Source of the DNA: Psammoneis japonica
Lineage: Eukaryota
Length of the DNA stretch: 64,000 bases
Assembly: GCA_008632985.1 (NCBI GenBank)
Contig: QPGO01000031.1
Span: 372,001-436,000, forward strand
Reading direction: 5' to 3'
Each line of letters starts with the position of its first letter. Positions within the stretch are counted from its first letter, which is position 1. Below are positions 1-64,000 of the stretch, piece after piece. Under the pieces are notes generated by a model, which saw nothing but the letters and a program-made list of their open reading frames with translations, was not told the origin of the DNA and did not search any database. The position numbers and the translations under genes are program-made.

Positions 1-742
1 AACCCAAACAGCAACAAAAGCCTGCTACTACTACAGCAGCTGCACAAGCAGAAAATACGGAAGCTACTACTACTACAGCTACTTCAGAATCAAAAACAAG
101 TCAACAAGTTTTGGCCGACTTTCGACAAGAAATGGAGCAAAAAATGCTAGACTTTGACATTGCATCCGACACGGTTTTAAAAATTCCCATTTCGCTTTCC
201 AAACACACGGCTGGACTCCTCGAAGGAGATGACAAGAATAAAGTGACCATGGAAATTTTAAAATATATAGTCTATGAACAAGCGGATGAAATCAATGAAG
301 AGTGGGTGGCGGCCAAAGAACCGAGTGAATTCATGGATGAAGCCGTTATAGCTATTTACAAGGAGGGACATGCTCCACCTGAAGTGTTGGAGGATTTAAA
401 CAAGGTGAGTTTTGGTAGTGTAGTATGAATTTTGGCGTGATAAATTTTTGTTGTTCTCTTTAAACTTATTCACGTTTTGTTGTTGTTTATGTTTTTCAGG
501 GCGACTTGCCGGATGAGATTCGTGGACAACAACGCGCGGTTCAAGATGCGATTCGAAAGCAAGAGGAAATGAAACAGTCCAAGATTGATGCCGAAAATTT
601 GAAGCAGGCGCACCAGGGAGCCCATGACGATGAAGACTTGGCGACACTCAACACGGTCAAGCGGGATCGACGAACAATTGAAGAGATTCAACGAGAAATG
701 AATCAGGAGAACGATGGAAGTAAGCGACAAAAGACTGAGTAG
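1..742 (+). CDS. 3' part of a hypothetical protein (begins upstream of the window); intron 405-499
   Basis: AAG|GTGAGT donor at 405 and TTTCAG|G acceptor at 499 join the 111-428 and 506-742 ORFs in frame (...DLNK-GDLPDEIR...). Confidence 0.7.
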
Positions 743-772
743 TAGCAACTTTTGAGACTTGACGTATTAATC

Positions 773-1019
773 TAAACCTTACGGAGCTCGCAGCACAATA
801 CAATATACCGCGATGAGTGACATTGTTGCGTAGACTCCGTTAGCATCGCCGCGACGATCGAACTATACAAGCAAAAGTCAGAGTAGTACTCTGTTGAGAT
901 TTGATGTAAAGCTAAACCTCACGAATCTCTGCTTGCAGCAAGATACAATATACCGCGATGAGTGACATTGTTGCGTAGGATCCGTTTGCATCATCGCCGC
1001 GACGATCGAACTATACAAG
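773..1019. repeat. Two diverged direct copies of ~100 bp (773-871, 913-1019) between convergent genes
   Basis: Shared atacaatataccgcgatgagtgacattgttgcgtag...catcgccgcgacgatcgaactatacaag. Confidence 0.9.
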
Positions 1020-1088
1020 TAGCAGGATCATACCTTTAAATTATAGCTAGCTTAGCAAGTTGTTAACAAAAACTGTGTTGTGAGTGTA

Positions 1089-2180
1089 TCATATTCCACT
1101 CTCTGGGAGCAAATATTGATGTTCCATGGCCCAACTTGTCAAAACATCAAACATGGCCAACGTGACGCCAAACTGTGGTGCCGATCGAATCACTCGTTCA
1201 AACCATCCACTAAACAAAACTTCAGGTCCCTCTTGTTGGATTATTGATTTTGCGACACCCACAAAGCTGTCAGACGTTCCTGTTGCCGTATAGTCCATGG
1301 CCATGGCTGGAACTCCTAGTCTGTCTTTTTTGGCGGATTGAATGCGGGTTTTGCAAACATCTGCCGGTGTCGAGAAAAAGGCAGCGGGTGCCGCTGCCAG
1401 GGTGCCGGCAATCATGTTGGCCCAAAACGTGTCGGCACCACCCGCGTCTCCCAAAGCGGACGCGGCCAACATGGATGCAATAATGATTTTGCCGTGTGAA
1501 TACAAGGGAAACAAAATGGCAGAAAAGAGCGCATCTCGCAATACACAGGCTTCGGCGCCTTCGTACAAATCCACCAATCCCTCCACTTGCGACAAGGCTT
1601 CCTTAATGGACAATGGTTCTCCTGACAGTGAAGAAGTTTGTACTCTTGTTTTTACAACCTGGGAAAAAAGAGATGAAGATAAGAAAAGGTAAAAAGAGTA
1701 AAGACGAAGAAAATTGACTGCAGACTACAGGAACACTAGACACACCTCAAGTGGATTTGTAACGATGACTTGTGTCATTCCTGCTACACCACCGGCAACG
1801 ACCTCACCAATCACAGGCAGACCTCCAAAGTGAGCTCGAATGACTTCTCGCATTACGTCATTTACTGATAATTTGATTGTCTTTTCGGGAGCCACGCCGG
1901 CAACATTCACCATGGCTCCTCGATACAGTCCAAGCGGTCCGTCATTTTTCAATACATCATAGGCAGCTTGCAAACCTCCACTGTATTTACTCCGACCCTC
2001 GTCCGTTTGTAACAGGCTCTTGGTAAAGTCAATGGGATACGCCACAATTGCACCCGCCGATCCTGCCACGGCGCCAATGGCCGTGTGCACTAACGCTGGT
2101 GGCACGAGCGCATTTGCAGTTGAAACAATTAGACCCAAAGACGACAGTACAGCAACAACAGTTCTGGAAAGCGGCATCAT
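1089..2180 (-). CDS. Mitochondrial carrier family (SLC25) protein, aspartate/glutamate-carrier-like, with N-terminal signal peptide; intron 1745-1659
   Basis: Carrier signatures YPIDFTKS, NPLE|VVKTRVQ, TPADVCKTRIQ; motifs GVAPEKTIKL and RSAPQFGVTL; GT-AG intron restores frame. Confidence 0.9.
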
Positions 2181-2609
2181 TACGGAGAGAGAGGACAAGG
2201 CAGGAGAAATAGCGACGTAGGAAATGGGAGATTTCACCAAGATTCAAGTTGGATTCGTGTGTACTACTTTGATGGGTGACGTTGAACAGGAAGTGTCGCA
2301 TTGGATCGATGCCGATGTCAGAATTTGCGAACCGAGTCAGCATCCATCTCGTCGACCAATCAAAACGATGGGAAGAGGATGGGATCACCAAAATGTGAGC
2401 GATAACCAAAATTGCATTTTCGTGACACCAAACTGACGTGTCAAATCGCGCGCGTACGTAGGAGCGCCATACCTACCGATCCACGCGGGTTCGGCTTTTC
2501 CAAATCTCCGGGTCCGTCGCGCACCTCGAGCGCATTGATGAGCTCATTATTCCGATCGAACCAAGAGATAGAAAAATCTGTTGTTCTTTCTGTCGTCGCG
2601 CTCGATGTT

Positions 2610-3368
2610 CTAGACAGAATATAGCAATGGACTCGCTGCGTCTTTGTCTGATCGACTTGCCAAGGTTGCTCGTTGCAATAGCATACGAGATACGCAAAGA
2701 CAGCTTGACTTGCTTTCCGGGTCACACTGAAACACGGGAACCGGAGACACAAAGAGGCAAGGCCTTTTTCGGGATGATGTGCGGCAGGATGAAATCAAAG
2801 CCTCCCACGGTGCATAGCTTGGTTCTTGTTGTTGTTGATTCATAACCACAATGGACAATCGTTGCATCAAAATGTAGTCGTCGTGTAGCAAACTAGCCGC
2901 GTCCTCGAGGCGTTTCTTGCTGGCTTCGTAATTGTTGGCGGGTGAAAGAACCAGTACGATATGATTAAATTTTCGCCAAGTACTATTGCCATTTTTCGTA
3001 GAGTTCTGTTCCAAGGCTTCTTGCAACGTCTCCAACGTGTGAACATGACGCATCTTGACGATACTACTTTCGTCTGGTGTGTGACGACGGAGGGCTTCAA
3101 TGGCAGCATCGTCCGCTGAAATGTCTTGTCGTTTCTGACGTTTTCTACCACGATCCATGCGAACGCTGAGTATGTGTTTTCCCAAGATCTGGCACAACTC
3201 CGACGGTCCAACCAATACAATATCAAGGCCGGTTGACGGAAGCAGCGACGCAAACGACTCGCGTTTTTTCTTATCGCGGTTCACCGCCTCCGGTTGTGGC
3301 TTTTGTGTTTTACTACCCATCTTTTCTTCGTCAGTATCCATTTTAGAAGCCTCTTTGTTACGCATCAT
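2610..3368 (-). CDS. Hypothetical protein, possible CENP-M-like pseudo-GTPase
   Basis: 252-aa ORF; motif order IVLVGPSELCQILG...FNHIVLVL...PVFQCDPE...ASPLLYSV resembles CENP-M from memory. Confidence 0.5.
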   Translation of the reverse strand: MMRNKEASKMDTDEEKMGSKTQKPQPEAVNRDKKKRESFASLLPSTGLDIVLVGPSELCQILGKHILSVRMDRGRKRQKRQDISADDAAIEALRRHTPDESSIVKMRHVHTLETLQEALEQNSTKNGNSTWRKFNHIVLVLSPANNYEASKKRLEDAASLLHDDYILMQRLSIVVMNQQQQEPSYAPWEALISSCRTSSRKRPCLFVSPVPVFQCDPESKSSCLCVSRMLLQRATLASRSDKDAASPLLYSV

Positions 3369-4210
3369 TCATAAGGCAAAGCCATAAAGTCGCAACTGTC
3401 GCCGAAGATGATCTGGCTCATGGCTCCCACACTTTTTTGTGTCTTCGGTGTAAAGTGAAAAGATCCACGTGGAAGATGTCGACAAATTTGGCAGTCCGTC
3501 CAACGTACGTCAGTAGATTCCGTCAGCATCCCAAACGAAATCGACTTTTGATCACAGTTCGCTTGGATCACAATATGTAAGGGCCCTAGCTAGAAGTAGA
3601 GTAGCCCTAGGCCCTCTTGCTAGAGTAGCACCTTGCTGCACATTTCAGCTCCTTCCATTTTCATGTTTTCCTCTTATTCAAGTCTACAAGTCACACCGCA
3701 CTGCCAACAAGAAACACTGTGTTGGACAATCCGAGTCTCCATCTCCAAATCAGCCATGAGTGGCACTGCTCTTCTGCTTTGCCAAACCGGTCAGACTAGC
3801 CCTTTCAAATAGTAAAAGGAACACTAGATCATGGTTGAGTTCAGTTTAGCTTGTTGCCTGGCCTCACGAATACGTCTTTTCTATCTTGAACCAAGACGAC
3901 GACTCTTCGTCGCTCGTCATTCTGAGTCCCGTGAGATAGATCCGCGACCCGCACATGCACGCATGCACGATTGCAAAATAGTGACGTCACCACCACCTTC
4001 GCATATTCCCGCGCAAATCGATCTCAAATCACCAATCACCGCAATCAGCCTCTCAACGCATTGATCAAGCTGAGTTGGACCTATTGGTGCGCTAAAGCTT
4101 GCAGTCGCTTCTTCTTGCACTCATTTGGAACTGGCATTAAGCATTCTTTTCGAATTCAGCCTGCTTAGAGCTGGGTAGTTAAAAAACTGGTTTGGAAAGA
4201 AGATCGAGCC

Positions 4211-6021
4211 ATGAAGCGTTGGACTTGCTGCAAATGCAAAGCGTCAGATGTGATTGTTGGCGCACCCCCGCCGTCCATGAATGGCGATGACCTGAAGGAG
4301 AAAAGGAAAACATCACCAGAAGAAAAAATAGAAACAGAAGAGGAGGAGGAGTCCCTTTATTACATTTCGGCTGAAGAATCAGAAGAGGAAGACGATACAG
4401 TGCCACTACTGACCAGTGCCGATACCGTTTTCTTTTTTGATGCCGCTGAAGTGTCTGTGTCGCCCTCAGCATCACAACATCAGAGTACAACAGAAAACGA
4501 ACATTCGCTTTCGGTAGCACCCTCAACGTCACAACTAAAGAGCCTAAGACGCCAAGAAACTCCAAAGGAGGATGAACTTTTGCTTGCAGCAGATGGTAAA
4601 CGTGTACCCCGTTCTTCTGAAGAATGGGGATTCCCAGGATATCTCACGCCGCACCAGCTAGCGGCTTTTCAAGATTTTCGCTCTCAAGTTATTAAGCGAG
4701 GAGGAGCCTACAAAGAAATGGTTTATTGTTATCGGGAAATTGAAGAGGAGGCGTACGCACTCTGTCGGTTCCTACGATGGGCAAACTTTCATGTTGACAA
4801 GGTCTTCCGATACATGGACCAACATGTCGAACAATGGAACGAAGCAAAGTCACACGACTTTTACCCCAATGCCGGTGTCGGCGATGCACCGCTGTCCGTC
4901 TTGCTAACGCAATTTCCATCTGTGTACACGGGATTCTCCAAAGATGGATTTCCAGTTTGCTATGTTCGATCCGGAAATCTGTCGGCGGAGGGCATTGATT
5001 GCGTCACGGACGTGGAGCGACTACCCAATTTCATCTGGTATACAATGCGTCACGAGATGCCAGACCGCTATGCCGAGGCAATGTCGCGTCATCCGGAACT
5101 AAAGAGGTCAGCGCGCGATTGTACAACATACTCGACTGCACCCACTTTGATGCCACAAATTAACGGCGTATTGCTCTTGTCTCTTCTTTCTGCAGGATGG
5201 AACAAATCACGGTCATGAACCTTGATGGCTTGTCACCTAAACTACTGACACCTCGAATCCATGCCGTATCACAGCAGGTCGATGCTGTGGCGCAAGCGTT
5301 TCCAGAGGTATTGTTGCTACGTTTATTTGTGTTTTTTTTCGTATTGTGTCATCTTGTGCTCACGGTTTTCACATTCACTCGATGCAAATAGATGATGTTC
5401 AGACTGGTTATTATCAACGCTCCACGATTCTTTACCTACGTTTGGAACTCCTTCAAGGTATTGTTGGATTCCAATACGACGAAACGCATTGAATTGTATT
5501 CCTCTCGTGAACGAAGTTTGGAACGATTGCTACAATTAATCGATCCGAGTGAACTACCCAGTGACTATGGTGGATCGGGATTATCAACGTCCCAAGCCAT
5601 TTTGCGAGAAGGACGCAGTGCAGGTGCACCTGTTCCACTTCGACAAGTTGTCGAATTGCTCAAGATTAAACGCAAAAGTGAATTTGAATTTGAATTGCAG
5701 TCGGAGGAAGAGATTTCAATTGCTATCTATACCCGATCCGACTCGCGGACTGAGTTTGTGTTACGAAAGAATGAAGCTGACGATCATGTGTTGAAGGAAA
5801 TCACTATCGAGCAAACATCTGAAAAGAGTCCACGCTGCATACATTTCGTAGAAGCAATTTGTGGACCCGGAGAGTTTTCAATAGTTGGTCAGCATTCACA
5901 AGGCTTTTCATCCGCGGAATACTTCTTGGTTGTTGGGGAAGTGTTCCCAACCAAAGAAACCAAGAGGTCGAGCAAGACTGGAATGAATGGGAATAGAGCT
6001 ACGCATCATGTGTGCGCATAG
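4211..6021 (+). CDS. CRAL-TRIO/Sec14-like lipid-binding protein; introns ~5108-5195 and 5308-5391
   Basis: LCRFLR, FPE|MMFRLVIINAPRFF, IDPSELPSDYGG motifs; GT-AG introns link three ORFs. Confidence 0.9.
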
Positions 6022-6853
6022 AATGGATTCCTTTGCTACTACTACGTTTCTCAGTTGCTCGGTTGTCGGGTCCGTGTGAGGGCTAGTCTCGTTCGGACTG
6101 TCATTAGCCAGAGAATTCATGCAAGTCTCATTCCCCTTGCATTGTGCGTGCATTGATATCAGCTCTCCCCATGTTCTTATTGGTAAACAAGAGCTGTCGC
6201 TACTGACTCCATCGTCGCTGGCCAGCGAGATATTCGTCACTTCTGTCGTCTTGGATAGTGTTGCAGAAGTATCAGAGTCAGTGTTTACTGCTTCGTCAAC
6301 TTTCCCTCACTTGCAAAAGTACAGTCATATGGGAGGTTCCTGGATTGGGTTATCATGCCGACACCGAAGTATTGTCATTGTTGCATGTTGAGTCGTGGTG
6401 CCATGTTTGTGTCTCGTGTCTTCTCAAATCATTTTTTCAAGAAGTTCCCCTCTGATTCCTGTCTGACAGGTGCCATAGATGTATAATTGGGGTGTCCCAG
6501 CTGGTTCCTGCTTTCCATTTACATGCTGCATGCTGCAAATTCAAGACATAGCAAGCCAATAGTGCGGATGCAGGATGCATGCGGGAGGATGCAGTCGATT
6601 GGAACAAAAAGGAACAAAATCGTGACCAGACGTGAGTCGAGTCCCGGAGAACATTATTTAAAACCATAAGATATGAATATCTCTAAATAAACATAAGAAG
6701 CTTCGTTTGTGAATAAGAGCATCAGAGAGACAACCGTTGGACTACGTGAAAATGATACCAGTTCCGCTGTACACAGTCACGCTTCCGGGCATCAGACTTC
6801 ATGTTGTGACACCCTACCTCATTTTTCGCTCGAACCAACTAAAAAGAGACAAC

Positions 6854-7291
6854 ATGAGCCATGACAACAACAACAACGGCCATTCCGCGATAAACAAAAG
6901 GAATACAGCTCTCTTGAACAATGCCATTGATCTCAACACACTGGCATCTCTGGTTCACGAGTCATGTGCTTCTCCTCGCCTTGTTCTTGAAGTTTTTAAC
7001 GCCGCCGAAACCGAGGCATATTCCTGTACCATTCACTTGCAGGGTTTGGAACACCTTGCAATCACGAATCCTCCACAAGGTGGTTTGTCCGATAATGATG
7101 CTCAAGTCTTAGAAGAACTGCGTATACGAAATAATTCGCAAATGGTTTCTGTTATGAATGATCCAAGGTCGGTGGCAGAACCGACTCGTGCCGAGATGAA
7201 CGAGTTTCTTAATCTCATCGACCGTCTCTCCCCAGGACGTGTCCAAGATATCCTTCAAGGAATCGCTCGAAAGTTTCAGCATTTGGAATGA
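6854..7291 (+). CDS. Hypothetical protein with one copy of the domain repeated twice in 8403-9569
   Basis: MNDPRSVAEPTRAEM..LIDRL aligns with IDNPRSKAEPTKEEI..LIDKI. Confidence 0.65.
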   Translation: MSHDNNNNGHSAINKRNTALLNNAIDLNTLASLVHESCASPRLVLEVFNAAETEAYSCTIHLQGLEHLAITNPPQGGLSDNDAQVLEELRIRNNSQMVSVMNDPRSVAEPTRAEMNEFLNLIDRLSPGRVQDILQGIARKFQHLE

Positions 7292-7682
7292 CCCCAGATG
7301 GTTGTCGACGCATGTACATTCTACAGTTTTGAATTGAATGCTTTCGGTTTTGCGTTCGATACTGCTTCGACCGGTACTCACAAGGCGCAAGCAAGAATTG
7401 AAGACACTCTATTCCCTTTATGTGTTCCTAGAAGGCCCGAGCAAGCTTCTCATATACGAATTTTTCAACAAGACTTTGGCTTTCGATTTTGTTCATGTTT
7501 CCTCTCCTTTTTGTACGAATGGCGAGCACAGTTTTCATTCTTTTTTATCCGAGAACAAACTCCACCACTAAAAGTAAAGAATTTTTCAACTAGCAAAATG
7601 CGATTTCCTAATAACATAATTTTGATAAAGCAATGCACGCTGTTGATTGCCCAATGAGCCTTTCAGTTGTCACATTATTGCC

Positions 7683-8172
7683 ATGCACAAAGCTGAGTAA
7701 TTTGGAAGAGCAAGTCACCGATGCTGCCTCCAGAGCAAATACATTTCATCCAGGGGGGCTATCCGCCATCCATGCCCATTTTGCCCCATTCATACAGTAA
7801 CAGCCTTCGCTCTTGCTTTGAGCTACTACTCATTGCGTTAACAAATCGTTCCCAGCCAGCCATGATCTTCGCGCACTTCAGACTTCAGGCACAGAAAATC
7901 AGTTTCGTTACTTTATGCTGTTGGTTGCACAATGTGCCATTCCATTTGTCCCCATTTTTGCAATGCACAAGACTGAGTAATTTGCGAGGAGCAAGTCACC
8001 GATACTGCCTCCCGAACAAATGTATTTCATCCTTGGGGTGACTCTAGAGGGGAGTATGAAATCAAAATTGGCCATCCATGCCCATTTTGCGCCGATCATA
8101 GTAACCTTCGCCTTGGCGTTGCTTGCTGCGCTCACAATTCGTTCCATCCCAGCTACAAGCTTCGCGCACTTC
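7683..8172. repeat. Diverged direct duplication (~7683-7879, ~7963-8172)
   Basis: Shared atgcacaa..ctgagtaattt..gagcaagtcaccgat.ctgcctcc, gccatccatgcccattttgc and cttcgcgcacttc. Confidence 0.85.
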
Positions 8173-8402
8173 TGTTGCCCTACTGTACTTCGCATTTTCG
8201 AAGAGTAGAGAGAGAATTAAAATTCCTCAGAGAGTTTGAGGAATTTTGTTTCACCGTGCGTTTACTTCGAGAGAGTACTCGCGTTTTTTGAAATCTCAAA
8301 ACTGCCGCCGAGCCGACAGCCGACGTCATCAAAGCCGCCGACGACATATGCCCCGCGCTGCCCACGACAAAAGAGGCGCACAAAACAACTAAAAGCGACG
8401 CA

Positions 8403-9569
8403 ATGAACAATACAAGCACCGGTAGCAACGAAGCTAATTTGAAGGAGAGGGATTATGGCGACGACCACCAAGACCTGAGCAATGATAACAACATGGGGCA
8501 TTCCAGCGACCACGACGAAAAAAGCGACCACCCAAACTCAGCACATGACAACAACTCGACACCATTTAGCAGATGCATGAAGGCAGCCAATTCACGCATG
8601 AAAAACGCCAGCACCCTTGAAAGCATGGCACATGACATGAGACGATTCCCACGGTCTTACTTTGACATCCTCGAACAAGCAGAGAAGGAAGCCAAATCCT
8701 CCGTCCAGCTACGTGATGCTGCTCGCACTCTTGATCGATCGGCAATTGAGGAACAACGCAAAGACAACAACGAATTTATGATTCAAGACTTGAGACTGCG
8801 GATACAAGGACAGGCTTTTGAATGCATAGATAACCCAAGATCAAAAGCCGAACCGACAAAAGAGGAAATCAAGGCTCTTCGGCTACTGATTGACAAGATC
8901 CTTTCGAACGAAGCAGTGAGTGTGAAGAAAATTCTGACGAGACTGGTGGAAAGTTTCGAAAAGGAAATCAAAAGGGAACGGGTACGAGAGATATCCGAAA
9001 ATGAGGTAGATGACTTGAAAGCGGAAAACGGAGCTTGCAGTGACAATGACGAAAAGAGCGACAAACCAAACTCAGCACAGCACGAAGAGTCGACACCGTT
9101 TAGCAGATGCATAAAGGCAGCCAATTCACGCCTAAACAACGCAAGCACCCTTGAAAGCATGGCACAACACATGAGACAATTCCCACGGTCTTACTTTGAC
9201 ATCCTGGAGCAAGCAAAAATAGAGGCTGCATGCTCTGCTCATTATTGCAGCGTCGCTCGTAATCTTGATCGATCAGCAATGGAAAAATCAGACGACAATC
9301 ATGATTTCGTCATTCAAGATTTGAGACTGTGTATACAGGGACAAGCTTTTGAATGCATGGACGACCCAAGATCTAGAGCAAAACCAACTCGAGAGGAAAT
9401 TAAGGCTCTTCACATTCTGATTGACAAGGTTCCTCCGTACGAAGCGGTGAGTGTCAAGAACGTTCTCACGAGACTGGTGGAAAAATACGAAAAGGAAATC
9501 AAATGGGAATGGGTTAGGGAAGCCTCCGAGAAAGTTGCAGAAGATCTTGAAAAAGAAAAAGTCTCTTGA
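8403..9569 (+). CDS. Hypothetical protein built from two ~180-aa internal repeats
   Basis: STPFSRC.KAANSR..NASTLESMA..MR.FPRSYFDILEQA occurs twice; 388-aa ORF. Confidence 0.8.
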   Translation: MNNTSTGSNEANLKERDYGDDHQDLSNDNNMGHSSDHDEKSDHPNSAHDNNSTPFSRCMKAANSRMKNASTLESMAHDMRRFPRSYFDILEQAEKEAKSSVQLRDAARTLDRSAIEEQRKDNNEFMIQDLRLRIQGQAFECIDNPRSKAEPTKEEIKALRLLIDKILSNEAVSVKKILTRLVESFEKEIKRERVREISENEVDDLKAENGACSDNDEKSDKPNSAQHEESTPFSRCIKAANSRLNNASTLESMAQHMRQFPRSYFDILEQAKIEAACSAHYCSVARNLDRSAMEKSDDNHDFVIQDLRLCIQGQAFECMDDPRSRAKPTREEIKALHILIDKVPPYEAVSVKNVLTRLVEKYEKEIKWEWVREASEKVAEDLEKEKVS

Positions 9570-9966
9570 AAGCGGCAAACTTCGGACATATCAATCCCAA
9601 GTAATTCTGAATGCGGCCAACACCAGCGGTCTGATAGATTAATAGATTTTTTGCTATGATATTTTGTATCCGCAGGGTTCTTTCGCTTCTACATCAGAAG
9701 CTAGCAAGATGCAAGTATAACCCTTTCATTCTTCTATGAATTCAAATTCCAAGTCTGTATTGCAACTCGTCGACAAGTCCTCGCAGAATTAATCAACCGC
9801 GTTCCTGCCTTTTGCGAAACTTCTTCGCAGCCGAAACCACGATCTTGCGTCATCGTTTTGAGACATTTAGCTCTTACAGTATGATATATGGTTAGGTATC
9901 CGCCTATACGATTATGATTGCAAACGATAGTCTAGTACTTACAGAGAGAGAGGCCAAAGGACTAAG

Positions 9967-10692
9967 CTACGAACAAGTTCCTTCATCCTTCTTGTTCTCG
10001 ACCATATCCATTCCCATCTCCATTCCCATGACGAAAAGATAAAGTCCCTGTATCGGAAGAGACGACCCTTGATCCAACATTTTGAGAAGCCCACGTTTGA
10101 GTTCCACACGCCGAATGACAATGTGTTCGCCATCATCCGGTCGTGCTTTGGGATTTATGTTGTAAGGATTGTCTAAATCAACCTCCACAACCACAATAAC
10201 TGTAGTCTCGTCTGTCAAGCCTGGACTCATGCATGTGGGAGCCGACACTTGTGGCACGACGGTGCATTTCTCTCCAACAAATCCAGTTTCCTCTCGCAAT
10301 TCACGTAGTGCGGCATCCTCCATGCTTTCGCCATCATCAATCAGTCCGGCTGGAAATTCCACAGTGACTTTGTCGACAGGCGGACGGTACTGCTCCACTA
10401 GAATGGTTTCCACAGTCCCACTTGACTTTTTCTTGAGCAAGGGAACAATTACCACAGCGTCGACACTTGAGACTGACTTTTTGGTGGTGCGAGTTGCCAC
10501 ATCCCACTGGCGAGCAACTCCTTCTTGATCCGTGTAATCCAGCGTTTCGAGCCTGAGCCATTTCGTCGAACCAACCGTGCTGCGCTTGTCAATTCTGGGG
10601 ACAGTGTTAGTATCTTGATTGCTCATGCTAAAGGAAGAAGTAACGACGAGAATAATTGGCAACAGCAGCAGCACCGGTGCCATTGTGGGCAT
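9967..10692 (-). CDS. Nudix hydrolase, ADP-ribose pyrophosphatase (NUDT5-like), with signal peptide
   Basis: EQYRPPV..VEFPAG, Nudix box GLIDDGESMEDAALRELREETG, MSPGLTDET. Confidence 0.92.
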   Translation of the reverse strand: MPTMAPVLLLLPIILVVTSSFSMSNQDTNTVPRIDKRSTVGSTKWLRLETLDYTDQEGVARQWDVATRTTKKSVSSVDAVVIVPLLKKKSSGTVETILVEQYRPPVDKVTVEFPAGLIDDGESMEDAALRELREETGFVGEKCTVVPQVSAPTCMSPGLTDETTVIVVVEVDLDNPYNINPKARPDDGEHIVIRRVELKRGLLKMLDQGSSLPIQGLYLFVMGMEMGMDMVENKKDEGTCS

Positions 10693-11269
10693 AGGCGGAA
10701 TGAAGAGCGCTCTCGCTGAAAAAGATGCTCCGATCAGGTTATGAGATCAACGACTCGACTGTCCGTCCTTCCAACTCTTTGGCAGGCAGTTCCCACTTAG
10801 TTGCGCCTTCTTCTCTCTCAACTCTAGCTCTCGTGAGTGCGCTTGCCTTGGAGACTCACAGAGCGATTTTGAGTTTGCTGTGACACTTGAACACACCTGC
10901 AGCATGCTGTCCCCGACAAAAATTGCAAACACCCTCTCCTGCCTCCTGCGGCACACGCGCCAGTGACAGAGCTCTCCCACACGCCGCGCCCACCACACAG
11001 CACACGCCAGCCAGGCATGTGGTGGCAGCAGTGTGAAAGACACAGAGCAGTGCCACTGTGGGGAAGAGAGTGTTTTCAGATGGGAAAATTCCTTTCAAAT
11101 GAGAGATTTTGAGAGGTGGTCAATCAAGGACATCTGCACTTTTGAGGCAAAAGTGTCGCCATTTTTTCATCATTGTTGGGGGGCTGGCTTCGCTCGCACA
11201 GTGGAGCTCAGGGTCATTTGATGAAAAAATGATGTGACAGTGAGTGCAGGTGGGCTGGCCCTCTCAGTG

Positions 11270-13650
11270 TGAAACAACAAACTCAAAATGGGGCAGTGCC
11301 ACAGCTTTGCAAAGATTGGCTTGTGTCAAGAACACCCCTCCATGGGGACCAAGACAGATTCAAGAAGCCTGCTCTTTTGGCAGATGTGCTGGTCAATGAA
11401 GGGGGGGGGGGGGGAACATTTCATGGCAAAGAAAGCAAGCCTTTAAAAGCAACAGAGTCAGGGGCAAATGAAGAGAAAGCTCACCAGGGTGGGCATCAAA
11501 GAAGTGTGTTTTGGGAGCTCTTTCCAACAATTTGCTCCTTCTCAGATGCACTGCATGGGAGAGCTGCAACTTCAAACTGCTCAGTGCAATGGCTCTCACC
11601 ACACAAAAAGGTTGGCCCTTCAAACTGCTGTGCCACCCTGTTGGTCTGTGGCAGCAGCATTGGAGAGCAACTAAAAAAAGTTAAAGCCCACAACTTCGCC
11701 CCACAACAAACCAGGAGAATCTCCTGTCTCTCCTTCCAATGCACTCAGCAGAACAAAGTTGTCAACATGTGTGTCAAGGAGGGCTCAGCAGTGCAAAAGC
11801 AGTGAGCAGCTGTCTTGCCAAACACAATGTTCCAACTGGAGACTGTCCCAACCCCTTCAGAAGATTCTTTCCCAGTGGAAATTTGCACTTCACACCAAGG
11901 TGTTTGGCAATTCATGCCGCATTGGACTGTCTTAGCACTGGAAAGGCAGGTGCCTCTTATGGGCTGTTTCTAAGACAGCCTCCAGGCATTGCATTGGTGG
12001 GAAGAAGTGCTTTTTTGAGACTTGGCCCTTCACATGCCCCTCAATTCCTTGACTGACTTGTTGACAACCAGCACCCTCATGGCAGGCAGAGACGGCTTGG
12101 TTCTGCACCAGCAAGCTGCACTCCGATGGACAATCACAAATCAAGGCAGTCTGCCAGTTGACTGTGCGGGCCCAGTTTTTGGCAGGTCACCATCATCTTA
12201 CCGTGCAGAGGCTTGTGGCGTGTTGTCAACATTGTGTTTCCCATTTCATGTCCTGGACTGCTGCAAAACATCCAAGCATCAAGGTTTGGAAAACTGGTGT
12301 GACAACAAAGCGTTGGTCAAAGTGTTGCAGCACTTCCATTCTTCCCGGCCGTCCATCAATCCCTGTGTTCAAGACAATCAAGACAAAGACTGCTGCGCTC
12401 ATTGTTGTGGAGCAAACGTGTTGTCCTCAGACTGGGATGTGACAAATGAAATTCTTCAGACAACTGCAGAGATTCAAGAGCTGCTGGATGATTCCTCCAA
12501 CGGACAAGCCCCTCCAGTCAAATGGGTTGAAGTGCATCAGGATTGGCACACCCAACCTGCCGCACTGCCTTTGAACACCAGAGCAACAAACATCCATGCC
12601 AACAGCCTGGCTGGCCGGCATCAATCACAAATCTCCAAGAACGCCACTGAAGTCATCCCTTTTCCACATTGCCAAGCCTGCCTCTCTCTCCCTGATGGCA
12701 CAGCAATGGCCAGCTTAAAAGCCTCAGTCCGGCATGCAGCAACGGCCCCTGCTCTCAAGCAATGCATTCAGGAAAGGAGCCAATGGGACAACTCAGCAGT
12801 GTCTCAGACAGACTGGGAAGTTCACACTGCCCTCATTGAACGGTTCTCCAAGCAACATGTTTCTGCGGTCAAACTCATTCATGAGCTTCTGCCCGCCAAC
12901 AAGACAGCCCACAGATGCAATTCGGTTTGTCCTTGTCATTGCCTGTCATGCAAAAGCCCAATGGAAGACTGCAACAATGTCCTGCAGTGCCTGGAAAACA
13001 AAGACTGGCAATGCACCTTTCTCCAGGGGCTGCGCAAGCATTGTGACAAGATCAACACCATGCCTCCTCCACATGATCTGCTTCTTTCCTCCTTGGAGAC
13101 ATGGCTCCATGGTGAAATGACACATGTCACAGACATGCCCCCAATGCTCTGCTCATTGTGGCAGGTTCAGTCCAGCATTGGATGGAGACAAATCTTCAGC
13201 GACAGCTTCTCCTCACTGTGGAGCACTTTCCAAGAGACACACTTGCACAAAACCGGTTTGCTTGAGCAGTGCTGCAAAGACAATCACCCACCCCCAGTGT
13301 GGGCTGTTCAGATTGGGCCACACATGTGGAGATCATGGTGGGAACTGTGGGAACGATGTGGCAAACATGTGCATGGACACGATGCAGATTCTTGGAAATC
13401 TTCACAATGACAACAAGCAGAGGCTGAACTCACAGCCATTTGCAACAAGAAACAAGACTGTCTTGCAAAGGACAGAGCAGATCTCATGGATTCATTGGAG
13501 GATCACATGCCACACTGCACCTCACAGACTGTGAATTGGGTTGCAACGATCAAGCCCCGCCTCAAAGCCAGCATCAGCAAAGAAGAAAGAAGCAAGGCAT
13601 CTTGCCCTTCCTTGTGGCACACATTCCATTGACAGCCATTTCGGAAGGGG
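11270..13650 (+). mobile_element. Degenerate non-LTR retrotransposon 3' part (RNase H plus C-terminal Cys/His finger)
   Basis: GRDGLV (~SDGS), SSYRAEACGVLS, WCDNKALV, WVEVHQD (~VKGHQD), NIHANSLA, CLSC..EDCNNVLQC, IGWRQIF, WELWERCG. Confidence 0.8.
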
Positions 13651-14199
13651 ACATCATCGTCAGGTGACGTCCCGCCCAGCCAGTCTTTGTTCCTCTTCTG
13701 CCACACAAGCTCAGTGCGCTGGAAGTGTGGGTCAGCTGGCGCCAGCACAGCTGGCAAAGGAGCAACAGCACTTAAAAATTAGATCTGTTTTTTTGTCTTG
13801 CCAAAGATCTCTTCACAGTCAGAAAGCTTTCTGAGTGGCATCTGCAGCACAGGCCTGTTCCAGTTCCAGGTGTTGTGCACGGGTGCGCCATTCATCACTG
13901 GCCTGTTTTTTTCATTTTTGGCACAATGAACTCTTTCAAATTTGATTTTTTTCAAATTGAAGAGTGAGTGTGCACAAAACTTCTAATTTTATCTCGTGTG
14001 CACTCAATTTTCAATTTTTGAAATGATTGAAATTGAAGAAGCTCAGTGTGCCAAATGCAATTTTTGGCTGGCGTTGCACTGCTCCACATGAAAAATGCTC
14101 TCTGCCCACTCACTTTTTCATTTTTCAGAGCTCACATTTTTTGTCTGCTTCAACTCAGCTGATGTCCAAACACACCCTGTTTCTCCAGACACCAGACAG

Positions 14200-17100
14200 T
14201 TAATTTCACTGAACATGCCACAAAATGATGTCCTTTCAACCTCTCCTCCATCTCATCCACCAGCCCTCTTGGTGTGCACATTTTTCACTCAAAGCTCCAA
14301 TGCATCATGGTGAAGAAGAGGAAGCAAGCTGGAGTTGGCCGTCGACACAAGTCAGGAGAGCTGGCAACAACAAAAACAAAAAGTGTCATTGTGAACAAGG
14401 GTCTTTTTTCCAAGACAACAACCTGCCCCCTCCCAAATCAAAGCTGAAGAAACAACAACCACTCCCTCCAACATCACCTCTCACAATGCCGCCATCACTC
14501 CCTCTGTTGCTCCCACTGACCAAACTCCTGTCAACCCAAAACCCTCTGCAGAGTGCTTTGCTTTCAACCCTTCTTGGGCCTTTGATGAGACCCAGAGATC
14601 TCCAACAACCACTTTGTCATGCAGCAGTCACAAAACAAGAGATGGCATCTCATCTTGTGCTGCCACTCTGGAGCAAGAACAAGCCCGCACCTTCTTGCAT
14701 GCACTGCAGTTTCCCAACTCAGCTTGCCATGTTGAGGCTTGTGATTTGACACCACCAAAAATGAAGGCTGTTGCTTTGCAAATGACCAAACAGCTGGGCA
14801 AAATGTGGGGATGTGCCAACAACAAAAGCAACAGTGGATGCTGCACTGATGACAAAAAATGTTTTGTCCATTCAGCGGCAATTGGAGTCTCCAGTTCTCC
14901 AGAAAGACCTGTCAATGAGCCCAATTTGTCTTTCCAAGGACTGTGCCAGTGCACTTGGCCTAAACAAAAAAAACTGCTCATTGACAAATGAAGCAGGGAA
15001 AGATTGCCAGAGGAACAGCCTTGATTGAGAACAAAGGAGATGTCATGTGGTCTTCAGTGCAACCCTGTTGGTGACCTCGCAAAGTTTCCCATGAGATCTG
15101 CAAAGCCTTTGAGCATGGGTTGTCAAATCATCCTGACATGGTGCAGTCTCCCAACTCAAGAGACATGATTTTCATTAAAGATGAAGATGGAAACAAAAAA
15201 TGAGTGAAGAAATGGTCGTGCAACATGTCCATGCATGAGCTCCATGATGACATGTTGAAGCCTGTGGGTTCCGGTGGATTTGAACATGCCCATGATGCCA
15301 ATGGCAAGACAATCATCAGCGGCACAATGTTTCACTTTTTGATCCCCAAGCAATGTAAAAAAATGAAGGCCAGTCAGTGCAGCATGTGTCAATGCAGCAA
15401 TTGCATGAGTGCACACTTTCTACAAGATGCATTGAACAGGTTTCAAAGGAGGCTTTTAAAAGAGATGCAGATGAAGCAAAAGCAGCTGAAGGTTGCAAAT
15501 GATGACCCTGAAAGCTTCAAGAACTGTGACACTGCCATTGTCAAATTGGAGAATCAAATTTTCCATTGTCAAGAGGAAGTGTTTGGCTCCAATTTCAGCA
15601 ACCTTCATCCCAAAGCTCAAGATGCAGCTGCAACTGTCATTTGCAGCAATGTTGATGGTCAGGATCATCCTTGTTGGAAATGCAGCCATTTTGGGTGAAT
15701 GCAAGCATTGCCCATCCTGTCCAACTCCATTGTTGGAACAGAATGAAAGTCTCATTGCACCCCAAGTTTTGTTTCATTCAAAGGCATTTGACTGTGGGAT
15801 GTTGTTCCAAGCATGGCATGTTCATGGAAGAAAGCCATGCTTGCAAGGCACATCCAGATGGGAACAAGCATGCAAAGGTCAAACAAAAGACCTTGTTGAC
15901 AAGGTTCTGCAAACCAATCAGGGTCTTTGCAAAAAAAAAACTGCACTCTAAGTTCAAAGAAGCTGCATTGCCACCTTCCCCGCATGGCCATTCTTGGGAA
16001 AAATCATCGCATGTGGACATCTGCTGACTGCTCAGAGCATCTTCCATCTGAGCTTGACAATCAAATTTGTGGGGATCATTGTGGCAAGAGCCAAACAATG
16101 TCCATTAAAGACAGAGTTTGTGATGTGAGATTGTTGACAATGAGGCTGAGAAAACATGTCATGGGCGGGTTCTCTCTAATTCTTCCAAGCAAGATGCCAC
16201 CACAACCAATGCTCACTTGGAAAAGTTCATCACATGGCCAAAAAACCATGGGCTGTAGCATCAGGTGTGTGGCTTGTGATTTGGAATTCGCAGATGGTTG
16301 TGCCAAATGGCGCCAACATGCTTTGGTGCTGTGCTTGTTGTTGGTGTTTGCCCACAAATGCAAAGTTGTTTTTAACTGCGCTGTTGGAGCACCTGGGCAT
16401 GGCAAAGGAGGGGCTCATGGAGTTGGAGCCCACATCAAATCACTCACGCATTGAGTGAGAAATGCAGTCCATGGCTGTTGCAGGAGTCAATGATGAGGAT
16501 GGGAAAATCAGAGCTGATGGTGCTTTTGTCATTGATGACAACCATGTTGCAGCAGAGCACAGTTGCATGCAGGAATGTTTGAAATTTCTTGAAAAGAAAA
16601 AAAGTGCCAACGGCGCAGTTGGTGACAGGAAACATGCTTTGAGAGTGTCTCTTTGAAAGTTGAAAGAAAGGGTGTGTCATCTGCAAGAAGCAGATGAAGT
16701 TCTTGGCTCTTCAACTGAAGCCTCAAGTTGCAAGGATTGGCACAACTGTGCAAGAACTGCATCAGCACCATTGTGGCGTTGTTGCCATGCACCATTTTTG
16801 ATTTGAACCCTTTTTTCTCATTGGTTGGGTTGCCATGCAATGCATTCCTTGTGCTTGTCATGGCTGCCCAGATTGGCTCAAATGACCCATTTGGCAAATG
16901 ATGTCAGCCCAACCAAGCAGCCTCAACATGCAGCTGGCAACCAAACTTGCAAACACTGGCTGTGGCCCATTTTTGAATGATTCGCAAGTTTGTCAGGTGA
17001 TTCAAACAACTGAGAGTGACTCCAATGAGGTGCAGCTGGTTCACAAATCTGTGTTGGACCTTTTGACTGAAGAAATGGCAGAGAAAATTGTTGTGAAGAG

Positions 17101-17450
17101 CTGTGCTGCTGCACTGCATTCTGAATCTTGTGATGAATTCCATCTGCTGCAATGGGGTGAAGTGCCCCAAAAAGCACAAGAGGAAGATGCAGTGTGGAGC
17201 AAGTTTGGGCTGGTGAATGGGTTTGCAAATGAGTGTGTCCAAATCCTGTTCCAAGGGCCAAAGGATGGTGCTCTCCTGGAGACACCACCCATGCTGCAAG
17301 GCAATGCAGCAGTGGTTGTTCACCAGATGGCACAAAGTCATGCAGCCATCATTGCAGGTCATCACATCAAATTTGCCACCCACTTCCAAGGGAACGGTTC
17401 AATCCAAACTGGCAAAGCTTCATCTTTGAGCTCATTGGCAAGAACTTTCC
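14200..17450 (+). mobile_element. Degenerate DDE DNA-transposon transposase (Sola-like), frameshifted
   Basis: HPDMVQSP, ELHDDML..GGF..IISGTM, CSMCQCSNC, ADGCAKW, GAPGHGKGGAHG and IPCAC motifs in order across several frames. Confidence 0.65.
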
Positions 17451-17499
17451 CTCCAAGTGGCTGCTCAGCATGTTCCTTGCAAGCAACATGAGATTGTTG

Positions 17500-20400
17500 C
17501 AGGTGTTGGTCTGGTTGGCAGATGTTTGTGATCTCTCTCATTTCCAGGTCACTGTCACAATGAACAATGCCAACCAGGACAAAAACGTGCAAGTGTCTTT
17601 CTTTCCTTGCAAGATTCTCACAGGCAGGCTGCTCATCAGCAAGTTCACATCCATTGATGTCAGTGCACTTCCTTCCAGCAACATGCAAAAGCTGCACTCT
17701 GACTTCAGATCTTTCAAATCTTTCCAAACATCTGGAAACTGCATCTTGAAGTTGTTGCACTCAGCCCAATCCAGGGTCAAATGCATCACATGGTTCTTGC
17801 CCTGCAGGTTGTGACCAACAAAATCAGTGCCCTGTGCAAGACGTGAAAGTTTTCTCCTGACTCAATCTCTTGAGTCTTGCAACCTGCGGTGCATTGCAAA
17901 TTGCACCCACCTTGTGCTTGATCTTGTTCTTGCATTTTCAATTTAATGCATGGACACAGTTGGGCTTGTGTTCAGCACATTTGATGAGGCCCACACATGT
18001 GTCCACAGGACAGCCATCAAATGCATTGGCACTTTGGGAAAGCCATTCTTCACACAACATGATGCCCTCATTTGGCTCATCAAAGCAACCAAACAAGTGA
18101 GGAACAGCTCATGCAGAATCTCCAGGCCACAGTCCCCCCCCCATGAACTTGGATCAAACTAAATGAATTTTGTAGCCTGCAACACATTGCTTGAGCATCG
18201 TTGCACATTCATTTGGTCATCTCCTTTTCTTGTTGGTGCGGCACTTGTTTTTGTTCAAACAACAAAATGAAGGTGCTCTTGGTGCTCTTCATTTTGACTT
18301 TGAGCCATGAAGGCCAATGAGATCCTTGTCCGTCATTGCTCACTCCAGCATGATGATGTCTTTCATGAGCTCCACCTGGCATTTGCAACATGTGCCACCT
18401 GCCCTCCTCTCCTTCTTCTCCACCTTCATGTCTCTGAGAGTGCCAATTTTTCTGCAACCTCCAGAAAAAGACTTGCACAACTGCTCCTGTGGACACTGAC
18501 AGCCAGAAAGAATCTGACTGTCCCTGTCAGTCATTGGAACACCCACAACACATGGTTGCACCAACAACCAACAAACAATGTCAAACAATGCCTCTGATGG
18601 CATCATCTTGTGGGGGGTGCATGGGCCAAACAGGACAATGTTTTGGCAACCATGAATGCTGGCACAACATGTGAGCACTTTGCATTGTGTGTCAGTGGGA
18701 AGTTTGGCAAGGCAGGGATCATTCTCCACCGTGTCATTGTCCAATTCTTCAGGATCATTCCTGTCACAATGCTTGTCATGAAAAACACAACAGCTGTTGT
18801 TGTGCACATGCGACTTTTTCAACTTGAGACATTTGACACCTGGTGTGCAATGCTGCTTTTTGTCCACCTGCTTCCTTTCAGCATCTTCTGATTTAACAGA
18901 CCAACAATTGTGTGTTTCACACCACAGCTGTTTTGCAAATAAAATGAGATGATTCATGTCACAATGAAACCAGTGACACACAATCCCTTCAATGCCAACA
19001 TTTCAAATTTGTTCTTCACTCCCAACCTGGACTTAATTTGCCAGCAACTGTCAAACATGATCTTGCCAAAAGGCAGCCACACAATCTTTTTTGGGTCTCT
19101 GGCCCACATTTGAGGGTTGCACTTTCCTAAATTGTCAAGATGGACCTGGCAGTTGTCTTAAATTTTGCTCTTGGCAGTGCTAAAATGAGTCTCAGCAACT
19201 CGGCTTTCAATTTCAGCACAAGTGGTTCCTCCCAAAAGTCGCCATCTTTGCTCAACTCAGTGGTGCAGTTGATGTGCTCTTGGCTAGAATGAGACAATGC
19301 CACAATGATTGCAGAGCTCATCAGAGCAACCAGCTCCATTGCACACAGTGCAACAGTGTTGTCTCCATTGTTTTTCATGAGATTGTCTCACTCACAGTGC
19401 TTGTGGACATCCACCAAGTCTGAACATTGAGACATGGTGTCCGCAATGTTCTCAAAACCCAACACTCCCATGCAACAAGTCATCAGCAACTTCTGACAAT
19501 GAAGACATGCCCCCCGCTCCTTGTCACAGCAGCCAAACAAAACAGCTTGACCAGTCCAATCAAAAAGGACAAACACAATGATTTGACAGTGCAGTCATCT
19601 GTTTGTTGTTGCCCACCTCAATCATCACAACCTTGGCGTAGTTTGTCACACGCAGCGTGGACACAATCAACAAGCCCACCAACTCCTTTCTTGATGTGGT
19701 GCAACAAGACAACAGCATTGTGTTTCTTCATGGGCAGCATCCCTGATTGATTCCTGATGGCACTGCAGCCAACATCAACATGTCATTGTGCTTCTTGTCA
19801 AATGTGTTCTCTGTTTTCTCATTTGCAGTTGATTCTCACTGCAAAGTTCATGAACAAACCAAATGGCATCACAGTTGTGGAACATGCCTGGTTGTTTGGC
19901 ACTCTTGAACCCATCCACTGCACCATTCCTGTGACAAAGAGGGTGAAAGAGAGGGCTGGTCTTCTTCTTGGCTTTGCAATCTTAAGTGGCCCAAATCTGC
20001 AAGACCTTGTGGGCATGTCTGGGGATCAACAAAAGTTTGAAGAGGTTGCAGGTGCCAAGTTTTGGAGCCACCTGCCTTTGCACAACATTCATCTGTTGGT
20101 TTGACTGAAATTCTTGATGAAAGAGGACACCCTTCAACTGGCTTGCAAAATTGTTTGCTTGAGGGGCATTGCCACCGATGAAGAATTGGCCAGCCCCAGC
20201 TTTTTCTTGGTGACTGCTTTGGCCAATGTGTCCATTGTGATTGCACTGATGATTGCACACACTTCTGTTTGCAGGACAAATTCACTCCAGGGAGGGGGGG
20301 CAACATCAGCCAGTTGTTGCAAAAGTGACACAGGTGAACAGAGGCAGCCTTCAAGGCAGCTCAGTGGCAGCTGTCATCAGAAACCATTGGGGCAAACATG

Positions 20401-21932
20401 TGAGTTTGGCAGAAATTCAGAACAGGTGAATGCAAAGCAACTAAAAAAGGAGGCATGCAAAGCAACTGGCACACAAAAAGCATGTGCGCGCAGCATCTTG
20501 CATGAACCACAACACACAAAACCAATGTGCTGAATTCCAAACAAGAAAATGCAAAGAAATTGTGTCATTTGCAACAACAGTGACTGCACAGAGCCACAAC
20601 TGCATTGTGACAATGATGTGACTTTCAAATGAAAGGAATGGACAGCTCCATGCAACCACAAGGGTGAAAAGGGGGTTGCAGAGCAGTGACAGCAGTGTGT
20701 GCTGCATTGTGGCTGACATTGTGTGTGGGGTGTTTTTGTGCATGGACTGCACATGCATGCAGAAGCCTTGGCATTGATCAAAGCATTGCCAGAACAACAT
20801 CAAATGCCAACTGACACCATTCTTCCAGTGACGAAATGAGTGCCTTGGTTGTTCGAGACATGCGCTGCTCTTGTCATGAACACACACCGCATCATCAAAA
20901 CAATCAATGTTCACCAAAAGCCCATGAGTGCAAGCTCTGCCAGGTGGAGACAGAATTGTCTGGTGCTGAAACCTGTGCAGAAAATCTTGCTTGACAGATT
21001 GTGGATCACCTGAGGCTGGAACAGGCCCGCAGCATTTCCAGACCAATCAGCGCCAGCAAGCCCTGGAAGGATGCTCGTGAGATTCTTGGAAATCCCATGC
21101 GCCCTTTGTTTGCTGCCTGCAGGCTGAGCCAAGAAGATTTTCTGTTGCTGGCACCTGGTGTTTGTGAGCTCACAAGAGGTGGTGGAGGACAGCACTGATG
21201 CTGTGCACGCCCCACTTTTGTGCACATTCCATTTGCCAAGCCTTGTGCCAACCTTGGCCCTTGTTGCTCCCCAGAATGACAATTTTGTCATCCTCTAACA
21301 CAACATTCTGCTGCCATTTTGACATGAGTTGGTGTTCAACCTCACATGAGGAGCATGCTCAATGTGCCAGCACAGACTCTGTGCTGCCAGCTGGCGAGCA
21401 CTCACATTCTTTGTGACACCGTGCAAGCAATGTTTTCCAGGGAGGGGTTGCACAGATCTCTTTCTCTTTGCAATGGTTGGTGTTGGTTGGCCTCAAAAAT
21501 GAGGTCACTTGCACTGCCTTTCTGCATGTGCTCATTGACCCACACACCCCTCTCTCTGCCATTTTTTGCTGACAGGCAAGACCTCCTTGTGTTGTTTTGC
21601 ACGGTCGTGCCCGTCGCCACTTTCTGCGCTCTTCATTCAATGCCTCGCCCCTTCAAGTGCATGCTCAGGGGTCACTCCAGCTGAGACAAGCTTGTCATGT
21701 GTGGACTGAAATGCTGCCAACAACCTCTTTGGTGCATGCAGTGGCTCTGCGACACAATGCACAACTGGTGGCGCAAGGTTGCACAGCACATTGTCCTTCT
21801 TGTGGCATGTTTTGTTGAGCCAAACCGATGTGCTGTCACTCCCACTTCTGTTCCACGGACCTCAGCAAAGGGTACAGACTGTACTTTGTTGGTTTTTCCA
21901 AGGGCTTTGACCCAGAGATCGCTGATTCCCAT
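17500..21932 (-). pseudogene. Degraded large gene starting with an XPG/Exo1-like nuclease domain, probably element-borne
   Basis: N-terminus MGISDLWVKAL..EVRGTEVGV; CSSCEVEHQL..VVLEDDKIVILG at ~21358-21270 (~APYEA..QL..SEDSD); downstream extent uncertain. Confidence 0.5.
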
Positions 21933-22166
21933 TGTCGATGTTTCGAGACCGTGGCTGCAAAAAAGCGCCGCGCACGTGAATGAGTCATGCGAAATCGAGT
22001 TTTTTAGTCGTGCAGCGATGCGAGGTGCGCGATGTTTTGTTCGCTTCGGATTCATTCAAACACCAAAAACTGGAGACACAATACATTGTACGCACATTGA
22101 CCGCACAACGAATCTTCCTGGCATCATCACCAACTTGTCATTCCCCAAGAAGAAAAGAAAAGAATC

Positions 22167-23015
22167 ATGATACACCAGGTATCCCCTGAAAAACAGTCAC
22201 AAAGACGTTCCAGTGAACCTTGGATTTCAAAAGGGTGCAAGACATATCGGCGCCACCAAGTTTTCGTATCTTTGTTTGTTGTACTCTATTTGTTTCAAGC
22301 TCGGATGCAATTTCAATTCAGAACAACGCAAGACCATGCAAATTCAGTTACAAAAGACTGGTCTAAAATGAGAATTGTAATATATCTCACGACGCATCTA
22401 TCCGAACAACATTTGCTTTCCTTGGAAAAGTGTTGGCCGACCATGGTTCACAAGTCGAAAATGCTACAAAACGCAAATATATTTCTCTATGCAACTGAAA
22501 CACCAGATGATGCTGTAGTGGATGTTGCTTTCAATCAGACGAGAGGTGTATCGCGTATGAAATTGTATAAGAATCCTGGAAAACAAGAAGGAGCAATCCT
22601 TCCAGTCGTCGAGGCGATCGAAAACGTCGACGCATGGTTTGCAGCCTACGATTGGGTCGTTCGAATCAATCCGGACGTGTTGATTCTTAACGACACTGAT
22701 TTTTATCCTCTCATGAATGACCCTAATGTGGATGCTATTTTGGTGAACTGTAGGCCTGAACCACAACTCAAGATCCACACTGACTTTTTTGCCGTGAGGC
22801 CTCGTGCATTGCCCAAGGATGTTTTAGAGTACAAAGGTAAAGATGGGAGGATCAGTGCGGAACTACATTTCACAAAACAAATGCAAAAGGTTTTAGAAAG
22901 CAGGAGACATGCCTGGATGCCAGGTGTTGGTAAAGAGAAGAAAGGATGTCGAGTGTTTGGTCCCTCTGTCGTGCATAAACACCAATGGTTGAAGAAGTGC
23001 ACGAAGTTGTTTTGA
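22167..23015 (+). CDS. Type II membrane glycosyltransferase-like protein
   Basis: N-terminal TM segment, YDWVVRINPDV motif, 282-aa ORF with normal composition. Confidence 0.7.
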   Translation: MIHQVSPEKQSQRRSSEPWISKGCKTYRRHQVFVSLFVVLYLFQARMQFQFRTTQDHANSVTKDWSKMRIVIYLTTHLSEQHLLSLEKCWPTMVHKSKMLQNANIFLYATETPDDAVVDVAFNQTRGVSRMKLYKNPGKQEGAILPVVEAIENVDAWFAAYDWVVRINPDVLILNDTDFYPLMNDPNVDAILVNCRPEPQLKIHTDFFAVRPRALPKDVLEYKGKDGRISAELHFTKQMQKVLESRRHAWMPGVGKEKKGCRVFGPSVVHKHQWLKKCTKLF

Positions 23016-23153
23016 GATCTCTATCTTGAGCTTTGTCGAGGTGTAGCAGCAGTTTCCATCATTTGAGAACGTGCTGCAGCAGCCACAATGCTGATGTTTG
23101 CGCCGCGCCAGAAAAAGCAAAACCTTTTCGCTCGATTCTTTTCACTCTCCGCA

Positions 23154-24230
23154 ACAGGGCTACTCTTGCTGGGAAGGGAGGCATTATCAAATTAAGTCTT
23201 TAGTTAACTATTCTGGTGTAAAGCTACTCTCTAGAGAGTGAATCATCTAGGGCCCTACAGTACACTGTACCGTACTGACAAAAAAACCCTCTCTAGAGTA
23301 GAGAGCAAAAAATGCGGTATCTTGTAACATCTTCATCTAGAGGCGGATGCGCTCCAACAACGCGCACCAAAAACGATAAACGATAAACGATAAAATATAA
23401 ACGAAACGCAAAGAGAGACGATGACGTGAACGTCCTTCATCATCATCTTCTTCTGATAGTCCCTCTGAATAGGTCAAGCCAATGAGGGACAAACAGCAAG
23501 AAGATTCCCTGAGGGAGCTACTTGAGAAGCAATATCTTCATGCACAAGAATACTGCAACTCTCAAACTAGATACCACCAGGCGCTTGCTTCGTCGAGTGG
23601 CTCGGCACACACTTCTTCCGTGGAGAAGCGGCTTAACAGCGACTCGCTAAGACAGGCGACAATGGACATGATGGAGTGTGGAGACGCCGTTAGGTCTGAT
23701 CTCGAGGAGCTACAGGGCTACTCTTGCTGGGAAGGGATGCATCATCAAATTGAGCCTTTAGTTCACTCTTCTGGTGTAAAACTACTCTCTCTAGAGAGTA
23801 GCTAGAGCGCTGACAACTGACAAAACTTAGAGGCAGAAAATGCGGCATCTTGTAACATCTAGGCGGATGCGCTCCAACAACGCGCACCAAAACTTACAAC
23901 AAACATAACACTGAAGACGCAAAGAAGACGATGACGGGAACGGGAACGTCGTTCATCATCATCATCATCTTCTGATAGTCCCTCTGAATAGGTCAAGGCA
24001 ATGAGCGACAAACAGCAAGAAGATTCCCTGAGGCAGCTACTTGAGAAGCAATATCTTCATGCACAAGAATACTGCAACTCTCAAACTAGATACCACCAGG
24101 CGCTTGGTTCGTCGAGTGGCTCGGCACACACTTCTTCCGTGGAGAAGAGGCTTAACAGCGACTCGTTAAAACAAGCGACAATGGAAATGATGGAGTGTGG
24201 AGACACCGTTAGGTCTGATCTCGAGGAGCT
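23154..24230 (+). repeat. Tandem duplication of ~0.55 kb (23154-23711, 23712-24230) covering promoter and 5' CDS
   Basis: acagggctactcttgctgggaaggga at 23154 and 23712; near-identical coding starts at 23482 and 24001. Confidence 0.92.
23482..23805 (+). pseudogene. Truncated duplicate of 24001-24441
   Basis: Nearly identical until SDLEEL, then reads into the next repeat unit's upstream DNA. Confidence 0.75.
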
Positions 24231-24441
24231 GGTATTGTACAAGAACAACAAGGTTGTACAGGAACACCTGGAGATAAGCCGACGAGCGATCAAAACAATT
24301 TATCAAGCGGGAGGAAGACTTCATGCCAATGGCATACCAGCTGGAAAAGACGACTATGATACTAAAATGATTGCTCTGGCAACGCTTAACGCGTCAATAG
24401 CGAAAGTGAAATCACTCTGCCTATCTACAAAGGAAGGGTGA
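24001..24441 (+). CDS. Hypothetical helical protein
   Basis: 146-aa ORF from ATG, complete copy. Confidence 0.65.
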   Translation: MSDKQQEDSLRQLLEKQYLHAQEYCNSQTRYHQALGSSSGSAHTSSVEKRLNSDSLKQATMEMMECGDTVRSDLEELVLYKNNKVVQEHLEISRRAIKTIYQAGGRLHANGIPAGKDDYDTKMIALATLNASIAKVKSLCLSTKEG

Positions 24442-24510
24442 GAAGCCGAACAGAGAACTTGTTTTTCACAGACAAGTTGAAAGCTATTCTAAGATTATTT
24501 CCGGTAGTTT

Positions 24511-25476
24511 TTAAGTCCCGAAGACAACACACTTGTTCCCATAGACAATAATGCGATCCTCAATGTGAGCCTTGACTGCATGCACCAAAACGTTCTTTTC
24601 CAACGTACGACCCTTTCGTAGCAGATCATCCACTTCGTCCCTATGCGAAATACGCGTGATATCCTGTTCAATGATTGGTCCTTCATCGAGATCGGCAGTC
24701 GCATAGTGAGCAGTCGCACCAATCAACTTGACCCCACGTTCATGCGCACGATGATACGGCTTTCCACCCACAAAAGCAGGAAGAAACGAGTGATGAATGT
24801 TAATTACACGATTCTTGTAGGCGTCGCAAAAGTCGGAGGAAATGATTTGCATGTATCGAGCCAAAATCACGAGATCCACATTGTACTCGTTCTTGAGCAA
24901 ATCCAACTCCTTTTGCTCCTGTTCCGCTTTGGTATCCTTGGTAATCTTAAAGACATGAAACGGAATTTCAAAGGTTTCTGCAATTTTCTGCAAGTCGGGG
25001 TGGTTTGAAATGATGACGCTAATGCGACAGTCAAGTTCGCCAGCACGATGTCGCAGCAGCAACTCCCAAAGGCAGTGTTCGTATTTCGAAACCATAATGC
25101 CAATACGGGGCTTGTGATCATTCCAATTCAATTCATGATGCATTTGAAAACGATCAGAAACCTCCTTGATGCCGGTCTCGAGAGAAGTTCGGTCCGTGTG
25201 CATGTTGCTATAGTCGAAATGAATTCGCTGAAAAAAGAGGCTCATGGAATGATCTGTACTCTGTTCACTGTCAATAATGCCACATCCGTGGCCATAGAGA
25301 GTCTGAGCAAAGGCGGCGACAACGCCTTTGGCGTCCGGGCCTTGCACCCGAAGAATACCCTGCTTGTTTTGGTTTTCAACATCGTTCTGGGGTGAGCCAA
25401 GACTACCGTTGCTACTGCTATCATTACTAGACATGGCGAACAAGACAAAGGTTATCAAAGGAGCAATAGCAATCAT
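24511..25476 (-). CDS. purU: Formyltetrahydrofolate deformylase (start could be 25434)
   Basis: ACT-like GPDAKGVVA, LARYMQI, INIHHSFLPAFVGGKPYHRAHERGVKLIGATAHY, DLDEGPIIEQD. Confidence 0.95.
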   Translation of the reverse strand: MIAIAPLITFVLFAMSSNDSSSNGSLGSPQNDVENQNKQGILRVQGPDAKGVVAAFAQTLYGHGCGIIDSEQSTDHSMSLFFQRIHFDYSNMHTDRTSLETGIKEVSDRFQMHHELNWNDHKPRIGIMVSKYEHCLWELLLRHRAGELDCRISVIISNHPDLQKIAETFEIPFHVFKITKDTKAEQEQKELDLLKNEYNVDLVILARYMQIISSDFCDAYKNRVINIHHSFLPAFVGGKPYHRAHERGVKLIGATAHYATADLDEGPIIEQDITRISHRDEVDDLLRKGRTLEKNVLVHAVKAHIEDRIIVYGNKCVVFGT

Positions 25477-25649
25477 TGTCACCACTCTCGGTCATCGAAC
25501 AGTGATGTTCTACGTATTTTTTCCATATTTGATGTTGTATCCGATCTTCTCTCTTTGTGATCGAAGTTGAAGTAAAACGTCACGGTGCGCGCATGCCCGC
25601 CTCTCAAATTTCAAAATCCAACGCTTACGTAGCATGACGCCCGCGACCC

Positions 25650-28300
25650 GCGACCCGCGATGAATGATGGGACCGACGCTGAATTGGCATGGCCTTTCCT
25701 GAGCTGGCAGTTGCAGAAACATCAGCCATTTGTCTGGTTAATGTTCCATGCATCTAAACTTGCATTGCAAGACTCCAAACATTCAGAGTGGCAGCGGTGC
25801 TTTGCAAGTGCTTTTGTCATGTGTCCCATTTCCCGCAGCTTTTGATCGTTTGTCATCAATGCGCCAATTCTTTTTTTCCTTTTCCATTCTCATCCAACTG
25901 TTTGCTTGGTCAACAAGAGAAGGGAGAGCATTTGTCTGACTTGTGACCTGCAAGATGGTCGCCAACATGTCTCTTGCACCAGGCAGCAGATGCAGCAGCA
26001 TTGGCGAGTGCTCAAGCCGATGTTTTGGTTCGAAGCTTCACCACAGGCACTGCCGCTGTCTCTTGTGGATGAACTTTGATGCTTCCAAAGAATCAGCTTG
26101 GTCACAATGCCTTTGTCTTGTTCAAGGTGTGGCAGACGACCGTCCCCCAGGGGGTGATCCAGAGCTTTGGATGAGCCAAGCTTGACACACTCGACGTCAC
26201 ACAAAATCATGTTGTGTCCTTTTTTTGCAGCCGCATTTAATGTGTTGGTCAATCTCTTTAGAGAAGTTGTGATGGTCCAAGTGTTCCTGGCACTGGGATC
26301 CAGAGTGGCCTCTCCCAGTCCAGTGGGTGCCAGGCAGAAACTCTCAAGGCAGCAGGTGTGTGGGACAGTCGCTCTGCACAGTGCAAGCATTGGCCTTTGC
26401 AAACAATGACCACACAGGTGCAATGGGGCAAGGATTTTTCAGACAAGAGATCAGCTTGGTTGATGCTGGGTTGAAGGTCAACTGAAAGGTGTGAGCAAAA
26501 AAGGTTGGTTGCAGTTTGGCATCAAAAAAAGTCATTTTGTCGGGATGGACACCACAGCTGTCGACTGCCAACAGGCCGTCATGACAGTCATCAATTTTCA
26601 GAGCTCCTCTTTGCCCTTGCTCTGCTTGTTGAGCTGCTTGCTCACTTTTCAAGAATGTTGGCTCACTGCCTTCCTTGCGGGACACGCAAACATTTGCCAC
26701 AAAGGCCTTGGCCTGGGCAAGACAATCTTCCTCAGTCATGTCAGGAGGACCTTTCAAGCGGAGGTCCCAGTCTCTTGTTTGTTTGGTTTCCAGAGAATGA
26801 TGTTCTCCAGGAGCCATTGTGGAAAGCAATCTTCTATTTCCCAGTCCACTGCACTGGCACCAGCAGCCTTGTTTGCTGAAAATTGGAGCAGCGATGACTT
26901 TCCAGAATGGAGTGGCTGGCCAACCCGTGATTGTGCTCTTCAAGGTTCTTGCAAAAGGCATCATCCCTGGTGTGCATCTTTTGGGTGGTGAAGCTGCAAC
27001 CAGCAGCAAGGGTCAGCTTTGAGAAGTCCCAGGTGCAAACGGGTCCAGTGTCGGCAAGGTGACAGAGTGCATCGGTGCCGCACTGGCCCTTGCCAATCAG
27101 GACTCGAGATGCTGAATTTTTGCCACCCTGTGCCACTCACTTGTTGTTGGCTTTCTGGAGCTGCTGAGCATGGTTGCATGTAACTTCTTGGGAAATGTCG
27201 GAGGTTCAAAGGCGGTGATGCTAAAGAGCATCAGCAAATCAGGGTGGTTTGGCATTTCTGGCTTTGTGGAGGTGAGGCACTGCGGCAACAGAAACAGCAA
27301 AGAACGTCTTCTCCTCTTTCAATTGCATTAAAAGGGGTGCAAGTGCAACATCACTTAGCTGCTGCCCATCAAAGTCTGACAAGTCTCGTCGTTCAAACTC
27401 AAAGCTCATCTGTCACGTGTCTTTCGTTCGACGCACAACATCGAAACATGCGATGATGGGAGCAGATGCATGTTTGAGCGCTGACAAAGTGGTTTTGCTT
27501 TCCGTCACAAGTGCGAGCCGAAGCAAGGTCACGGTTGAGAACAAGCACAATCCGACATCGTCGTAAAATGCTGATTGGATCCCGAAAATTTCACACCCCG
27601 TGGCCGCCAATGCTGTCGAGTGAGTGACACATCCATGAAATTACACAAAGACTGCCACGTTTGCAAATGACGAAGCCGCAGAGACGACACCACGCTTGCA
27701 TTGAGGACAACTGCAGGTGAGCAGAAATGACTTTGGATTGTCGACTGTGCAGCAGCAGAGGTCTCGGTGATCTTTCAGCTTTGGAGCAGCACTGCCAAGA
27801 CAAGCATGGGCGACATGCATGCCAGATGTGTCGCAAAGACTTTGGTTCCAGTCAAGCTCTGGACCAGCACAAGTCGTCCACAAACACGGCAGCAAACCAA
27901 GTGGACAGCCAGCAGCAATCAAGAGTCACGACCACGAGGTGCCCTGCCCAGGAATTCAAGGACACTGGATGAGACGAAACGCGTTTCTAAAAGCGTTTTC
28001 GGACAAGCGCAAGTCGTTTGGCCGTCACTGCTGCCACAAATGCCGAAAGGAATGGGGCTCAGCTCACGCCTTTGCCCAATGCCATCAAGGATGCCAACGC
28101 TGTGAACTTAAATCATTTCCGTGTTGCCTGTGGGTCAATGCAGGGTATCGGGACTCTCGAAAAGCGGCGGTGGACGAGGAGGAAGCTCCTCATGACAGTG
28201 CACACTGTGGTGCTTGCCGGGCTGGTGTGTGTTGCCGGATGGAGGGCCACTTCTAGCATTTCGACTGAGGGTCGGGCAGCAAAAGAAATCAAAGTCATCA
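25650..28300. other. TpA-depleted block B containing degraded genes
   Basis: TA nearly absent; CpG partly retained, especially 27.3-28.3 kb. Confidence 0.85.
27727..28256 (+). pseudogene. C2H2 zinc fingers plus 3CxxC-type zinc domain, frameshifted and hypermutated
   Basis: CRLC..LEQHCQDKH, CQMCRKDFGSSQALDQH; second frame FGRHCCHKCRKEWGSAH..QGCQRC..PHDSAHCGAC. Confidence 0.7.
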
Positions 28301-28677
28301 TAAATCTCTTGCAACAGTCATCAAATGATCGGTTGTGTTCCACTTTTTCAAATTTATGAAGCCTCGTGGGTGCGGCTTCAGTGGTGCAAGAGGACTCGCC
28401 ACCTGTCTGTAAGATTTGGATTCAGACGGGGAATGGAGATGGCCTCTGAACATTGGCGTCGACTTCTGTTGGGAATTCAGCACAGGCTGTTCCCACCAAC
28501 TGGTTGCATGAGGTTCCAATCTAGTGGACGGCTGTGGAGGGATCGACGCTGTGCGCTGAATGCCGAAACAAGAAACCGAGGCTGAAATCGAGAAAGTGCC
28601 AATCACATTTCATTCACAGGCCGGAACCGTCACCAAGATGCACCTGTAGATGACAATGAGAAATCACAACTAGAACG

Positions 28678-29061
28678 TCATATTCCGTCTCCTCCAAGAT
28701 CTTCAAAGGTTTTGCTCCACCGGGCCTGTTCGCGCTTGAGATTCTCCAACACAAACTTTTCGCCTTGCTGGGCTTGATGATCCTCGTGCCAGTCTTCAAC
28801 ACGTCGGTGCCCTGATTGTGCTTGAACAGATGATGCTTCGTCATTCATGACGGTTTCTTGAGAAATGTCGTCATCATCCACTGGCATGTGATGGGGTGGA
28901 TCTCCACTTCTCATCGGCATTGACGATGCGCGCTTTCGACCATGGCATCCAAGAACAAAACTTGCAGCGCATTGATCAAGCAACAGCAAGTACAGCAGCA
29001 CCACAAATCTTCTGCAAGCTGGGGTCCTCCTATTTTCAACAGCTGATAACATCCTTCTCAT
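28678..29061 (-). CDS. Small hypothetical protein with signal peptide / plastid-type presequence
   Basis: Hydrophobic stretch then CAASFVLG; acidic C-terminus. Confidence 0.55.
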   Translation of the reverse strand: MRRMLSAVENRRTPACRRFVVLLYLLLLDQCAASFVLGCHGRKRASSMPMRSGDPPHHMPVDDDDISQETVMNDEASSVQAQSGHRRVEDWHEDHQAQQGEKFVLENLKREQARWSKTFEDLGGDGI

Positions 29062-29235
29062 CTCGTTATCATTATGTTGCGTCCATTGAGAAGCGTTTTT
29101 ATCAATGGTTAGGGGAACTCTACAGTAGCGTGAAGCGTGCGCAAAGAGAAAGAATCATCATCCAGATTCAAGATTCAAGATCTTCCAAGTTCTGCAGTCT
29201 GGAAGTCATTCGCGCGATGATGCTGCACACGACGC

Positions 29236-30730
29236 CGAACTGCGGAAAAGTGCGCATTGGCGTTTGGTTTTGGTTTACGAAATGTAACTTCTACAAAGTT
29301 TGTTATTCAAATCCTCATTCTATAGTCTATAATAGTGCCACTTTGAGCAGCGTTTGTCAAACCACACAAAAGCGGGTCTACAAAGAAAGAGAGAATTCAA
29401 TGTGGCTTTTCACCCGTGCTTTTCCAGCCACTCACAATTTCATTGAAAGCATGATGTCAATCACCATGATTCAAAGAGGCGCTGCACTTGCTAGCAAAAG
29501 AATATGGGCACAGACATGGACTGCGCCTTCAGCAGAGATGCGTCATTGTATCTCTACTCCTTCGTCAGTCTTTCGATTGCAGCGCAAAACAATATTTACA
29601 TCTTTATTGAAGAAAGAGATCTTGGCGACACCTTCGCTGAAGAAGGATAAGGAGCTAGCCGATATCTTGCGCGAAGCAGCGGCTAATAAAGAAGCTTCCT
29701 TTTGTCCCCACAAGATTGGTAGAAGTGGAGAGATTGTATTGGAGCGTGTTTTGAAAGAGTCAAACATCGGGTCTCGTTCATACACATTGAAACCCACACT
29801 TTCCAACGGAAAGATGCCAGATGCAATCCTGCACACCCGTGTTTTTGGCAATATTTGCATTGATTCTAAGTTCATAGTGAAGCCTTACAAAAAACTGTTG
29901 GACGCCAAGAAAACCAAGGACCCGAACATGATCGAAGAAGCGCTTAGCGGTTTGGAAAGAGCAATAAAAAGCCGTGCCAAGATACTTGCAAAGAAGTACA
30001 TTACAGATAAGAAAGGCGAAACGGCAGAAAGGGTCTTCATGTTTCTTCCTTCTGAATCCATTTTTCAGGAAATTGCTCGACTCAATCTAGTCGTTGAGAA
30101 TGTTGTCATAATCTCATCAGCTACATTGAAGTAGCTTCTTTCGATACTGCTGAGAATGTGGCTAAGGTTGCAAGGGGGTATTCTTTAATCCCAGAAACAT
30201 AAAGAAATAGAACTTCCCTACGAACCTCCAAATAATGTAGAACACGGACACTTTCCAACTGACTGCCGTTACCATGTACGCCAAGGGCGACGCGACGGCC
30301 GTTGCCAGCAACTCTTCACGAGCATTGACGGCCATTGCCAGATTCTTGTTCTTGGGCTTGGTATCGATGAAAAAAAAACCCATCCGAAGCGCAAACAATG
30401 GTTCCAATCATACGTACTCCAGAACCAGGAGGAGCCATGTTCTCGTTGCACGTATGCACGCACAGGCTCGTCGATGACTGGCGCTTCGCATCCTCTGGAC
30501 AGACTTGCAGTCGATTATCACCCATGATGCCAAAAACCGAGCGGTGGCAGCAATCGCGCTGGACCGGAAACTGTGGAGAGCAGCGAGACCCTGGGGTCAG
30601 TTCTTCTCCACAAATGAAGCAAAGCATGCCATTATCGTCTTCATCATTGTGTAAAGGACAACTCAATGCACGAATGACGCCAGTTGTGTTCAGTCGGCGA
30701 TCGCTGTTTTCCATACGAACCTCAAAATTC
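29236..30730. repeat. Left arm of a diverged inverted duplication (partner ~53028-55362)
   Basis: cgaactgcggaaaagtgcgcattggcgtttgg is the reverse complement of the stretch ending at 55362; homology runs through RmuC and RBR remnants. Confidence 0.92.
29400..30134 (+). CDS. rmuC: RmuC-like PD-(D/E)XK nuclease domain protein, copy 1 (C-terminus cut by TAG)
   Basis: GEIVLERVL, PDAIL, IDSKF, KKYI, VFMFLPSE motifs of the RmuC family. Confidence 0.7.
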   Translation: MWLFTRAFPATHNFIESMMSITMIQRGAALASKRIWAQTWTAPSAEMRHCISTPSSVFRLQRKTIFTSLLKKEILATPSLKKDKELADILREAAANKEASFCPHKIGRSGEIVLERVLKESNIGSRSYTLKPTLSNGKMPDAILHTRVFGNICIDSKFIVKPYKKLLDAKKTKDPNMIEEALSGLERAIKSRAKILAKKYITDKKGETAERVFMFLPSESIFQEIARLNLVVENVVIISSATLK

Positions 30731-30810
30731 GTAATTGTAGTTCGCGACCGGACCGACTGGGCGATTGCCTCCATCGCGTCGTTTTGGTCCAGCTGCACAA
30801 ACAAATCCAA
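30270..30810 (-). pseudogene. RING/RBR E3 ligase remnant
   Basis: CFICGEEL, LQVCPE; homologous to 53.0-54.3 kb with internal deletions. Confidence 0.55.
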
Positions 30811-30845
30811 GTACTACCTTCAAGCGCTGTTGAATTGTCTGTTGA

Positions 30846-32111
30846 CTATGGCTTGCTCAATCGGTTCCAACTACCTCCATAGTCTCCATCGACATGACAA
30901 CTGACGCCTCGACAATAATTCTTACGCACAAACCGTTTTGGGAGACGATTGGCAAGGAAGGTGACGAGTCTAGATGACATGGGCAGGGCAAAGAACAATC
31001 GAGGCAACCCAGGAATGCGAAGGGTCCATCCAAACCAAAACAAGAGCACATCAATGTTGGCACTCGCTCCCAAATCCTTTCCATATCCCAAGGCAAACAG
31101 ACGGTCGATATAGGGCGATATTTTTCCAATGCGATTGTGCTTGAGAAGTTGTGGGACGTGTGGCCGTAACAACGGGAGATGCGGCCCAATCACGTCCAGT
31201 CTTGAAACGTAATATTCCAAATAAGGAAGCAACTGCTCGGCAAGAGCGTATGAAGAGTACTCATCGCTAATGTTCGTGCTGTTGTTCTTGCTAATGCTAT
31301 CCTTTGCCATCTCGCTCTCGTCTGTATCCGCGTATAACAATAGCGAATCAATGTGCTTCAACAGCAAGCCCGTATATGGAGCCAATGTGTCAATATGATC
31401 TAGAATCCATGGCAAATGAGGCTCAATATCGTCAAAGCGTTCCAAAATTTCTGGCAGATACGGTTCAATCGAGGCCAGGTGCTGGCGATTGTTGAGCACT
31501 CGTTCCAAAATGGGCGCCACGTGATCTTCCAGTCTGTCGAGCCTTGCGAGTATGGCGGGTACATGTGGTACAAGCTTTGGGGTGGATGGGTCGACGAGAT
31601 GCTTCATTTGCTGTGGGTTCTTGACCAGCCCAGATACAATGCGTGCACCCGTCGCCGTTTGCACCGCCATGTACTGTCCCACCGAGTTCCATTTCTGATT
31701 CTTTGGACCAATTTTACCGTGGACTCGGCCTAGTTTACGCAAAAGCACGTCGGTACTCTTGGAAAAGGTAGCAACAGGGTGCTGCAGCAGCGCCTGGATC
31801 GGCCCTACTTCAAAGTTAGACTCGGGATTTGAACAGCAGGCGATCTGTCTTTCGAGCTCCTGAAGTTCCATTTGCTGCTTTACAATGGCAGACCTGAGCT
31901 TACCTGCTCTGGCACGCATAGCATCGAGATTTGTGCTGTTGCTGCTGAGATCAACATCCGATGAGGGTTGCGCTACAGTTGTCGAGTACAACAACCCATC
32001 ATTCTTGCGCGGACTGCGAGAGAAGCCCGGGACAGAAAAGCAAGTCACGACGTCTTGGAAACAGAGAGGAAAAAGGAAGAGCAATCCAGCGAAATGAATA
32101 GAGCGCTTCAT
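30846..32111 (-). CDS. Hypothetical, probably plastid-targeted protein with coiled coil and Leu/Pro/His helical repeats
   Basis: 421-aa ORF; signal peptide ending VTC-FSVP; repeated (I/L)xP(H/Y)LP units. Confidence 0.8.
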   Translation of the reverse strand: MKRSIHFAGLLFLFPLCFQDVVTCFSVPGFSRSPRKNDGLLYSTTVAQPSSDVDLSSNSTNLDAMRARAGKLRSAIVKQQMELQELERQIACCSNPESNFEVGPIQALLQHPVATFSKSTDVLLRKLGRVHGKIGPKNQKWNSVGQYMAVQTATGARIVSGLVKNPQQMKHLVDPSTPKLVPHVPAILARLDRLEDHVAPILERVLNNRQHLASIEPYLPEILERFDDIEPHLPWILDHIDTLAPYTGLLLKHIDSLLLYADTDESEMAKDSISKNNSTNISDEYSSYALAEQLLPYLEYYVSRLDVIGPHLPLLRPHVPQLLKHNRIGKISPYIDRLFALGYGKDLGASANIDVLLFWFGWTLRIPGLPRLFFALPMSSRLVTFLANRLPKRFVRKNYCRGVSCHVDGDYGGSWNRLSKP

Positions 32112-32886
32112 TCTCGTCTTTCAAACGGTGCACTGAAGTTCAATGCAAATACAGAGAGAGAAAATGACAGCTGATAGCTTGCCGGTCAAGCCACTTGAAG
32201 CCTTCCTATTTATTTTTCTATCCTATCCTGCCTTTTTTCTATCCCACCTTTTTTCTATCCTAACTGGCGATATTTTCTATCCATAATTGAAAGCATGTGT
32301 ATCACTTCCATACGTAGAATTAATACCAGTGCATACGGCATTCTTAACGGTGCAGATAGATAATTAACATAAATGACATGTAGATCATATACAAAAATTG
32401 CTGACTCCCGCGACTGCAGCGACCGCAGCCGCGACCAGAGCACTCAGACGAACGCAGCACAATGGCGTGTTTTCACGGCGCCGTACTACGCCGTTACGAC
32501 AAAGATTTGGCTCACGACAAGTTGGGAATGTGTTATATATAATACGACGTATATGATTATTGCTTGAAATGTTGCTATATGGTTGACAACCATCACGAGT
32601 AGCGCAGTCAACAATGATGTACTCTACCGGTATGATTGAAGGTCCACATTTCTGCTGGTATACTACATTGCTTCAATCGAAGTTGTTGCAGCTCGGTTTG
32701 AGCGATACATTGTCGAGTAAAATCTTTAGTTATTGACGAACTCAGGCTCAATTCATTGTGGATGCCTTTGTTTGGCTTGTGGCAGTAAGTACTTGTCATT
32801 GAATGCACTGTCTGTTTTGAATTAATTATCTCAACTCACCGAATGCATCGTTCCATAAACCAGGGATTTCAAAAGTTATCTAGTGA

Positions 32887-35800
32887 TTAGTCTTCCATGC
32901 GGATCAAAGCGCCGGGTGTTTTCTTTGGCCGGCCAGGCTTACGTTTTTGTCCATTAGCAAAGGTTGCGGCTGCAGGAGGGATGTCCTGGTTACCATATCC
33001 TTCGAGAATGTTGTGGTTCGTGTGCGTCATGAAGAATATGTGGGGACAGAATCCATACTGCAGAGCCTTACGACACGTGCATCGCCATTTGTATACAACG
33101 TTTTGGTCGCGATATTTGTGCTGAACTCGGAATGGTTCGCACTCCTGAATACCTTCAAAGTTTGCATCTAAGGGAGTGACGACGGCGAATGATCGTTGGT
33201 ATTCATGAAGTTCGTCCACTGCTTTTCCCCATGCCAGCCTCCATTTCTTTGGGTCAACATGGTCTGGAAGGGTGCGTAAGCCATTGGCCTCCATGTATAT
33301 TTGTTTTGCACCTCTTGTCGCCATTGCACGAAGTTGTTCTTCAGTTGCCTTGGTCACTTGCTTGTATTTCTTGTACCACAGTTTCACTTGCGCCTTCTTT
33401 GTGTCGCACCCTTTACGCGGAATGGGGGGGTCAACTTCACCTGTTGTTTGCTGATGAAGATACAGTAACTCATGGTCGCCACTGAGCATGTACACTTTGG
33501 AGTCCATGCCGCGTCCCTCCTGTAAAACAACCCCTCCTTGGCGTAGGTACTGCAGGCCTGGAGTGGGATCGTGTCCGAGAAATTGCATTCCAACACGTAA
33601 GTCCTCTGCATGTCTTGATGTCGGGATTCTTTCGCTACCGTATGGGACTGGAAGATAACTAACACCATGCATCAGGCATTCTTTTTCTGTATATTCTTTT
33701 CCATAGTCCATCAGGAAGCTCAAATTTCCTGCTACGGTTTGGCGTCGACGTTCCATGCCTTCCTTTAGGAGTTTGTTGTGAGCCTCATCAGAATTGGTGT
33801 TGTCAGGCAAACCAAAGTGGAGGTCAGTCGGGTCGTTTGTTGTATTGACTAACTCACCGCTGTGGCTGTCGCAGCAACTGTTGGTCACATCAAGTAAGTC
33901 CGAATAACGCCAGGTGCCATGAGATCCATTATTCGTGCAACGGGCAAATGTAGTCTTGATGTACTCAGCGAAATTGGCAAATGATCCTGGCACACCAGGG
34001 ACATCTCCGTGCTCCAGGTCGGATACGAGCTTCTCAAACAGAAGAGTCGAAAGAGAGCGAGAGGTAACGAACTTTACCTCGTACAGAGAATCCTTGACGT
34101 AGTTGTACAATTTTTGTCTAACCTTCTTGAGTTCTTCTTTCCGTTTCTCTTTGTCAGAGATGCGTTGAAATCGGGGTTCCTGTATTGTGATTGGACAATA
34201 CTGCGTATGCTCGGTTCCGTCCATGACTTTTCCCAAATGTCGGAGCAAATGAGCCCAGCAGTCGTTGTGATTATAGATCATTGCAGGTACCGCAGCACCT
34301 AGCCCATTCGGTATTGCCTTGTCACCGTCCGAGTTGGACGTAAATACGAGTCCCTTGGTGTCCCACCGAAATGTCGAGTGCACAGATCCATCTTGAGGTT
34401 GTGGAATCAGTTCAGGGAAATAGGAAGCTGAATCGGTAATCTTGCGTCGGGTGTCTTCCGACAGTCGGGATCGATATCGTTGCGACTGCATCGTGACAAA
34501 GTCGTCGTTGCACCGTTGCTCCAGTGCTACCTCGTCAGCGTCGAACGAAAATGGCTTGTCCATGGTACACGGTGGAACAGGAGATGGAAGGTTGAACGGC
34601 AGTTCCGTTATGTTGCCAGGTAGCTCACTGTTTGGCAGAGAACAAATGTATTCGGACACATTACGGACTGCACGTGTTGCAAAGCAGTAGTCGCCGCCAT
34701 CTTCCGTACATGTGACGAGGAAACCAAGGATCTTTGCTGACAGGGTCGCGTCATTCACAAAAACGATAAGGATACGGAAGCCAGCGCAAACAAAGGTCTT
34801 GTGTGTTGTGTCAGCGGACAACACTATCCGTGAATGGACATCTCCACGACTCGCAATGGCTGGTACAAAAGAGGCCATTGCAACATTTGTAACGAAGACG
34901 CGACAAATGTGGCGTGGCTTCCATTTCTTGTTACTATCATTGCGCTCCAGTGGTGGCTCTGTCTTGTCGATCTTCATGTCTATACCCGCAACAAACATGT
35001 CGTGCTCGTTGAATTCCTCGCCTTTGCGGGCGACAACTTCATCAAAGGTGTGTCGTCTTGCAAACTCTTGGATGTCTTTGAAATTGTCGTTGAATACCTT
35101 GTCGGCTTCTGCGTCAATCTTTGACAGCACTGTTCTCCTGCAGCTTTCTATCTGGCTAGCAAGAACGTTCCATTCAGCCTGCGACAGTTTCCATCGTTTT
35201 TCAGAAGAGGTGGCGGATCGCGGGCACAGCGCCATGCGTATTTTCAAGTCACTGCCTGACAATGCTGGATATTTTCGCATTGTTGCGTCTATGTATTCCT
35301 GCATGTCGATTGGCAGCTGATCCTTTTTTCCTGGCTTCGTCGGCACACGCATGTGTTGGAATGTGCTGTGACTTTCCAACGATGGGAACGACCCGTCGTG
35401 TGTCAGGGGCATGCCATGCGCGCTGCCGAGAGTGTACCACTGTACAGACACTACATTTGTTCCGACAACGTGGTATGCTCTGATCTTGCAGTTACAGTCA
35501 CCTTTGTAGACATACTGGCAACCAAACTTTTCTTCCCGTGTGCCGTTGGCTAATCGCTTGGCACTCCTTTGTACATCAATTCTTTTCCAGTTGCCGGGAG
35601 GTTGCGTTTGAATAAACTGAATGGCAGACTCGAAAGTCACATCGACGTGAGAAGACCGTGTGTCAAATTGGAACTCCTTGACGGTGACCCAACACTCTTC
35701 CTGTTTCACTTTTCCCTTGAATCGACCTGAATCAGCTGGACCCCTCGGTTTGCACTTGCAGTCGAGCTTGCCACACTCCGTGAGGCGGGAATTGTTGGAA

Positions 35801-35907
35801 GTATTCCTGCTAAGTTGTGGCGGTATTACCGCAGTTGCTATCGTAGTAACTGGTTTGTCTGGCACAGATTGGATCGAGTCTCTACTCGATTCGTCTTCGT
35901 TCCACAT
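32887..35907 (-). CDS. MULE transposase (DDE, SWIM zinc finger, AT-hook-like tail)
   Basis: LSADTTHK, NSDGDKAI, CWAHLLR, NTNSDEAHNKLLK, CTCRKALQYGFCPH, KPGRPKK; 1006-aa intact ORF. Confidence 0.9.
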   Translation of the reverse strand: MWNEDESSRDSIQSVPDKPVTTIATAVIPPQLSRNTSNNSRLTECGKLDCKCKPRGPADSGRFKGKVKQEECWVTVKEFQFDTRSSHVDVTFESAIQFIQTQPPGNWKRIDVQRSAKRLANGTREEKFGCQYVYKGDCNCKIRAYHVVGTNVVSVQWYTLGSAHGMPLTHDGSFPSLESHSTFQHMRVPTKPGKKDQLPIDMQEYIDATMRKYPALSGSDLKIRMALCPRSATSSEKRWKLSQAEWNVLASQIESCRRTVLSKIDAEADKVFNDNFKDIQEFARRHTFDEVVARKGEEFNEHDMFVAGIDMKIDKTEPPLERNDSNKKWKPRHICRVFVTNVAMASFVPAIASRGDVHSRIVLSADTTHKTFVCAGFRILIVFVNDATLSAKILGFLVTCTEDGGDYCFATRAVRNVSEYICSLPNSELPGNITELPFNLPSPVPPCTMDKPFSFDADEVALEQRCNDDFVTMQSQRYRSRLSEDTRRKITDSASYFPELIPQPQDGSVHSTFRWDTKGLVFTSNSDGDKAIPNGLGAAVPAMIYNHNDCWAHLLRHLGKVMDGTEHTQYCPITIQEPRFQRISDKEKRKEELKKVRQKLYNYVKDSLYEVKFVTSRSLSTLLFEKLVSDLEHGDVPGVPGSFANFAEYIKTTFARCTNNGSHGTWRYSDLLDVTNSCCDSHSGELVNTTNDPTDLHFGLPDNTNSDEAHNKLLKEGMERRRQTVAGNLSFLMDYGKEYTEKECLMHGVSYLPVPYGSERIPTSRHAEDLRVGMQFLGHDPTPGLQYLRQGGVVLQEGRGMDSKVYMLSGDHELLYLHQQTTGEVDPPIPRKGCDTKKAQVKLWYKKYKQVTKATEEQLRAMATRGAKQIYMEANGLRTLPDHVDPKKWRLAWGKAVDELHEYQRSFAVVTPLDANFEGIQECEPFRVQHKYRDQNVVYKWRCTCRKALQYGFCPHIFFMTHTNHNILEGYGNQDIPPAAATFANGQKRKPGRPKKTPGALIRMED

Positions 35908-36096
35908 CGTGTTGAATAGAATTGTAAGCAGCAGCTTGTTGGATTATAAAATTGTAAGCAGAAGTGACTCAGATATTTGAAAGCTACGAATAATTAGTAC
36001 TGTCATAATATCGTGGCTTCGTGATTGTTTTCGACACGGTAAAAACACGTTTGCGGCAATAACAACGAAACGTGCTGCTGTTTTTGGTATCGTCAA

Positions 36097-37234
36097 CTAG
36101 TCCTTAATATTGAGTGACGTGTCAATAAAACGACCGTGGTGAAAGTAGACCTCAAATAAGGTCGTGTACTTCGGGCCAAGTCCACTAACGTGTTTCTTCA
36201 CTTTGCCGACAGTGTCAAGGGTAGCAGACGTCTGTGAGTAAGGAACAGTCATAAAAAATGAAAGCCGTGTAAGTATCAGAAGATCAAAAGCAGCAAGGTA
36301 TGAAGCATTTCACATACAGCAGAAATAGATAGGGAAAAACCCTTCATAACGTCCACTTTGCCGCGGTACTGCCTGGTATTAAACATGGAGCTTTCAACAA
36401 TAGTGTCGATCCAATCATTGATGTGTCGTGCAAAATCATAATGAAGCCTTTGATTGGCGGGGTTGTTGCAGGTAAGAGAAGGATCCAACTTGACCAAAGT
36501 GCAATCGACCTTCTCCTCCTTGATGTTTTTGGCTTGGTCTTTCTTTGCAGCAGTACGACGTTTCGTATTCGTATTCTTTTTGGTACCTGCATTCGCATTC
36601 TTGTTGGCGGCGCGTTTCGTCATGGCTCCAAGTGCGTCACTGGCTTGGTCTTTCTTTGCAGCAGTACGACGTTTCGTATTCGTATTGTTTTGGGTACTAG
36701 CATTCGCAGTCTTGTTGGCGGCGCGTTTCGTCATGACTCCAAGTACATCACTGGTTACGTCTTTCTTTGCAGAAGTACGACGTTTCGCACTCGTATTCTT
36801 TTTGGTGCCAGCATTCGCAGTCTTGTTGGCGGCGCGTTTCGTCATGGCTCCAAGTGCGTCAGCAGCTGAAACAGCAGAAGACGTGGCGGTTGTTTCGTCA
36901 GCTCATTGCCATTGGATGAAAGAAACAACACTTTGACATTATCCTGACGCTTACCTTTCTTTTTGTTGTTGCTGGCGGCGGCGGGTTTGCCCCTTACTTT
37001 CAGATTGGAGCGAGGCGAAGCGGAATAACTTGGAGCCTTTTTCTTCGAAGGATCTTCTTCATCATCCGATGAAATAACTATGACCTCCCGCAAGAAGGTA
37101 ATTTCTTCGTCACTGGATGGGTAATCGTCAGACGACTTGTGTTTCTTGGAGGCAGCGGGTTTCTCGTCGGAAGACGACTCTTCATCGTGGGAACAAAGAT
37201 CGATCACGACGCTCTTGTTGACTGCATCACTCAT
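36097..37234 (-). CDS. MULE accessory protein with SIM-like motifs and three basic ~37-aa repeats; introns 36954-36866 and 36317-36232
   Basis: GTAAG..TTCAG and GTATGT..CACAG introns join the ORFs in frame, ending ..SLNIKD*; repeats MTKRAANK..KRRT.AKKD. Confidence 0.75.
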
Positions 37235-37886
37235 GGTTTGATGGTTTGCTCCTGCAAACAAAAAGTAAGAACAGAAAAGTGAGCAGTCATGAGAGTAATG
37301 AAATGCAACAAGACAGCAAAACGCATAGGGCCCTAATGCATTGTCAGCGTTATGAGTAGCTGAATCGCTTTTTCCCTGGAGTGCCGAGAAAGTGTTCGCG
37401 CCGTTTTCCTACTACTAAATTTGGAATTGGAAAATGAATGATGCAGAAAGAAAAATTTCAAATAACATGTAACTATTCATGCTCTATATAGTCTATATTG
37501 ATCGCAACGGATTCTATCCGAAACACGGGCATCCGACAGACGAAACACGTGGGATAGAAATCACCCCAGTTTGGGATAGAAAATATAATATTTCTGCACT
37601 TGAAGCACCAAGCAAGCTCGACCTTTCTCGTTTCAGCAAGGCCCTACACAGTAACGTTTTGGTTTTGGTGGTTGCTTGTCGTCGGATACGTCCACGTCAT
37701 CGTCTTGCTGACATCATTCTGACGTCCCTAAAAAATAAGTCGGTAATGCATGCGAGCTACGAGGTCTGACAAAGAACATCCGGGTTCTTTCGGATCTCAG
37801 ATCCAATATGCGAGACACAATGGCGAACGCAGTGCCGACACAATCAACAACAACTGACCGCGAATTACTATCGATAGATTAGCATC

Positions 37887-38219
37887 ATGGAGGTAAGCGA
37901 TAACGAGAATGATGATTCTCCGGGTGTTCCGCAAGCTGCTGGTGAAGGTTCTGCGGCAACACGTCGCCGGGTCGTGCCTCTAGCCAGCGACAACACGTCA
38001 ACGCCTACCAAACCGAGTGCGGTTGCTTCCAGGACTCGCAAAGGCGGCAACAGCCCGAAAGTTGTACACAAGGATTTCTTCAACGGTGCGTTATTAAAAA
38101 AAAGTGTAAAAGAAAACGAAAAATGGTGTAGGTGGATCGCTCAATACAGTAGCTCATTTGTCCTTGTGTTGCTTCATACAGATTTTCCAGACGACTTTGG
38201 CCTGCCAAAAATGTCGTAG
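37887..38219 (+). CDS. Possible first exon of a hypothetical gene
   Basis: ATG ORF with acidic/low-complexity N-terminus; downstream structure unresolved. Confidence 0.3.
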   Translation: MEVSDNENDDSPGVPQAAGEGSAATRRRVVPLASDNTSTPTKPSAVASRTRKGGNSPKVVHKDFFNGALLKKSVKENEKWCRWIAQYSSSFVLVLLHTDFPDDFGLPKMS

Positions 38220-40507
38220 AGGTACGTTCACAATAATGTTTATGAATCAGCTACTGTTTACTCTAGCCGCATTTTAATACGGGGCGTCATGAGGCTCACG
38301 GGCGATTCACGACAAGGGCATGACGGATTTGCCACTTGTAACATCCCGAAAATGCGTGCGGCAACAACACAAAACAATGTTCCAATTTGGAACAAAGAGA
38401 ATAGCATGAGGTTTTCGCCTCTTTTCTCCTGTCGACAAGGTTCAAGCGTAGATGCCTGTGTCGGGATACGTGATTGGACAAAGCTTGAGGCTGGGGAAAT
38501 CTGGCTTTTCGTAGTGCTTGAGCTTGTCTTCTGCAACTCGCGTGTTCCGATTGTATGCTGGGAGAGAAGGTTCAATCTTTCTTTACCTTGCATATCGTTC
38601 ACACCGACAGACATTGAACCCCCTAAATGTCGTGCTCTCTCTCACAACTGAAGTTATTAACTTTTTTCTTTTGTACGGATTCTCGAATCATCTATGAAAC
38701 GGAAGAATGTGCTTATGAATGTGAGATCCCACTAGACAAACAGATTGCAACAGAGGGAAACCGCAGAGGTTTGACTACCGCATTTCCGTGGAGGGTTCCC
38801 ATGAGTGTATCGGGGGGTGAAAAATTGTAATCGTGTAATAGCGTTTGAAGCGCTCACGCTACAGAGTGTTGTTCCCCTTTTTGTATGGTAGCGTTCGTTT
38901 CGTACCTTGGATTGCGTGTTGTGTCTCTACACTAATAGCAGCGAAAAATGTATGCGTGAGACCCTCCAAGACAATGCGTACAAGACACATCACACATCTA
39001 CTCTCTAGGGTACGCAGTTCAACAATAGGCACTCGAGAGCCTTGTTCCAATAAACGCACGACACAAAACGTGCAATGCGGACTGGAAAAAACGACACACA
39101 GCACAGTCCGATTGAAATCCAAAACGGAAAACAACGACTGCGAGGGAGTCAACTCTCTTGGCGAGTGCATTGCTATACTCTTCCACAAATGTAACGGAGT
39201 GCATAGCGATGGGTAATCGGAACGATTAAAAACACCAGCATCCTGACTATTTGTGGAGCGAAACCCCCGAAGGTGGAGCGATTGATAAGCTACTCACCTC
39301 ATGGCGGTTCCGAGAAAATCTCCCACATGAGAATTCGCACCATCTGCCAAAAGAATCAAATAGAAGTAGACTTGTGAGAAATTATGGTCTCAAACGAGTC
39401 AATGCTCGTGGCTTTTGTCGAACTGTTTGTCCGCTTGTGACTCTGCTCTTGATGGAAACAAAGAGAAGAGTGTCTGGGGACGAGTTTGCTCTAGCGACGT
39501 GTCGACACCTTTCCAATAAAGTCGTTTGTTCTTCGATGTGCATTGCTGCAAAAAGGAAACCAGTTCTTCTGAAAGCCCTAAAGGGAAAAAGAAGAATGGA
39601 CGTGGCTGTCGCATTTTTTCCTCGGTCTGATGATGGTCCACGCACCTTTTTCCGTCGTTTTGTGGGTGGGTGCTGCACAGCCAAAAACGATGATAATGTC
39701 AAAAGCTCAAAGTGGGGGGTGAAATCACCGGAAGATGTCATTATCGCTATTCATAAAAGTGAAACTAGGAACGCAATTGTATTGTATGTAACGCTGCGGA
39801 GCTCGTCGAAGACTGATGAGTGAGGGTGTGAGGGTTGCGGGTGTGGTGAGGAGAGAGGAGACGACCGACTTGGACTGGTCCAGCCGTTTTTTCTGTGTCG
39901 CGGAAGAAGACAGACCAGTCTTGGATACTCTGTAGATCGTACGTAGGAGCCACACAATTCGTTCGTGGTAGCGCGGGAGCCACGACTCCTGTTCCCTCCA
40001 TCTGTGTGCCTCTCGATCGCATCCTCTAGACTCTAGGAGTAGCTAGCTAGAGGGCCCTACCCGGTAGCTGTTCGACAATGATGCAAATTATTTGCAGTGC
40101 TTTCTCAAGAACGTATGTACTCTTTTTCTTTTCGAGCTGTAGATAAAGGGTTGAATTATTGTAGAATTGAACGTTCCGGGTAAGTGTGACAATCCGTCCA
40201 AACACCGAAATCTTTCGCGGCGGCTACCAAGACTCAACATCCCGATTTGCCGTGAAATTGCTACGTGGAAAATCCACAAACCGCCACCACCAACACGTGT
40301 CAAAGGAAAGATGACTCACCACGCCTCTTGGACGAGTGGACGAACGCACTTGTTGCCGACAGTGCCATCAATACGAAGGGTACCCACATGCCATTAGCAA
40401 TACATGCATTGGGCTACACAAAGCAACAAACACTCTACATAGATATCGAACACAATCCAAGCAAGCATTGAAAGTTCTGCTAAAATACGAATGCTGCTGC
40501 CAGCATT

Positions 40508-41032
40508 ATGACGGATCCAGATGCTAGCACTAACAATGGCACCAACGGCAAGATACACAGAATAACAAACTCAACGGATTTGGAATTGATGACGAGAGAT
40601 GCAGCACGACTCTCGGGGCTAATAAGAATCACTCTTGACTTACAAGAGGATCCACAACACAGAAAGTCGAAAGTACAACTGGTAATTGCACACAGCGAGC
40701 AAGACAACGACGTCTTCGAAAAAGATACTTACAAGATCCCTGTATATCTCGTGGCCCCAGCATGCCTTGCCAAAGTTATACAGTTCCTCAACCACCACGA
40801 GATCGAGCCAATGCATAAGATCCATTGCAATCCCCTACCTCCACATATTCAGTCCCTTGAGGAAGTTGTCAAGCAAGACTGGTATGTTCGGTTTTGTTCC
40901 GACATCAACGGTACTTTTGACATGGTGTCAAAGCTCCATCATGCTGCAGACTATCTGGAAATTCCTCCATTAAAAGCCTTGATGAGTGTCGTCATGCAAA
41001 TAAGAAGTAGGACGTCGAATCAAGCAACATAA
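40508..41032 (+). CDS. Skp1-like protein, C-terminally short
   Basis: LAKVIQFLNHH..EPM, VKQDWYVRF, AADYLEIPPL. Confidence 0.8.
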   Translation: MTDPDASTNNGTNGKIHRITNSTDLELMTRDAARLSGLIRITLDLQEDPQHRKSKVQLVIAHSEQDNDVFEKDTYKIPVYLVAPACLAKVIQFLNHHEIEPMHKIHCNPLPPHIQSLEEVVKQDWYVRFCSDINGTFDMVSKLHHAADYLEIPPLKALMSVVMQIRSRTSNQAT

Positions 41033-41685
41033 CACGCTATTGGGGGCAACTACGGCTCTCTTTCGTCGAGGGCTTCTTCTTCTCGATGCTTCCGGGAAGG
41101 AAGGTTGCTCCGTTTGGGATTCGCTAATCACACAAGAAGCTACGGGCACACAGGGAGAAGCACAACAGAAATCATCATAATCTTAAGCCACTATGCAACT
41201 AACTTCAAGTTGTATCGTTGGCGACAAAAACATAGCTGGTGGCACTAAGAAGATTGGGAGAAAGAACCATGTACAAAGATCAAGTTCCCATTTCCCATTT
41301 TCAAGAGGTGACATCAAGTACGCGCAGAATATTTCAATGATATAGCAACTAGCATAGCATAAGACAATAGTCAAAACCAGCGATAGCATTGAGATGGTGT
41401 TCTTTTGTTGCGTGGCACACCGTACATGTAAGGCACATACTGAAGCTTTTGTGCAACTTTCGAAGTCACTTCCTATTCAGTGCAAGTGTCATCGCGAGTA
41501 CCATTCATATTTTCAAGGACGTGGAGCAAGCATCAGTCAACAACATACAAGGACAGCATCAACACGAGCTTATCACCTAATGATAACATCATACAAGATT
41601 AGTATATATATAGTATACATTATTCAAGTTGCAACGTGGCTTCCCCAAAGTACCGATGTTGCTGAAACTGTTGGGCCGACTACCT

Positions 41686-42336
41686 CTACTGTGAAAAGAA
41701 TGCTACTGCGCCCGCGTCACACTGATTCATTCTCTGAAAGAAAGCAGTCAAATCAGAAAAGAACCCCTTTGTGGCTACATATGAGGCGTTTGTAAGTTGA
41801 GAGATGCCGTCGACAGAACCACTGGTAGGCGCTTCCGAGGCGCTCTCTTCTTCTTCCACCTTGACTACGGGATCATCCCATGGCATTACAACAAACTGTA
41901 CGTTGAATTGCTCGTCGAACTCCGATTCCTCCGTGGACTCTTGATTGTCTATCTTCTCGACATCTTTTGCCTTAGACGACGAGTCTTGTTCTTCGTGAGT
42001 CTCCGGTTCCTCGTCAAAGCTGTTGCTGTTTCGGGACTCCTCTTGATTGTCGCTCGAGGAAGAGCAAACCTGAGCACTGACGTGATCCGACCTTGCCACG
42101 GACGAATCAAAATCAACAGTATCGCCTTCTTCCGGCGACTTGACGACAATGGCCTTTTTGACGGCTTTGTTTCTTTTGGGCGAGTAGCGAATGATCCTTG
42201 AGCTCCCCGTAACAAAGGATGGATCTTCACTTCTCGTTTCCTCCGAATTCAAGAGCGGGAGCTTTTCACTTTTTCGGAACCTCATCTCCGTCACTACGAT
42301 TCCATTTCCGGCTTTTCCAAAACAGTATGGCGACAC
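41686..42336 (-). CDS. Hypothetical acidic low-complexity protein
   Basis: 216-aa ORF with Ser/Glu bias. Confidence 0.55.
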   Translation of the reverse strand: MSPYCFGKAGNGIVVTEMRFRKSEKLPLLNSEETRSEDPSFVTGSSRIIRYSPKRNKAVKKAIVVKSPEEGDTVDFDSSVARSDHVSAQVCSSSSDNQEESRNSNSFDEEPETHEEQDSSSKAKDVEKIDNQESTEESEFDEQFNVQFVVMPWDDPVVKVEEEESASEAPTSGSVDGISQLTNASYVATKGFFSDLTAFFQRMNQCDAGAVAFFSQ

Positions 42337-43201
42337 CTTTCTATTGTGTTATTGTGCATGCTGTGATCGTTTGCGGAAGCGGGACTTCATCGGCACGAAT
42401 TTGTGACTTGCTGATGGTCGATTTATGAAAATGAGTTTTGAATGACATTTTGTGTACCGCAACGGATGAGGCTATTAAATACATATTTTCATCGTCATAG
42501 ACAAAATTGAACAAAAAATTGTCTGTCCTCACATTTCAAAAATATTCATCCTTATGGCCATTTAAAATTATATTCGACTATAGTGCATAATAAAATCAAT
42601 TAACCTTTTCATTGGCTCTAAACAGATTATCAAGCCACAAATATGTTCGATATGAGAGATGTCAGTTAGCTTCTGTTCAAAAAACTTATCTCCAGTACGG
42701 AAGATGTTCATTTTCCGACCTCTTATTATTTCTACGCTTCATTCACGTTGACATGACATTACGAAATTTGTTGTATCGAAATTAATGTACACTCCGTGTT
42801 TTGCGCGGTGGCGAGCGACAACCGATCCATCGCGCACAACCTGTCACACACTGCCGCCGCCGTTGCATGCGAATCATATCATACTGTACCTTTTGTATCG
42901 GTGCGTTATTGCTCCTTGAATTGCCATGCCGTGTGGGTGTTGAGTGTTTGAATACGTTATGCATCAGCAAAGAAAGTGTGTTTTGTTTGAAAATGATCGT
43001 TGAAGCGTCCTTCGCGCTTGCGGAAGACGGTCTGCCGATGGCTTGTCATTGCCGTTGGTTCTACGTACTCTCACGTAGAATTCAGTACTGGCGGCCTCGT
43101 TCGCCAACGGCTCGACGCTCGACATTATTCTGAAGATTTCTCATCATCTCTCCTGTTGTGTGCCTTGCTGCTGCAGAACCGATAGCCCCTTATATTAAAT
43201 C

Positions 43202-43808
43202 ATGAGTGTTGAAATGGAAACGTGCCCCGCCAGCGCCCCCTTCTTTGGGTTCATGGGTGTAACAAGCGCTTTGGTGTTTGCCAACATTGGAGCTGCTTAC
43301 GGAACTGCCAAGTCCGGAGTCGGTATTTCTTCCATGGGTGTGATGAACCCCGGACTCGTGATGAGAAACATTATTCCAGTAGTTATGGCGGGTGTGTTGG
43401 GTATCTACGGTCTTATTGTGGCTGTGATCATTCAGGGTTCTATTGTTTCACCACAGAACGGTCTCAGTCAATACAGTCTGTACACTGCGTTTGCTCACTT
43501 GGCTGCCGGGCTCTGCTGTGGACTCTCGGGTCTTGCTGCCGGTATGGCGATTGGAATTGTTGGTGATGCAGGTGTGCGTGCTGTTGGACAGCAAGAGAAG
43601 CTCTTTGTTGGAATGATTCTTATTTTGATTTTCGCTGAGGCTCTTGGGCTTTACGGTACGTCTCGCTTATGTTTTTCGTCTGTATGTGGTCTCGTAGTGC
43701 ATTATTTGTTGACTAAGTGCTGACTCCTCTTTCCTCCTTATGCTCTATCTAGGACTTATTGTCGCACTCATCCTATCCCAGAACTCTTTTATCTGCGAAG
43801 GAAACTAA
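43202..43808 (+). CDS. ATP6V0C: V-type ATPase 16-kDa proteolipid subunit c; intron 43656-43752
   Basis: [47 protein letters not shown]. Confidence 0.97.
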
Positions 43809-44575
43809 TCAAAATGACTACGCGATCGGATGAACAAATTGAAATGTGAATGTCACAGCAACTGTGACGGCGAATGAGGAAGTAGTAACAATCTTTTTCA
43901 GAAATTTTAGACGCTCAGCCACTTTTCTCTTTGTAAACTGTTTACTTCTTGATCAATGCAATTCCATAGACCCAAGTCATAGGCAGTGATAGGGATCGAT
44001 CCAACTGAGTTGCTTGTTCCTTCTCGTCGAAAGGATGGGTTCTCTCAGCGCTAGTGTTGCAGCTGACGTGTTCTCATGTCTGAAGTTTGGGCTTGGCTTT
44101 GAGAAACGAAAATGGTGGATATCGCAGACTCGAGCTACATCTCCAGCAAGAGTGCCTGTGAATTGAGAAGGAGGCTCTCATTTTCAGTCTCATTTCGAGA
44201 CCAACGATGATCAGTTAGTAATGAAACGCACGACAACAGACTGAGGCGCTCTTTCTGTACCTCTAGAACAGAGAGAGCTAGCTAGCTCCCGTAGGGCTAG
44301 AGAGTAGGTACTTCCATCCTCTGGAAACACACCTCTCTAGCTAGAAAGCTCTAGAGTAGATAGAGAGGGCTAACGAGACTGACAACGACTCACTCGGCGA
44401 ATAGTCCTTACGAGCTCCAGTTCTGGTATCTTCTGCGTTAGCTCGCGAAATGGTGTGCGGCGCGGTGTGATGAGTGATGATGCGTGTGATGTTGATGTGA
44501 GACATGCAACAGCCAAAAGCAAAATGTGTTGAGAAGGTGACCGCTACCGAGTTTTAATGCGTCGATCATAGCACG

Positions 44576-45926
44576 ATGTTTATTCCTTTGAAGTGGCTTG
44601 GAGCGGCCTGCCTATTGTTGCAACGTTCTTGGGCATTTCAGAAAGGCGTTGCTCCCTCAGTAGCAGCAGCGAGATCCTTTGAAAGAAAAAGTCTTGCTTT
44701 CTCAAGTTCATCCGCAGCAGCCGACAAAGAAGAAGATTCGTTGGAGCGTTTCATGGCTGATATTTCCAAAGTATGCAACGAGCTTCGTCCTGGCGATCGT
44801 GATCCTACTTTGCCGGCACCTTTTAATTCTTTGGGGCGGAAGGGAAGACCCTCCTTTACTCGCACTTGGTCTTTTGACGATTGGGAAAATCACCTCAGCC
44901 GTCGACGCTACGTTCGATGGATATTTGGCTTCCCCACGAGCCGATTGCTTCGTCGGATGATGCCTGTATTGACATTTTACATGCTTTGGAGCTCGTTTGC
45001 CGTTTGGTGGTGGCAGCGTGGAGGCTTGATATCAAAGATCTCCGTCAATCTTACTCCACTTTCTCTCATCAGTACCTTTCTTGCATTTCTCTTGACGTTG
45101 AGAAGCAATCAAGGTCTAGGCAGACTAAACGATGGAAGGAATGTAAGTACCGTGACGAATTATATACTGAATCTTCTTATTGAGCAAAAAATGTAACCTC
45201 ACCTTGACACTGTTGGTGCTGAAGGCGTTTGGCGAAATGGTTCTTTATACACGCGACATGAGTAGTCTGGTCACCTTCTCCATCTATCAACACGATCCGC
45301 AGCTCGGCCTCAAACTGTTACGCCACGTTTCTCTGTTTGGTTGGCTCCTCAAGGGCTTTTTACGCGGTCAGAAGGTAAACGGCTCGGATGAAGACATTAT
45401 TCGCACCATGTTGCCCAACTCGGTCGACGCCGACTACGTCATGAGACATCGCAAACGCCCTGTTGCAGTTGTTTCACGGTTACGTCAAGCGTTCTTTCAC
45501 TCAAAACTTTCAACGGCGGAAGAACTTGCCTTGGATCATTGCACTCAGTCGCTCAATCACTGTATAATGACAACCGAGCGTATCTGCGCCTCGCCCATTC
45601 CACCAATCTACACAGCTCACACAGGACGGCTCATGCTCTTCTATCTCTTTATGCTACCCCTCGCCTTGCGAGCTACCTGTGTTATGAATGGATTGGGAAC
45701 AGTCATTACCTGCTTTGCCGTGGCATTTTCCATGCTTGGACTGGACGAAATGTCGCACCTGTGTGAGCAGCCGTTTCGTCTCATGCCACTCTATCAGCTC
45801 TCCAAGAACAGCATGATGGATGTAGCCGACTCTGTGTTGCAATTGCCACCCAGCTGGGAGACTGGAGAAGATGTGTCTTTGAATCGACCCAGCTATTGGC
45901 CAGCTGGTATCGATCGAGTGGTGTAA
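44576..45926 (+). CDS. Bestrophin-like (UPF0187) channel, probably plastid-targeted; intron ~45143-45223
   Basis: SWA-FQ presequence, FLLTLRSNQGLGR, ERICASPIPPIYTAH, GLDEMSHLCEQPF. Confidence 0.9.
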
Positions 45927-46058
45927 TATTTGGATTCTTTTTATCCCGATGGATAATACACTCGTAGCTAGAACCGGGAATACGCTGTCCCATACCTTTA
46001 TGAATACGCATTCTCTACCGGTACGGCAGAAACAGCGTAGCAATCATTTTACCGTAGC

Positions 46059-49000
46059 ACTTATTGACGTCCTCAAAAATGTTTTAAGAAATGTCTTATT
46101 GTCGGACGTAGTAGTCGTAATGATGTCGACGACTAATGCGAATACACGGTAACCTTCCTTAGCTGGCCACATCAGTCAAAAGGTAGCTTTGTTTTGACGC
46201 ACGAAAAACGGACGAACTCTGTTGAACGACCACCCATTGCGAGATAGTTGCAATGCCACAAAACAATGAAGCGGTAAGTAGAAAACTGTCATGTCAGCAG
46301 GTCGACTGCTCCAATATCGCTGTATTTCGTCTTGAAGAGGTGGAAACTATTCAGCTCTCGGCCACTAATTTCCCAAGTAATTCTCGACAAAATTGCACAG
46401 TGTGCATCCTCTGAATCTGGATCGTATGCGGACAAGCCGTTCATGGATATGAAAATAATGAGAGTGCCCTCTTCTGAACGCTGGTCGACGGAAAGCTGTG
46501 ACGCAACTGCGTGGAACATAAAGGTCATCCCACCTCTTCGGCATCGTTGCACGGCAAGTGCTGCAACCCGTTCTACTTATGCTGTCTTCTGCGCTTGCTT
46601 GATGGACCAGTATAGGTTCACAGCTCCCTCGAATTCACCATGGTTCACTGCATTCACACACCCGTTCTTCAATAATTCTTCATATTCCGATTGAAAGTTT
46701 CTGTCACGACGTGGAGCAATGGGAATCTCGAAAGAAGTGAATAGTACGAGAACGCTCGTTCTTCCCGCTCTACTGTTACGTTGCAATTGAAGACCATGCG
46801 CACCGCAGGCAGAACAGACGAACTCTGTTGAACCACCATCCATCGCGAGATAGTGGCAATGCCACAAAATCAGCAGGCACACAGGCTCAGTAATTTTGTC
46901 GTTTGTTTTTTTTTGTTTGTTGTTGTGATTTTGAATTTGTGAGAAAGAATTCCGGGCCCTGCGCCTGGCAGACGTCGTACGTAGGAATCAGTACTGGTCC
47001 ACGCGGATGAACAGTCGTGACTTGTCATGCTGCTCTCTTCAATCTGCTGCCGCGTCTCGCTGCTGCACTCCTTCATACCACATCTGTTGCTGTCCATTTC
47101 AATCACATCAACATCCACCATGAGTTCAACTGTAATGGTAAACCCTCTCATAATAGGCAGCTTTCACGGCCCAATGTCGAAAAGAGAGCTCAGCCAAGAT
47201 GACGACATTAATTCGTGTCGATCGGATGCAACGACCGTGAAACTCTCCAACGTTCGAACAAAAGCGGTAAGTTCTTTCGATTGTTCGAAGCCCGTTGAAT
47301 TCGTGTTCCATACATCAGTATTGCTATTGTGGAATCGTAGTGAATTTCATAATGCAGTGGAAAACGCAAATGGAAGCTTCCACATCGTTGCCTCGTGGTA
47401 CACACCGTTGACACACGAATTCAGTCTACCAGTACCGCCTTACTGTACATGTTTACGGATGTACAGGTTTTCTACGTAGCATCTGTACCGCGCCGGAACA
47501 AGTGGTTTCATCACGCGCGAGACTTGACGTTTTCACTTTTCCGCGCCGTTCTGTTTCGACGCTGTTGCCTGTTGTGCCATCACAGTTGCCTTTCCAACGC
47601 TCATAGTCTACGTGCTGTCTCATCATGCCGCAGGATATCATTTCTGATGGTAAGTGCCCTGTCGATGCTGTGTCTCACGGAACAAGAAACGGCGTGACAA
47701 CGAAATTGAATCTCACGCTAGCTGCTTTTCCGTTTCTTTTTCAAAATCGAAGACGAGCGACTACTCGAGCTTCTTGAAGATCTCTCACCTACAGTGCAGG
47801 ACCGTGACCGTCTTGTTGCAGTCCTTGTCGGTCTCCGAGCCTGCGTCAATGGGCGCGACCGTGACGGCGTCAATGCTGTTTACACGGTAGCCCAAACTGT
47901 TGCTCCAGAGGACGCAGTCGAACGCCTCTTTGGACTCTCCCAAAGTGATTGGGGGCGGATGGACACTCTCATCGATACGCGTATCCAAGAAATCTTGTCG
48001 GAACGTCGTGTTTTGCCACCGCAAGTCGATGTCGACCAGGGCACCGCCCAATCGTTCTCGTCCCTTAGCAGTCAGGGAGCAAGCAACGGTGGAACGACTG
48101 GACGAGAAGCCGCGTCTACCGGCGCTGTTGTGGTTCGTCGCAGAAATGAGAATGACGAAGATGCCACCACGGCTCGCACAGAACCTACGACTGAGACGCA
48201 AATGTAACGACTTGGGCTGCGAGTCAACCTGAGACCCCAAGTCTTTCTTTGATTCATTGGCGGGCTCTGGAATCTCTGAACTGGTAGGCCTGCGAGTTTT
48301 CGAACCAATGGGTTTACCAGTGCACACGGTAGAATGATAGAATCAAATCTGTAACAATTGTATTGTCTATAGGAGAACGCTTCAATGACTACTGTTTCCA
48401 TTATTATTCGTGCTGGTCTTGGTTGCTCGGCAATGAAGAGTCCTCTCCATGGGAGTTGAGGCCTGCACCACCATTGCAATAGAATGGAAGTCACTACAAG
48501 AGCTGCAACGCGTCAAATGTGGAATGAAATTGGAATGAAGAGCGACTGCTGTTGCTGTCCTTCTTGAACTTTGGCTGGCACCATGCCAACCCTCTACTCT
48601 CTACTGTAGTCGAGCTTGATTTTCATTTGTGAAAAAAAGAATTATCAGAATAGCGAAGTAACCTTCTCAGCGGGGGGTGGACAGGGTAAAAAACCCACCT
48701 TTCGTGTCCTTTTTTTCATGGGCCTGACTGACATTTTGATAGGCCGCACCAACACTAGCCAAAGATCAGATAACGACATTCGAAAAGTGGTTAGAGCACC
48801 TTATAGTCATAGATGGCCACATCGCCCTCACTTCCTACTTGCCAGTCAAGTCACGCAGAACTTATTGACGTCCTCAAAAATGTTTTAAGAAATGGCTTAT
48901 TGTCGGACGCAGTGGTCGCAATGATGTCTACGACTTATGTGAATGTGGCAGCTGGGCACATCAGTCGAAGGATTGCTTTATTTTGACCTTCCTTGGAGCA

Positions 49001-49452
49001 AGGACATCAACTTAGAGGACCTGAGGGTCGAAAGATAACGTGCTAAAGCAAGCTCTAGCTTTAGCTAAGATAGAACTCACACCCGAATGAACCGTTCGAT
49101 TACGATAACGATACTACTGCACGAATCAGAATCTACTCTCTACTTAGTAGAGACTACTCTCTATGTACTCTAGCTCTACTCTCTCTAGTAGAGGCCTAAT
49201 CGATCGATCATCGTGGAGGCCGTCGGTCTTGCTTGGTCAGTGATCCGTGAATGGAGAATGTAATGGTGCACACTTTTTTTCAGAGGCAACAACAAGCCAA
49301 GACATAACATCATGTCGAAACGGCCGTCTCAGAAAGCGCCGCAGTACCATACATAGCCAAAGGTCAGATATCGACATTCGAAAAGTGAAGGATAAAGCAC
49401 CTTCTAGTCATAAATGGTCACAACGCTCTCACGTCCTACTGGCCAGTCACGC
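46059..49452. repeat. Set of short dispersed direct repeats: 46059-46197/48860-48987, 46210-46263/46817-46869, 48755-48858/49351-49452
   Basis: Shared acttattgacgtcctcaaaaatgttttaagaaatg; gacgaactctgttgaac..gcgagatagt.gcaatgccacaaaa; tagccaaag.tcagata.cgacattcgaaaagtg. Confidence 0.85.
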
Positions 49453-49469
49453 ATAATAATTCGCTGACA

Positions 49470-50774
49470 ATGTCATCATCATCATCCACAACAGCAACGT
49501 CTCCTCGGAGAGATCCTCGCGAGGCTGTAAGAAACCTTCCGGAAGAACGAATGACACAGTTTGTGTACAGCTTTATTGAAGCAGCGGAATTTGTAGAGAA
49601 TGCAGCGAGTTTTAGTCTGGAAAAGTGCCTCGAAGCTCAACTTGACAACCCGCATCATGATTGTCTCGACTGCGTTCACAATATCAATGCGTGTGCTTCG
49701 CTTGTATTTGCGCTTCCTGTTCTATCCGATATGATGCTTCCAGTGGATGGACGCGTGTTTCAGATGCTTCCGGGAAGTCCAATGTCATTTCATATAACAT
49801 GGAATGCTTTAGAAGATGACGACCCTCAGGTTCTAGACTTGGAACCGGCTCATTTCATAATTCTCATTGCGGACGTTATTGGCTTGTACATGTGTCGAAA
49901 AGACATGCTAGGTCAAGCGAGAAGAATCGTTCATGAATTAGAAGCTCAGATTGAAGGTGGTTTTATTGATTTTGATGAAATTGAAAATGATGACGGACTC
50001 TATAATTCCATGCAGGAACACGATATAACTTATGCAGTCGCCACGTTGGGATTCAAGATTAATCGCCTCTTGTATCGGCGACCTTCCAATGAACGAGAGC
50101 ACTTGACCATACCGCCGCCGACTGACTCGCAGCTACTTGCGGATTGTCGTCGATTTGCGCGACGACAAAATGAAGAAAAACCGGAGAGTCCGATGGGGAG
50201 TATGAATCTGGGGTGGGTAGAGCTTGAGTGTCAAAAGGTGGCTCTAGCTCATTCGTGGTTCGAGACAAGTGTAAAGCGGGCCGACACTGCAGAGAATGAT
50301 CTCGTCGAATGTACCGCACGCATAGCCCAGGCCTTGACAACTATAATGGGGAGTGGACGGTACGCCCCGGGGATGCAAATTCAAAGAAAGCAAGTGCAAG
50401 AGTTGTATGATGGATTTGTGGAAGGATGTCAAGGTTTGGAGGATTGGCACATGGAAGGCTACGCTCACCAAGAGGCCATTGGCGAAAGCCTTGTCACCGC
50501 TTACTTGAAACGATATACCACTGAAATGACTCCAGCGGTGGATCCTCAATCACTCTTTATGCGACCGAATCCCGGTCGAAAGCCAAACACTCGAATGTGC
50601 AATGGATGTGGCAAGTACTTTGCAAAGGTCAAAAAGTGCGCGGGATGTAAGCGCACGGCATATTGTAGTAGAGCTTGTCATGTAAGACACTGGAAGGCAG
50701 GCCATAAGGAGGAATGCGACTATGGGAAGCGGAAGACTGCTCCGGTGATGACGAAACAAAATGGCAATGGCTAG
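49470..50774 (+). CDS. MYND zinc-finger protein
   Basis: CNGC..KKCAGCKRTAYCSRACHVRHWKAGHKEEC at C-terminus. Confidence 0.9.
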   Translation: MSSSSSTTATSPRRDPREAVRNLPEERMTQFVYSFIEAAEFVENAASFSLEKCLEAQLDNPHHDCLDCVHNINACASLVFALPVLSDMMLPVDGRVFQMLPGSPMSFHITWNALEDDDPQVLDLEPAHFIILIADVIGLYMCRKDMLGQARRIVHELEAQIEGGFIDFDEIENDDGLYNSMQEHDITYAVATLGFKINRLLYRRPSNEREHLTIPPPTDSQLLADCRRFARRQNEEKPESPMGSMNLGWVELECQKVALAHSWFETSVKRADTAENDLVECTARIAQALTTIMGSGRYAPGMQIQRKQVQELYDGFVEGCQGLEDWHMEGYAHQEAIGESLVTAYLKRYTTEMTPAVDPQSLFMRPNPGRKPNTRMCNGCGKYFAKVKKCAGCKRTAYCSRACHVRHWKAGHKEECDYGKRKTAPVMTKQNGNG

Positions 50775-51288
50775 AGACTAAGTTGCAGTTGACAATAGTT
50801 CTCTTCGTCATTTTCTTACTACATACAGTCCTTGGTATATAAGGATTATCGCTCGTCCTTGCTGTTGCATTCTTTGCTAACAGTAATAGTAGGGCCTATT
50901 CTACTCTAGCTACCGTACTACTCTCTACTAGTAGCTAGCTAGACTAGTTATGATAGTCCCAAGTCAGCGACGCCCGAAAGCGCGGCCGTTTCACACAAAT
51001 TGTGAAGCGGATTGGAGGCAAGACGAATTTTGAAAATTTGCCTTGACGTCACGAGTCACGTAGAATTCCACGCATGATCCTGGTACACAAAAGATGAATG
51101 GACCGTGACGACCACGCACAGACGACGAGCGACGATGGCGGTGCGTGCGGCCGCGGTGCGGTGGGTGGTGGTCGGTGATGGTGATACAGTAGAGCGTTGA
51201 GCGTTGCTGCTCAATGCGGAGCAGCGTCTACTTACTGTAGGAATAGGAGGCTGACGGATTGTCCAGCTTACCTAGACTTTAAATCGCA

Positions 51289-52830
51289 ATGAGTACAGCC
51301 TTTGGGGGACGAGGTGGAGGTGGCGGAGCCTTTCCTTACCGCAGTGCCCACCAGCAGGGAACCGATGGGAATGATCGTCAGCGACAAAGACGAAGACGAC
51401 GCAACAAACGAACACCCCATTCACTGCTATGTACTGCAGCTATAAGTATTCCTGCGGAGCGAAGAGGTTGGCTGATTGGAAAGGGTGGGGCTACGATTCG
51501 TGGTGTACAAGAATGCACAGGAGCTACAGTCTGGGTGCCGAATCGCGGAGGGAGCTTTCGTGGAAATGTGGATGATCGACGAGTACGCGTCAAAGCAAAC
51601 AACGTGGCGAGTTTACTGCATGCTTGCTTCAAGATTGTCTCTCTTGGGCTAAAGAGTAGTGTTGGAGGTGAAGTAGAAATTGCAAAGTGCGAAGTGCAAG
51701 TTCCATCGAATGGGCCGAAACTAGAGGGGTACCTCTCCCGCCAGGCCCAATTCATGACGGGTGAAATCATGTCTGCATACTGCATTGAATCTTTTCTTGA
51801 TGTGGAGGAAATTGATACGCTGGTGGATAACGAAAGATTTTCCCATCCAGAAGTTACTGCTGGCTGTGAAACTGTGTACCCCGAGAGAGATGGGGAACCA
51901 GCCACACTCGTTTTCGTTTACGGATCTCCTGATCAACACCCTGACCGCCTATACAATGCTCTCCATGATTCGTCGACCACAATATGGACTCGAGAATGTC
52001 TAGAGAACATATCTCCTATGAAACACAGCGAGGAGACAGGTTCTGTAACAGTGGGAACGTACAATCTCCTCTTTCCCGCATATGCTGAGAAGTATCGACA
52101 AGCTGCAGGGATTGACTGTCACGGAAAGAGCAACTTGGCCATACGAATGTCAGCGATTGTTCGGATTCTCTTAGAAGCCAATCTTGATATCTATCTACTT
52201 CAAGAAGTACAGTTTGAGGCATTGATGGATGTAAAGCCTCCCCTCCTTACCGACGAGTATGAAGTTATCCACTACAAGCATCCGCAAAGGAATGCAAATG
52301 ATGAGACGCATGGTAACGATGGCATTGCATTACTCATTCGCAAGACGGGTTTTATAATTCAAGAACAGGCAATGGTTCCTTTCCTTTACAAGGAGGATAA
52401 CTCGCAAGAATACATGTGTGCGGCAACTGCTCTGATTCAAGACACGAGCACCCAGGTGCGTTACCTGGTTGTGTCGACGCACTTTTACACTAAGAAGGCT
52501 CTCAACCCTCAATCCACACTAATGGAGTACCTTGATAGTCGGCGGGGGGACTGTGATGCAGTCATTTGGGGTGGTGACTGCAATGACGAATACAAACAAG
52601 GTTTTCCCAAAGGCTACCGTGTCGTTGATGAGGGTCATTGCGCCACTCGTGGTCACAAGCACATTGACTGGATTTTCTTTTCACCCAGTCTAAAAGGCTC
52701 GAGATCACCGCGTACAAGGGCGTTTGTTGATTCCACAATGGAAAAGTTGGACCCTACGGGTTATCCTCCGTCGGATCACAATGGTGAAGCGATTACTCTC
52801 CAGTTTGTTTCAGAGGAATTGGAACATTGA
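51289..52830 (+). CDS. KH domain + endonuclease/exonuclease/phosphatase (CCR4/nocturnin-like) protein
   Basis: GWLIGKGGATIRGVQ (KH GxxG); TYNLL, LLQEV, GGDCN, IDWIF, PSDH. Confidence 0.88.
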   Translation: MSTAFGGRGGGGGAFPYRSAHQQGTDGNDRQRQRRRRRNKRTPHSLLCTAAISIPAERRGWLIGKGGATIRGVQECTGATVWVPNRGGSFRGNVDDRRVRVKANNVASLLHACFKIVSLGLKSSVGGEVEIAKCEVQVPSNGPKLEGYLSRQAQFMTGEIMSAYCIESFLDVEEIDTLVDNERFSHPEVTAGCETVYPERDGEPATLVFVYGSPDQHPDRLYNALHDSSTTIWTRECLENISPMKHSEETGSVTVGTYNLLFPAYAEKYRQAAGIDCHGKSNLAIRMSAIVRILLEANLDIYLLQEVQFEALMDVKPPLLTDEYEVIHYKHPQRNANDETHGNDGIALLIRKTGFIIQEQAMVPFLYKEDNSQEYMCAATALIQDTSTQVRYLVVSTHFYTKKALNPQSTLMEYLDSRRGDCDAVIWGGDCNDEYKQGFPKGYRVVDEGHCATRGHKHIDWIFFSPSLKGSRSPRTRAFVDSTMEKLDPTGYPPSDHNGEAITLQFVSEELEH

Positions 52831-53029
52831 GTGTGTTTGCTCGACATGATCCTAAAGAAAGCGAAGCATAGAGACCATCTATCGAGATGCAGATCTGGTT
52901 CTTTGGCTCAATTTCTTTTTTTGCTTTGGAGAAAGTCGCTAGTCTGGTAAGGAGTGGGGAAGAGCTACTGCTAGCTGGGATGAGAGGTTCGAAGCGTTTT
53001 GATTATCTGGCTATGCGTCAGTTTTTGAA

Positions 53030-54340
53030 TGTTAAGGTTGGAGTGGAAAACAGCGATCGCCGGATATACACAACTCGCATCATTCGTGCATTGAGTCGTC
53101 CTTTACACAATGGCGAAGACGATAATGGCATGCTTTGCCTCATTTATGCTGAAGAACTGACCCCAGGGTCTCGCGGCTCTCCGCAGTTAAGGTCCACCGT
53201 AATTGCTGCCGCCAAACGGCGTGCCAATCATTTCTATATCGACGCTTGCGGTCGATTTTTGAAATCGCTGGTGATAATCGACGCTGGACTGTCCAGTGGA
53301 TGCGGAGAGCCGGTCGCCGACGAACAGGTGCGTCCATGCGTGCAACGAGAACATGGCGAACTGCTTGTACACTCGATCGACGACGATATTTTGCATTGTC
53401 CGGCTCCGAATTGTGGCTTTTCTTGGGTCGTGGCCAATGACACGCATTGGTGACAAAAATAAGCACAAGAACAGGAAGAGCCTCGCACCAGACTTTGGTG
53501 CCGGTTGTGTACTACCATGCCAAGATTGGGAAGGGCTGCTGACAATTGGGTCGAATCGAACCATCTCGGCGCAAGTCACGACAGTTGCCCCGTGGGTTTA
53601 CGAACATTCTTCAAGACGGCCGACAGATGGAATGTGGCAACTGTGGATACATCTTTTGTGGCATTTGTCGCTTTGCATGGAAGTGTGGTCCTCATTCCCA
53701 TTGTGGCATTTCCTGCGCAGAGAATCGACGTCATTGTCGAGCGGTCAACACTATCGAATGTTATGGAATCGCCGTGGCACGTACACCGCTCGTCTTTCTG
53801 GTCGCAACCACATGACTTGTCCGTGTGATACACATGGGTGTTGTACGTGTCGTGGAGAGTGCTGGAGCTTTAGTCAAATTTTTTGTGGCTCCTGACATGC
53901 GACTACGAGGAACCATCAAGGAATTACCTTGTAACATTGCCTTTCTGGGGCAAATAGCAATCGGGTATGACTTTTGACTCTACAAGATAATCATTGTACT
54001 CGCGATTGAAAGGGAAAGAAAGAGGGGAGGGGCGGGCGAGGATCAATGGATGGGCTAAGGTAAGGGTCATCGAAACGTTCTTTCTTGCTTGCTCGCGTTC
54101 GTACCGTACTCTCATTTATGCCTTTTACAATTTGCCTACAGGCATTGCCGAGATCAGCAAGTTCTCATGCACGAGAACGATACTGAGCGACAAGTCTTGG
54201 ATTCAGAGCTCGAAATGACTGACTCCATGGACGTGGATACCGTAGTGTCGCTCAAGGAACAAATACAAGCTCGTGAAGAGTTGCTGGCAACGACTGTCGC
54301 GTCGCCCTTGGCGCACGTGGTGACGACAGTCAGTTGGAAC
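53030..54340 (+). pseudogene. RBR (RING-IBR-RING) E3 ubiquitin ligase pseudogene
   Basis: HCPAPNCGFSW, ECGNCGYIFCGIC, CPHC-like and RNHMTCPCDTHGCCTC motifs spread over shifting frames. Confidence 0.65.
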
Positions 54341-54392
54341 GTGTCCGTGTTCTACATATAGACTATTGGAGGATCTTGCGGAAGTTCTATTT

Positions 54393-55145
54393 TTAATGTT
54401 TCTGTGGTAGAAGAATGCTCCCCCGCAACCTTAGCGGCATTCTCAACAATATCGGAAGAAGCCCCTTCAATGCAGCTCGTGAGATTATCACAACATTCTC
54501 TACGACTAGATCGCGTCCAGCAATTTCCTGACAAATGGATTCAGAAGGAAGAAACATGAAGACCATTTCTGCCGTTTCGCCTTTCTTATCTGTAATGTAC
54601 TTCTTTGCAAGTATCTTGGCACTTCTTTTTACAGCTCTTTCCAAACCGCTAAGCGCTTCTTCGATCTTGTTCGGGTCCTTGGTTTTCTTGGCGTCCAACA
54701 GTTTTTTGTAAGGCTTCACTATGAACTTGGAATCAATGCAAATATTGCCAAAAACAGGGGTGTGCAGGATTGCATCTGGCACCTTTCCGTTGGAAAGTGT
54801 GGGTTTCAATGTGTATGAACGAGACCCGATGTTTGACTCTTTCAAAACACGCTCCAATACAATCTCTCCACTTCTACCAATCTTGTGGGGACAAAAGGAA
54901 GCTTCTTTATTAGCCGCTGCTTCGCGCAAGATACCGACTAGCTCCTTATCCTTCTTCAGCGAAGGTGTCGCCAAGATCTCTTTCTGCACTAGAGATGTAA
55001 ATATTGTTTTGCGTTGCAATCGAAAGACTGACGAAGGAGTAGAGATACAATGACTTATCGGTGCTGAAGGCGCAATCCAGGTCTTTGCCCATATTCTTTT
55101 GCTAGCAAGTGCAGCACCTCTTTGAATCATGGTAATTGACATCAT
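54393..55145 (-). CDS. rmuC: RmuC-like nuclease domain protein, copy 2
   Basis: Same motifs as copy 1; reads through to IISRAALKGLL; upstream ATG of copy 1 is TTG here. Confidence 0.72.
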   Translation of the reverse strand: MMSITMIQRGAALASKRIWAKTWIAPSAPISHCISTPSSVFRLQRKTIFTSLVQKEILATPSLKKDKELVGILREAAANKEASFCPHKIGRSGEIVLERVLKESNIGSRSYTLKPTLSNGKVPDAILHTPVFGNICIDSKFIVKPYKKLLDAKKTKDPNKIEEALSGLERAVKRSAKILAKKYITDKKGETAEMVFMFLPSESICQEIAGRDLVVENVVIISRAALKGLLPILLRMPLRLRGSILLPQKH

Positions 55146-55512
55146 GCTTTCTTTGAAATTGTGAGTGGCTGGAAAAGCACGGGTGAAAAGCCACAATGAA
55201 TTCTCTCTTTTCTTTGTAGACCGGCTTTTGCGTGGTTTGACAAACGCTGCTCAAAATCGCACTATTATAGACTATAGAATGAGGATTTCAATAAACAAAC
55301 TTTGTAGAAGTTACATTTCGTAAACCAAAACCAAACGCCAATGCGCACTTTTCCGCAGTTCGCGGCGGGTGGCGGTATCGCGACCTCGAAAGCTCGAAAG
55401 TCGTCATCGTGCGGAGTCGCGCGCGAAGGCTCGATGCGATTTTTGGCTTCATCGCGGTTCTATTCGTCCTCATTTTTGTTGAGGTATAAAAGAGAGTAGG
55501 TGCGCTCTGACC

Positions 55513-55965
55513 ATGATGGAACGATTCTTGGAGCAAGCCTTTCGACGCGGCGTGATTCCGGCGTGCTGTGGAGGTGCTTCCGTTTGTTTTGCTCTCTATG
55601 CGGTCAAGGTGGAACAAGCTTCCAATGCATGGCAGAAACTGGCACTGCAGCAGCAGCAACAACAACAAAAAGACAACGTTCGTGTGCGTCTTGAATATCA
55701 ACATGCTCAACGTACCGCCTTGGCTCTTTTTCAACATGCCGGGACGTGTGCAGCTCTTTCCGTAACGTCAGCTGCGTTGGCGTGGGAAGCCATATTTGAT
55801 TGGAGGCAGTATCGCCATCTCGACTCGATATTACACATGGAAGAATGGCTGTGGAAACGACGTCCCGCCTTCTTTCTACGCTCCTCTGTTCTTCTAACAG
55901 CAATGGCTTCCATGGGAACAGTCAAACTCGTCTGGGGTGAAATTCGGCTGTGGTACATTCCATGA
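55513..55965 (+). CDS. Small hypothetical membrane protein
   Basis: 150-aa ATG ORF with three hydrophobic segments and poly-Q. Confidence 0.5.
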   Translation: MMERFLEQAFRRGVIPACCGGASVCFALYAVKVEQASNAWQKLALQQQQQQQKDNVRVRLEYQHAQRTALALFQHAGTCAALSVTSAALAWEAIFDWRQYRHLDSILHMEEWLWKRRPAFFLRSSVLLTAMASMGTVKLVWGEIRLWYIP

Positions 55966-56929
55966 GGGAGAAGCAGGTTCGACTTGTTTTGTTCTTGCAA
56001 TGGTAGTGAATCTGGTGTTCAGAAACTCTGAAGCGCATAGTGCCGCCCGTTTTGTGTATACGAGTGAGGGGGTGAAATTGGAGACGTTGAACAGAATAGA
56101 GCTGTCTCTGCCGATGCTCTTGTCATGGGTCCACAAGGAGGAGAGGTTCCAACCCGTGCTAGGGAGAAGGTGTTAGTGACGACATCTCCGCGTTGGGTGC
56201 CGAACGTCAGTCTGATTCCTTGATGGCTCCACCACCTGCTTTCGATGAAGTTAGCACAATTCTTTTGAAAGAGCAAAGATCGTAAATGATGATGAAATGG
56301 CTCGTCTAAAAGAAGGAAAGTTGGATTCTTCGACAGTCGGCTGCACAAGCGGAGGTTGCTCAAGTTGTATCGACGGTACCATATTGTCTTCGTCTCGTTG
56401 CTGAGAAACGAAAGGATGTGCAACGTACCAGTTAGGAAAGGAGGAGGAAACACCGTCATCGCAAAAGAATCATTATAGGCAGAGTTCCTTTGTTGATCGT
56501 GGTGGTGGCTGCATGGGTGGCAGTTCTTATGGTAGTGTCCTTGTCGTCCGCCAACGGCAAGCCTACGACCAAGTCGGAGCTGGTTACTGGATTGAACATG
56601 AGCTTACTTTGTGTTGAGACCGAGTTTAATGATGCGGACTCTGACTTGTGGACCAGCAATACCCAAAGACTCCATCGTGGGTTTTTATAGGCCTTGTTGC
56701 CGGCGGCTATGCAATCTGGAAAGCATCATCAAGGTACAAAATGTGGAAACCGCGATGGAGGTAATAGATTCAAAGATGCGACTTGTGTACAGGGCAACGG
56801 TGGTGACGCAGAGTCGTCGGAAGTTACATTTTAATCAGGTCATGTTGTATACATCCGAGTGCAGCGACGACACAGTTGAAACCTTGGTGACAGAGCCATT
56901 CTGCTGGAAATGGTTGGAAGGGAGTCACC

Positions 56930-57450
56930 CTACTTCCAAAGCTTACGGCCAATCCATCCTCACTTTCTGCGTCTCCTTCTACTCCATCCCCAACTGCTTC
57001 TTCAACTCAATCCCCGACGGCTACTCCACCACATGGCGCATGGAAACCACCTGGACAAATCTTGATGGCAAAGCTGCAGAAGACTTCTTCGGCGGCTCCA
57101 TTGGGATGTCGCACGATGGTGGCATCATGGCGGTAGGAGCACCGCAGCGTGAATCTCATCACAATCCCAGTTTTGTTTCCGTTTTGCAATTTGATCAATC
57201 CACCTAGCGATGGACATTCATGGGTCAAGAAGTGGTGGGAGAGAACGGTGATGATAACTTTGGTGAACCCGTGGCATTAAATGGTAACGGCACTATCTTA
57301 GCTGTTGGAGGCTACTTGAGCGATAGTGGGGGAGGTGGTGCCGGCCATGTTCGAGTGTTTGAATACAATTCCACCGCGCATGCTTGGGTCCAACTAGGCA
57401 GCAACATTGATGGACAAACTGGCATTGTGGCTATACCGGTAGAAGCCAAC
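56930..57450 (+). pseudogene. FG-GAP-like beta-propeller repeat fragment with in-frame stop
   Basis: FGGSIGMSHDGGIMAVGAP, TAG at 57205, then FGEPVALNGNGTILAVGG..GHVRVFEY..WVQLGSNIDG. Confidence 0.7.
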
Positions 57451-57968
57451 GGAAAGGGCGACTGGCTTGCGGGCCACAGGCGTCGATGCATGCCAGGTGT
57501 TGTTCGAAGCGGCGGGAGCAGGCGGCGGATTCGGTTTTCAGCTTCATCGTAGTTCCCCTTCAAGTAGCGCTACCCATAGTAAATGCTTCGTGCTTTCAAT
57601 GTCCTTTGACAGCCTTTGCTCTAGTTGTAGGCTTCACCACCACACCACTAAAGAACTAACTATTAATTCTGGAATCGTTTGTTAGAGCGCACGCACCTAA
57701 AACAGAACGCCCCGGTGCCACCCCGAGCCCGGCAATTCAATTCAATTCAATCCTAACAATTACCCGACCCTCGTCAGAGCCGGTGCCTATACTAAGCTTT
57801 AGTCACGCCTGAGAGTCCTTTCAATCCACAACCATGGACCATGATGCTGATCAATGCTGAGACGGCTTAGCACATGCGTTTCTTACCTTATCTCTGCCCC
57901 AACTTACTCTCGCGTTAAGCACCTTTTACTTTGAAAATCTAGTTAAATCGCTGTTGTTTGTCGTGACC

Positions 57969-60649
57969 ATGAAACCCTCAGGACGAGAAGAAGTGCCACT
58001 TACCTCGCCACCCGGTACGCCGGCGGGATCCACAACGTCGTCGTCTCGCGGTCGCTTGTATCGAACCATGGGTGAATCTCGCTTCACCACCAGAGAAATT
58101 GCTGCACTAGATTTTCTGTTGGGTATTCCAATGGAAAAAGAATCGTCTATTGTACAAGCGGGATACTTACAGCAGCAAGAACGTTATGGGGTCGTTCCGA
58201 GCGAGATTTCCTATGGCGAAGAACAGAAACAAGAAGAAGAGGAGGAAGAAAAACATCAACAGGAACTGGACCCACCAACACCGACAACTTCTATCAAATG
58301 GTGGGATAAGTTAATAAAGGGCGGAGATGTGACTCGTCACAAACGAGATGAATTTAGTGATTTGGAACAACCGGACCTACAGGAAGATCAACAAGTCTCT
58401 CTTCATAGTACAACACAAACTACAACTCATGCAGCACTCTCTACAAAAATTGTTCCGCTCCATTCTGCCCCAGGACGTCGTTTGGACGGACGCGATGCTG
58501 TCATGGTTCAAATTCCAACATCTCTTGGTAGCGCAATCAATACACGTCACAAGACGATTGCAAGGCAAGCGGCTGTTCGAGAATGGGAAGTACGAGTGGC
58601 TCATGGATTAGACGAGAATCCAGCTCTCTTGGATGGCCGAGCGTTCTTTTCAAACAAGGGTAGCTATCCCATGGGTGTGTTTAGTGTACTAAAGTATGAA
58701 CCAAAAAAGGAAGAAGCGGCTCTTCGCCGGCAAAAGCTAGAAGCTCTTGGTGGCGGTGGGACACAATTCATTGTGCCGCAACGAGATTGGCGTACGTTGG
58801 TGGCGGACTGTATGATGTTGTAGATTCTCCTCTTAATGCCCTTACTCTGTTTTGTCTTTCTCAGGTGGGATATCTTATCGGGCCTTGCTTCCTCGAGTAG
58901 AAAAGAAAAATAGCGCATTCAATCGACACTTGCGTCGAAACAGAAAAAAGCTTGCGATTGAATCCGAAAGTGGTCTGGAGGATGACAAGGACGACGAAAG
59001 CGAGACTGACGATGAGGATGACTACTCTTCATCGTCAGCCGAATCAGATGCCTACGTTCCTGGCTTTTTAGATGATCCAGAAATGAGACAAGGTCGACAT
59101 CGACATGTGATGAACGGAGATCAAGTCACAGGATGCATCATGGCTTCCACCGTCCAATTTGTAAAGCCACAAGACTTGAAAGCAGATCTCAACAAGCAAT
59201 TTAGAGAACGTTTTGACGGATGGGAACCGCCAAAGGTACATACAACTCAAAGATCGTTACGTATCTATGCTTCCTAATTGCTTGTTGACTAACTCAATTC
59301 ACAATTGCGCAAATCAGTCCCAGCGCAAGTGGATTGGAGCCAAGGTGGTGGACGGCGTCTATACACCAATGGACCCAACAGAAACGACAGAATCGGAGGA
59401 TCGGTTCTCTGAAAACGAAAAACCGACACCAGTTCGTCGACGAGAACGACAGATTTCCATTACGTCCTCCATGGATTCATCAATGGGCGAAAACACCACC
59501 ACGAAGGAAACTATTCGAATGCCCCCATCTCTGACGCTGTCCAAGATTCGCAGTATCAAAGATCAAGCACTGTTGGCTGTTGTCAAGGCGGACTTGGAAA
59601 TTAGTACGGCAGCATTGGCATGTGTGTACTTTGAGCGTCTGTGTTTGGACTGTCGTGTCGACAAGTCAAACCGAAGATTGTCCTTTGCCGCATGCCTCTT
59701 GTTGGCGGCCAAAATCAATGAATCTAACATCGCGCTAGTTATGCAAGAAGGAGGGTCGGATACTACAACGGATAAGATCGGGAAACTCACCACCTTGATT
59801 CGTCCTACAAAAGGAAGTAGTACCATGTTTGAATCGCTATTGGAGTTCTTTACACACGACTGGTCTTTATCTTTGAAGAACTTGTTTGCCGCAGAATGGG
59901 GTGTTTTTGCGGTACGTGCAGCTCAGATGCGTGCACAACGCTTGTTTCTTGTACCGTGCTTTCCCTGAAGCATGCTTGATTCTCTCTTTTTTTTTTTTCT
60001 TTTTTGTTAGGCTCTGGGCTTTTCGTTGCATGCAACTCCGTCACAGGTTGCATTTCATTTCAAACGGTTCATGAAGGTCTTGAGCTGGGGGCAAGTCGCG
60101 TATTTGGGCGACACTCAGTACAATAGCTGGCAAGACTGTTTGCTAGAGGAGGATTTGCGACGGGAAGAGCGAAACAAGAGGCGAGAGAGACGTCAAGAAC
60201 GAAAAGAGCGCAAGCTTATGGAGTTGCAACGTGAGCTACATCGCCATCAAGATGATTCGAAGACTAGAAGAGTGGATGAAGAGCTACATGAAAAGGAGCA
60301 TAGTGTCACAACGTCGTCGAGGGACGCGGTTGCATCAAGCACTTCTGCGTCTTTGCCACTCAAGCAAGAACGCCAAAAGAAGGGGGCCGCGTTGAAAATT
60401 CTGAATCGCTTCAGTCTCAAGAGGCAACACCCAAGTTTGCCTCAGGGCATGGATAAGCTTGACCCATCGTTTCTTTCTGATCATGGGTCGCCTGGTGTCT
60501 CACAAGGCCGAGGAATGGTGAGGTCCCCGTCAATGCCTACGGTAAAGAACTCTTATGACGACTCTGGAGATGAGCCACCGCACCACGATATGAGTAGCTC
60601 AGATGTTTCGGGAGATCTGCTTCATGACGGTGGTGGCATTAATCTATGA
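57969..60649 (+). CDS. CABLES-like cyclin-fold protein; introns ~58792-58865, 59236-59317, 59912-60010
   Basis: LLDGRAFFS..YPMGVFSVLKY, GFLDDPEM.QGRHR, LNKQFRERF, PPSLTLSKIRSIK, LACVYFERL, CLLLAAKINE. Confidence 0.85.
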
Positions 60650-60911
60650 AACGTCTACTACTGGTGCCTTCTGCTAGTAAGGTCACCATAGGCGGAAGAA
60701 AAGCAAAGTCTAGTTTCTGTTACCATGAATGGCATAGTAAAAGCGCAAAGAACAAGAGGCCTCGGGAGGACCGATTTGAGCGTCTCTAGCTATGCAACTC
60801 CAAAAGAACTCATAAGTGCAGAACAAACTACATATGGGCCTTCATGAATCCGGAAGTAGGAAGTAGCGCGCTGGCGCTGTGTACCAAATCAACTAACCCA
60901 CATGCATGACT

Positions 60912-62309
60912 CTAGGTGGCTTGCTTGGCTTCTTCCTCCACACTTTTGTCTTGTTCTTCTTTAGCACGGAACCGCAACACAGACCCTATACATTCCTCTA
61001 GATCGCCATCTAGAAACGCTTGTACATTAGAAGTTTCCCAGTTTGTTCGTTGGTCCTTGACTAGCTTGTATGGTTGTAGGACATAGTTCCGGATTTGAGC
61101 GCCCCAAGCCGCCTCAATCGCATCTCCTCGAATGGCGTTAACTTCGGCAACTTGCTGCTCTTGTGCAATACAAAGCAACTGGCCCTTAAGACGCTTCAAG
61201 GCGATGTTCTTGTTTGCTGCTTGACTTCGTTCTTGAGCGCACTTGACTTGAATGCCAGACGGAAGATGCTTGATCCGAACCGCCGTCTCCACCTTGTTAA
61301 CGTTCTGACCACCCTTACCACCCGCACGTAAGGTGGTAATTTCCAAATCCGAATCAGGAATGTCGACAGTGACAACGTCATTGTCCAGAATCGGCATGAC
61401 GTCCACACCGGCAAAGGTCGTTTGTCGCTTGTTGTTGGAGTTGAAGGGGGAAAGACGAACAAGGCGGTGTGTTCCCCGTTCTCCCCTGAACCAGCCGTAG
61501 GCATTCGGCCCATTAACGAGTATTTCAATTGACTTATAGCCCACTACATCACCTGGAGTAAAGTCTTGGACTTTGGCAGAAAAGCCCAAGTGCTCGGTTT
61601 GCCCATGACGAAGGTACATTCGATGCAACATATCCACCCAATCACAAGCCTCGGTACCCCCCGCTCCAGCCTGAATCGTAATCAACGCAGGGCGATCATC
61701 ATATGGGCCACTCAATAGCAATTCCAATTCAAACCGCTTACTATCTTCCAACAGAGCTTCGGCTGTGGCTTGGCATTCTTCTTGCAAGAGCAACCGTTCC
61801 TCAGGGGGCAGATCTTCATCCTGCGCCATTTCCAACGCCACCGTGACATCTCCATCCCACGCCGTCCACTGCTTTAATCGCTGTAACAGTCGTGAGTAGT
61901 GTGATATTTGAGAATTGACGTATTGATTACGACTCGAATTGGATTCGTCCCAAAAGGATGGATCGGATTGTTCTTTTTCTAAATCGTTCAGCATGATTTC
62001 AATTTTTGATTCATCCATTGTGGATTGTACATTTTTATTCTTGATCTCCAAGGCATCTTGGCAGAGACGTTTCAAGTCTGATAATTCCATGACATTGTTG
62101 CCGGGCAACGAAGACTGCCATCGTCTCGTAAGTTCAATCCGGTTCAATCGATTCTTTTGCTGAACGACGCGATTTCTGAGGGTAGGAAGAAACGATCGTT
62201 TGGGTTGAAAGAAACGAGTCCCACCAAAAGCCAAGACTCGTATTCTATGGGACTGTAGAAGAAACAACATGGAAACGAGACGTAGAAAGAGAAGCAAGGA
62301 CTGCGCCAT
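60912..62309 (-). CDS. prfB: Organellar (probably plastid) peptide chain release factor 2
   Basis: [19 protein letters not shown] (SPF), [23 protein letters not shown]; presequence VLA-FGG. Confidence 0.95.
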
Positions 62310-62399
62310 GACGACGGCAACAACACAATAGCGGTATCAACAAGACATGCAATGTGCGATGTATCGTCATACTGAAATTGTCGGTCGTCAAATTCGGAC

Positions 62400-64000
62400 G
62401 GACGCCGGATGGACACACGCATCTTCCATCTGCACTGACTGTGCTGTCCGTCTTCATTTCTTTGCTCTCCCGGGCAAACCCACAACGCGGGAAAAACACA
62501 GTGAGTCGCGAAGTTTGTCAGGCACACAGGGCCAGTGATCCTCGATCTCGACACTCAGCACCAGATGGCACCGCGTGTTGATGAGCATGAAGCTGGTCAG
62601 CACCACATGGGTGCAAAACACACAACGTTGGTCGACGATGGGACACTCTCTGTGCTGCTGGTGCGTTGCTGCCACCCCGAGAGACTCAGAGCCAGTGAGC
62701 AGCCTGGATCAGCACATCACATGATTGTCAGTGAACTCCAGCAAGCTCAGATCATGATTTTGGTGCAGACATGCAGACTCAGGTGGGTTGTTTTCCAGCA
62801 GCAGTGCAGCACACTTGAGTGCTTCGTGGGCATTGAGAGATTGCAGCTCCTTTGTCAGTGCAGAGGTTGGATGACATGGAGAAAGAGACACATGCCACCA
62901 TGCCAGCCAAACAATTGTGGCAGCATCAGAGTGCACGACATCGTAATGTCTGCACACATGACAAAAATGTGTTGCTGTGTTGCAAAATCTGCTTGTCTGC
63001 ACATGGTGGTTTTTGCCATTCAGTCAGTTGTCAATCTCCTGCTGTTCTTCATGTTTGAACACAGGTGCTTTTTAATTTTTGTGCTCAGCCTTTTTCACAA
63101 CTGCTGACGATCTTTAACGACAAGCCAAACATTGCAATTGCATGCAATGAAATTTTCATCATGTGAAGTGTGCACCAATTGTTCAACCAATGACTGTGCT
63201 CCAATTGGCCTGTTCGTCCGCATCGTCCTCTTCATTCCATGTGTCTTGTCCGCTCTCTTGCAAGAATTTCAAACACACATGCCGCTGCCATGTTGGATGT
63301 TTCCTCGTCACTGTTCCAAAAAAGCCACACTGCATTTCTTGCATTTGGGCGAACATCATCGAGAGGAAGAGGTCCCTCGAAACGCAGAATCGTGTCGCTG
63401 CTCCCCTCTTGACGTCGTGTCATCTGCTTCTTTTTCTCTTTCTTCATTTTTCCCATCCTGTTTTTCTCTTCCTTCTTCGTCTTGGCGCTGCCTGTTTTCA
63501 CCGTCTCCGGCATCTTTCCATCCGAATCCTTCTTTTTCATTGATCCTGTCACCGTCACCTTCATCGTGTGTGACTTTGTTTTGGATCCATGTTTCTGACT
63601 TCTCTCTGTGCTGTCCCCATTTCCGAATGTTTCTTTGTGATTGTTCGCATGCGTCACTTGAAGGCACCCATGTGTTCTTCATGCACCTTAACGCGCATGT
63701 AGAAATCCATGTTGTTTTCCAGCACATGCACCCTTTCTCCTGATGCTGTTCCATGCAACATTTTCTTCCATCAATTCTACACTCCGCACTGCCCTTTCCC
63801 GGTGCAATCTCACGCAGGATTTCTCTGGGAGAAGTTGCGTGCGCGTCTGGTGGGTTTTTGTGTGTGAAACTCCAAATCCTGCCAGGCGCGTGTGTGACTT
63901 CTCCCACGCACCACTCTGGTGTGTTTCTGCAGAAACCAGAATTTTGTGACTGACGCACGACCAATCTGGTGAATGCAATGGCGGACCCACGACCACAACA
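62400..64000. other. TpA-depleted block C (runs off the window), degraded coding-like DNA
   Basis: About 5 TA dinucleotides counted in 63001-64000 while CpG is still common. Confidence 0.88.

Follow-up and report, generated by a model that had tools for sequence, protein, structure and literature searches.

What could have removed nearly every TpA dinucleotide from certain regions of a diatom-like genome, while the genes beside those regions kept theirs, is the question raised by this locus. Within the window (the whole stretch of 64,000 nucleotides that was analysed), an earlier note had pointed to a block almost free of TpA, with CpG loss and an excess of TpG and CpA. Our counts agree: block 1 (Table 1) holds 37 TA where 458 are expected and 113 CG where 603 are expected, on the assumption, here as in all loss figures, that the gene-rich background of the window can stand in for the composition that inserted DNA had originally. 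The two TpA noticed near 12-13 kb correspond to the 2 TA counted in 12001-13000. Two more TpA-erased blocks, at 25756-28990 and 62371-64000, had been missed.

Table 1. Coordinates of the TpA-erased blocks and of the features within them.
Feature	Position	Strand	Evidence
Block 1, TpA-erased region	10826..21873	.	TA loss 92%, CG loss 81%
Single-copy DNA left of the LINE	10826..11661	.	1 TA vs. 35 expected (97% loss); summed word depth
CpG-decayed core of block 1	11100..21600	.	92 CG vs. 573 expected (84% loss)
5'-truncated non-LTR (LINE-type) retrotransposon relic	11662..13794	+	Coding match 11662-13680 (RNase H + C-terminal domain)
Multi-copy repeat(s), ~7.7 kb	13795..21500	.	TA loss 92%, CG loss 87%
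Block 2, TpA-erased single-copy DNA lying between two diverging genes	25756..28990	.	TA loss 85%; depth 54-77
Stretch with a second, TpA-richer version in the same sample	28031..29054	.	Run X1/X2 contig comparison
Block 3, TpA-erased, runs past the window end	62371..64000	.	TA loss 91%, CG loss 26%

Composition, limits and content of the blocks

Across the 1-kb bins that cover 11001-22000, the O/E ratios were 0.01-0.09 for TpA, 0.07-0.40 for CpG, 1.54-2.08 for TpG and 1.50-1.94 for CpA, against ~0.5-0.7 (TpA) and ~0.8-1.3 (CpG) in most bins outside the blocks. The limits are sharp (10826/21873, 25756/28990 and 62371), and the flanking genes have normal TpA. Upstream of block 1 the final ordinary TA is at 10825 and the next one downstream is at 21873. 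Inside the block, TA is missing for up to 1571 bp in a row (16373-17944), which has a chance of ~10^-29 at the background TA frequency. Relative to the background, block 1 has less TA (0.34% vs. 4.13%) and CG (0.94% vs. 5.53%) and more TG (10.74% vs. 7.47%) and CA (11.97% vs. 7.25%), the gain in TpG and CpA matching the loss of TpA and CpG almost exactly. The total of YpR dinucleotides is 23.99% in block 1 and 24.38% in the background, and the purine/pyrimidine dinucleotide composition is the same, as expected if only transitions occurred. GC content is 0.44-0.52 in the block and 0.43-0.51 in the flanks, the TG/CA skew across the blocks lies only between -0.17 and +0.07, and tyrosine over six frames amounts to 0.04% in the blocks and 2.32% in the background.

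Of the 37 TA that remain in block 1, 27 are TTAA or CTAA/TTAG. The density of TTAA is still 0.77 of that in the background, and that of ATAT, ATAC, ATAG and GTAC is 0. A per-strand flank model was preferred to a model with no flank effect (LR = 106, 3 df). The product-tetranucleotide test of which flank side matters gave weak signals of opposite sign in two data sets, with r = +0.42 vs. -0.40 over all blocks and r = -0.21 vs. +0.23 over the 2.6 kb where CpG is normal.

The earlier note had read block 1 as several unrelated element relics, which is borne out only in part. One LINE relic could be identified and ~7.7 kb are multi-copy, but single-copy DNA was hit equally. Judged from summed contig word depth, which is a rough guide to copy number only, 10835-11501 (56.4) is similar to the unique flanks (~62), whereas 13795-21500 reaches 244-1199. 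No LTR or TIR was found in 10000-23000, in plain or in R/Y-collapsed sequence, where the longest direct match in the collapsed search was 27, as compared with 24-29 in five shuffles. Pfam gave no match for 22 block ORFs, those of 13795-21500 included, and, when all three blocks were read through in six frames, nothing except a sub-threshold C2H2 finger at ~27811-27880. Self-BLAST of the window returned 11 repeat pairs, none of them within or linking blocks. Of the two protein strings singled out earlier, RAEACG was located at nt 12202, and CEVEHQL is present at nt 21346 of the minus strand, within sequence without identified homology.

Assignment of the relic to the LINEs comes from its relatives, of which exhaustive HMMER scored 1158 for the relic ORF. 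They bring homology to a polyprotein with AP-endonuclease and RT (and RNase H), and the relic is truncated at its 5' end. All 151 tblastn HSPs fell on the plus strand within 11662-13680, corresponding to residues 977-1540 of the 1560-aa protein P0121, and past 13794 the copies in the sample diverge, with loose ends in 22 contigs. When 13 long relatives were scanned, Exo_endo_phos was above its curated cut-off in four and below it in three, RVT_1 (two relatives) and RNase_H (one) were all below cut-off, and four relatives had no family at all. The relic itself gave no Pfam match, whether its ORFs or its six read-through frames were scanned, and a word-indexed homology search with the 462-aa ORF at 12022 returned 0 matches, although HMMER found 1158. 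No relative was found in a metagenome scan with the relic ORF; the scan with P0121 found one locus of 2465 bp and normal composition (TpA O/E 0.75, CpG O/E 1.29). The residue count of the 462-aa ORF confirmed the single Tyr reported for it, next to 27 Cys and 29 His.

Direction of the changes

The LINE relic allows the direction of change to be read from its protein. In matched segments, the median Tyr content of 150 relatives is 2.98%, compared with 0.22% in the relic. Eight alignment columns have a consensus Tyr of at least 40%, and in these the relic has Cys (TGY) at four, His (CAY) at one, Tyr at one and other residues at two. The products predicted for TA to TG or CA thus occupy 5/8 columns in the relic, whereas in 66 homologues they average 7% and reach 25% at most (with only eight columns, P = 8e-5 at the mean homologue rate and 0.027 at the maximum rate). 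At 14 columns with consensus Arg, the relic has Cys, His, Gln or Trp at five and Arg at five, where the homologue mean is 9.6%; at the rate of the most extreme homologue, this test is not significant (p = 0.15). Since both Cys and His products are found in the relic, both strands were hit. The same low-Tyr signature was absent among the 150 relatives listed, whose lowest whole-protein Tyr is 0.83%, with normal Cys. Equally TpA-poor relatives, which the earlier note had named as the observation that would speak against it, were not seen (median Tyr ~3.0% vs. 0.22%, and TpA O/E 0.75 in the DNA of one relative).

Copies of the repeat within the same sample differ from the window in a corresponding way. 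At 15672/15673 the window has TG where 10 contigs have CA, and at 18006/7 and 18011/2 it has CA where other copies have TG. Copies that differ as TG vs. CA at one site must have been hit after they separated.

A further comparison comes from the edge of block 2, where a second version of 28.0-29.05 kb, which could be either an allele or a recent paralogue, is present in the sample. In this stretch the window version has 13 TA vs. 42 expected, two X2 contigs (13 and 14) differ from it by 22 and 15 letters, and run X1 is split by depth at 28598 (30.2 of 65.6). Among 40 of the 1247 differences, 9 of the 12 transitions have TG or CA in the window and TA in the read (p = 0.009). Over all nine matching X2 contigs, which include a probable paralogue piece at 29327-29500, 27 transitions run from G/C in the window to A/T in the read and 7 in reverse (p = 8e-4). 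Run X2 is presumed to be DNA, and its matches comprise 9501-10834, 22174-25508 and 27510-29500, all outside the block interiors. The TA-richer version only hints at recent activity of the TpA process. A duplicate of RmuC (29226-30323 vs. 54269-55371), tried as another test of polarity, sits outside the block and is uninformative: over 71 substitutions, TA is in the block-adjacent copy at six sites and the reverse holds at two.

The directional A:T to G:C process at TpA that had been proposed is borne out by LINE protein polarity, TG/CA differences between copies, the TA-richer second version and the transition mass balance. This evidence is indirect but convergent, and it indicates that the changes are probably A:T to G:C transitions at TpA giving TpG and CpA.

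TpA loss is separable from CpG decay and reaches single-copy DNA

In the cores of the blocks, CpG loss with a gain of TpG and CpA is the pattern of methylated-CpG decay (84% in 11100-21600 and 62% in 25800-27400), and at a CpG O/E of 0.07-0.4 it resembles what is seen in silenced transposons. Survival of CG depends on its flanks, being least when AT-flanked (TCGA, 0.036) and most when GC-flanked (GCGC, 0.47). Methylated-CpG decay covers only the CpG half of the pattern, however; it cannot remove TpA, which here is lost also where CpG is intact. In block 1, the zone of TpA erasure extends ~270 bp beyond the CpG-decayed core on each side, and CG per 200 bp is normal at 10801-11000 and from 21601 on, where TA is still absent. 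CpG decay in block 2 is limited to ~25800-27400, and the remainder, 27401-28990, has lost 80% of its TA but 1% of its CG. TpA loss is thus separable from CpG decay, and the second process that the earlier note had set apart from it is indeed distinct.

The TpA process also acts on single-copy DNA, as seen in 10826-11661 and in block 2. Because these single-copy stretches are affected equally (TA losses of 97% and 85%, respectively), repetition is not required.

A candidate mechanism and its relation to known mutators

The earlier note did not recognise the mutator as one already described, but the same signature has been measured de novo in the chlorarachniophyte Bigelowiella natans, where integrated viral DNA acquires TpA to TpG/CpA mutations at ~6e-7 per site per generation, a rate that exceeds the genomic baseline by orders of magnitude and is seen in some lines only (Mettrop et al., April 2026, bioRxiv 10.64898/2026.01.13.699255). 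As presented in the main text of that preprint, the B. natans genome has clusters of 1-kb windows that are poor in TpA, rich in CpA and TpG and enriched in reverse-transcriptase and DDE domains, and the authors favour deamination, with an ADAT2 homologue as candidate (Mettrop et al., 2026). The process is therefore already described, yet in another lineage: B. natans is a rhizarian, while the host here is diatom-like (a stramenopile). Our literature searches found no report of a TpA-erasing signature in diatoms, and the preprint was the sole report of it that they found. As far as the main text describes the B. natans case, both are changes of A:T to G:C at TpA only, with TpG or CpA as the product by strand, and both are regional and reach single-copy inserted DNA. 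Here too the change is regional, spares the neighbouring genes and may be limited to inserted or foreign DNA, one component being the LINE relic. There are also differences. TpA O/E here is near saturation (0.01-0.09), while a Rho of 0.45 is given for the giant-virus region of B. natans. TpA loss here coincides with CpG decay, which has 0 mentions in the main text of the preprint, and TTAA and CTAA are spared here, while 'TTAA', 'flanking' and 'trinucleotide' occur 0 times in that main text, whose supplements may hold contexts (Mettrop et al., 2026).

Other known systems share parts of this pattern. Fungal RIP is likewise regional, runs to saturation, consists of transitions only and ruins the coding capacity of the selfish DNA that it hypermutates. 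However, RIP changes C to T mostly at CpA, makes TpA and lowers GC, whereas TpA here is down 92% with GC the same or slightly up; and RIP depends on duplicated sequence and on a sexual cycle, whereas single-copy DNA was hit here. Neither mark of RIP, C to T change that raises TpA and lowers GC or a dependence on duplication, is thus found at this locus. ADAR, on repeat dsRNA, and APOBEC3, on retroelement cDNA, resemble the present case in being deaminase-style, context-specific hypermutation of selfish elements. ADARs are known as metazoan enzymes. ADAR and APOBEC3 act on RNA or pre-integration cDNA and mark one strand of retro-copies, unlike the present case, where both strands, adjoining single-copy DNA and copy-specific products point to chromosomal DNA.

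We consider it probable that chosen stretches of a diatom-like nuclear genome have undergone two separate transition processes in place, each specific to its own sequence context. A regional mutator would turn the A of TpA into G on one strand or the other, so that TpG or CpA results, near saturation, with sites flanked as TTAA or CTAA/TTAG mostly escaping, and ordinary methylated-CpG decay to TpG/CpA would work in a narrower core. The mutator would target integrated DNA rather than an RNA copy, and would span the dead LINE, the multi-copy repeat and the adjoining single-copy DNA; the TpA-erased DNA ends within ~100-300 bp of the 5' ends of the flanking genes. The chemistry of the mutator may be deamination of adenine to inosine, as proposed for B. 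natans (Mettrop et al., 2026), through a nucleic-acid deaminase drawn to chromatin that is silenced or foreign, and it may act as a genome defence. The natural target of TadA and of ADAT2-ADAT3 is A34 preceded by a conserved U33, a U-A step that, by analogy, may resemble the TpA context here. No TadA or ADAT2-ADAT3 gene was found in the 64-kb window.

The same pattern and the same in-place regional targeting could come from other chemistry, either T to C through a modified thymine (5-hydroxymethyluracil or base-J-like) mispairing with G, or a TpA-specific lesion followed by error-prone repair. Sequence cannot separate A to G on one strand from T to C on the other, so all composition and polarity data fit both, and no deaminase was identified in the present analysis; but the requirement for T at -1 would, by analogy, fit the U33-A34 context of tRNA adenosine deaminases, and we regard this alternative as rather unlikely. 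The preference of the B. natans authors, as worded in their main text, also goes to deamination (Mettrop et al., 2026). That one dual-specificity enzyme deaminated C at CpG and A at TpA would explain why both depletions coincide across most of block 1, and the preprint cites ADAT2 enzymes reported to be active on A and C in DNA (Mettrop et al., 2026). This is very improbable given 27401-28990, given block 3 (TA loss 91% vs. 26% for CG) and given that TpA erasure overshoots the CpG-decayed core at both ends of block 1; moreover, the target base is 3' in TpA and 5' in CpG, hence they share no one simple context. Editing before integration, in which retroelement RNA or dsRNA would be A-to-I hyper-edited with a 5' U preference, then reverse transcribed and inserted, draws on the LINE in block 1 and on the preference of ADAR-type editing for U before the edited A (Mettrop et al., 2026). 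It too is very unlikely, as strand-specific products confined to a retro-copy, the ADAR/APOBEC-type expectation, were not found: the LINE sense strand carries both products (Tyr to Cys at four columns, Tyr to His at one), the TG/CA skew is small, single-copy DNA beyond any identified element is erased equally and, in one stretch, has a TA-richer second version, and copies with TG vs. CA at the same site were hit after separation.

To two further explanations we give hardly any credence. The blocks could be foreign or selfish DNA in which TA and CG had been avoided from the start, or could have been under selection against both dinucleotides, and most block DNA does lack identified relatives. 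Against such a native composition, family-conserved Tyr and Arg in the LINE relic have changed to exactly the predicted codons, its relatives have normal Tyr and, in one case, DNA of normal TpA and CpG (the P0121-derived locus), the near absence of Tyr over six frames is incompatible with working genes, and copies differ as TG vs. CA. Alternatively, modified bases (5mC, or modified A at TpA) could have led a long-read basecaller to report T or G where the DNA itself still has CG and TA; some long-read assemblies are known to carry systematic errors at methylated motifs. Yet X1 k-mer contigs at a depth of ~61-75 differ from the window by 0 letters (9501-11416, 11473-13488 and 15878-16685) or 1 letter (14409-15201); such depth demands accurate reads, although the X1 sample may be the source of the assembly and is then not fully independent.

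Beyond this locus, the preferred reading of a TpA-directed mutator acting in place can be taken further, tentatively and with more doubt than confidence. TpA-directed adenine deamination of chromosomal DNA might be an old chromatin-coupled defence common to at least stramenopiles and rhizarians, which would saturate silenced insertions, repeated or not, with a TadA/ADAT-like preference (T on the 5' side of the target A and a pyrimidine on its 3' side, TAA being refractory), would work on one homologue at a time, and could creep into neighbouring promoters. If so, allele-specific expression and host gene evolution would also be shaped by it. If the signature does run to saturation in a diatom-like genome as well, the mutator would not be the quirk of one species and may be widespread in SAR lineages, including major marine primary producers, and the question would shift towards diatoms, among which there are genetically tractable species. 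A search for the enzyme would have three handles: the flank rule by which TTAA and CTAA are spared, and the fact that the process depends neither on CpG decay nor on copy number. There is also a lesson for annotation, in that TpA-erased regions lose TAA and TAG stops together with Tyr, and so present long false ORFs that domain searches miss; Pfam found nothing here, and the word-indexed search missed all 1158 of the relatives that HMMER recovered.

Composition and make-up of the TpA-poor blocks

Between 11001 and 22000, the observed/expected ratio (O/E) in 1-kb bins was 0.01–0.09 for TpA, 0.07–0.40 for CpG, 1.54–2.08 for TpG and 1.50–1.94 for CpA; most remaining bins of the window had ~0.5–0.7 for TpA and ~0.8–1.3 for CpG. 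These values bear out the near-absence of TpA and the CpG loss with TpG/CpA excess described in the earlier note. The scarcity of TA in 12001–13000 (two) was also found as described, as was the single Tyr of the 462-aa ORF, which holds 27 Cys and 29 His. This block (block 1) is bounded by ordinary TA at 10825 on the left and 21873 on the right. Its longest stretch without TA, 1571 bp, has a probability of ~10^-29 given the TA frequency of the window's own background. Taking this gene-rich background as a proxy for the ancestral sequence, 37 TA were observed in block 1 vs. 458 expected, and 113 CG vs. 603 expected. Two more blocks, overlooked in the earlier note, have lost 85% (block 2) and 91% (block 3) of their TA. 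On the + strand, CpA exceeds TpG by 12–17% at 11801–13800 (the LINE) and 18801–19800, possibly because the process favours one strand or as a legacy of ancestral composition; elsewhere the two are balanced.

TpA-poor blocks, the retrotransposon relic, block-gene junctions and flanking genes
Feature	Position	Strand	Basis or content
Block 1	10826–21873		TpA-erased
Block 2	25756–28990		TpA-erased
Block 3	62371–window end		TpA-erased
5'-truncated non-LTR retrotransposon (LINE)	11662–13794	+	protein relatives, tblastn span, contig divergence
Block-gene junctions	10746/10826, 21873/22101, 25491/25756, 28990/28851, 62336/62371		
Flanking genes (I)	window		NUDIX protein; formyl-transferase + ACT domain; two RmuC-family proteins
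Flanking genes (II)	window		MYND-finger protein; KH + endonuclease/phosphatase protein; organelle-type release factor

Block 1 has three parts. Its first, 10826–11661, is single-copy, with a summed contig word depth of 56 vs. ~62 in the flanks. The second is the LINE, for whose 462-aa ORF 1158 relatives scored E≤0.001 (top E = 4.9e-64); the ORF aligns with the C-terminal ~430 residues of proteins ~1,200–2,100 aa long. Among 13 long relatives scanned, an AP-endonuclease was matched in seven (four passing the Pfam cut-off), reverse transcriptase in two and RNase H in one (all below the cut-off), and no domain in four. With 150 relatives as tblastn queries, all 151 matches fell on the + strand within 11662–13680, corresponding to residues 977–1540 of a 1560-aa relative, and 22 contigs of the same sample part from the window sequence beyond 13794. 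The third part, ~13795–21500, is multi-copy in the same sample (summed depth 244–1199); 909 contigs matched the window at 80% likeness or more, and 447 were less than 90% alike. It gave no Pfam match in ORFs or six read-through frames, and neither an LTR nor a TIR was found in the sequence, whether plain or collapsed to purine/pyrimidine. Block 2 is single-copy (depth 54–77). Given this make-up, the earlier description of the altered sequence as transposon DNA holds for part of block 1 and only possibly for most of it, and being a transposon is not a requirement. In the TpA-poor, CpG-normal part of block 2, an ORF (27771–28253) has a sub-threshold zf-C2H2_jaz match at 27811–27880 (+; 21 bits vs. 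a cut-off of 22.6). A zinc-finger motif is among the domains enriched in TpA-poor genes of Bigelowiella natans (bioRxiv 10.64898/2026.01.13.699255).

Direction of change

The direction was read from mass balance, protein polarity, copy-specific products and a second, less-mutated version of one region; all four agree, and the TpA-erasing direction proposed earlier is correct. Frequencies in 11000–21800 are 0.34% for TA and 0.94% for CG, down from 4.13% and 5.53% in the background, and 10.74% for TG and 11.97% for CA, up from 7.47% and 7.25%. The sum of the four is 23.99% in 11000–21800 vs. 24.38% in the background, and purine/pyrimidine dinucleotide frequencies are the same, which is the result expected from transitions at YpR steps alone.

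Tyr makes up 0.22% of the relic ORF, vs. a median of 2.98% and a minimum of 0.49% in the matched segments of 150 relatives. The earlier note named equally TpA-poor intact family members as refuting evidence, which these relatives do not provide: their Tyr content is normal, and the single relative whose DNA was examined has a TpA O/E of 0.75 and a CpG O/E of 1.29. In an alignment with 66 relatives covering at least 380 residues, eight columns had a Tyr consensus at a 40% cut-off. In the relic, four of these columns carry Cys (TGY), one His (CAY), one Tyr and two some other residue, while Cys/His in the homologues averages 7% with a maximum of 25% (P = 8e-5 at the mean rate, 0.027 at the maximum). 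The CpG counterpart is weaker: at 14 consensus-Arg columns the relic has five Arg and five Cys/His/Gln/Trp, the latter averaging 9.6% in homologues (p = 0.008 at the mean rate, 0.15 at the maximum). Products also differ between copies. At 15672/15673 the window has TG where 10 contigs of other copies have CA, and at 18006/7 and 18011/2 it has CA where other copies have TG. A single mutation is insufficient for such adjacent double differences, whereas independent opposite-strand changes of an ancestral TA or CG can produce them.

The second version came from contigs of a sequencing run labelled 'DNA?', which were identical to the window over the flanking genes (five pieces, no other letters) but differed from it at 37 positions within 28031–29054. 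Across all contigs of this run, 27 transitions had G/C in the window and A/T in the read, vs. seven in reverse (p = 8e-4). Among the differences listed (40 of 1247 rows), nine of 12 transitions at 28598–29015 had TA in the read vs. TG/CA in the window (chance 37.5%, p = 0.009). In the window, this kilobase (28.0–29.05 kb) contains 13 TA vs. 42 expected, and at position 28598 the depth of the main DNA run is divided (30.2 of 65.6). Judged from these sequences, the second version looks like the other homologue, only one of the two having been altered; a recent paralogue is possible. Within 9501–29500 the 'DNA?' run matches gene regions only (9978–10689, 22439–25497 and 28031–29500), a transcriptome-like pattern. 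If it is RNA, the TA-richer version would be the expressed one, and the window version would not.

TpA loss, CpG loss and candidate chemistry

Loss of TpA is separable from loss of CpG. At 27401–28990, 80% of TA but 1% of CG has been lost, block 3 has lost 26% of its CG vs. 91% of its TA, and in block 1 the TA-free zone overshoots the CpG-poor core by ~270 bp on either side. CpG survival depends on the flank (GCGC 0.47, CCGC 0.31, TCGA 0.036), as known from methyl-CpG decay. TA survival follows a rule of its own: 14 of the 37 residual TA in block 1 are TTAA and 13 are CTAA/TTAG, with no ATAT, ATAC, ATAG or GTAC. Relative to background density, survival is 0.77 for TTAA, 0.38 for CTAA and at most 0.056 for every other context, and blocks 2 and 3 have the same order. 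A per-strand model with one flanking base was favored over a flank-free model (LR = 106, 3 df), with relative rates of 1.0, 0.78, 0.35 and 0.04 for T, C, G and A after the target A, if that base decides; because of strand symmetry, the survival data fit the base two before the A equally well. Product tetranucleotides over all blocks favor the base after the target A (r = +0.42 vs. –0.40), but those of the small CpG-normal subset do not.

Two alternative origins were considered: editing of retroelement RNA before insertion, and an assembly artefact caused by modified bases. Pre-insertion editing is argued against because single-copy DNA is covered, the sense strand of the LINE carries both products, TG/CA skew is small across the blocks (–0.17 to +0.07) and products vary among copies; the TpA process thus works on chromosomal DNA. 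An artefact is unlikely, since k-mer contigs at a depth of ~61–75 equal the window over 9501–11416 and 11473–13488 with zero differences, although these contigs may share their sample with the assembly. The signature is both real and striking: it shows that a TpA-specific A:T→G:C process, separate from CpG decay, acted in place on restricted regions and affected both strands.

The earlier note did not recognise the mutator as described, but the same signature is known from B. natans (Mettrop et al., bioRxiv 10.64898/2026.01.13.699255), the sole relevant report in a full-text literature search. Mutation-accumulation lines of B. natans yielded 302 nuclear point mutations, 231 of them within two integrated viral regions (~6e-7 mutations per site per generation); A→G and T→C made up nearly all of these, and every such change was on TpA. 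One of the hypermutable regions is single-copy. That genome has 124 clusters of TpA-poor, CpA+TpG-rich windows, with reverse-transcriptase and DDE domains enriched in TpA-poor genes, and the authors proposed defence via adenine deamination by an ADAT2-like enzyme (bioRxiv 10.64898/2026.01.13.699255). The defining signature, regional limits and copy-number independence are common to both systems. They differ in host lineage and in degree of erasure (Rho 0.45 in the giant-virus region there), and the overlap with CpG decay and the flank rule seen here have no occurrence in the main text of that report, whose supplements may list contexts. Fungal RIP was rejected: its chemistry is opposite, because RIP creates TpA, and it requires repeats; we looked for both features here and found neither. 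A kind of TpA mutator first reported in 2026 is now seen in a second major eukaryotic lineage, and the new features of the present case could aid the search for the enzyme.

The process is probably an enzymatic one, in which an enzyme recruited to repressed chromatin around insertions would deaminate adenine at TpA. tRNA adenosine deaminases target A34 after U33, and the need for T before A here may resemble that target. Thymine modification or lesion repair yielding T→C would explain the sequence data just as well. The kind of DNA altered suggests a role in defence.

Host genes next to the blocks

The flanking genes are long uninterrupted ORFs. The best 120 listed relatives of the release factor reach 67–68% identity, and the six with a legible label (Ditylum, Amphi..., two Cylindrotheca, Chaeto... 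and Aulac...; 59–61% identity) are all diatoms. A 1018-aa host ORF has one relative. The host would accordingly be a diatom or a near relative from a group with sparse database coverage, and it is not B. natans, whose genes are intron-dense. All five block-gene junctions lie at the 5' end of the gene (p = 0.03 under random orientation), so the blocks occupy the space between diverging genes; this may reflect a preference of insertions for promoter regions. The first Met of the RmuC ORF is at ~28926 and the erased zone of the adjoining block ends at ~28990. Together with the 5'-facing junctions, this places the process very near host promoters. TA is also somewhat low in block-side gene ends (six in NUDIX 10201–10600 and 10 in formyl-transferase 25001–25400, with ~16 expected per 400 bp), which could be mild spill-over or merely local GC content.

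The RmuC-family genes form an inverted duplicate (29226–30323 vs. 54269–55371, 92.8% identity over 1105 bp) with weaker homology beyond (30434–30730 vs. 53027–53357, 74%), and both copies keep the Pfam RmuC match. Internal tandem repeats that lie within host ORFs or close to them, at 8501–9560 (526–531 bp units, 78%), 23151–24230 (~560 bp, 83%) and 36530–36861 (~111 bp units, 90–94%), have no relation to the blocks.

Follow-up and report, generated by a model that had tools for sequence, protein, structure and literature searches.

Loss of TpA under a flanking-base rule in three blocks of diatom nuclear DNA

The window, by which we mean the whole 64-kb stretch of DNA analysed here, comes from the nuclear genome of a diatom and contains three TA-poor blocks (A, B and C), in which the loss of TpA follows a flanking-base rule that spares TTAA. 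The loss of TpA is independent of the loss of CpG. It is very probable that the blocks record an in-situ, context-dependent process of TpA mutation. Our explanation as a whole, to which we assign a probability of roughly 0.45, is that silenced mobile or junk DNA is rewritten in place by a region-targeted, enzymatic process, most likely adenine deamination.

Block A (positions 10826–21872) has an observed/expected (O/E) ratio of 0.05 for TA, 1.80 for CA and 1.84 for TG, and 37 TA steps are left in its 11000–21750 core. TA at normal density ends at 10825 and resumes at 21873. One side of the block faces the 5′ end of a Nudix gene (ORF 9967–10746, minus strand), the other an ORF running from 22101 on the plus strand. 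The tract is therefore wider than the 11400–21300 range given in the first-pass annotation. The CpG-poor core of block A, delimited by CG positions, is narrower than the TA-poor tract (11006–21600; CG O/E 0.16). Block B (25756–28990), a TA-poor tract at single-copy depth, is CG-poor only as far as approximately 27250; this part is referred to as B1, and the remainder (27250–29000), in which CG is kept, as B2. Block C (62371–64000; TA O/E 0.06, CG 0.63) is a TA-poor tract cut by the end of the window, and three of its six remaining TA are TTAA. Block borders are sharp, within about 100 bp. Compared by blastn with all of the window, block A revealed no internal repeats and no similarity to blocks B or C.

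In the 11400–21300 range (9901 bp), 37 TA are present versus 691 expected from base composition, and the O/E ratios are 0.05 for TA, 0.16 for CG, 1.78 for CA and 1.86 for TG. The shortfall of TA and CG in block A is matched by the gain of CA and TG, while the remaining dinucleotides are close to background and the GC content (0.47) is the same as outside the blocks. The plus strand of block A carries 1284 CA and 1155 TG, which indicates that both strands are affected.

Being short of TAA and TAG stops, TA-poor blocks fill with long spurious ORFs; for instance, 41 ORFs of at least 100 aa occur in 12 kb of TA-poor DNA. This is of practical relevance for annotation. The only credible Pfam family in 92 stop-to-stop ORFs from the blocks was zf-C2H2_jaz, at 27721–27969, all other matches being at chance level (E above 0.005).

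Sorted into strand-symmetric classes, the 37 TA of the 11400–21300 range comprise 14 TTAA, 13 CTAA/TTAG, 4 CTAC/GTAG, 3 ATAA/TTAT, 2 GTAA/TTAC and 1 CTAG, while ATAT, GTAC, ATAC/GTAT and ATAG/CTAT are at zero. YTAR steps account for 28 of the 37, compared with 332 of the 1968 TA sites (17%) outside the blocks (Fisher p = 1.4e-14); RTAY steps account for none, compared with 575 of the 1968 (p = 4e-6). About 130 RTAY would be expected in block A and none is left, which is near saturation. The first-pass annotation had described the residual TA as mostly YTAR, and ATAT, GTAC, ATAC and GTAT as essentially gone. Both descriptions hold, none of the latter four being left in the range, and the four example sites that it quoted were found at 11444, 12716, 13984 and 15176. 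Equal depletion of all NTAN tetramers is not seen, as a multinomial test on 10 classes reached the observed G of 93 in 0 of 200,000 simulations.

Survival was expressed as the density of a class in the blocks relative to its density outside, with the three blocks pooled (65 TA). TTAA survives at 0.82 (95% CI 0.50–1.26), approximately background density, CTAA/TTAG at 0.37 and CTAG at 0.12; the four mixed classes lie at 0.01–0.09 and the three RTAY classes at 0.01–0.02. When the eight intact LINE relatives described below serve as an alternative baseline, the ranking is unchanged (0.64, 0.35, 0.18, then at most 0.09), ancestral TA contexts being approximated in either case by host DNA or by distant LINE relatives rather than by true ancestors. 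The YTAR class is internally heterogeneous (p = 4e-4). As a survivor class it stands for TTAA and CTAA/TTAG but not for CTAG, which is lost almost like the other contexts and accounts for 1 of 37 TA in the range versus 106 of 1968 outside (p = 0.72).

The same annotation had proposed the A in 5′-TAY as the target. A model based on the number of TAY per site (0, 1 or 2) yields survival values of 0.39, 0.058 and 0.016 and far outperforms a single common rate (logL 75.9 versus 36.2). Where a site combines a TAY with a TAR and its ancestral state can be inferred, the A followed by a pyrimidine has changed in 9 of 9 cases: three conserved Tyr codons preceded by T became Cys (none His), three putative Ile ATA-R codons became ACA (none ATG), and the remaining three events are differences between block B and a second sequence version. 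Two Leu CTA-Y codons that became CCA run in the opposite direction. Moreover, the balance (TGY + CAR) − (CAY + TGR) is 31 in both B2 and C, against 30 ± 20 and 27 ± 20 in outside windows, although a strict TAY rule would shift it by approximately +65 in each. In block A, where TA-derived and CG-derived products are not separable by composition, either may supply the excess of TGY + CAR. The sparing of TTAA is also unexplained by this target, and the order TTAA >> CTAA/TTAG > CTAG within the class lacking TAY implies that TAY alone is insufficient. The direction of the flank effect, with A in TAY as a possible target, is partly supported by these events.

Deamination of 5mC has the same products, TpG and CpA, but cannot remove TpA. 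CpG decay with a gain of TpG and CpA, as in methylated transposons, is seen in block A (CG O/E 0.16) and B1 (0.32). In contrast, B2 and C keep most CG (0.79 and 0.63, respectively) at TA O/E values of 0.15 and 0.06. As B2 and C have lost TA but kept CG, and as the TA loss extends past the CpG-poor zone, the two losses are separable. The coupling to methylated chromatin suggested in the first-pass annotation is thus not required for the loss of TA.

A decayed ORF of a non-LTR (LINE) retrotransposon, a 3′ fragment featuring RNase H and the C-terminal domain, lies on the plus strand of block A at 11815–13626 and is interrupted by 3 in-frame stops. A full HMMER search identified 1161 homologues (best E 3e-64), while a word-indexed protein search with the same ORF yielded 5283 candidates, none significant. 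All of the long homologues (23/23) match only the 11815–13626 stretch. In six homologues searched against Pfam, Exo_endo_phos scored above the cut-off, and both RVT_1 and RNase_H below it. Tyr makes up 0.2% of the fragment versus 3.0 ± 0.9% in homologues, and Cys 5.5% versus 2.2 ± 0.6%. At 12 columns of conserved Tyr, the fragment features Cys in five, His in two, Tyr in one and other residues in four; at 17 columns of conserved Arg, it features Cys or Trp in three and His or Gln in three. Eight intact LINE loci were retrieved in a metagenome scan with a six-sequence alignment. All eight are normal in TA (O/E 0.42–0.82) and have CG values of 0.77–1.06. A metagenome search aimed at sequences closely related to the decayed LINE gave 44 pattern matches, none of which was confirmed, and no Tyr-free sequence, indicative of another decayed copy, was present among the 150 LINE homologues listed.

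The multi-copy repeat part of block A, delimited by word depth at 13795–21340, has no recognisable coding remnant and no credible Pfam family. Contig word depth ranges from 220 to 1008 in this part versus about 61 in the flanks, and 12 loose ends mark a repeat boundary at 13794. It is matched by 770 contigs, many of them 85–95% alike, in a depth comparison that reaches only copies diverged by at most 15%. Block A is therefore a transposon cluster composed of a decayed LINE 3′ fragment and multi-copy repeats. Multi-copy depth extends from about 13.3 to 21.3 kb; single-copy depth prevails in block B and at the left end of block A (about 1 kb; 10.8–12.0 kb). B2 carries, on the plus strand, one copy from a small family of zinc fingers that combine C2H2-jaz with a 3CxxC ribbon (27721–28253; zf-C2H2_jaz E 3e-6), for which nine homologues (42–52% identity) were found. 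The two halves of this copy are in different reading frames, owing to a frameshift or to the presence of a small intron.

Copies and versions of the same sequence differ at the affected steps. A diverged repeat copy features TG where the window has CA at 18006/7, 18011/12 and 18018/19; such discordance at the same sites argues for a change made in place, independently in each copy. One further difference, TA versus CA, occurs at 14961. A second version of block B differs from the window at 37 of 1022 bases, compared with 0 of 3386 in the neighbouring genes, and four of the five differences listed are TA in the second version and TG or CA in the window. The excess of differences inside block B may suggest that the editing process proposed below is still active. 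Taken together, the replacement of Tyr by Cys or His in the LINE, the normal TA content of its relatives, the CA-versus-TG discordance between copies and the second version that keeps TA indicate that the footprint has a mutational origin.

We propose that the blocks consist of mobile elements or junk DNA, silenced within a diatom chromosome, on which a region-targeted process would turn TpA into CpA or TpG through transitions from A:T to G:C at one or the other base pair of the step. Its rate would be set by the flanks: fastest at R-TA-Y, intermediate with one "wrong" flank, slower at CTAG and at CTAA/TTAG, and near zero at TTAA, with extra protection from 5′ pyrimidine runs and 3′ purine runs. 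Ordinary CpG decay of the 5mC type would proceed alongside in some blocks. The modification would be enzymatic, adenine in T-A-(Y) being converted to hypoxanthine, which the next round of replication reads as G. We infer both the targeting by chromatin state and the chemistry of the TA-specific step, and we favour adenine deamination for the latter only tentatively. A-to-G change with T 5′ of the target is a trait of TadA/ADAT-type enzymes, and the footprint is restricted to TA, with no depletion of AA, CA or GA, but a thymine-directed process would leave an identical one. A pyrimidine 3′ of the target (TAC-like) is a further trait of these enzymes, on which the TAY events and product balances given above are divided. 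A DNA adenine deaminase is a candidate; a scan of 33 ORFs in the window found no deaminase gene. In A34-edited tRNAs, the anticodon loop has the sequence Y32-U33-A34, with R next in most cases. As this Y-U-A-R corresponds to the class protected here, an unmodified ADAT2/3-type specificity is not favoured.

Alternatively, thymine may be the base attacked. In repeat chromatin, a TET/JBP-type dioxygenase would oxidise the T of 5′-R-T-A, and the resulting 5hmU or 5fU would give way to C because it mispairs with G or is repaired incorrectly. This presupposes that 5hmU and 5fU yield mainly T-to-C changes. "T in RTA" is "A in TAY" on the other strand, one and the same base pair, so that sequence cannot tell which base is attacked and all sequence evidence fits both equally. 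The dinoflagellate literature describes a TET/JBP homologue that makes 5hmU, enriched in repeats and silencing transposons (PMC11572971), and a mutant TET2 is reported to turn T into hmU and fU in cells, with no mutation spectrum for T oxidation given in the text (PMC11804724). According to older work on dinoflagellate DNA cited in the former source, the T of TA and TC was the preferred site of replacement (PMC11572971). TC, however, is not depleted in block A (O/E 1.01), and 5hmU in diatoms is not documented in the literature searched. We consider thymine oxidation unlikely.

There might also be no dedicated editor, error-prone repair being the second option offered in the first-pass annotation, and heterochromatic DNA might be subject to biased repair or error-prone synthesis, either through WA-to-WG errors of polymerase eta or through a T:G glycosylase that always fixes mismatches towards G:C at TpA. 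T:G repair is biased by the flanking base, enterobacteria lose CTAG via very-short-patch repair, and the CpG decay of block A suggests methylated chromatin, all of which speak for this possibility. Nevertheless, the WA motif of polymerase eta, an enzyme raised in the first-pass annotation, is not matched, as AA is not depleted (O/E 1.26 in block A versus 1.14 outside). In addition, TA disappeared from B2 and C with CG left in place, and the near-saturation of RTAY and the sharp borders need a rate far above that of misincorporation. The rate reported for Bigelowiella natans is about 1000-fold over background (10.64898/2026.01.13.699255). Repair or synthesis bias therefore appears improbable.

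ADAR-like A-to-I editing might have acted on the transcripts of retrotransposons, with reverse transcription fixing the changes ahead of insertion. This would suit the LINE that makes up part of block A, and ADAR is described as preferring U 5′ of the edited A (10.64898/2026.01.13.699255). Yet the two strands are changed about equally (see the CA and TG counts above), and in the sense strand of the LINE, A-to-G changes (five Tyr to Cys) occur next to T-to-C changes (two Tyr to His and three Leu to Pro). DNA other than the LINE has changed as well, both in its flanks and in the zinc-finger copy, which has single-copy depth, and copies and versions differ in situ, which makes RNA editing very improbable. 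A native or selected composition, with foreign DNA having avoided TA and CG from the outset or TA having been selected against, could account for the sharp compositional borders but is already contradicted by the destroyed Tyr and Arg residues and in-frame stops of the LINE, the normal TA and CG of all eight intact relatives, the discordance between copies and, as to selection, the lack of a function in the blocks upon which it could act.

Fungal RIP changes CpA to TpA, makes DNA AT-rich and acts on duplicated sequence. The blocks resemble RIP in that transition hypermutation is confined to repeats, has sharp borders and a dinucleotide context, and destroys transposon ORFs. In contrast, the polarity is opposite, with TA depleted, CA enriched and GC content as outside. 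As to duplication, the picture is mixed: 13.3–21.3 kb is multi-copy, but parts at single-copy depth (10.8–12.0 kb and block B) are also hit, in a comparison that reaches only copies diverged by at most 15%. With a likelihood somewhat short of even, the process is a chromatin-targeted TpA base editor of diatoms that prefers R-TA-Y and spares TTAA, a defence opposite to RIP that is shared with Rhizaria and possibly ancestral to SAR.

The literature searched contains a single report of TpA hypermutation, a 2026 preprint on one chlorarachniophyte, and none for diatoms. In mutation-accumulation lines of B. natans, the preprint describes de novo mutations that are almost only TpA to CpA or TpG and fall in integrated viral DNA (Mettrop et al., 10.64898/2026.01.13.699255). 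TpA-poor clusters rich in CpA and TpG are enriched in reverse-transcriptase and DDE domains in that genome, and the authors propose an adenine deaminase, the preprint text showing no enzyme (10.64898/2026.01.13.699255). In both organisms, TpA alone is hit and becomes CpA or TpG on either strand. Both feature discrete regions of foreign or mobile origin, which here is evident for the LINE and repeats of block A and putative for the left end of block A and for blocks B and C. The hosts differ, a diatom (stramenopile) here and a chlorarachniophyte there, as do the targets, a LINE fragment and repeats here and giant-virus and virophage DNA there. TA O/E is 0.05 here, near saturation, compared with a Rho of 0.45 there; CpG decay partly accompanies the process here; and the rate is inferred from the footprint here but was measured there. 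A flank rule sparing TTAA is visible here, while none is given in the preprint text (10.64898/2026.01.13.699255).

With a saturated footprint now seen in a diatom, TpA hypermutation extends over a wider phylogenetic range. A natural A:T to G:C activity on double-stranded chromosomal DNA at a fixed dinucleotide would constitute a new class of genome defence, and an enzyme behind it that deaminates adenine or oxidises thymine in DNA would be of direct interest for base editing. The flank rule (R-TA-Y fastest, TTAA spared) is a specificity that any candidate enzyme must match in vitro. The blocks also resemble the 5hmU marking described in dinoflagellates, likewise SAR-group algae, in that the process is directed to repeats and a base in the TpA step would be modified (PMC11572971). 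In contrast, the dinoflagellate source describes a modification and reports no mutation footprint, and the TC step also preferred there is untouched here (PMC11572971).

A dinucleotide scan in 1-kb bins revealed three tracts in which TA is almost gone and CA and TG are nearly twofold. Block A is TA-poor from 10826 to 21872, and its CG-poor core is narrower, starting at 11006 and ending at about 21600. The limits of block B are 25756 and about 28990, with CG scarce only as far as about 27250; block C starts at 62371, continues to the edge of the window and retains most CG. Within block A's 10,750-bp core, observed/expected (O/E) ratios are 0.05 for TA (37 sites), 0.16 for CG, 1.80 for CA and 1.84 for TG, versus 0.58, 1.00, 1.18 and 1.19 outside the blocks. 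AA is at 1.26, other dinucleotides are near background, and GC content (0.47) is the same as outside. At the start of every block, a minus-strand host ORF has its 5' end 35-265 bp away.

The window is diatom nuclear DNA. For the minus-strand Nudix gene at 9967-10746, 2393 relatives were found, with top identities of 61-68%; among the best 120, those bearing organism names come from diatoms, including Amphora, Attheya and Corethron. Remaining host-type ORFs include a mitochondrial carrier, a formyltransferase, V-ATPase subunit c, a release factor and a cyclin, among others; an ORF scan of the window found no deaminase. An inverted repeat pair (29236-30730 and 53027-55362; 821 nt at 94%, with further, shorter arms at 84-100%) flanks about 22-24 kb of host genes, and each arm has an RmuC-domain ORF (28851-30131, plus strand; 54396-55250, minus strand). 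DNA of normal composition also holds three copies of a 111-bp tandem repeat (36530-36862) and two direct-repeat sets with a spacing of about 520-560 bp (8501-9568 and 23151-24230).

Between 11400 and 21300, 37 TA sites survive versus 691 expected from base composition. These comprise TTAA (14), CTAA/TTAG (13), CTAC/GTAG (4), ATAA/TTAT (3), GTAA/TTAC (2) and CTAG (1); ATAT, GTAC, ATAC/GTAT and ATAG/CTAT have zero left. The first-pass annotation had described residual TA as mostly YTAR, with ATAT, GTAC, ATAC and GTAT essentially gone, and both observations hold: YTAR accounts for 28/37 sites, versus 332 of the 1968 TA sites outside (p=1.4e-14), and RTAY for 0/37 versus 575/1968. Depletion is not equal across NTAN tetramers, as the class heterogeneity observed was attained in 0 of 200,000 multinomial simulations. 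TTAA and CTAA/TTAG are survivor classes as claimed; CTAG, also named as one, is not.

When survival is expressed as density relative to outside, with the three blocks pooled (65 TA), TTAA stands at 0.82 (CI 0.50-1.26), CTAA/TTAG at 0.37, CTAG at 0.12, the mixed classes (YTAY/RTAR) at 0.01-0.09 and RTAY classes at 0.01-0.02. A baseline of eight intact LINE relatives leaves the ranking unchanged (0.64, 0.35, 0.18, then at most 0.09). Block C shows the same pattern (TTAA 3/6, p=0.003); in block B, which is less saturated, it is weak (p=0.08). A TAY-count model accounts for most class heterogeneity in survival. Survival also varies within the YTAR class (p=4e-4), and by AIC the preferred model is one with five classes. 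Flank context seems to extend beyond NTAN, on small counts: survival is 1.3 for TTTAA/TTAAA, 0.81 for TCTAA versus 0.19-0.27 for other NCTAA, and 0.56 for CTAAA versus 0.09-0.41 for other CTAAN, and ATTAAT is seen 0 times versus 7.2 expected (strand-summed). The scope of this flank rule is a single window with 65 surviving TA, and ancestral states are represented by proxies.

Coding evidence that TA was lost by mutation starts from an open frame of 463 codons at 12019-13407. A word-index protein search with this frame found no match; an exhaustive HMMER search retrieved 1161 relatives (best E 3e-64, 35% identity), the alignments covering the C-terminal third of proteins that are 1200-2000 residues long. 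Pfam scans of six relatives detected Exo_endo_phos in one, over the curated cut-off, and RVT_1 and RNase_H in one each, both under it; this predicted architecture indicates a LINE of the APE type. Each of the 23 long homologues matches solely 11815-13626, in a single frame interrupted by three stops. Because homology is C-terminal only and the frame carries these stops, we regard it as a decayed, 5'-truncated LINE.

At 12 Tyr-consensus columns, the window has Cys at 5, His at 2, Tyr at 1 and other residues at 4; at 17 Arg columns, it has Cys/Trp at 3, His/Gln at 3, Arg at 5 and others at 6; three Leu columns read CCA (Pro). Tyr makes up 0.2% of the fragment versus 3.0+-0.9% in homologues, Cys 5.5% versus 2.2+-0.6%, and Arg 3.2% versus 6.9+-1.4%. 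Related LINE loci from metagenomes (8/8) have TA O/E of 0.42-0.82 and CG of 0.77-1.06; judged by these loci, the family is not inherently TA-poor. A native TA-poor composition is ruled out by the LINE coding evidence.

Contig depth between 13795 and about 21340 is 220-1008, versus about 61 in the flanks, in the single sequencing run covering the region. This raised depth, a repeat boundary at 13794 and 770 matching contigs, many merely 85-95% alike, identify the segment as multi-copy repeat DNA. Pfam scans of its ORFs found no recognisable coding remnant. The 10500-22500 interval contains 41 stop-to-stop ORFs of at least 100 aa on both strands, nearly all of them spurious, since TAA and TAG stops have been lost; they are a pitfall for gene callers. 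Block A also includes a run of about 16 G (11400-11416), and other repeat copies have a similar G-run as a loose-end consensus at 16974. At 18006/7, 18011/12 and 18018/19, the window reads CA and a diverged repeat copy TG, the outcome predicted if TA or CG had decayed independently in two copies. The surviving TA at 14961 (CTAA) is CA in the run's contig.

A second version of 28031-29054, from another run of the same sample, differs from the window at 37/1022 bases, compared with 0/3386 in neighbouring genes. Among the 5 differences listed of the 37, four are TA there and TG or CA in the window; at 28598, both letters occur in the deep DNA run, each at about half depth. We read this version as a putative less-decayed second allele, a polarity that we infer; a paralogue or another strain are the alternatives. 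The locally raised divergence lies inside the TA-poor block.

Sequence alone does not reveal which base is attacked, as "A in TAY" on one strand is "T in RTA" on the other, a single base pair described twice. Direction was examined at YTAY/RTAR sites, which contain one TAY and one TAR, by scoring which pair was altered. T-preceded Tyr codons in the LINE gave Cys 3, His 0 and retained 1; hydrophobic columns, whose ancestry is least certain, gave three ACA codons with a purine next (putative ATA-R) and no ATG-R; and in the second version, the A before the pyrimidine was altered at all three mixed-site differences (28646, 28667 and 29015). The informative events thus fit TAY in 9/9 cases (two-sided binomial 0.004), in line with the first-pass reading that the target appears to be A in TAY. 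Against it, two Leu codons changed from CTA-Y to CCA, the opposite direction, for which matching silent products are uncountable, and an ambiguous Phe/Tyr column in B2, the part of block B past about 27250, reads CAC after T. The product balance, (TGY+CAR)-(CAY+TGR), is 31 in both B2 and C, versus 30+-20 and 27+-20 in same-size outside windows, whereas a strict TAY rule would predict each to be shifted by about +65; this test presumes an ancestral composition like background. The balance is shifted solely where CG was lost too (83 in B1, 37-110 in block A chunks). We conclude that a TAY bias, which is likely present, is not exclusive, and that strong separate protection of T-TA-A is required. 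B2 also holds a zinc-finger copy (27721-28253; C2H2-jaz plus 3CxxC ribbon) with its halves in different frames, from a small, widespread, unnamed family (9 homologues at 42-52% identity).

CpG decay and TA loss occur together in blocks A and B1. In B2 and C, TA O/E is 0.15 and 0.06, with CG at 0.79 and 0.63. The TA-poor tract of block A extends past its CpG-poor core on both sides, left (10826-11005, about 180 bp) and right (21600-21872, about 270 bp), and no 1-kb bin in the window has CG O/E <0.5 with TA >0.1. The TA process is therefore the more general one, and CpG decay is unnecessary for it. The ratio of TGY+CAR to CAY+TGR is 1.46 in block A (11000-21750), 1.76 in B1 (25750-27250) and 1.21 outside; this skew may stem from a flank preference in CpG decay and not in TA loss.

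The process would convert A:T to G:C at TpA, on both strands and in situ, within sharply bounded regions and to near saturation. Polymerase eta, suggested earlier, does not fit, given undepleted AA. RNA editing before retrotransposition is contradicted by strand symmetry, non-LINE targets and discordant copies. Enzymatic base modification of DNA would remain, either as adenine deamination, as proposed for Bigelowiella natans, or as TET/JBP-type thymine oxidation, a mark of repeats in dinoflagellates with a preference for TA and TC (PMC11572971). We tentatively favour deamination, since TC is untouched and a clean transition results. The loops of A34-edited tRNAs read Y32-U33-A34, with a mostly purine next base; this is the protected class, so plain ADAT2/3 specificity is not seen.

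Searches of open-access papers and bioRxiv yielded no report of TpA-restricted hypermutation beyond a 2026 preprint on B. natans, and none from diatoms. In B. natans, de novo TpA to CpA/TpG mutation is reported in integrated giant-virus and virophage DNA, with a rate of roughly 6e-7 per site and generation, reverse-transcriptase domains are enriched in TpA-poor clusters, and an ADAT2-like candidate is named; the main text of the preprint does not mention flanking context, diatoms or CpG (Mettrop et al., 10.64898/2026.01.13.699255). We file the diatom finding under the same kind of TpA hypermutation, now in a second major lineage, to which the present blocks add, relative to that main text, a flank rule and CpG decay that partly overlaps the TA loss.

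What the first reader, a model, noticed from the sequence alone, without database searches (positions are those of the whole stretch)
36097..37234. MULE accessory gene with SUMO-interacting-like motifs and basic repeats: candidate anti-silencing factor
Seen: predicted 3-exon gene with VVIDLCSHDEE and EVIVISSDDEED (hydrophobic core plus acidic tract, typical SIM form), three Lys/Arg/Ala-rich ~37-aa repeats and a small globular C-terminus. Known: Arabidopsis VANDAL MULEs encode the anti-silencing protein VANC, and SUMO acts in transposon silencing. Inference: a counter-defence protein that might explain the element's escape.
Basis: partly seen in the sequence, partly recalled or inferred. Interest (0 to 1): 0.75.

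Follow-up and report, generated by a model that had tools for sequence, protein, structure and literature searches.

The report
Orphan second gene in MULE-like transposon
A recently mobile Mutator-like DNA transposon carries, upstream of its transposase, a predicted gene for a basic, repeat-rich protein with two SUMO-binding-type motifs and no known relatives, but its splicing and any anti-silencing role remain unproven.

Summary
The sequence features are real. On the minus strand, 37234-36097 reads as a 3-exon, 320-codon gene. It has two SIM-type motifs, three 37-aa basic repeats and canonical GT..AG introns of 89 and 86 nt. An open structure this long is rare by chance (1 of 1500 shuffles).

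It lies inside a 5,395-bp element (32202-37596) with a perfect 10-bp target-site duplication and motif arrays at both ends. The element also carries a 1,006-aa SWIM-ended transposase whose nearest feature-space neighbours are MULE/SWIM clusters. One DNA contig of a public run shows the empty site, so the insertion is polymorphic.

- The protein has no detectable relative (0 hits among 1.84 billion representatives) and no Pfam domain, so it is not a VANC homologue.
- The "globular C-terminus" was not supported (pLDDT 57-69; exon 3 could not be joined).
- In the only cDNA-like run, contigs pass unspliced through both predicted introns. The only splicing seen inside the element is antisense to the transposase.

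Best reading: a lineage-specific accessory gene for a nuclear, chromatin-docking adaptor. Anti-silencing is possible but untested.

The parts
32202..37596 (-). MULE-like DNA transposon, 5,395 bp, both genes on the minus strand
   Evidence: Flanked by identical 10-bp direct repeats. An X1 contig joins 32191 to 37597, skipping 5405 with 10 shared letters. X1 contigs start at 32201 and end at 37596.
32192..32201 (.). Left target-site duplication CACTTGAAGC
   Evidence: Read; identical to 37597-37606.
37597..37606 (.). Right target-site duplication CACTTGAAGC
   Evidence: Read; the 10 letters shared at the empty-site joint.
32215..32283 (-). Left subterminal array, 4 copies of the GGGATAGAAA-like motif
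   Evidence: 10 matches with at most 1 mismatch in the window against 2.48 expected; 0 of 100 shuffles reached 10; 6 of the 10 lie at the two element ends. Inverted repeats.
37551..37582 (+). Right subterminal array, 2 exact copies of GGGATAGAAA
   Evidence: The ends align only weakly as inverted repeats apart from the motif.
32887..35907 (-). Transposase gene, 1,006 codons from the first Met, no intron needed, SWIM-like CxCx9CxH near the C-terminus
   Evidence: ORF. Relatives P0001 (34% identity, E 2.5e-126) and P0002 (38%, E 8e-111). P0002 starts at the aligned Met. Atlas neighbours are MULE/SWIM clusters at 0.95. No Pfam hit.
36955..37234 (-). Accessory gene exon 1 (93 codons + 1 nt): acidic/Ser region with two SIM-type motifs and basic clusters
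   Evidence: codon score +13.5, best of 6 frames.
37163..37210 (-). SIM-type motif 1: VVIDL core followed by an acidic/serine tract
   Evidence: consensus from PMC2808386 (passages).
37052..37087 (-). SIM-type motif 2: VIVI core followed by SSDDEED
   Evidence: The expressed variant contig changes I52 to T, giving V-T-V-I, which still fits the consensus (my codon reading).
36866..36954 (-). Predicted intron 1 (89 nt, GTAAGC..TTTCAG), not seen spliced
   Evidence: X2 contig 36817-37327 runs through it. 4 of that contig's 8 differences fall in these 89 nt (hypergeometric P = 0.034).
36318..36865 (-). Accessory gene exon 2: three 37-aa basic repeats plus about 70 aa of non-repeat C-terminal region
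36530..36861 (-). 111-nt tandem array x 3.0 encoding the basic repeats
   Evidence: score 559, 90% matches; 93% and 91% identity to the reference copy.
36232..36317 (-). Predicted intron 2 (86 nt, GTATGT..CACAG), not seen spliced
   Evidence: X2 contig 34798-36617 runs through it.
36097..36231 (-). Predicted exon 3 (44 codons + TAG), the weakest part of the model
   Evidence: codon score +4.2, best of 6 frames.
32785..34157 (+). Span holding three plus-strand GT..AG introns (32785-32863; 33543 or 33597 to 33706; 34062-34155, cut +2) used by a spliced RNA antisense to the transposase
   Evidence: Joints in X2 contigs that are absent from X1. Splice dinucleotides checked on the plus strand. No ATG-started ORF over 154 aa in the spliced plus-strand RNA.

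Best explanation
This is a lineage-specific (orphan) second gene of a recently active, low-copy, Mutator-like cut-and-paste transposon. Read with its two predicted introns, it encodes a 320-aa basic protein (pI 9.8) in three parts. (1) An N-terminal acidic/serine region has two consensus SIM cores, each followed by a CK2-type Ser/Asp/Glu tract, with Lys clusters between them. (2) Three 37-aa Lys/Arg/Ala/Thr/Asn repeats (pI 11.6) are modelled as one long helix. (3) A region of about 115 aa has no confident fold. I infer a nuclear adaptor. The basic repeats would hold it on DNA or chromatin, and the tandem SIMs would dock it on SUMO-modified nuclear proteins. It would serve the element's own transposition or expression, in the broad sense that MURB, TnpA or VANC serve theirs. 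Shown: the motifs, the repeats, the open frames, the splice signals, the position inside a mobile element, and the absence of relatives. Inferred: that it is spliced and translated, nuclear localisation, SUMO binding and any role for the transposon.
For: Gene-like structure beyond chance: 1 of 1500 and 2 of 1000 shuffles reach the observed frame length. The model frame has the best codon score in all three exons, and per codon it is similar to the transposase. The introns are 89 and 86 nt with GT..AG ends, within the 79-164 nt range of introns shown by contig joints nearby. Two SIM-type sites arose in 52 of 20000 shuffles, against 3 such sites in 6322 aa of 13 background ORFs and proteins, and both fit the published consensus (PMC2808386, passages). 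The gene lies inside the element boundaries. X1 mean word depth is alike over the transposase (299.5) and the accessory region (299.5-316.3) and well above the left flank (54.3-55.1). This suggests, but does not prove, that the copies carry both genes. Differences in a variant contig cluster in predicted intron 1 (4 of 8 in 89 of 511 nt, P = 0.034). Second ORFs of unknown or accessory function are a known MULE feature (PMC6446971, PMC10401008, passages).
Against: cDNA-like contigs of X2 cover both predicted introns without a joint, and no spliced form was seen. The contig covering exon 1 differs from the window at 8 places, including GT to GC at the intron-1 donor, so the window's own version of exon 1 was not seen in X2. 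There are no homologues and no domain, so there is no conservation evidence. The repeat units differ mostly at non-synonymous sites (14:1, 9:2, 6:2). The 4 exon-1 differences in the variant are 3 non-synonymous to 1 synonymous (my reading). No purifying selection is therefore shown. SIM cores are short and common by chance (PMC2808386). Alternating acidic-serine and basic tracts are also typical of generic nuclear or nucleolar disordered proteins (my knowledge). The C-terminal fold is not supported.
Confidence: 0.4

Rival explanations
1. Not a functional protein-coding gene as modelled. The region would be transcribed mainly as part of a long antisense or unspliced RNA, and the open frames would be partly a by-product of a stop-free tandem repeat. 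At most a short 130-aa unspliced product (SIM region only) would be made.
For: X2 contigs 34798-36617 and 36817-37327 pass through both predicted introns. All three intron positions (four joints, one with two alternative donors) seen inside the element are plus-strand, antisense to the ORFs. There are no homologues. There is no synonymous bias among the repeat units. Atlas recognition for exon 2 is low at 1481. Exon 3 is only 44 codons.
Against: Frame length with phased GT..AG introns is rare in shuffles even with the repeat collapsed. The model frame has the best codon score in each exon, including the non-repeat parts. Contigs cannot give the strand and drop rare isoforms (stated), so unspliced antisense RNA would hide a rarer spliced sense mRNA.
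Confidence: 0.25
2. One reading: an anti-silencing (counter-defence) protein. It could act, for example, as a SIM decoy that competes with SUMO-dependent heterochromatin effectors at the element, functionally analogous to VANC.
For: Two SIM-type motifs beyond chance. SUMO-dependent transposon silencing is documented in animals (10.1101/533091, search listing and start of abstract only). VANC proteins also carry tandem peptide motifs in variable regions (PMC5735166, passages). The element is recently mobile (empty site, perfect duplication).
Against: It is not homologous to VANC: no DUF1985 or DUF287 hit at E <= 1. No arrays of a short motif occur in internal non-coding DNA; the GGGATAGAAA arrays are only at the termini. 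There are no methylation, small-RNA or expression data. Spliced antisense RNA over the transposase is present in the one cDNA-like run.
Confidence: 0.1
3. A captured host gene fragment (Pack-MULE-type transduplication) carried as a passenger, with no function for the element.
For: MULEs often acquire host fragments (PMC6446971, abstract and passages). The gene has introns like host genes.
Against: No similar sequence elsewhere in the 64-kb window and none in the protein collections. It has a complete ATG-to-stop structure placed directly upstream of the transposase. The host genome itself could not be searched, so this is not excluded.
Confidence: 0.1
4. The 'accessory' exons and the transposase belong to one transcription unit with alternative splicing, as in En/Spm. 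Exon 2's phase-0 donor could join an AG acceptor at about 35935, which is in frame with the transposase ORF, giving a SIM/basic-repeat-transposase fusion.
For: The genes are co-oriented and only 189 nt apart. One X2 contig bridges the gap (34798-36617). Donor and acceptor phases match (my reading).
Against: No joint was seen there. P0002 starts at the Met aligned with the window's transposase Met. The phases would match by chance one time in three.
Confidence: 0.07

Closest known systems
VANC (VANDAL21/VANDAL6 MULEs, Arabidopsis)
   Same: An extra gene inside a MULE with weak or absent terminal inverted repeats. The protein has tandemly arrayed peptide motifs in a fast-evolving region (PMC5735166 and PMC6446971, passages).
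   Different: VANC has DUF1985 and DUF287 domains and binds arrays of a 9-base motif in internal non-coding DNA. Here there is no Pfam domain and no homologue. The motif arrays lie only at the termini, and the repeats are basic 37-mers in coding sequence. SIM-type motifs are not described for VANC in the passages I read.
MURB (mudrB of maize MuDR)
   Same: A lineage-restricted second gene of a Mutator element with no known biochemical activity, required for insertion (PMC10401008, passages). This is the same 'kind' of thing.
   Different: mudrA and mudrB each have a promoter in a TIR of 150-250 nt (same paper). Here the two genes are in tandem on one strand and the termini are short and imperfect. 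Sequence similarity to MURB was not tested, because no MURB sequence was available to the tools.
TnpA of En/Spm (CACTA)
   Same: An accessory DNA-binding protein encoded beside the transposase. Some families have the two genes head-to-tail in tandem (PMC13547354, passages). The subterminal motif arrays here could be such a target.
   Different: It belongs to a different superfamily. No similarity was detected, and no DNA-binding fold was predicted here.
Kaonashi (KI) MULEs with ULP1-like C48 protease domains
   Same: A precedent for a link between MULE-borne genes and the SUMO pathway (PMC6117577, passages citing Hoen 2006).
   Different: Those are captured protease domains that Pfam recognises. 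Here there are only short SUMO-binding-type motifs and no protease domain.
Cellular and viral SIM-bearing adaptors (PIAS, Pc2/CBX4, DAXX; herpesvirus ICP0-type counter-defence proteins)
   Same: A hydrophobic V/I core followed by acidic, CK2-phosphorylatable serines, often in tandem (PMC2808386, passages). The viral examples come from my own knowledge, not from a call.
   Different: None of the RING, SP-RING or histone-chaperone domains that give those proteins their activity. SUMO binding is untested.

Membership tests
Mutator superfamily (MULE) element | Target-site duplication of 8-11 bp (PMC6446971) | tested here: met
   Perfect 10-bp repeat at 32192-32201 and 37597-37606. The empty-site contig shares 10 letters at the joint.
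Mutator superfamily (MULE) element | DDE transposase recognisable as the MULE domain (PF10551 / PF00872) | tested here: inconclusive
   hmmscan finds no MULE family at E <= 1 or <= 10, on the whole protein or in pieces, nor in P0001. The Atlas feature search puts it next to MULE/SWIM clusters (0.95, 186-194 of 256 shared features; 9 of the 10 best hits that carry a family share a family or clan). The AlphaFold2 core model was unusable (pLDDT 37). A SDGDxxI..GLGAA.P...C..H stretch resembles the MULE signature by eye only.
Mutator superfamily (MULE) element | Zinc finger, commonly SWIM, C-terminal to the catalytic domain | tested here: inconclusive
   A CxCx9CxH pattern is present near the C-terminus, but PF04434 is not hit. 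P0001 keeps the three Cys but not the His position.
Mutator superfamily (MULE) element | Long terminal inverted repeats, or none (non-TIR MULEs) | tested here: inconclusive
   The ends align poorly except for shared TTTCTATCC-type motifs. This is compatible with the non-TIR type but is not a positive mark.
VANC anti-silencing proteins | DUF1985 and DUF287 domains (PMC5735166) | tested here: not met
   No Pfam hit of these families at E <= 1 for the frame pieces holding exons 1, 2 and 3.
VANC anti-silencing proteins | Binds dense arrays of a short motif in the element's non-coding DNA and causes loss of DNA methylation | not testable with these tools
   Needs ChIP/EMSA and methylome data. The only motif arrays found are terminal.
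SIM-containing SUMO binders (a motif class, not a family) | Core V/I-x-V/I-V/I or V/I-V/I-x-V/I/L (PMC2808386) | tested here: met
   The V-I-D-L core within VVIDL, and VIVI.
SIM-containing SUMO binders (a motif class, not a family) | Flanking acidic or phosphorylatable serine residues | tested here: met
   CSHDEESSSDE and SSDDEED directly follow the cores. The arrangement is rarer than composition predicts (52 of 20000 shuffles).
SIM-containing SUMO binders (a motif class, not a family) | Actual non-covalent binding to SUMO | not testable with these tools
Pack-MULE captured host fragment | Detectable parent gene in the host genome | tested here: inconclusive
   None in the window or in the protein collections. 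The host genome is not held.

The most novel reading that the evidence does not exclude
The protein is a transposon-encoded SUMO-pathway hijacker. Its tandem phospho-SIMs would dock on SUMOylated chromatin. This would either blunt SUMO-dependent heterochromatin formation on the element, or tether the transpososome to SUMO-rich promoter chromatin; the window's copy sits in a divergent promoter. Either would be a SIM-based accessory mechanism not described for any DNA transposon. It would have arisen de novo in a deep-branching MULE lineage that has only two other known members.
Probability: 0.08. Interest if true: 0.8.

Novelty: new variant of a known kind. Interest (0 to 1): 0.35.

Why it matters
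Accessory genes largely set how DNA transposons deal with their hosts, yet very few are understood (VANC, MURB, TnpA). If this one is real and binds SUMO, it would be an independent, sequence-unrelated accessory solution in a non-plant MULE lineage. It would also give a direct handle on whether SUMO-dependent chromatin pathways act on DNA transposons in this group of eukaryotes. The element itself is a good experimental object: it is small, low-copy, polymorphic for presence, transcribed, and has a spliced antisense RNA. As it stands, the functional claim rests on two short motifs and a gene model that the only cDNA-like data do not confirm.

Tried and rejected
- RNA support: the look-up of sequencing runs listed no RNA holder. 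Only three runs of one sample and study were listed. X2 is recorded as 'DNA?', and I treat it as cDNA-like only because of its GT..AG joints.
- Whole genome: none is held, so copy census, paralogue search and per-copy comparison were impossible.
- Homologues of exon 2 (182-208 aa): 0 of 816 word-sharing candidates at E <= 10. 0 of 1,835,955,588 representatives at E <= 0.001. Atlas gave no usable hit. PDB sequences gave 0 for exon 1 and 0 for exon 2 at E <= 10. Exons 1 and 3 were not searched in the large collections.
- Related loci: two metagenome scans, with the transposase alignment and with P0001, gave 497 and 458 pattern matches, none confirmed. The contigs behind P0001 and P0002 could therefore not be inspected for an accessory gene.
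- Structure: the exon-2 model has pTM 0.28, and the C-terminal part has low confidence. I ran no fold search on it because a long helix plus low-confidence helices would give meaningless matches. The transposase core model, from a 3-sequence alignment, had pLDDT 37.2, so no fold search was run on it either.
The spliced protein could not be submitted to any fold tool.
- PDB profile search with the transposase alignment: 0 hits at E <= 10.
- Rfam and tRNA scans of the window: 0 and 0.
- Earlier findings of this scan: nothing by place, by sequence (two look-ups) or by words.
- Literature: 0 papers hold 'Mutator-like' + 'SUMO-interacting motif' + 'transposon' together.
- Parts of the laid stretch without X2 cover (31500-32435 and 37350-37817) are not used as evidence.

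Full report
**What is there.** On the minus strand an ATG at 37234 opens a frame of 93 codons. It contains VVIDLCSHDEESSSDE (37210-37163) and EVIVISSDDEED (37087-37052).
- A GTAAGC donor at 36954 and a TTTCAG acceptor ending at 36866 (89 nt) join this frame, in phase 1, to the 208-codon open frame at 36902-36279.
- A GTATGT donor at 36317 and a CACAG acceptor ending at 36232 (86 nt) join that frame, in phase 0, to a 44-codon frame ending at TAG 36099-36097.
- The joined reading is 963 nt, or 320 codons. The product has pI 9.8, with segment pIs of 5.7 (exon 1), 11.6 (repeats) and 8.9 (C-terminal 115 aa).
- Tandem Repeats Finder gives a 111-nt unit x 3.0 at 36530-36861 with 90% matches (also family D3). 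That corresponds to three 37-aa Lys/Arg/Ala/Thr/Asn-rich units.

**Is it more than chance?**
- I allowed any ATG start and up to two arbitrary GT..AG introns of 60-170 nt. Dinucleotide shuffles of the 1,138-nt region then gave a best frame of 185.5 +/- 34.9 codons.
- 1 of 1500 shuffles reached 320 codons. With the tandem array collapsed to one unit, 2 of 1000 reached the observed 248 (a first run gave 0 of 150).
- A codon-usage log-odds score trained on 11 long ORFs outside the element is highest in the model frame for exon 1 (+13.5), exon 2 (+20.2), the non-repeat part of exon 2 (+9.6) and exon 3 (+4.2). Per codon this is similar to the transposase (+94.8 over 1,006 codons).
- I defined a SIM-type pattern after seeing the motifs: a consensus core within 3 residues of an 8-residue window holding at least 5 D/E/S. 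It occurs twice in exon 1. 52 of 20000 composition-preserving shuffles gave two or more sites. It occurs 3 times in 6,322 residues of 13 background sequences, namely 12 long ORFs of the window and P0001.
- Against a coding signature: the three repeat units differ mainly at non-synonymous sites (14:1, 9:2 and 6:2; codon positions 14/12/8).

**The element around it.**
- The 10-base string CACTTGAAGC occurs at 32192-32201 and again at 37597-37606.
- When contigs of three public runs of one sample were laid on 31500-38500, one X1 contig joined 32191 to 37597. It skipped 5,405 bases and shared 10 letters at the joint, which is the empty site.
- Other X1 contigs begin at 32201 and end at 37596. One runs on past 37598 into unrelated sequence, which I read as another insertion site.
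- X1 mean word depth is 299-378 inside the element against 54-55 in the left flank. The tool warns that this is not a copy number; I read it only as a hint of several near-identical copies.
- The element is therefore 32202-37596 (5,395 bp), with a perfect 10-bp target-site duplication and a presence/absence polymorphism.
- Its ends are poor inverted repeats but carry arrays of GGGATAGAAA-type motifs, 4 at the left and 2 at the right. That is 6 of the 10 window matches with at most 1 mismatch, against 2.48 expected, and 0 of 100 shuffles reached 10.
- It sits 81 nt upstream of the ATG of a minus-strand gene (32111) and 281 nt upstream of the ATG of a plus-strand gene (37887). This is a divergent promoter in a gene-dense region with ordinary host genes: V-ATPase c subunit, a formyl transferase/ACT-domain protein, a release factor and others.

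**The transposase.**
- The 1,018-codon frame 32890-35943, with its first Met at 35907, has no Pfam hit, whether scanned whole or in pieces.
- It has only two relatives in the 5.8-billion-protein collection. P0001 is 816 aa, 34% identical, E 2.5e-126, and was 1 of 7,553 candidates. P0002 is 552 aa, 38% identical, E 8e-111, and was 1 of 8,000 scored. P0002 begins at the Met aligned with the window's Met.
- It ends with a CxCx9CxH pattern (SWIM-like, by eye).
- The Atlas feature search places it beside MULE/SWIM clusters at 0.95 with 186-194 of 256 shared features.
- A PDB profile search gave nothing, and an AlphaFold2 model of the core was unusable (pLDDT 37.2).
- Together with the 10-bp duplication, which falls in the 8-11 bp range given for MULEs (PMC6446971, passages), I accept 'MULE-like'. 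It is a very divergent, rare lineage rather than a demonstrated member.

**Transcription.**
- No run on record as RNA holds the stretch (reported under Tried and rejected).
- Run X2 is labelled 'DNA?'. It shows six joints, all with GT..AG ends (at five intron positions; one has two alternative donors), that X1 lacks. One of them is an intron of the neighbouring plus-strand gene (38085-38180). I therefore treat X2 as cDNA-like.
- Inside the element its contigs splice out 32785-32863, 33543 or 33597 to 33706, and 34062-34155. All three introns have GT..AG on the plus strand, antisense to the transposase frame. The spliced plus-strand RNA has no ATG-started ORF above 154 aa.
- X2 contigs 34798-36617 and 36817-37327 cover both predicted introns of the accessory gene without a joint. 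Contigs carry no strand and drop rare isoforms.
- The contig over exon 1 differs from the window at 8 places, whereas the X1 contig there is identical to the window. Four differences lie in the 89-nt predicted intron 1, including GT to GC at the donor. The other four lie in exon 1: A86T, V53 synonymous, I52T and Y38C by my codon reading. The excess in the intron has P = 0.034. This weakly favours the intron being non-coding.

**The protein.**
- Exon 2 has no relative: 0 of 816 candidates at E <= 10 and 0 of 1.84 billion representatives at E <= 0.001.
- There was no usable Atlas hit, and Pfam and the PDB sequences gave nothing significant.
- A single-sequence AlphaFold2 model (mean pLDDT 71.2, pTM 0.28) makes the repeats one long helix (residues 2-111, pLDDT 81-88). 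The exon-2 part of the C-terminal region becomes two helices at pLDDT 57-69.
- The 'small globular C-terminus' is thus unsupported.

**How it most likely works.**
- Shown: a phased, gene-like structure inside a mobile MULE-like element; two consensus SIM cores with acidic, serine-rich flanks; a strongly basic repeat block.
- Inferred: the product is a nuclear adaptor. The basic repeats and Lys clusters would give nuclear import and non-specific DNA or chromatin affinity. The tandem, probably phosphorylation-enhanced SIMs would dock it onto SUMO-modified proteins.
- Whether that helps integration (as MURB is needed for insertion; PMC10401008, passages), binds the terminal motif arrays (TnpA-like; PMC13547354, passages) or counters silencing (VANC-like; PMC5735166, passages) cannot be decided.
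- My odds: about 0.55-0.6 that a protein is made from at least exons 1-2; about 0.3 that it binds SUMO; about 0.1 that it is an anti-silencing factor.
- The alternation of acidic-serine and basic tracts is also what generic nuclear or nucleolar disordered proteins look like (my knowledge). PMC2808386 itself warns that SIM cores are frequent by chance.

**Comparison and novelty.**
- Extra ORFs in MULEs are known: mudrB, MutB, an unknown second ORF in MULE-Co, and PMD/DUF genes in VANDAL (PMC6446971, Table 1 text read).
- A link between MULEs and SUMO exists through the captured ULP1-like proteases of KI-MULEs (PMC6117577, passages).
- This gene is not a member of any of those families. The VANC domains were tested and are absent; MURB similarity was not tested.
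- A search of the held library for 'Mutator-like' + 'SUMO-interacting motif' + 'transposon' returned 0 papers.
- I therefore rate it a new variant of a known kind, namely a lineage-specific MULE accessory gene. The functional hypothesis is attractive but untested, and the gene model is not confirmed by the available cDNA-like contigs.
- Interest 0.35.

Noticed in passing
window 32528-34722 (+), introns 32785-32863, 33543/33597-33706, 34062-34155: A spliced RNA antisense to the transposase ORF. X2 contigs join across three plus-strand GT..AG introns, one with two alternative donors, and X1 does not. The spliced RNA has no ORF over 154 aa. It may arise from a promoter in the left end, and it could feed RNA silencing of the element.
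   Followed up: partly
window 32191/37597: Empty-site contig in run X1 (skips 5405, 10 shared letters). The insertion is polymorphic and lies in a divergent promoter about 370 bp wide, between the ATGs at 32111 (-) and 37887 (+).
   Followed up: partly
window 32890-35907 (-): The transposase lineage is extremely rare. It has only two relatives (P0001, P0002) in the 5.8-billion-protein collection, no Pfam MULE/SWIM hit and no PDB relative. The N-terminal 200 aa have conserved Cys/His patterns (also in P0002) that may be a zinc-finger DNA-binding domain.
   Followed up: partly
window 36953: The expressed variant contig (X2, 36817-37327) has GT to GC at the predicted intron-1 donor and I52T inside the second SIM-type core.
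   Followed up: partly
window 35934-35943 and 36318: Exon 2's phase-0 donor and an AG acceptor just upstream of the transposase Met are in the same frame. A SIM/repeat-transposase fusion isoform is formally possible, but no joint was seen.
   Followed up: no
window 32491-32568, also 32674, 32708, 32836: Contigs of X1 and X2 match short internal stretches of the element's left part and then run into unrelated sequence on both sides. These could be deletion derivatives or a shared fragment elsewhere in the genome.
   Followed up: no
window 37250-37262 (-): A pyrimidine-rich ...TTTTTGTTTGCAG lies directly upstream of the accessory ATG and looks like a splice acceptor, so there may be a 5'UTR intron. 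The X2 contig is contiguous there.
   Followed up: no
window 8501-9568 and 23151-24230: Large direct repeats of 200-290 nt at 519-558 nt spacing (75-95% identity). The first pair lies inside the 425-codon ORF 8292-9566, which has no Pfam hit.
   Followed up: no
window 28851-30131 (+): A 427-codon frame with an RmuC-family domain (E 3.1e-21) in a eukaryote-like, intron-bearing context.
   Followed up: no
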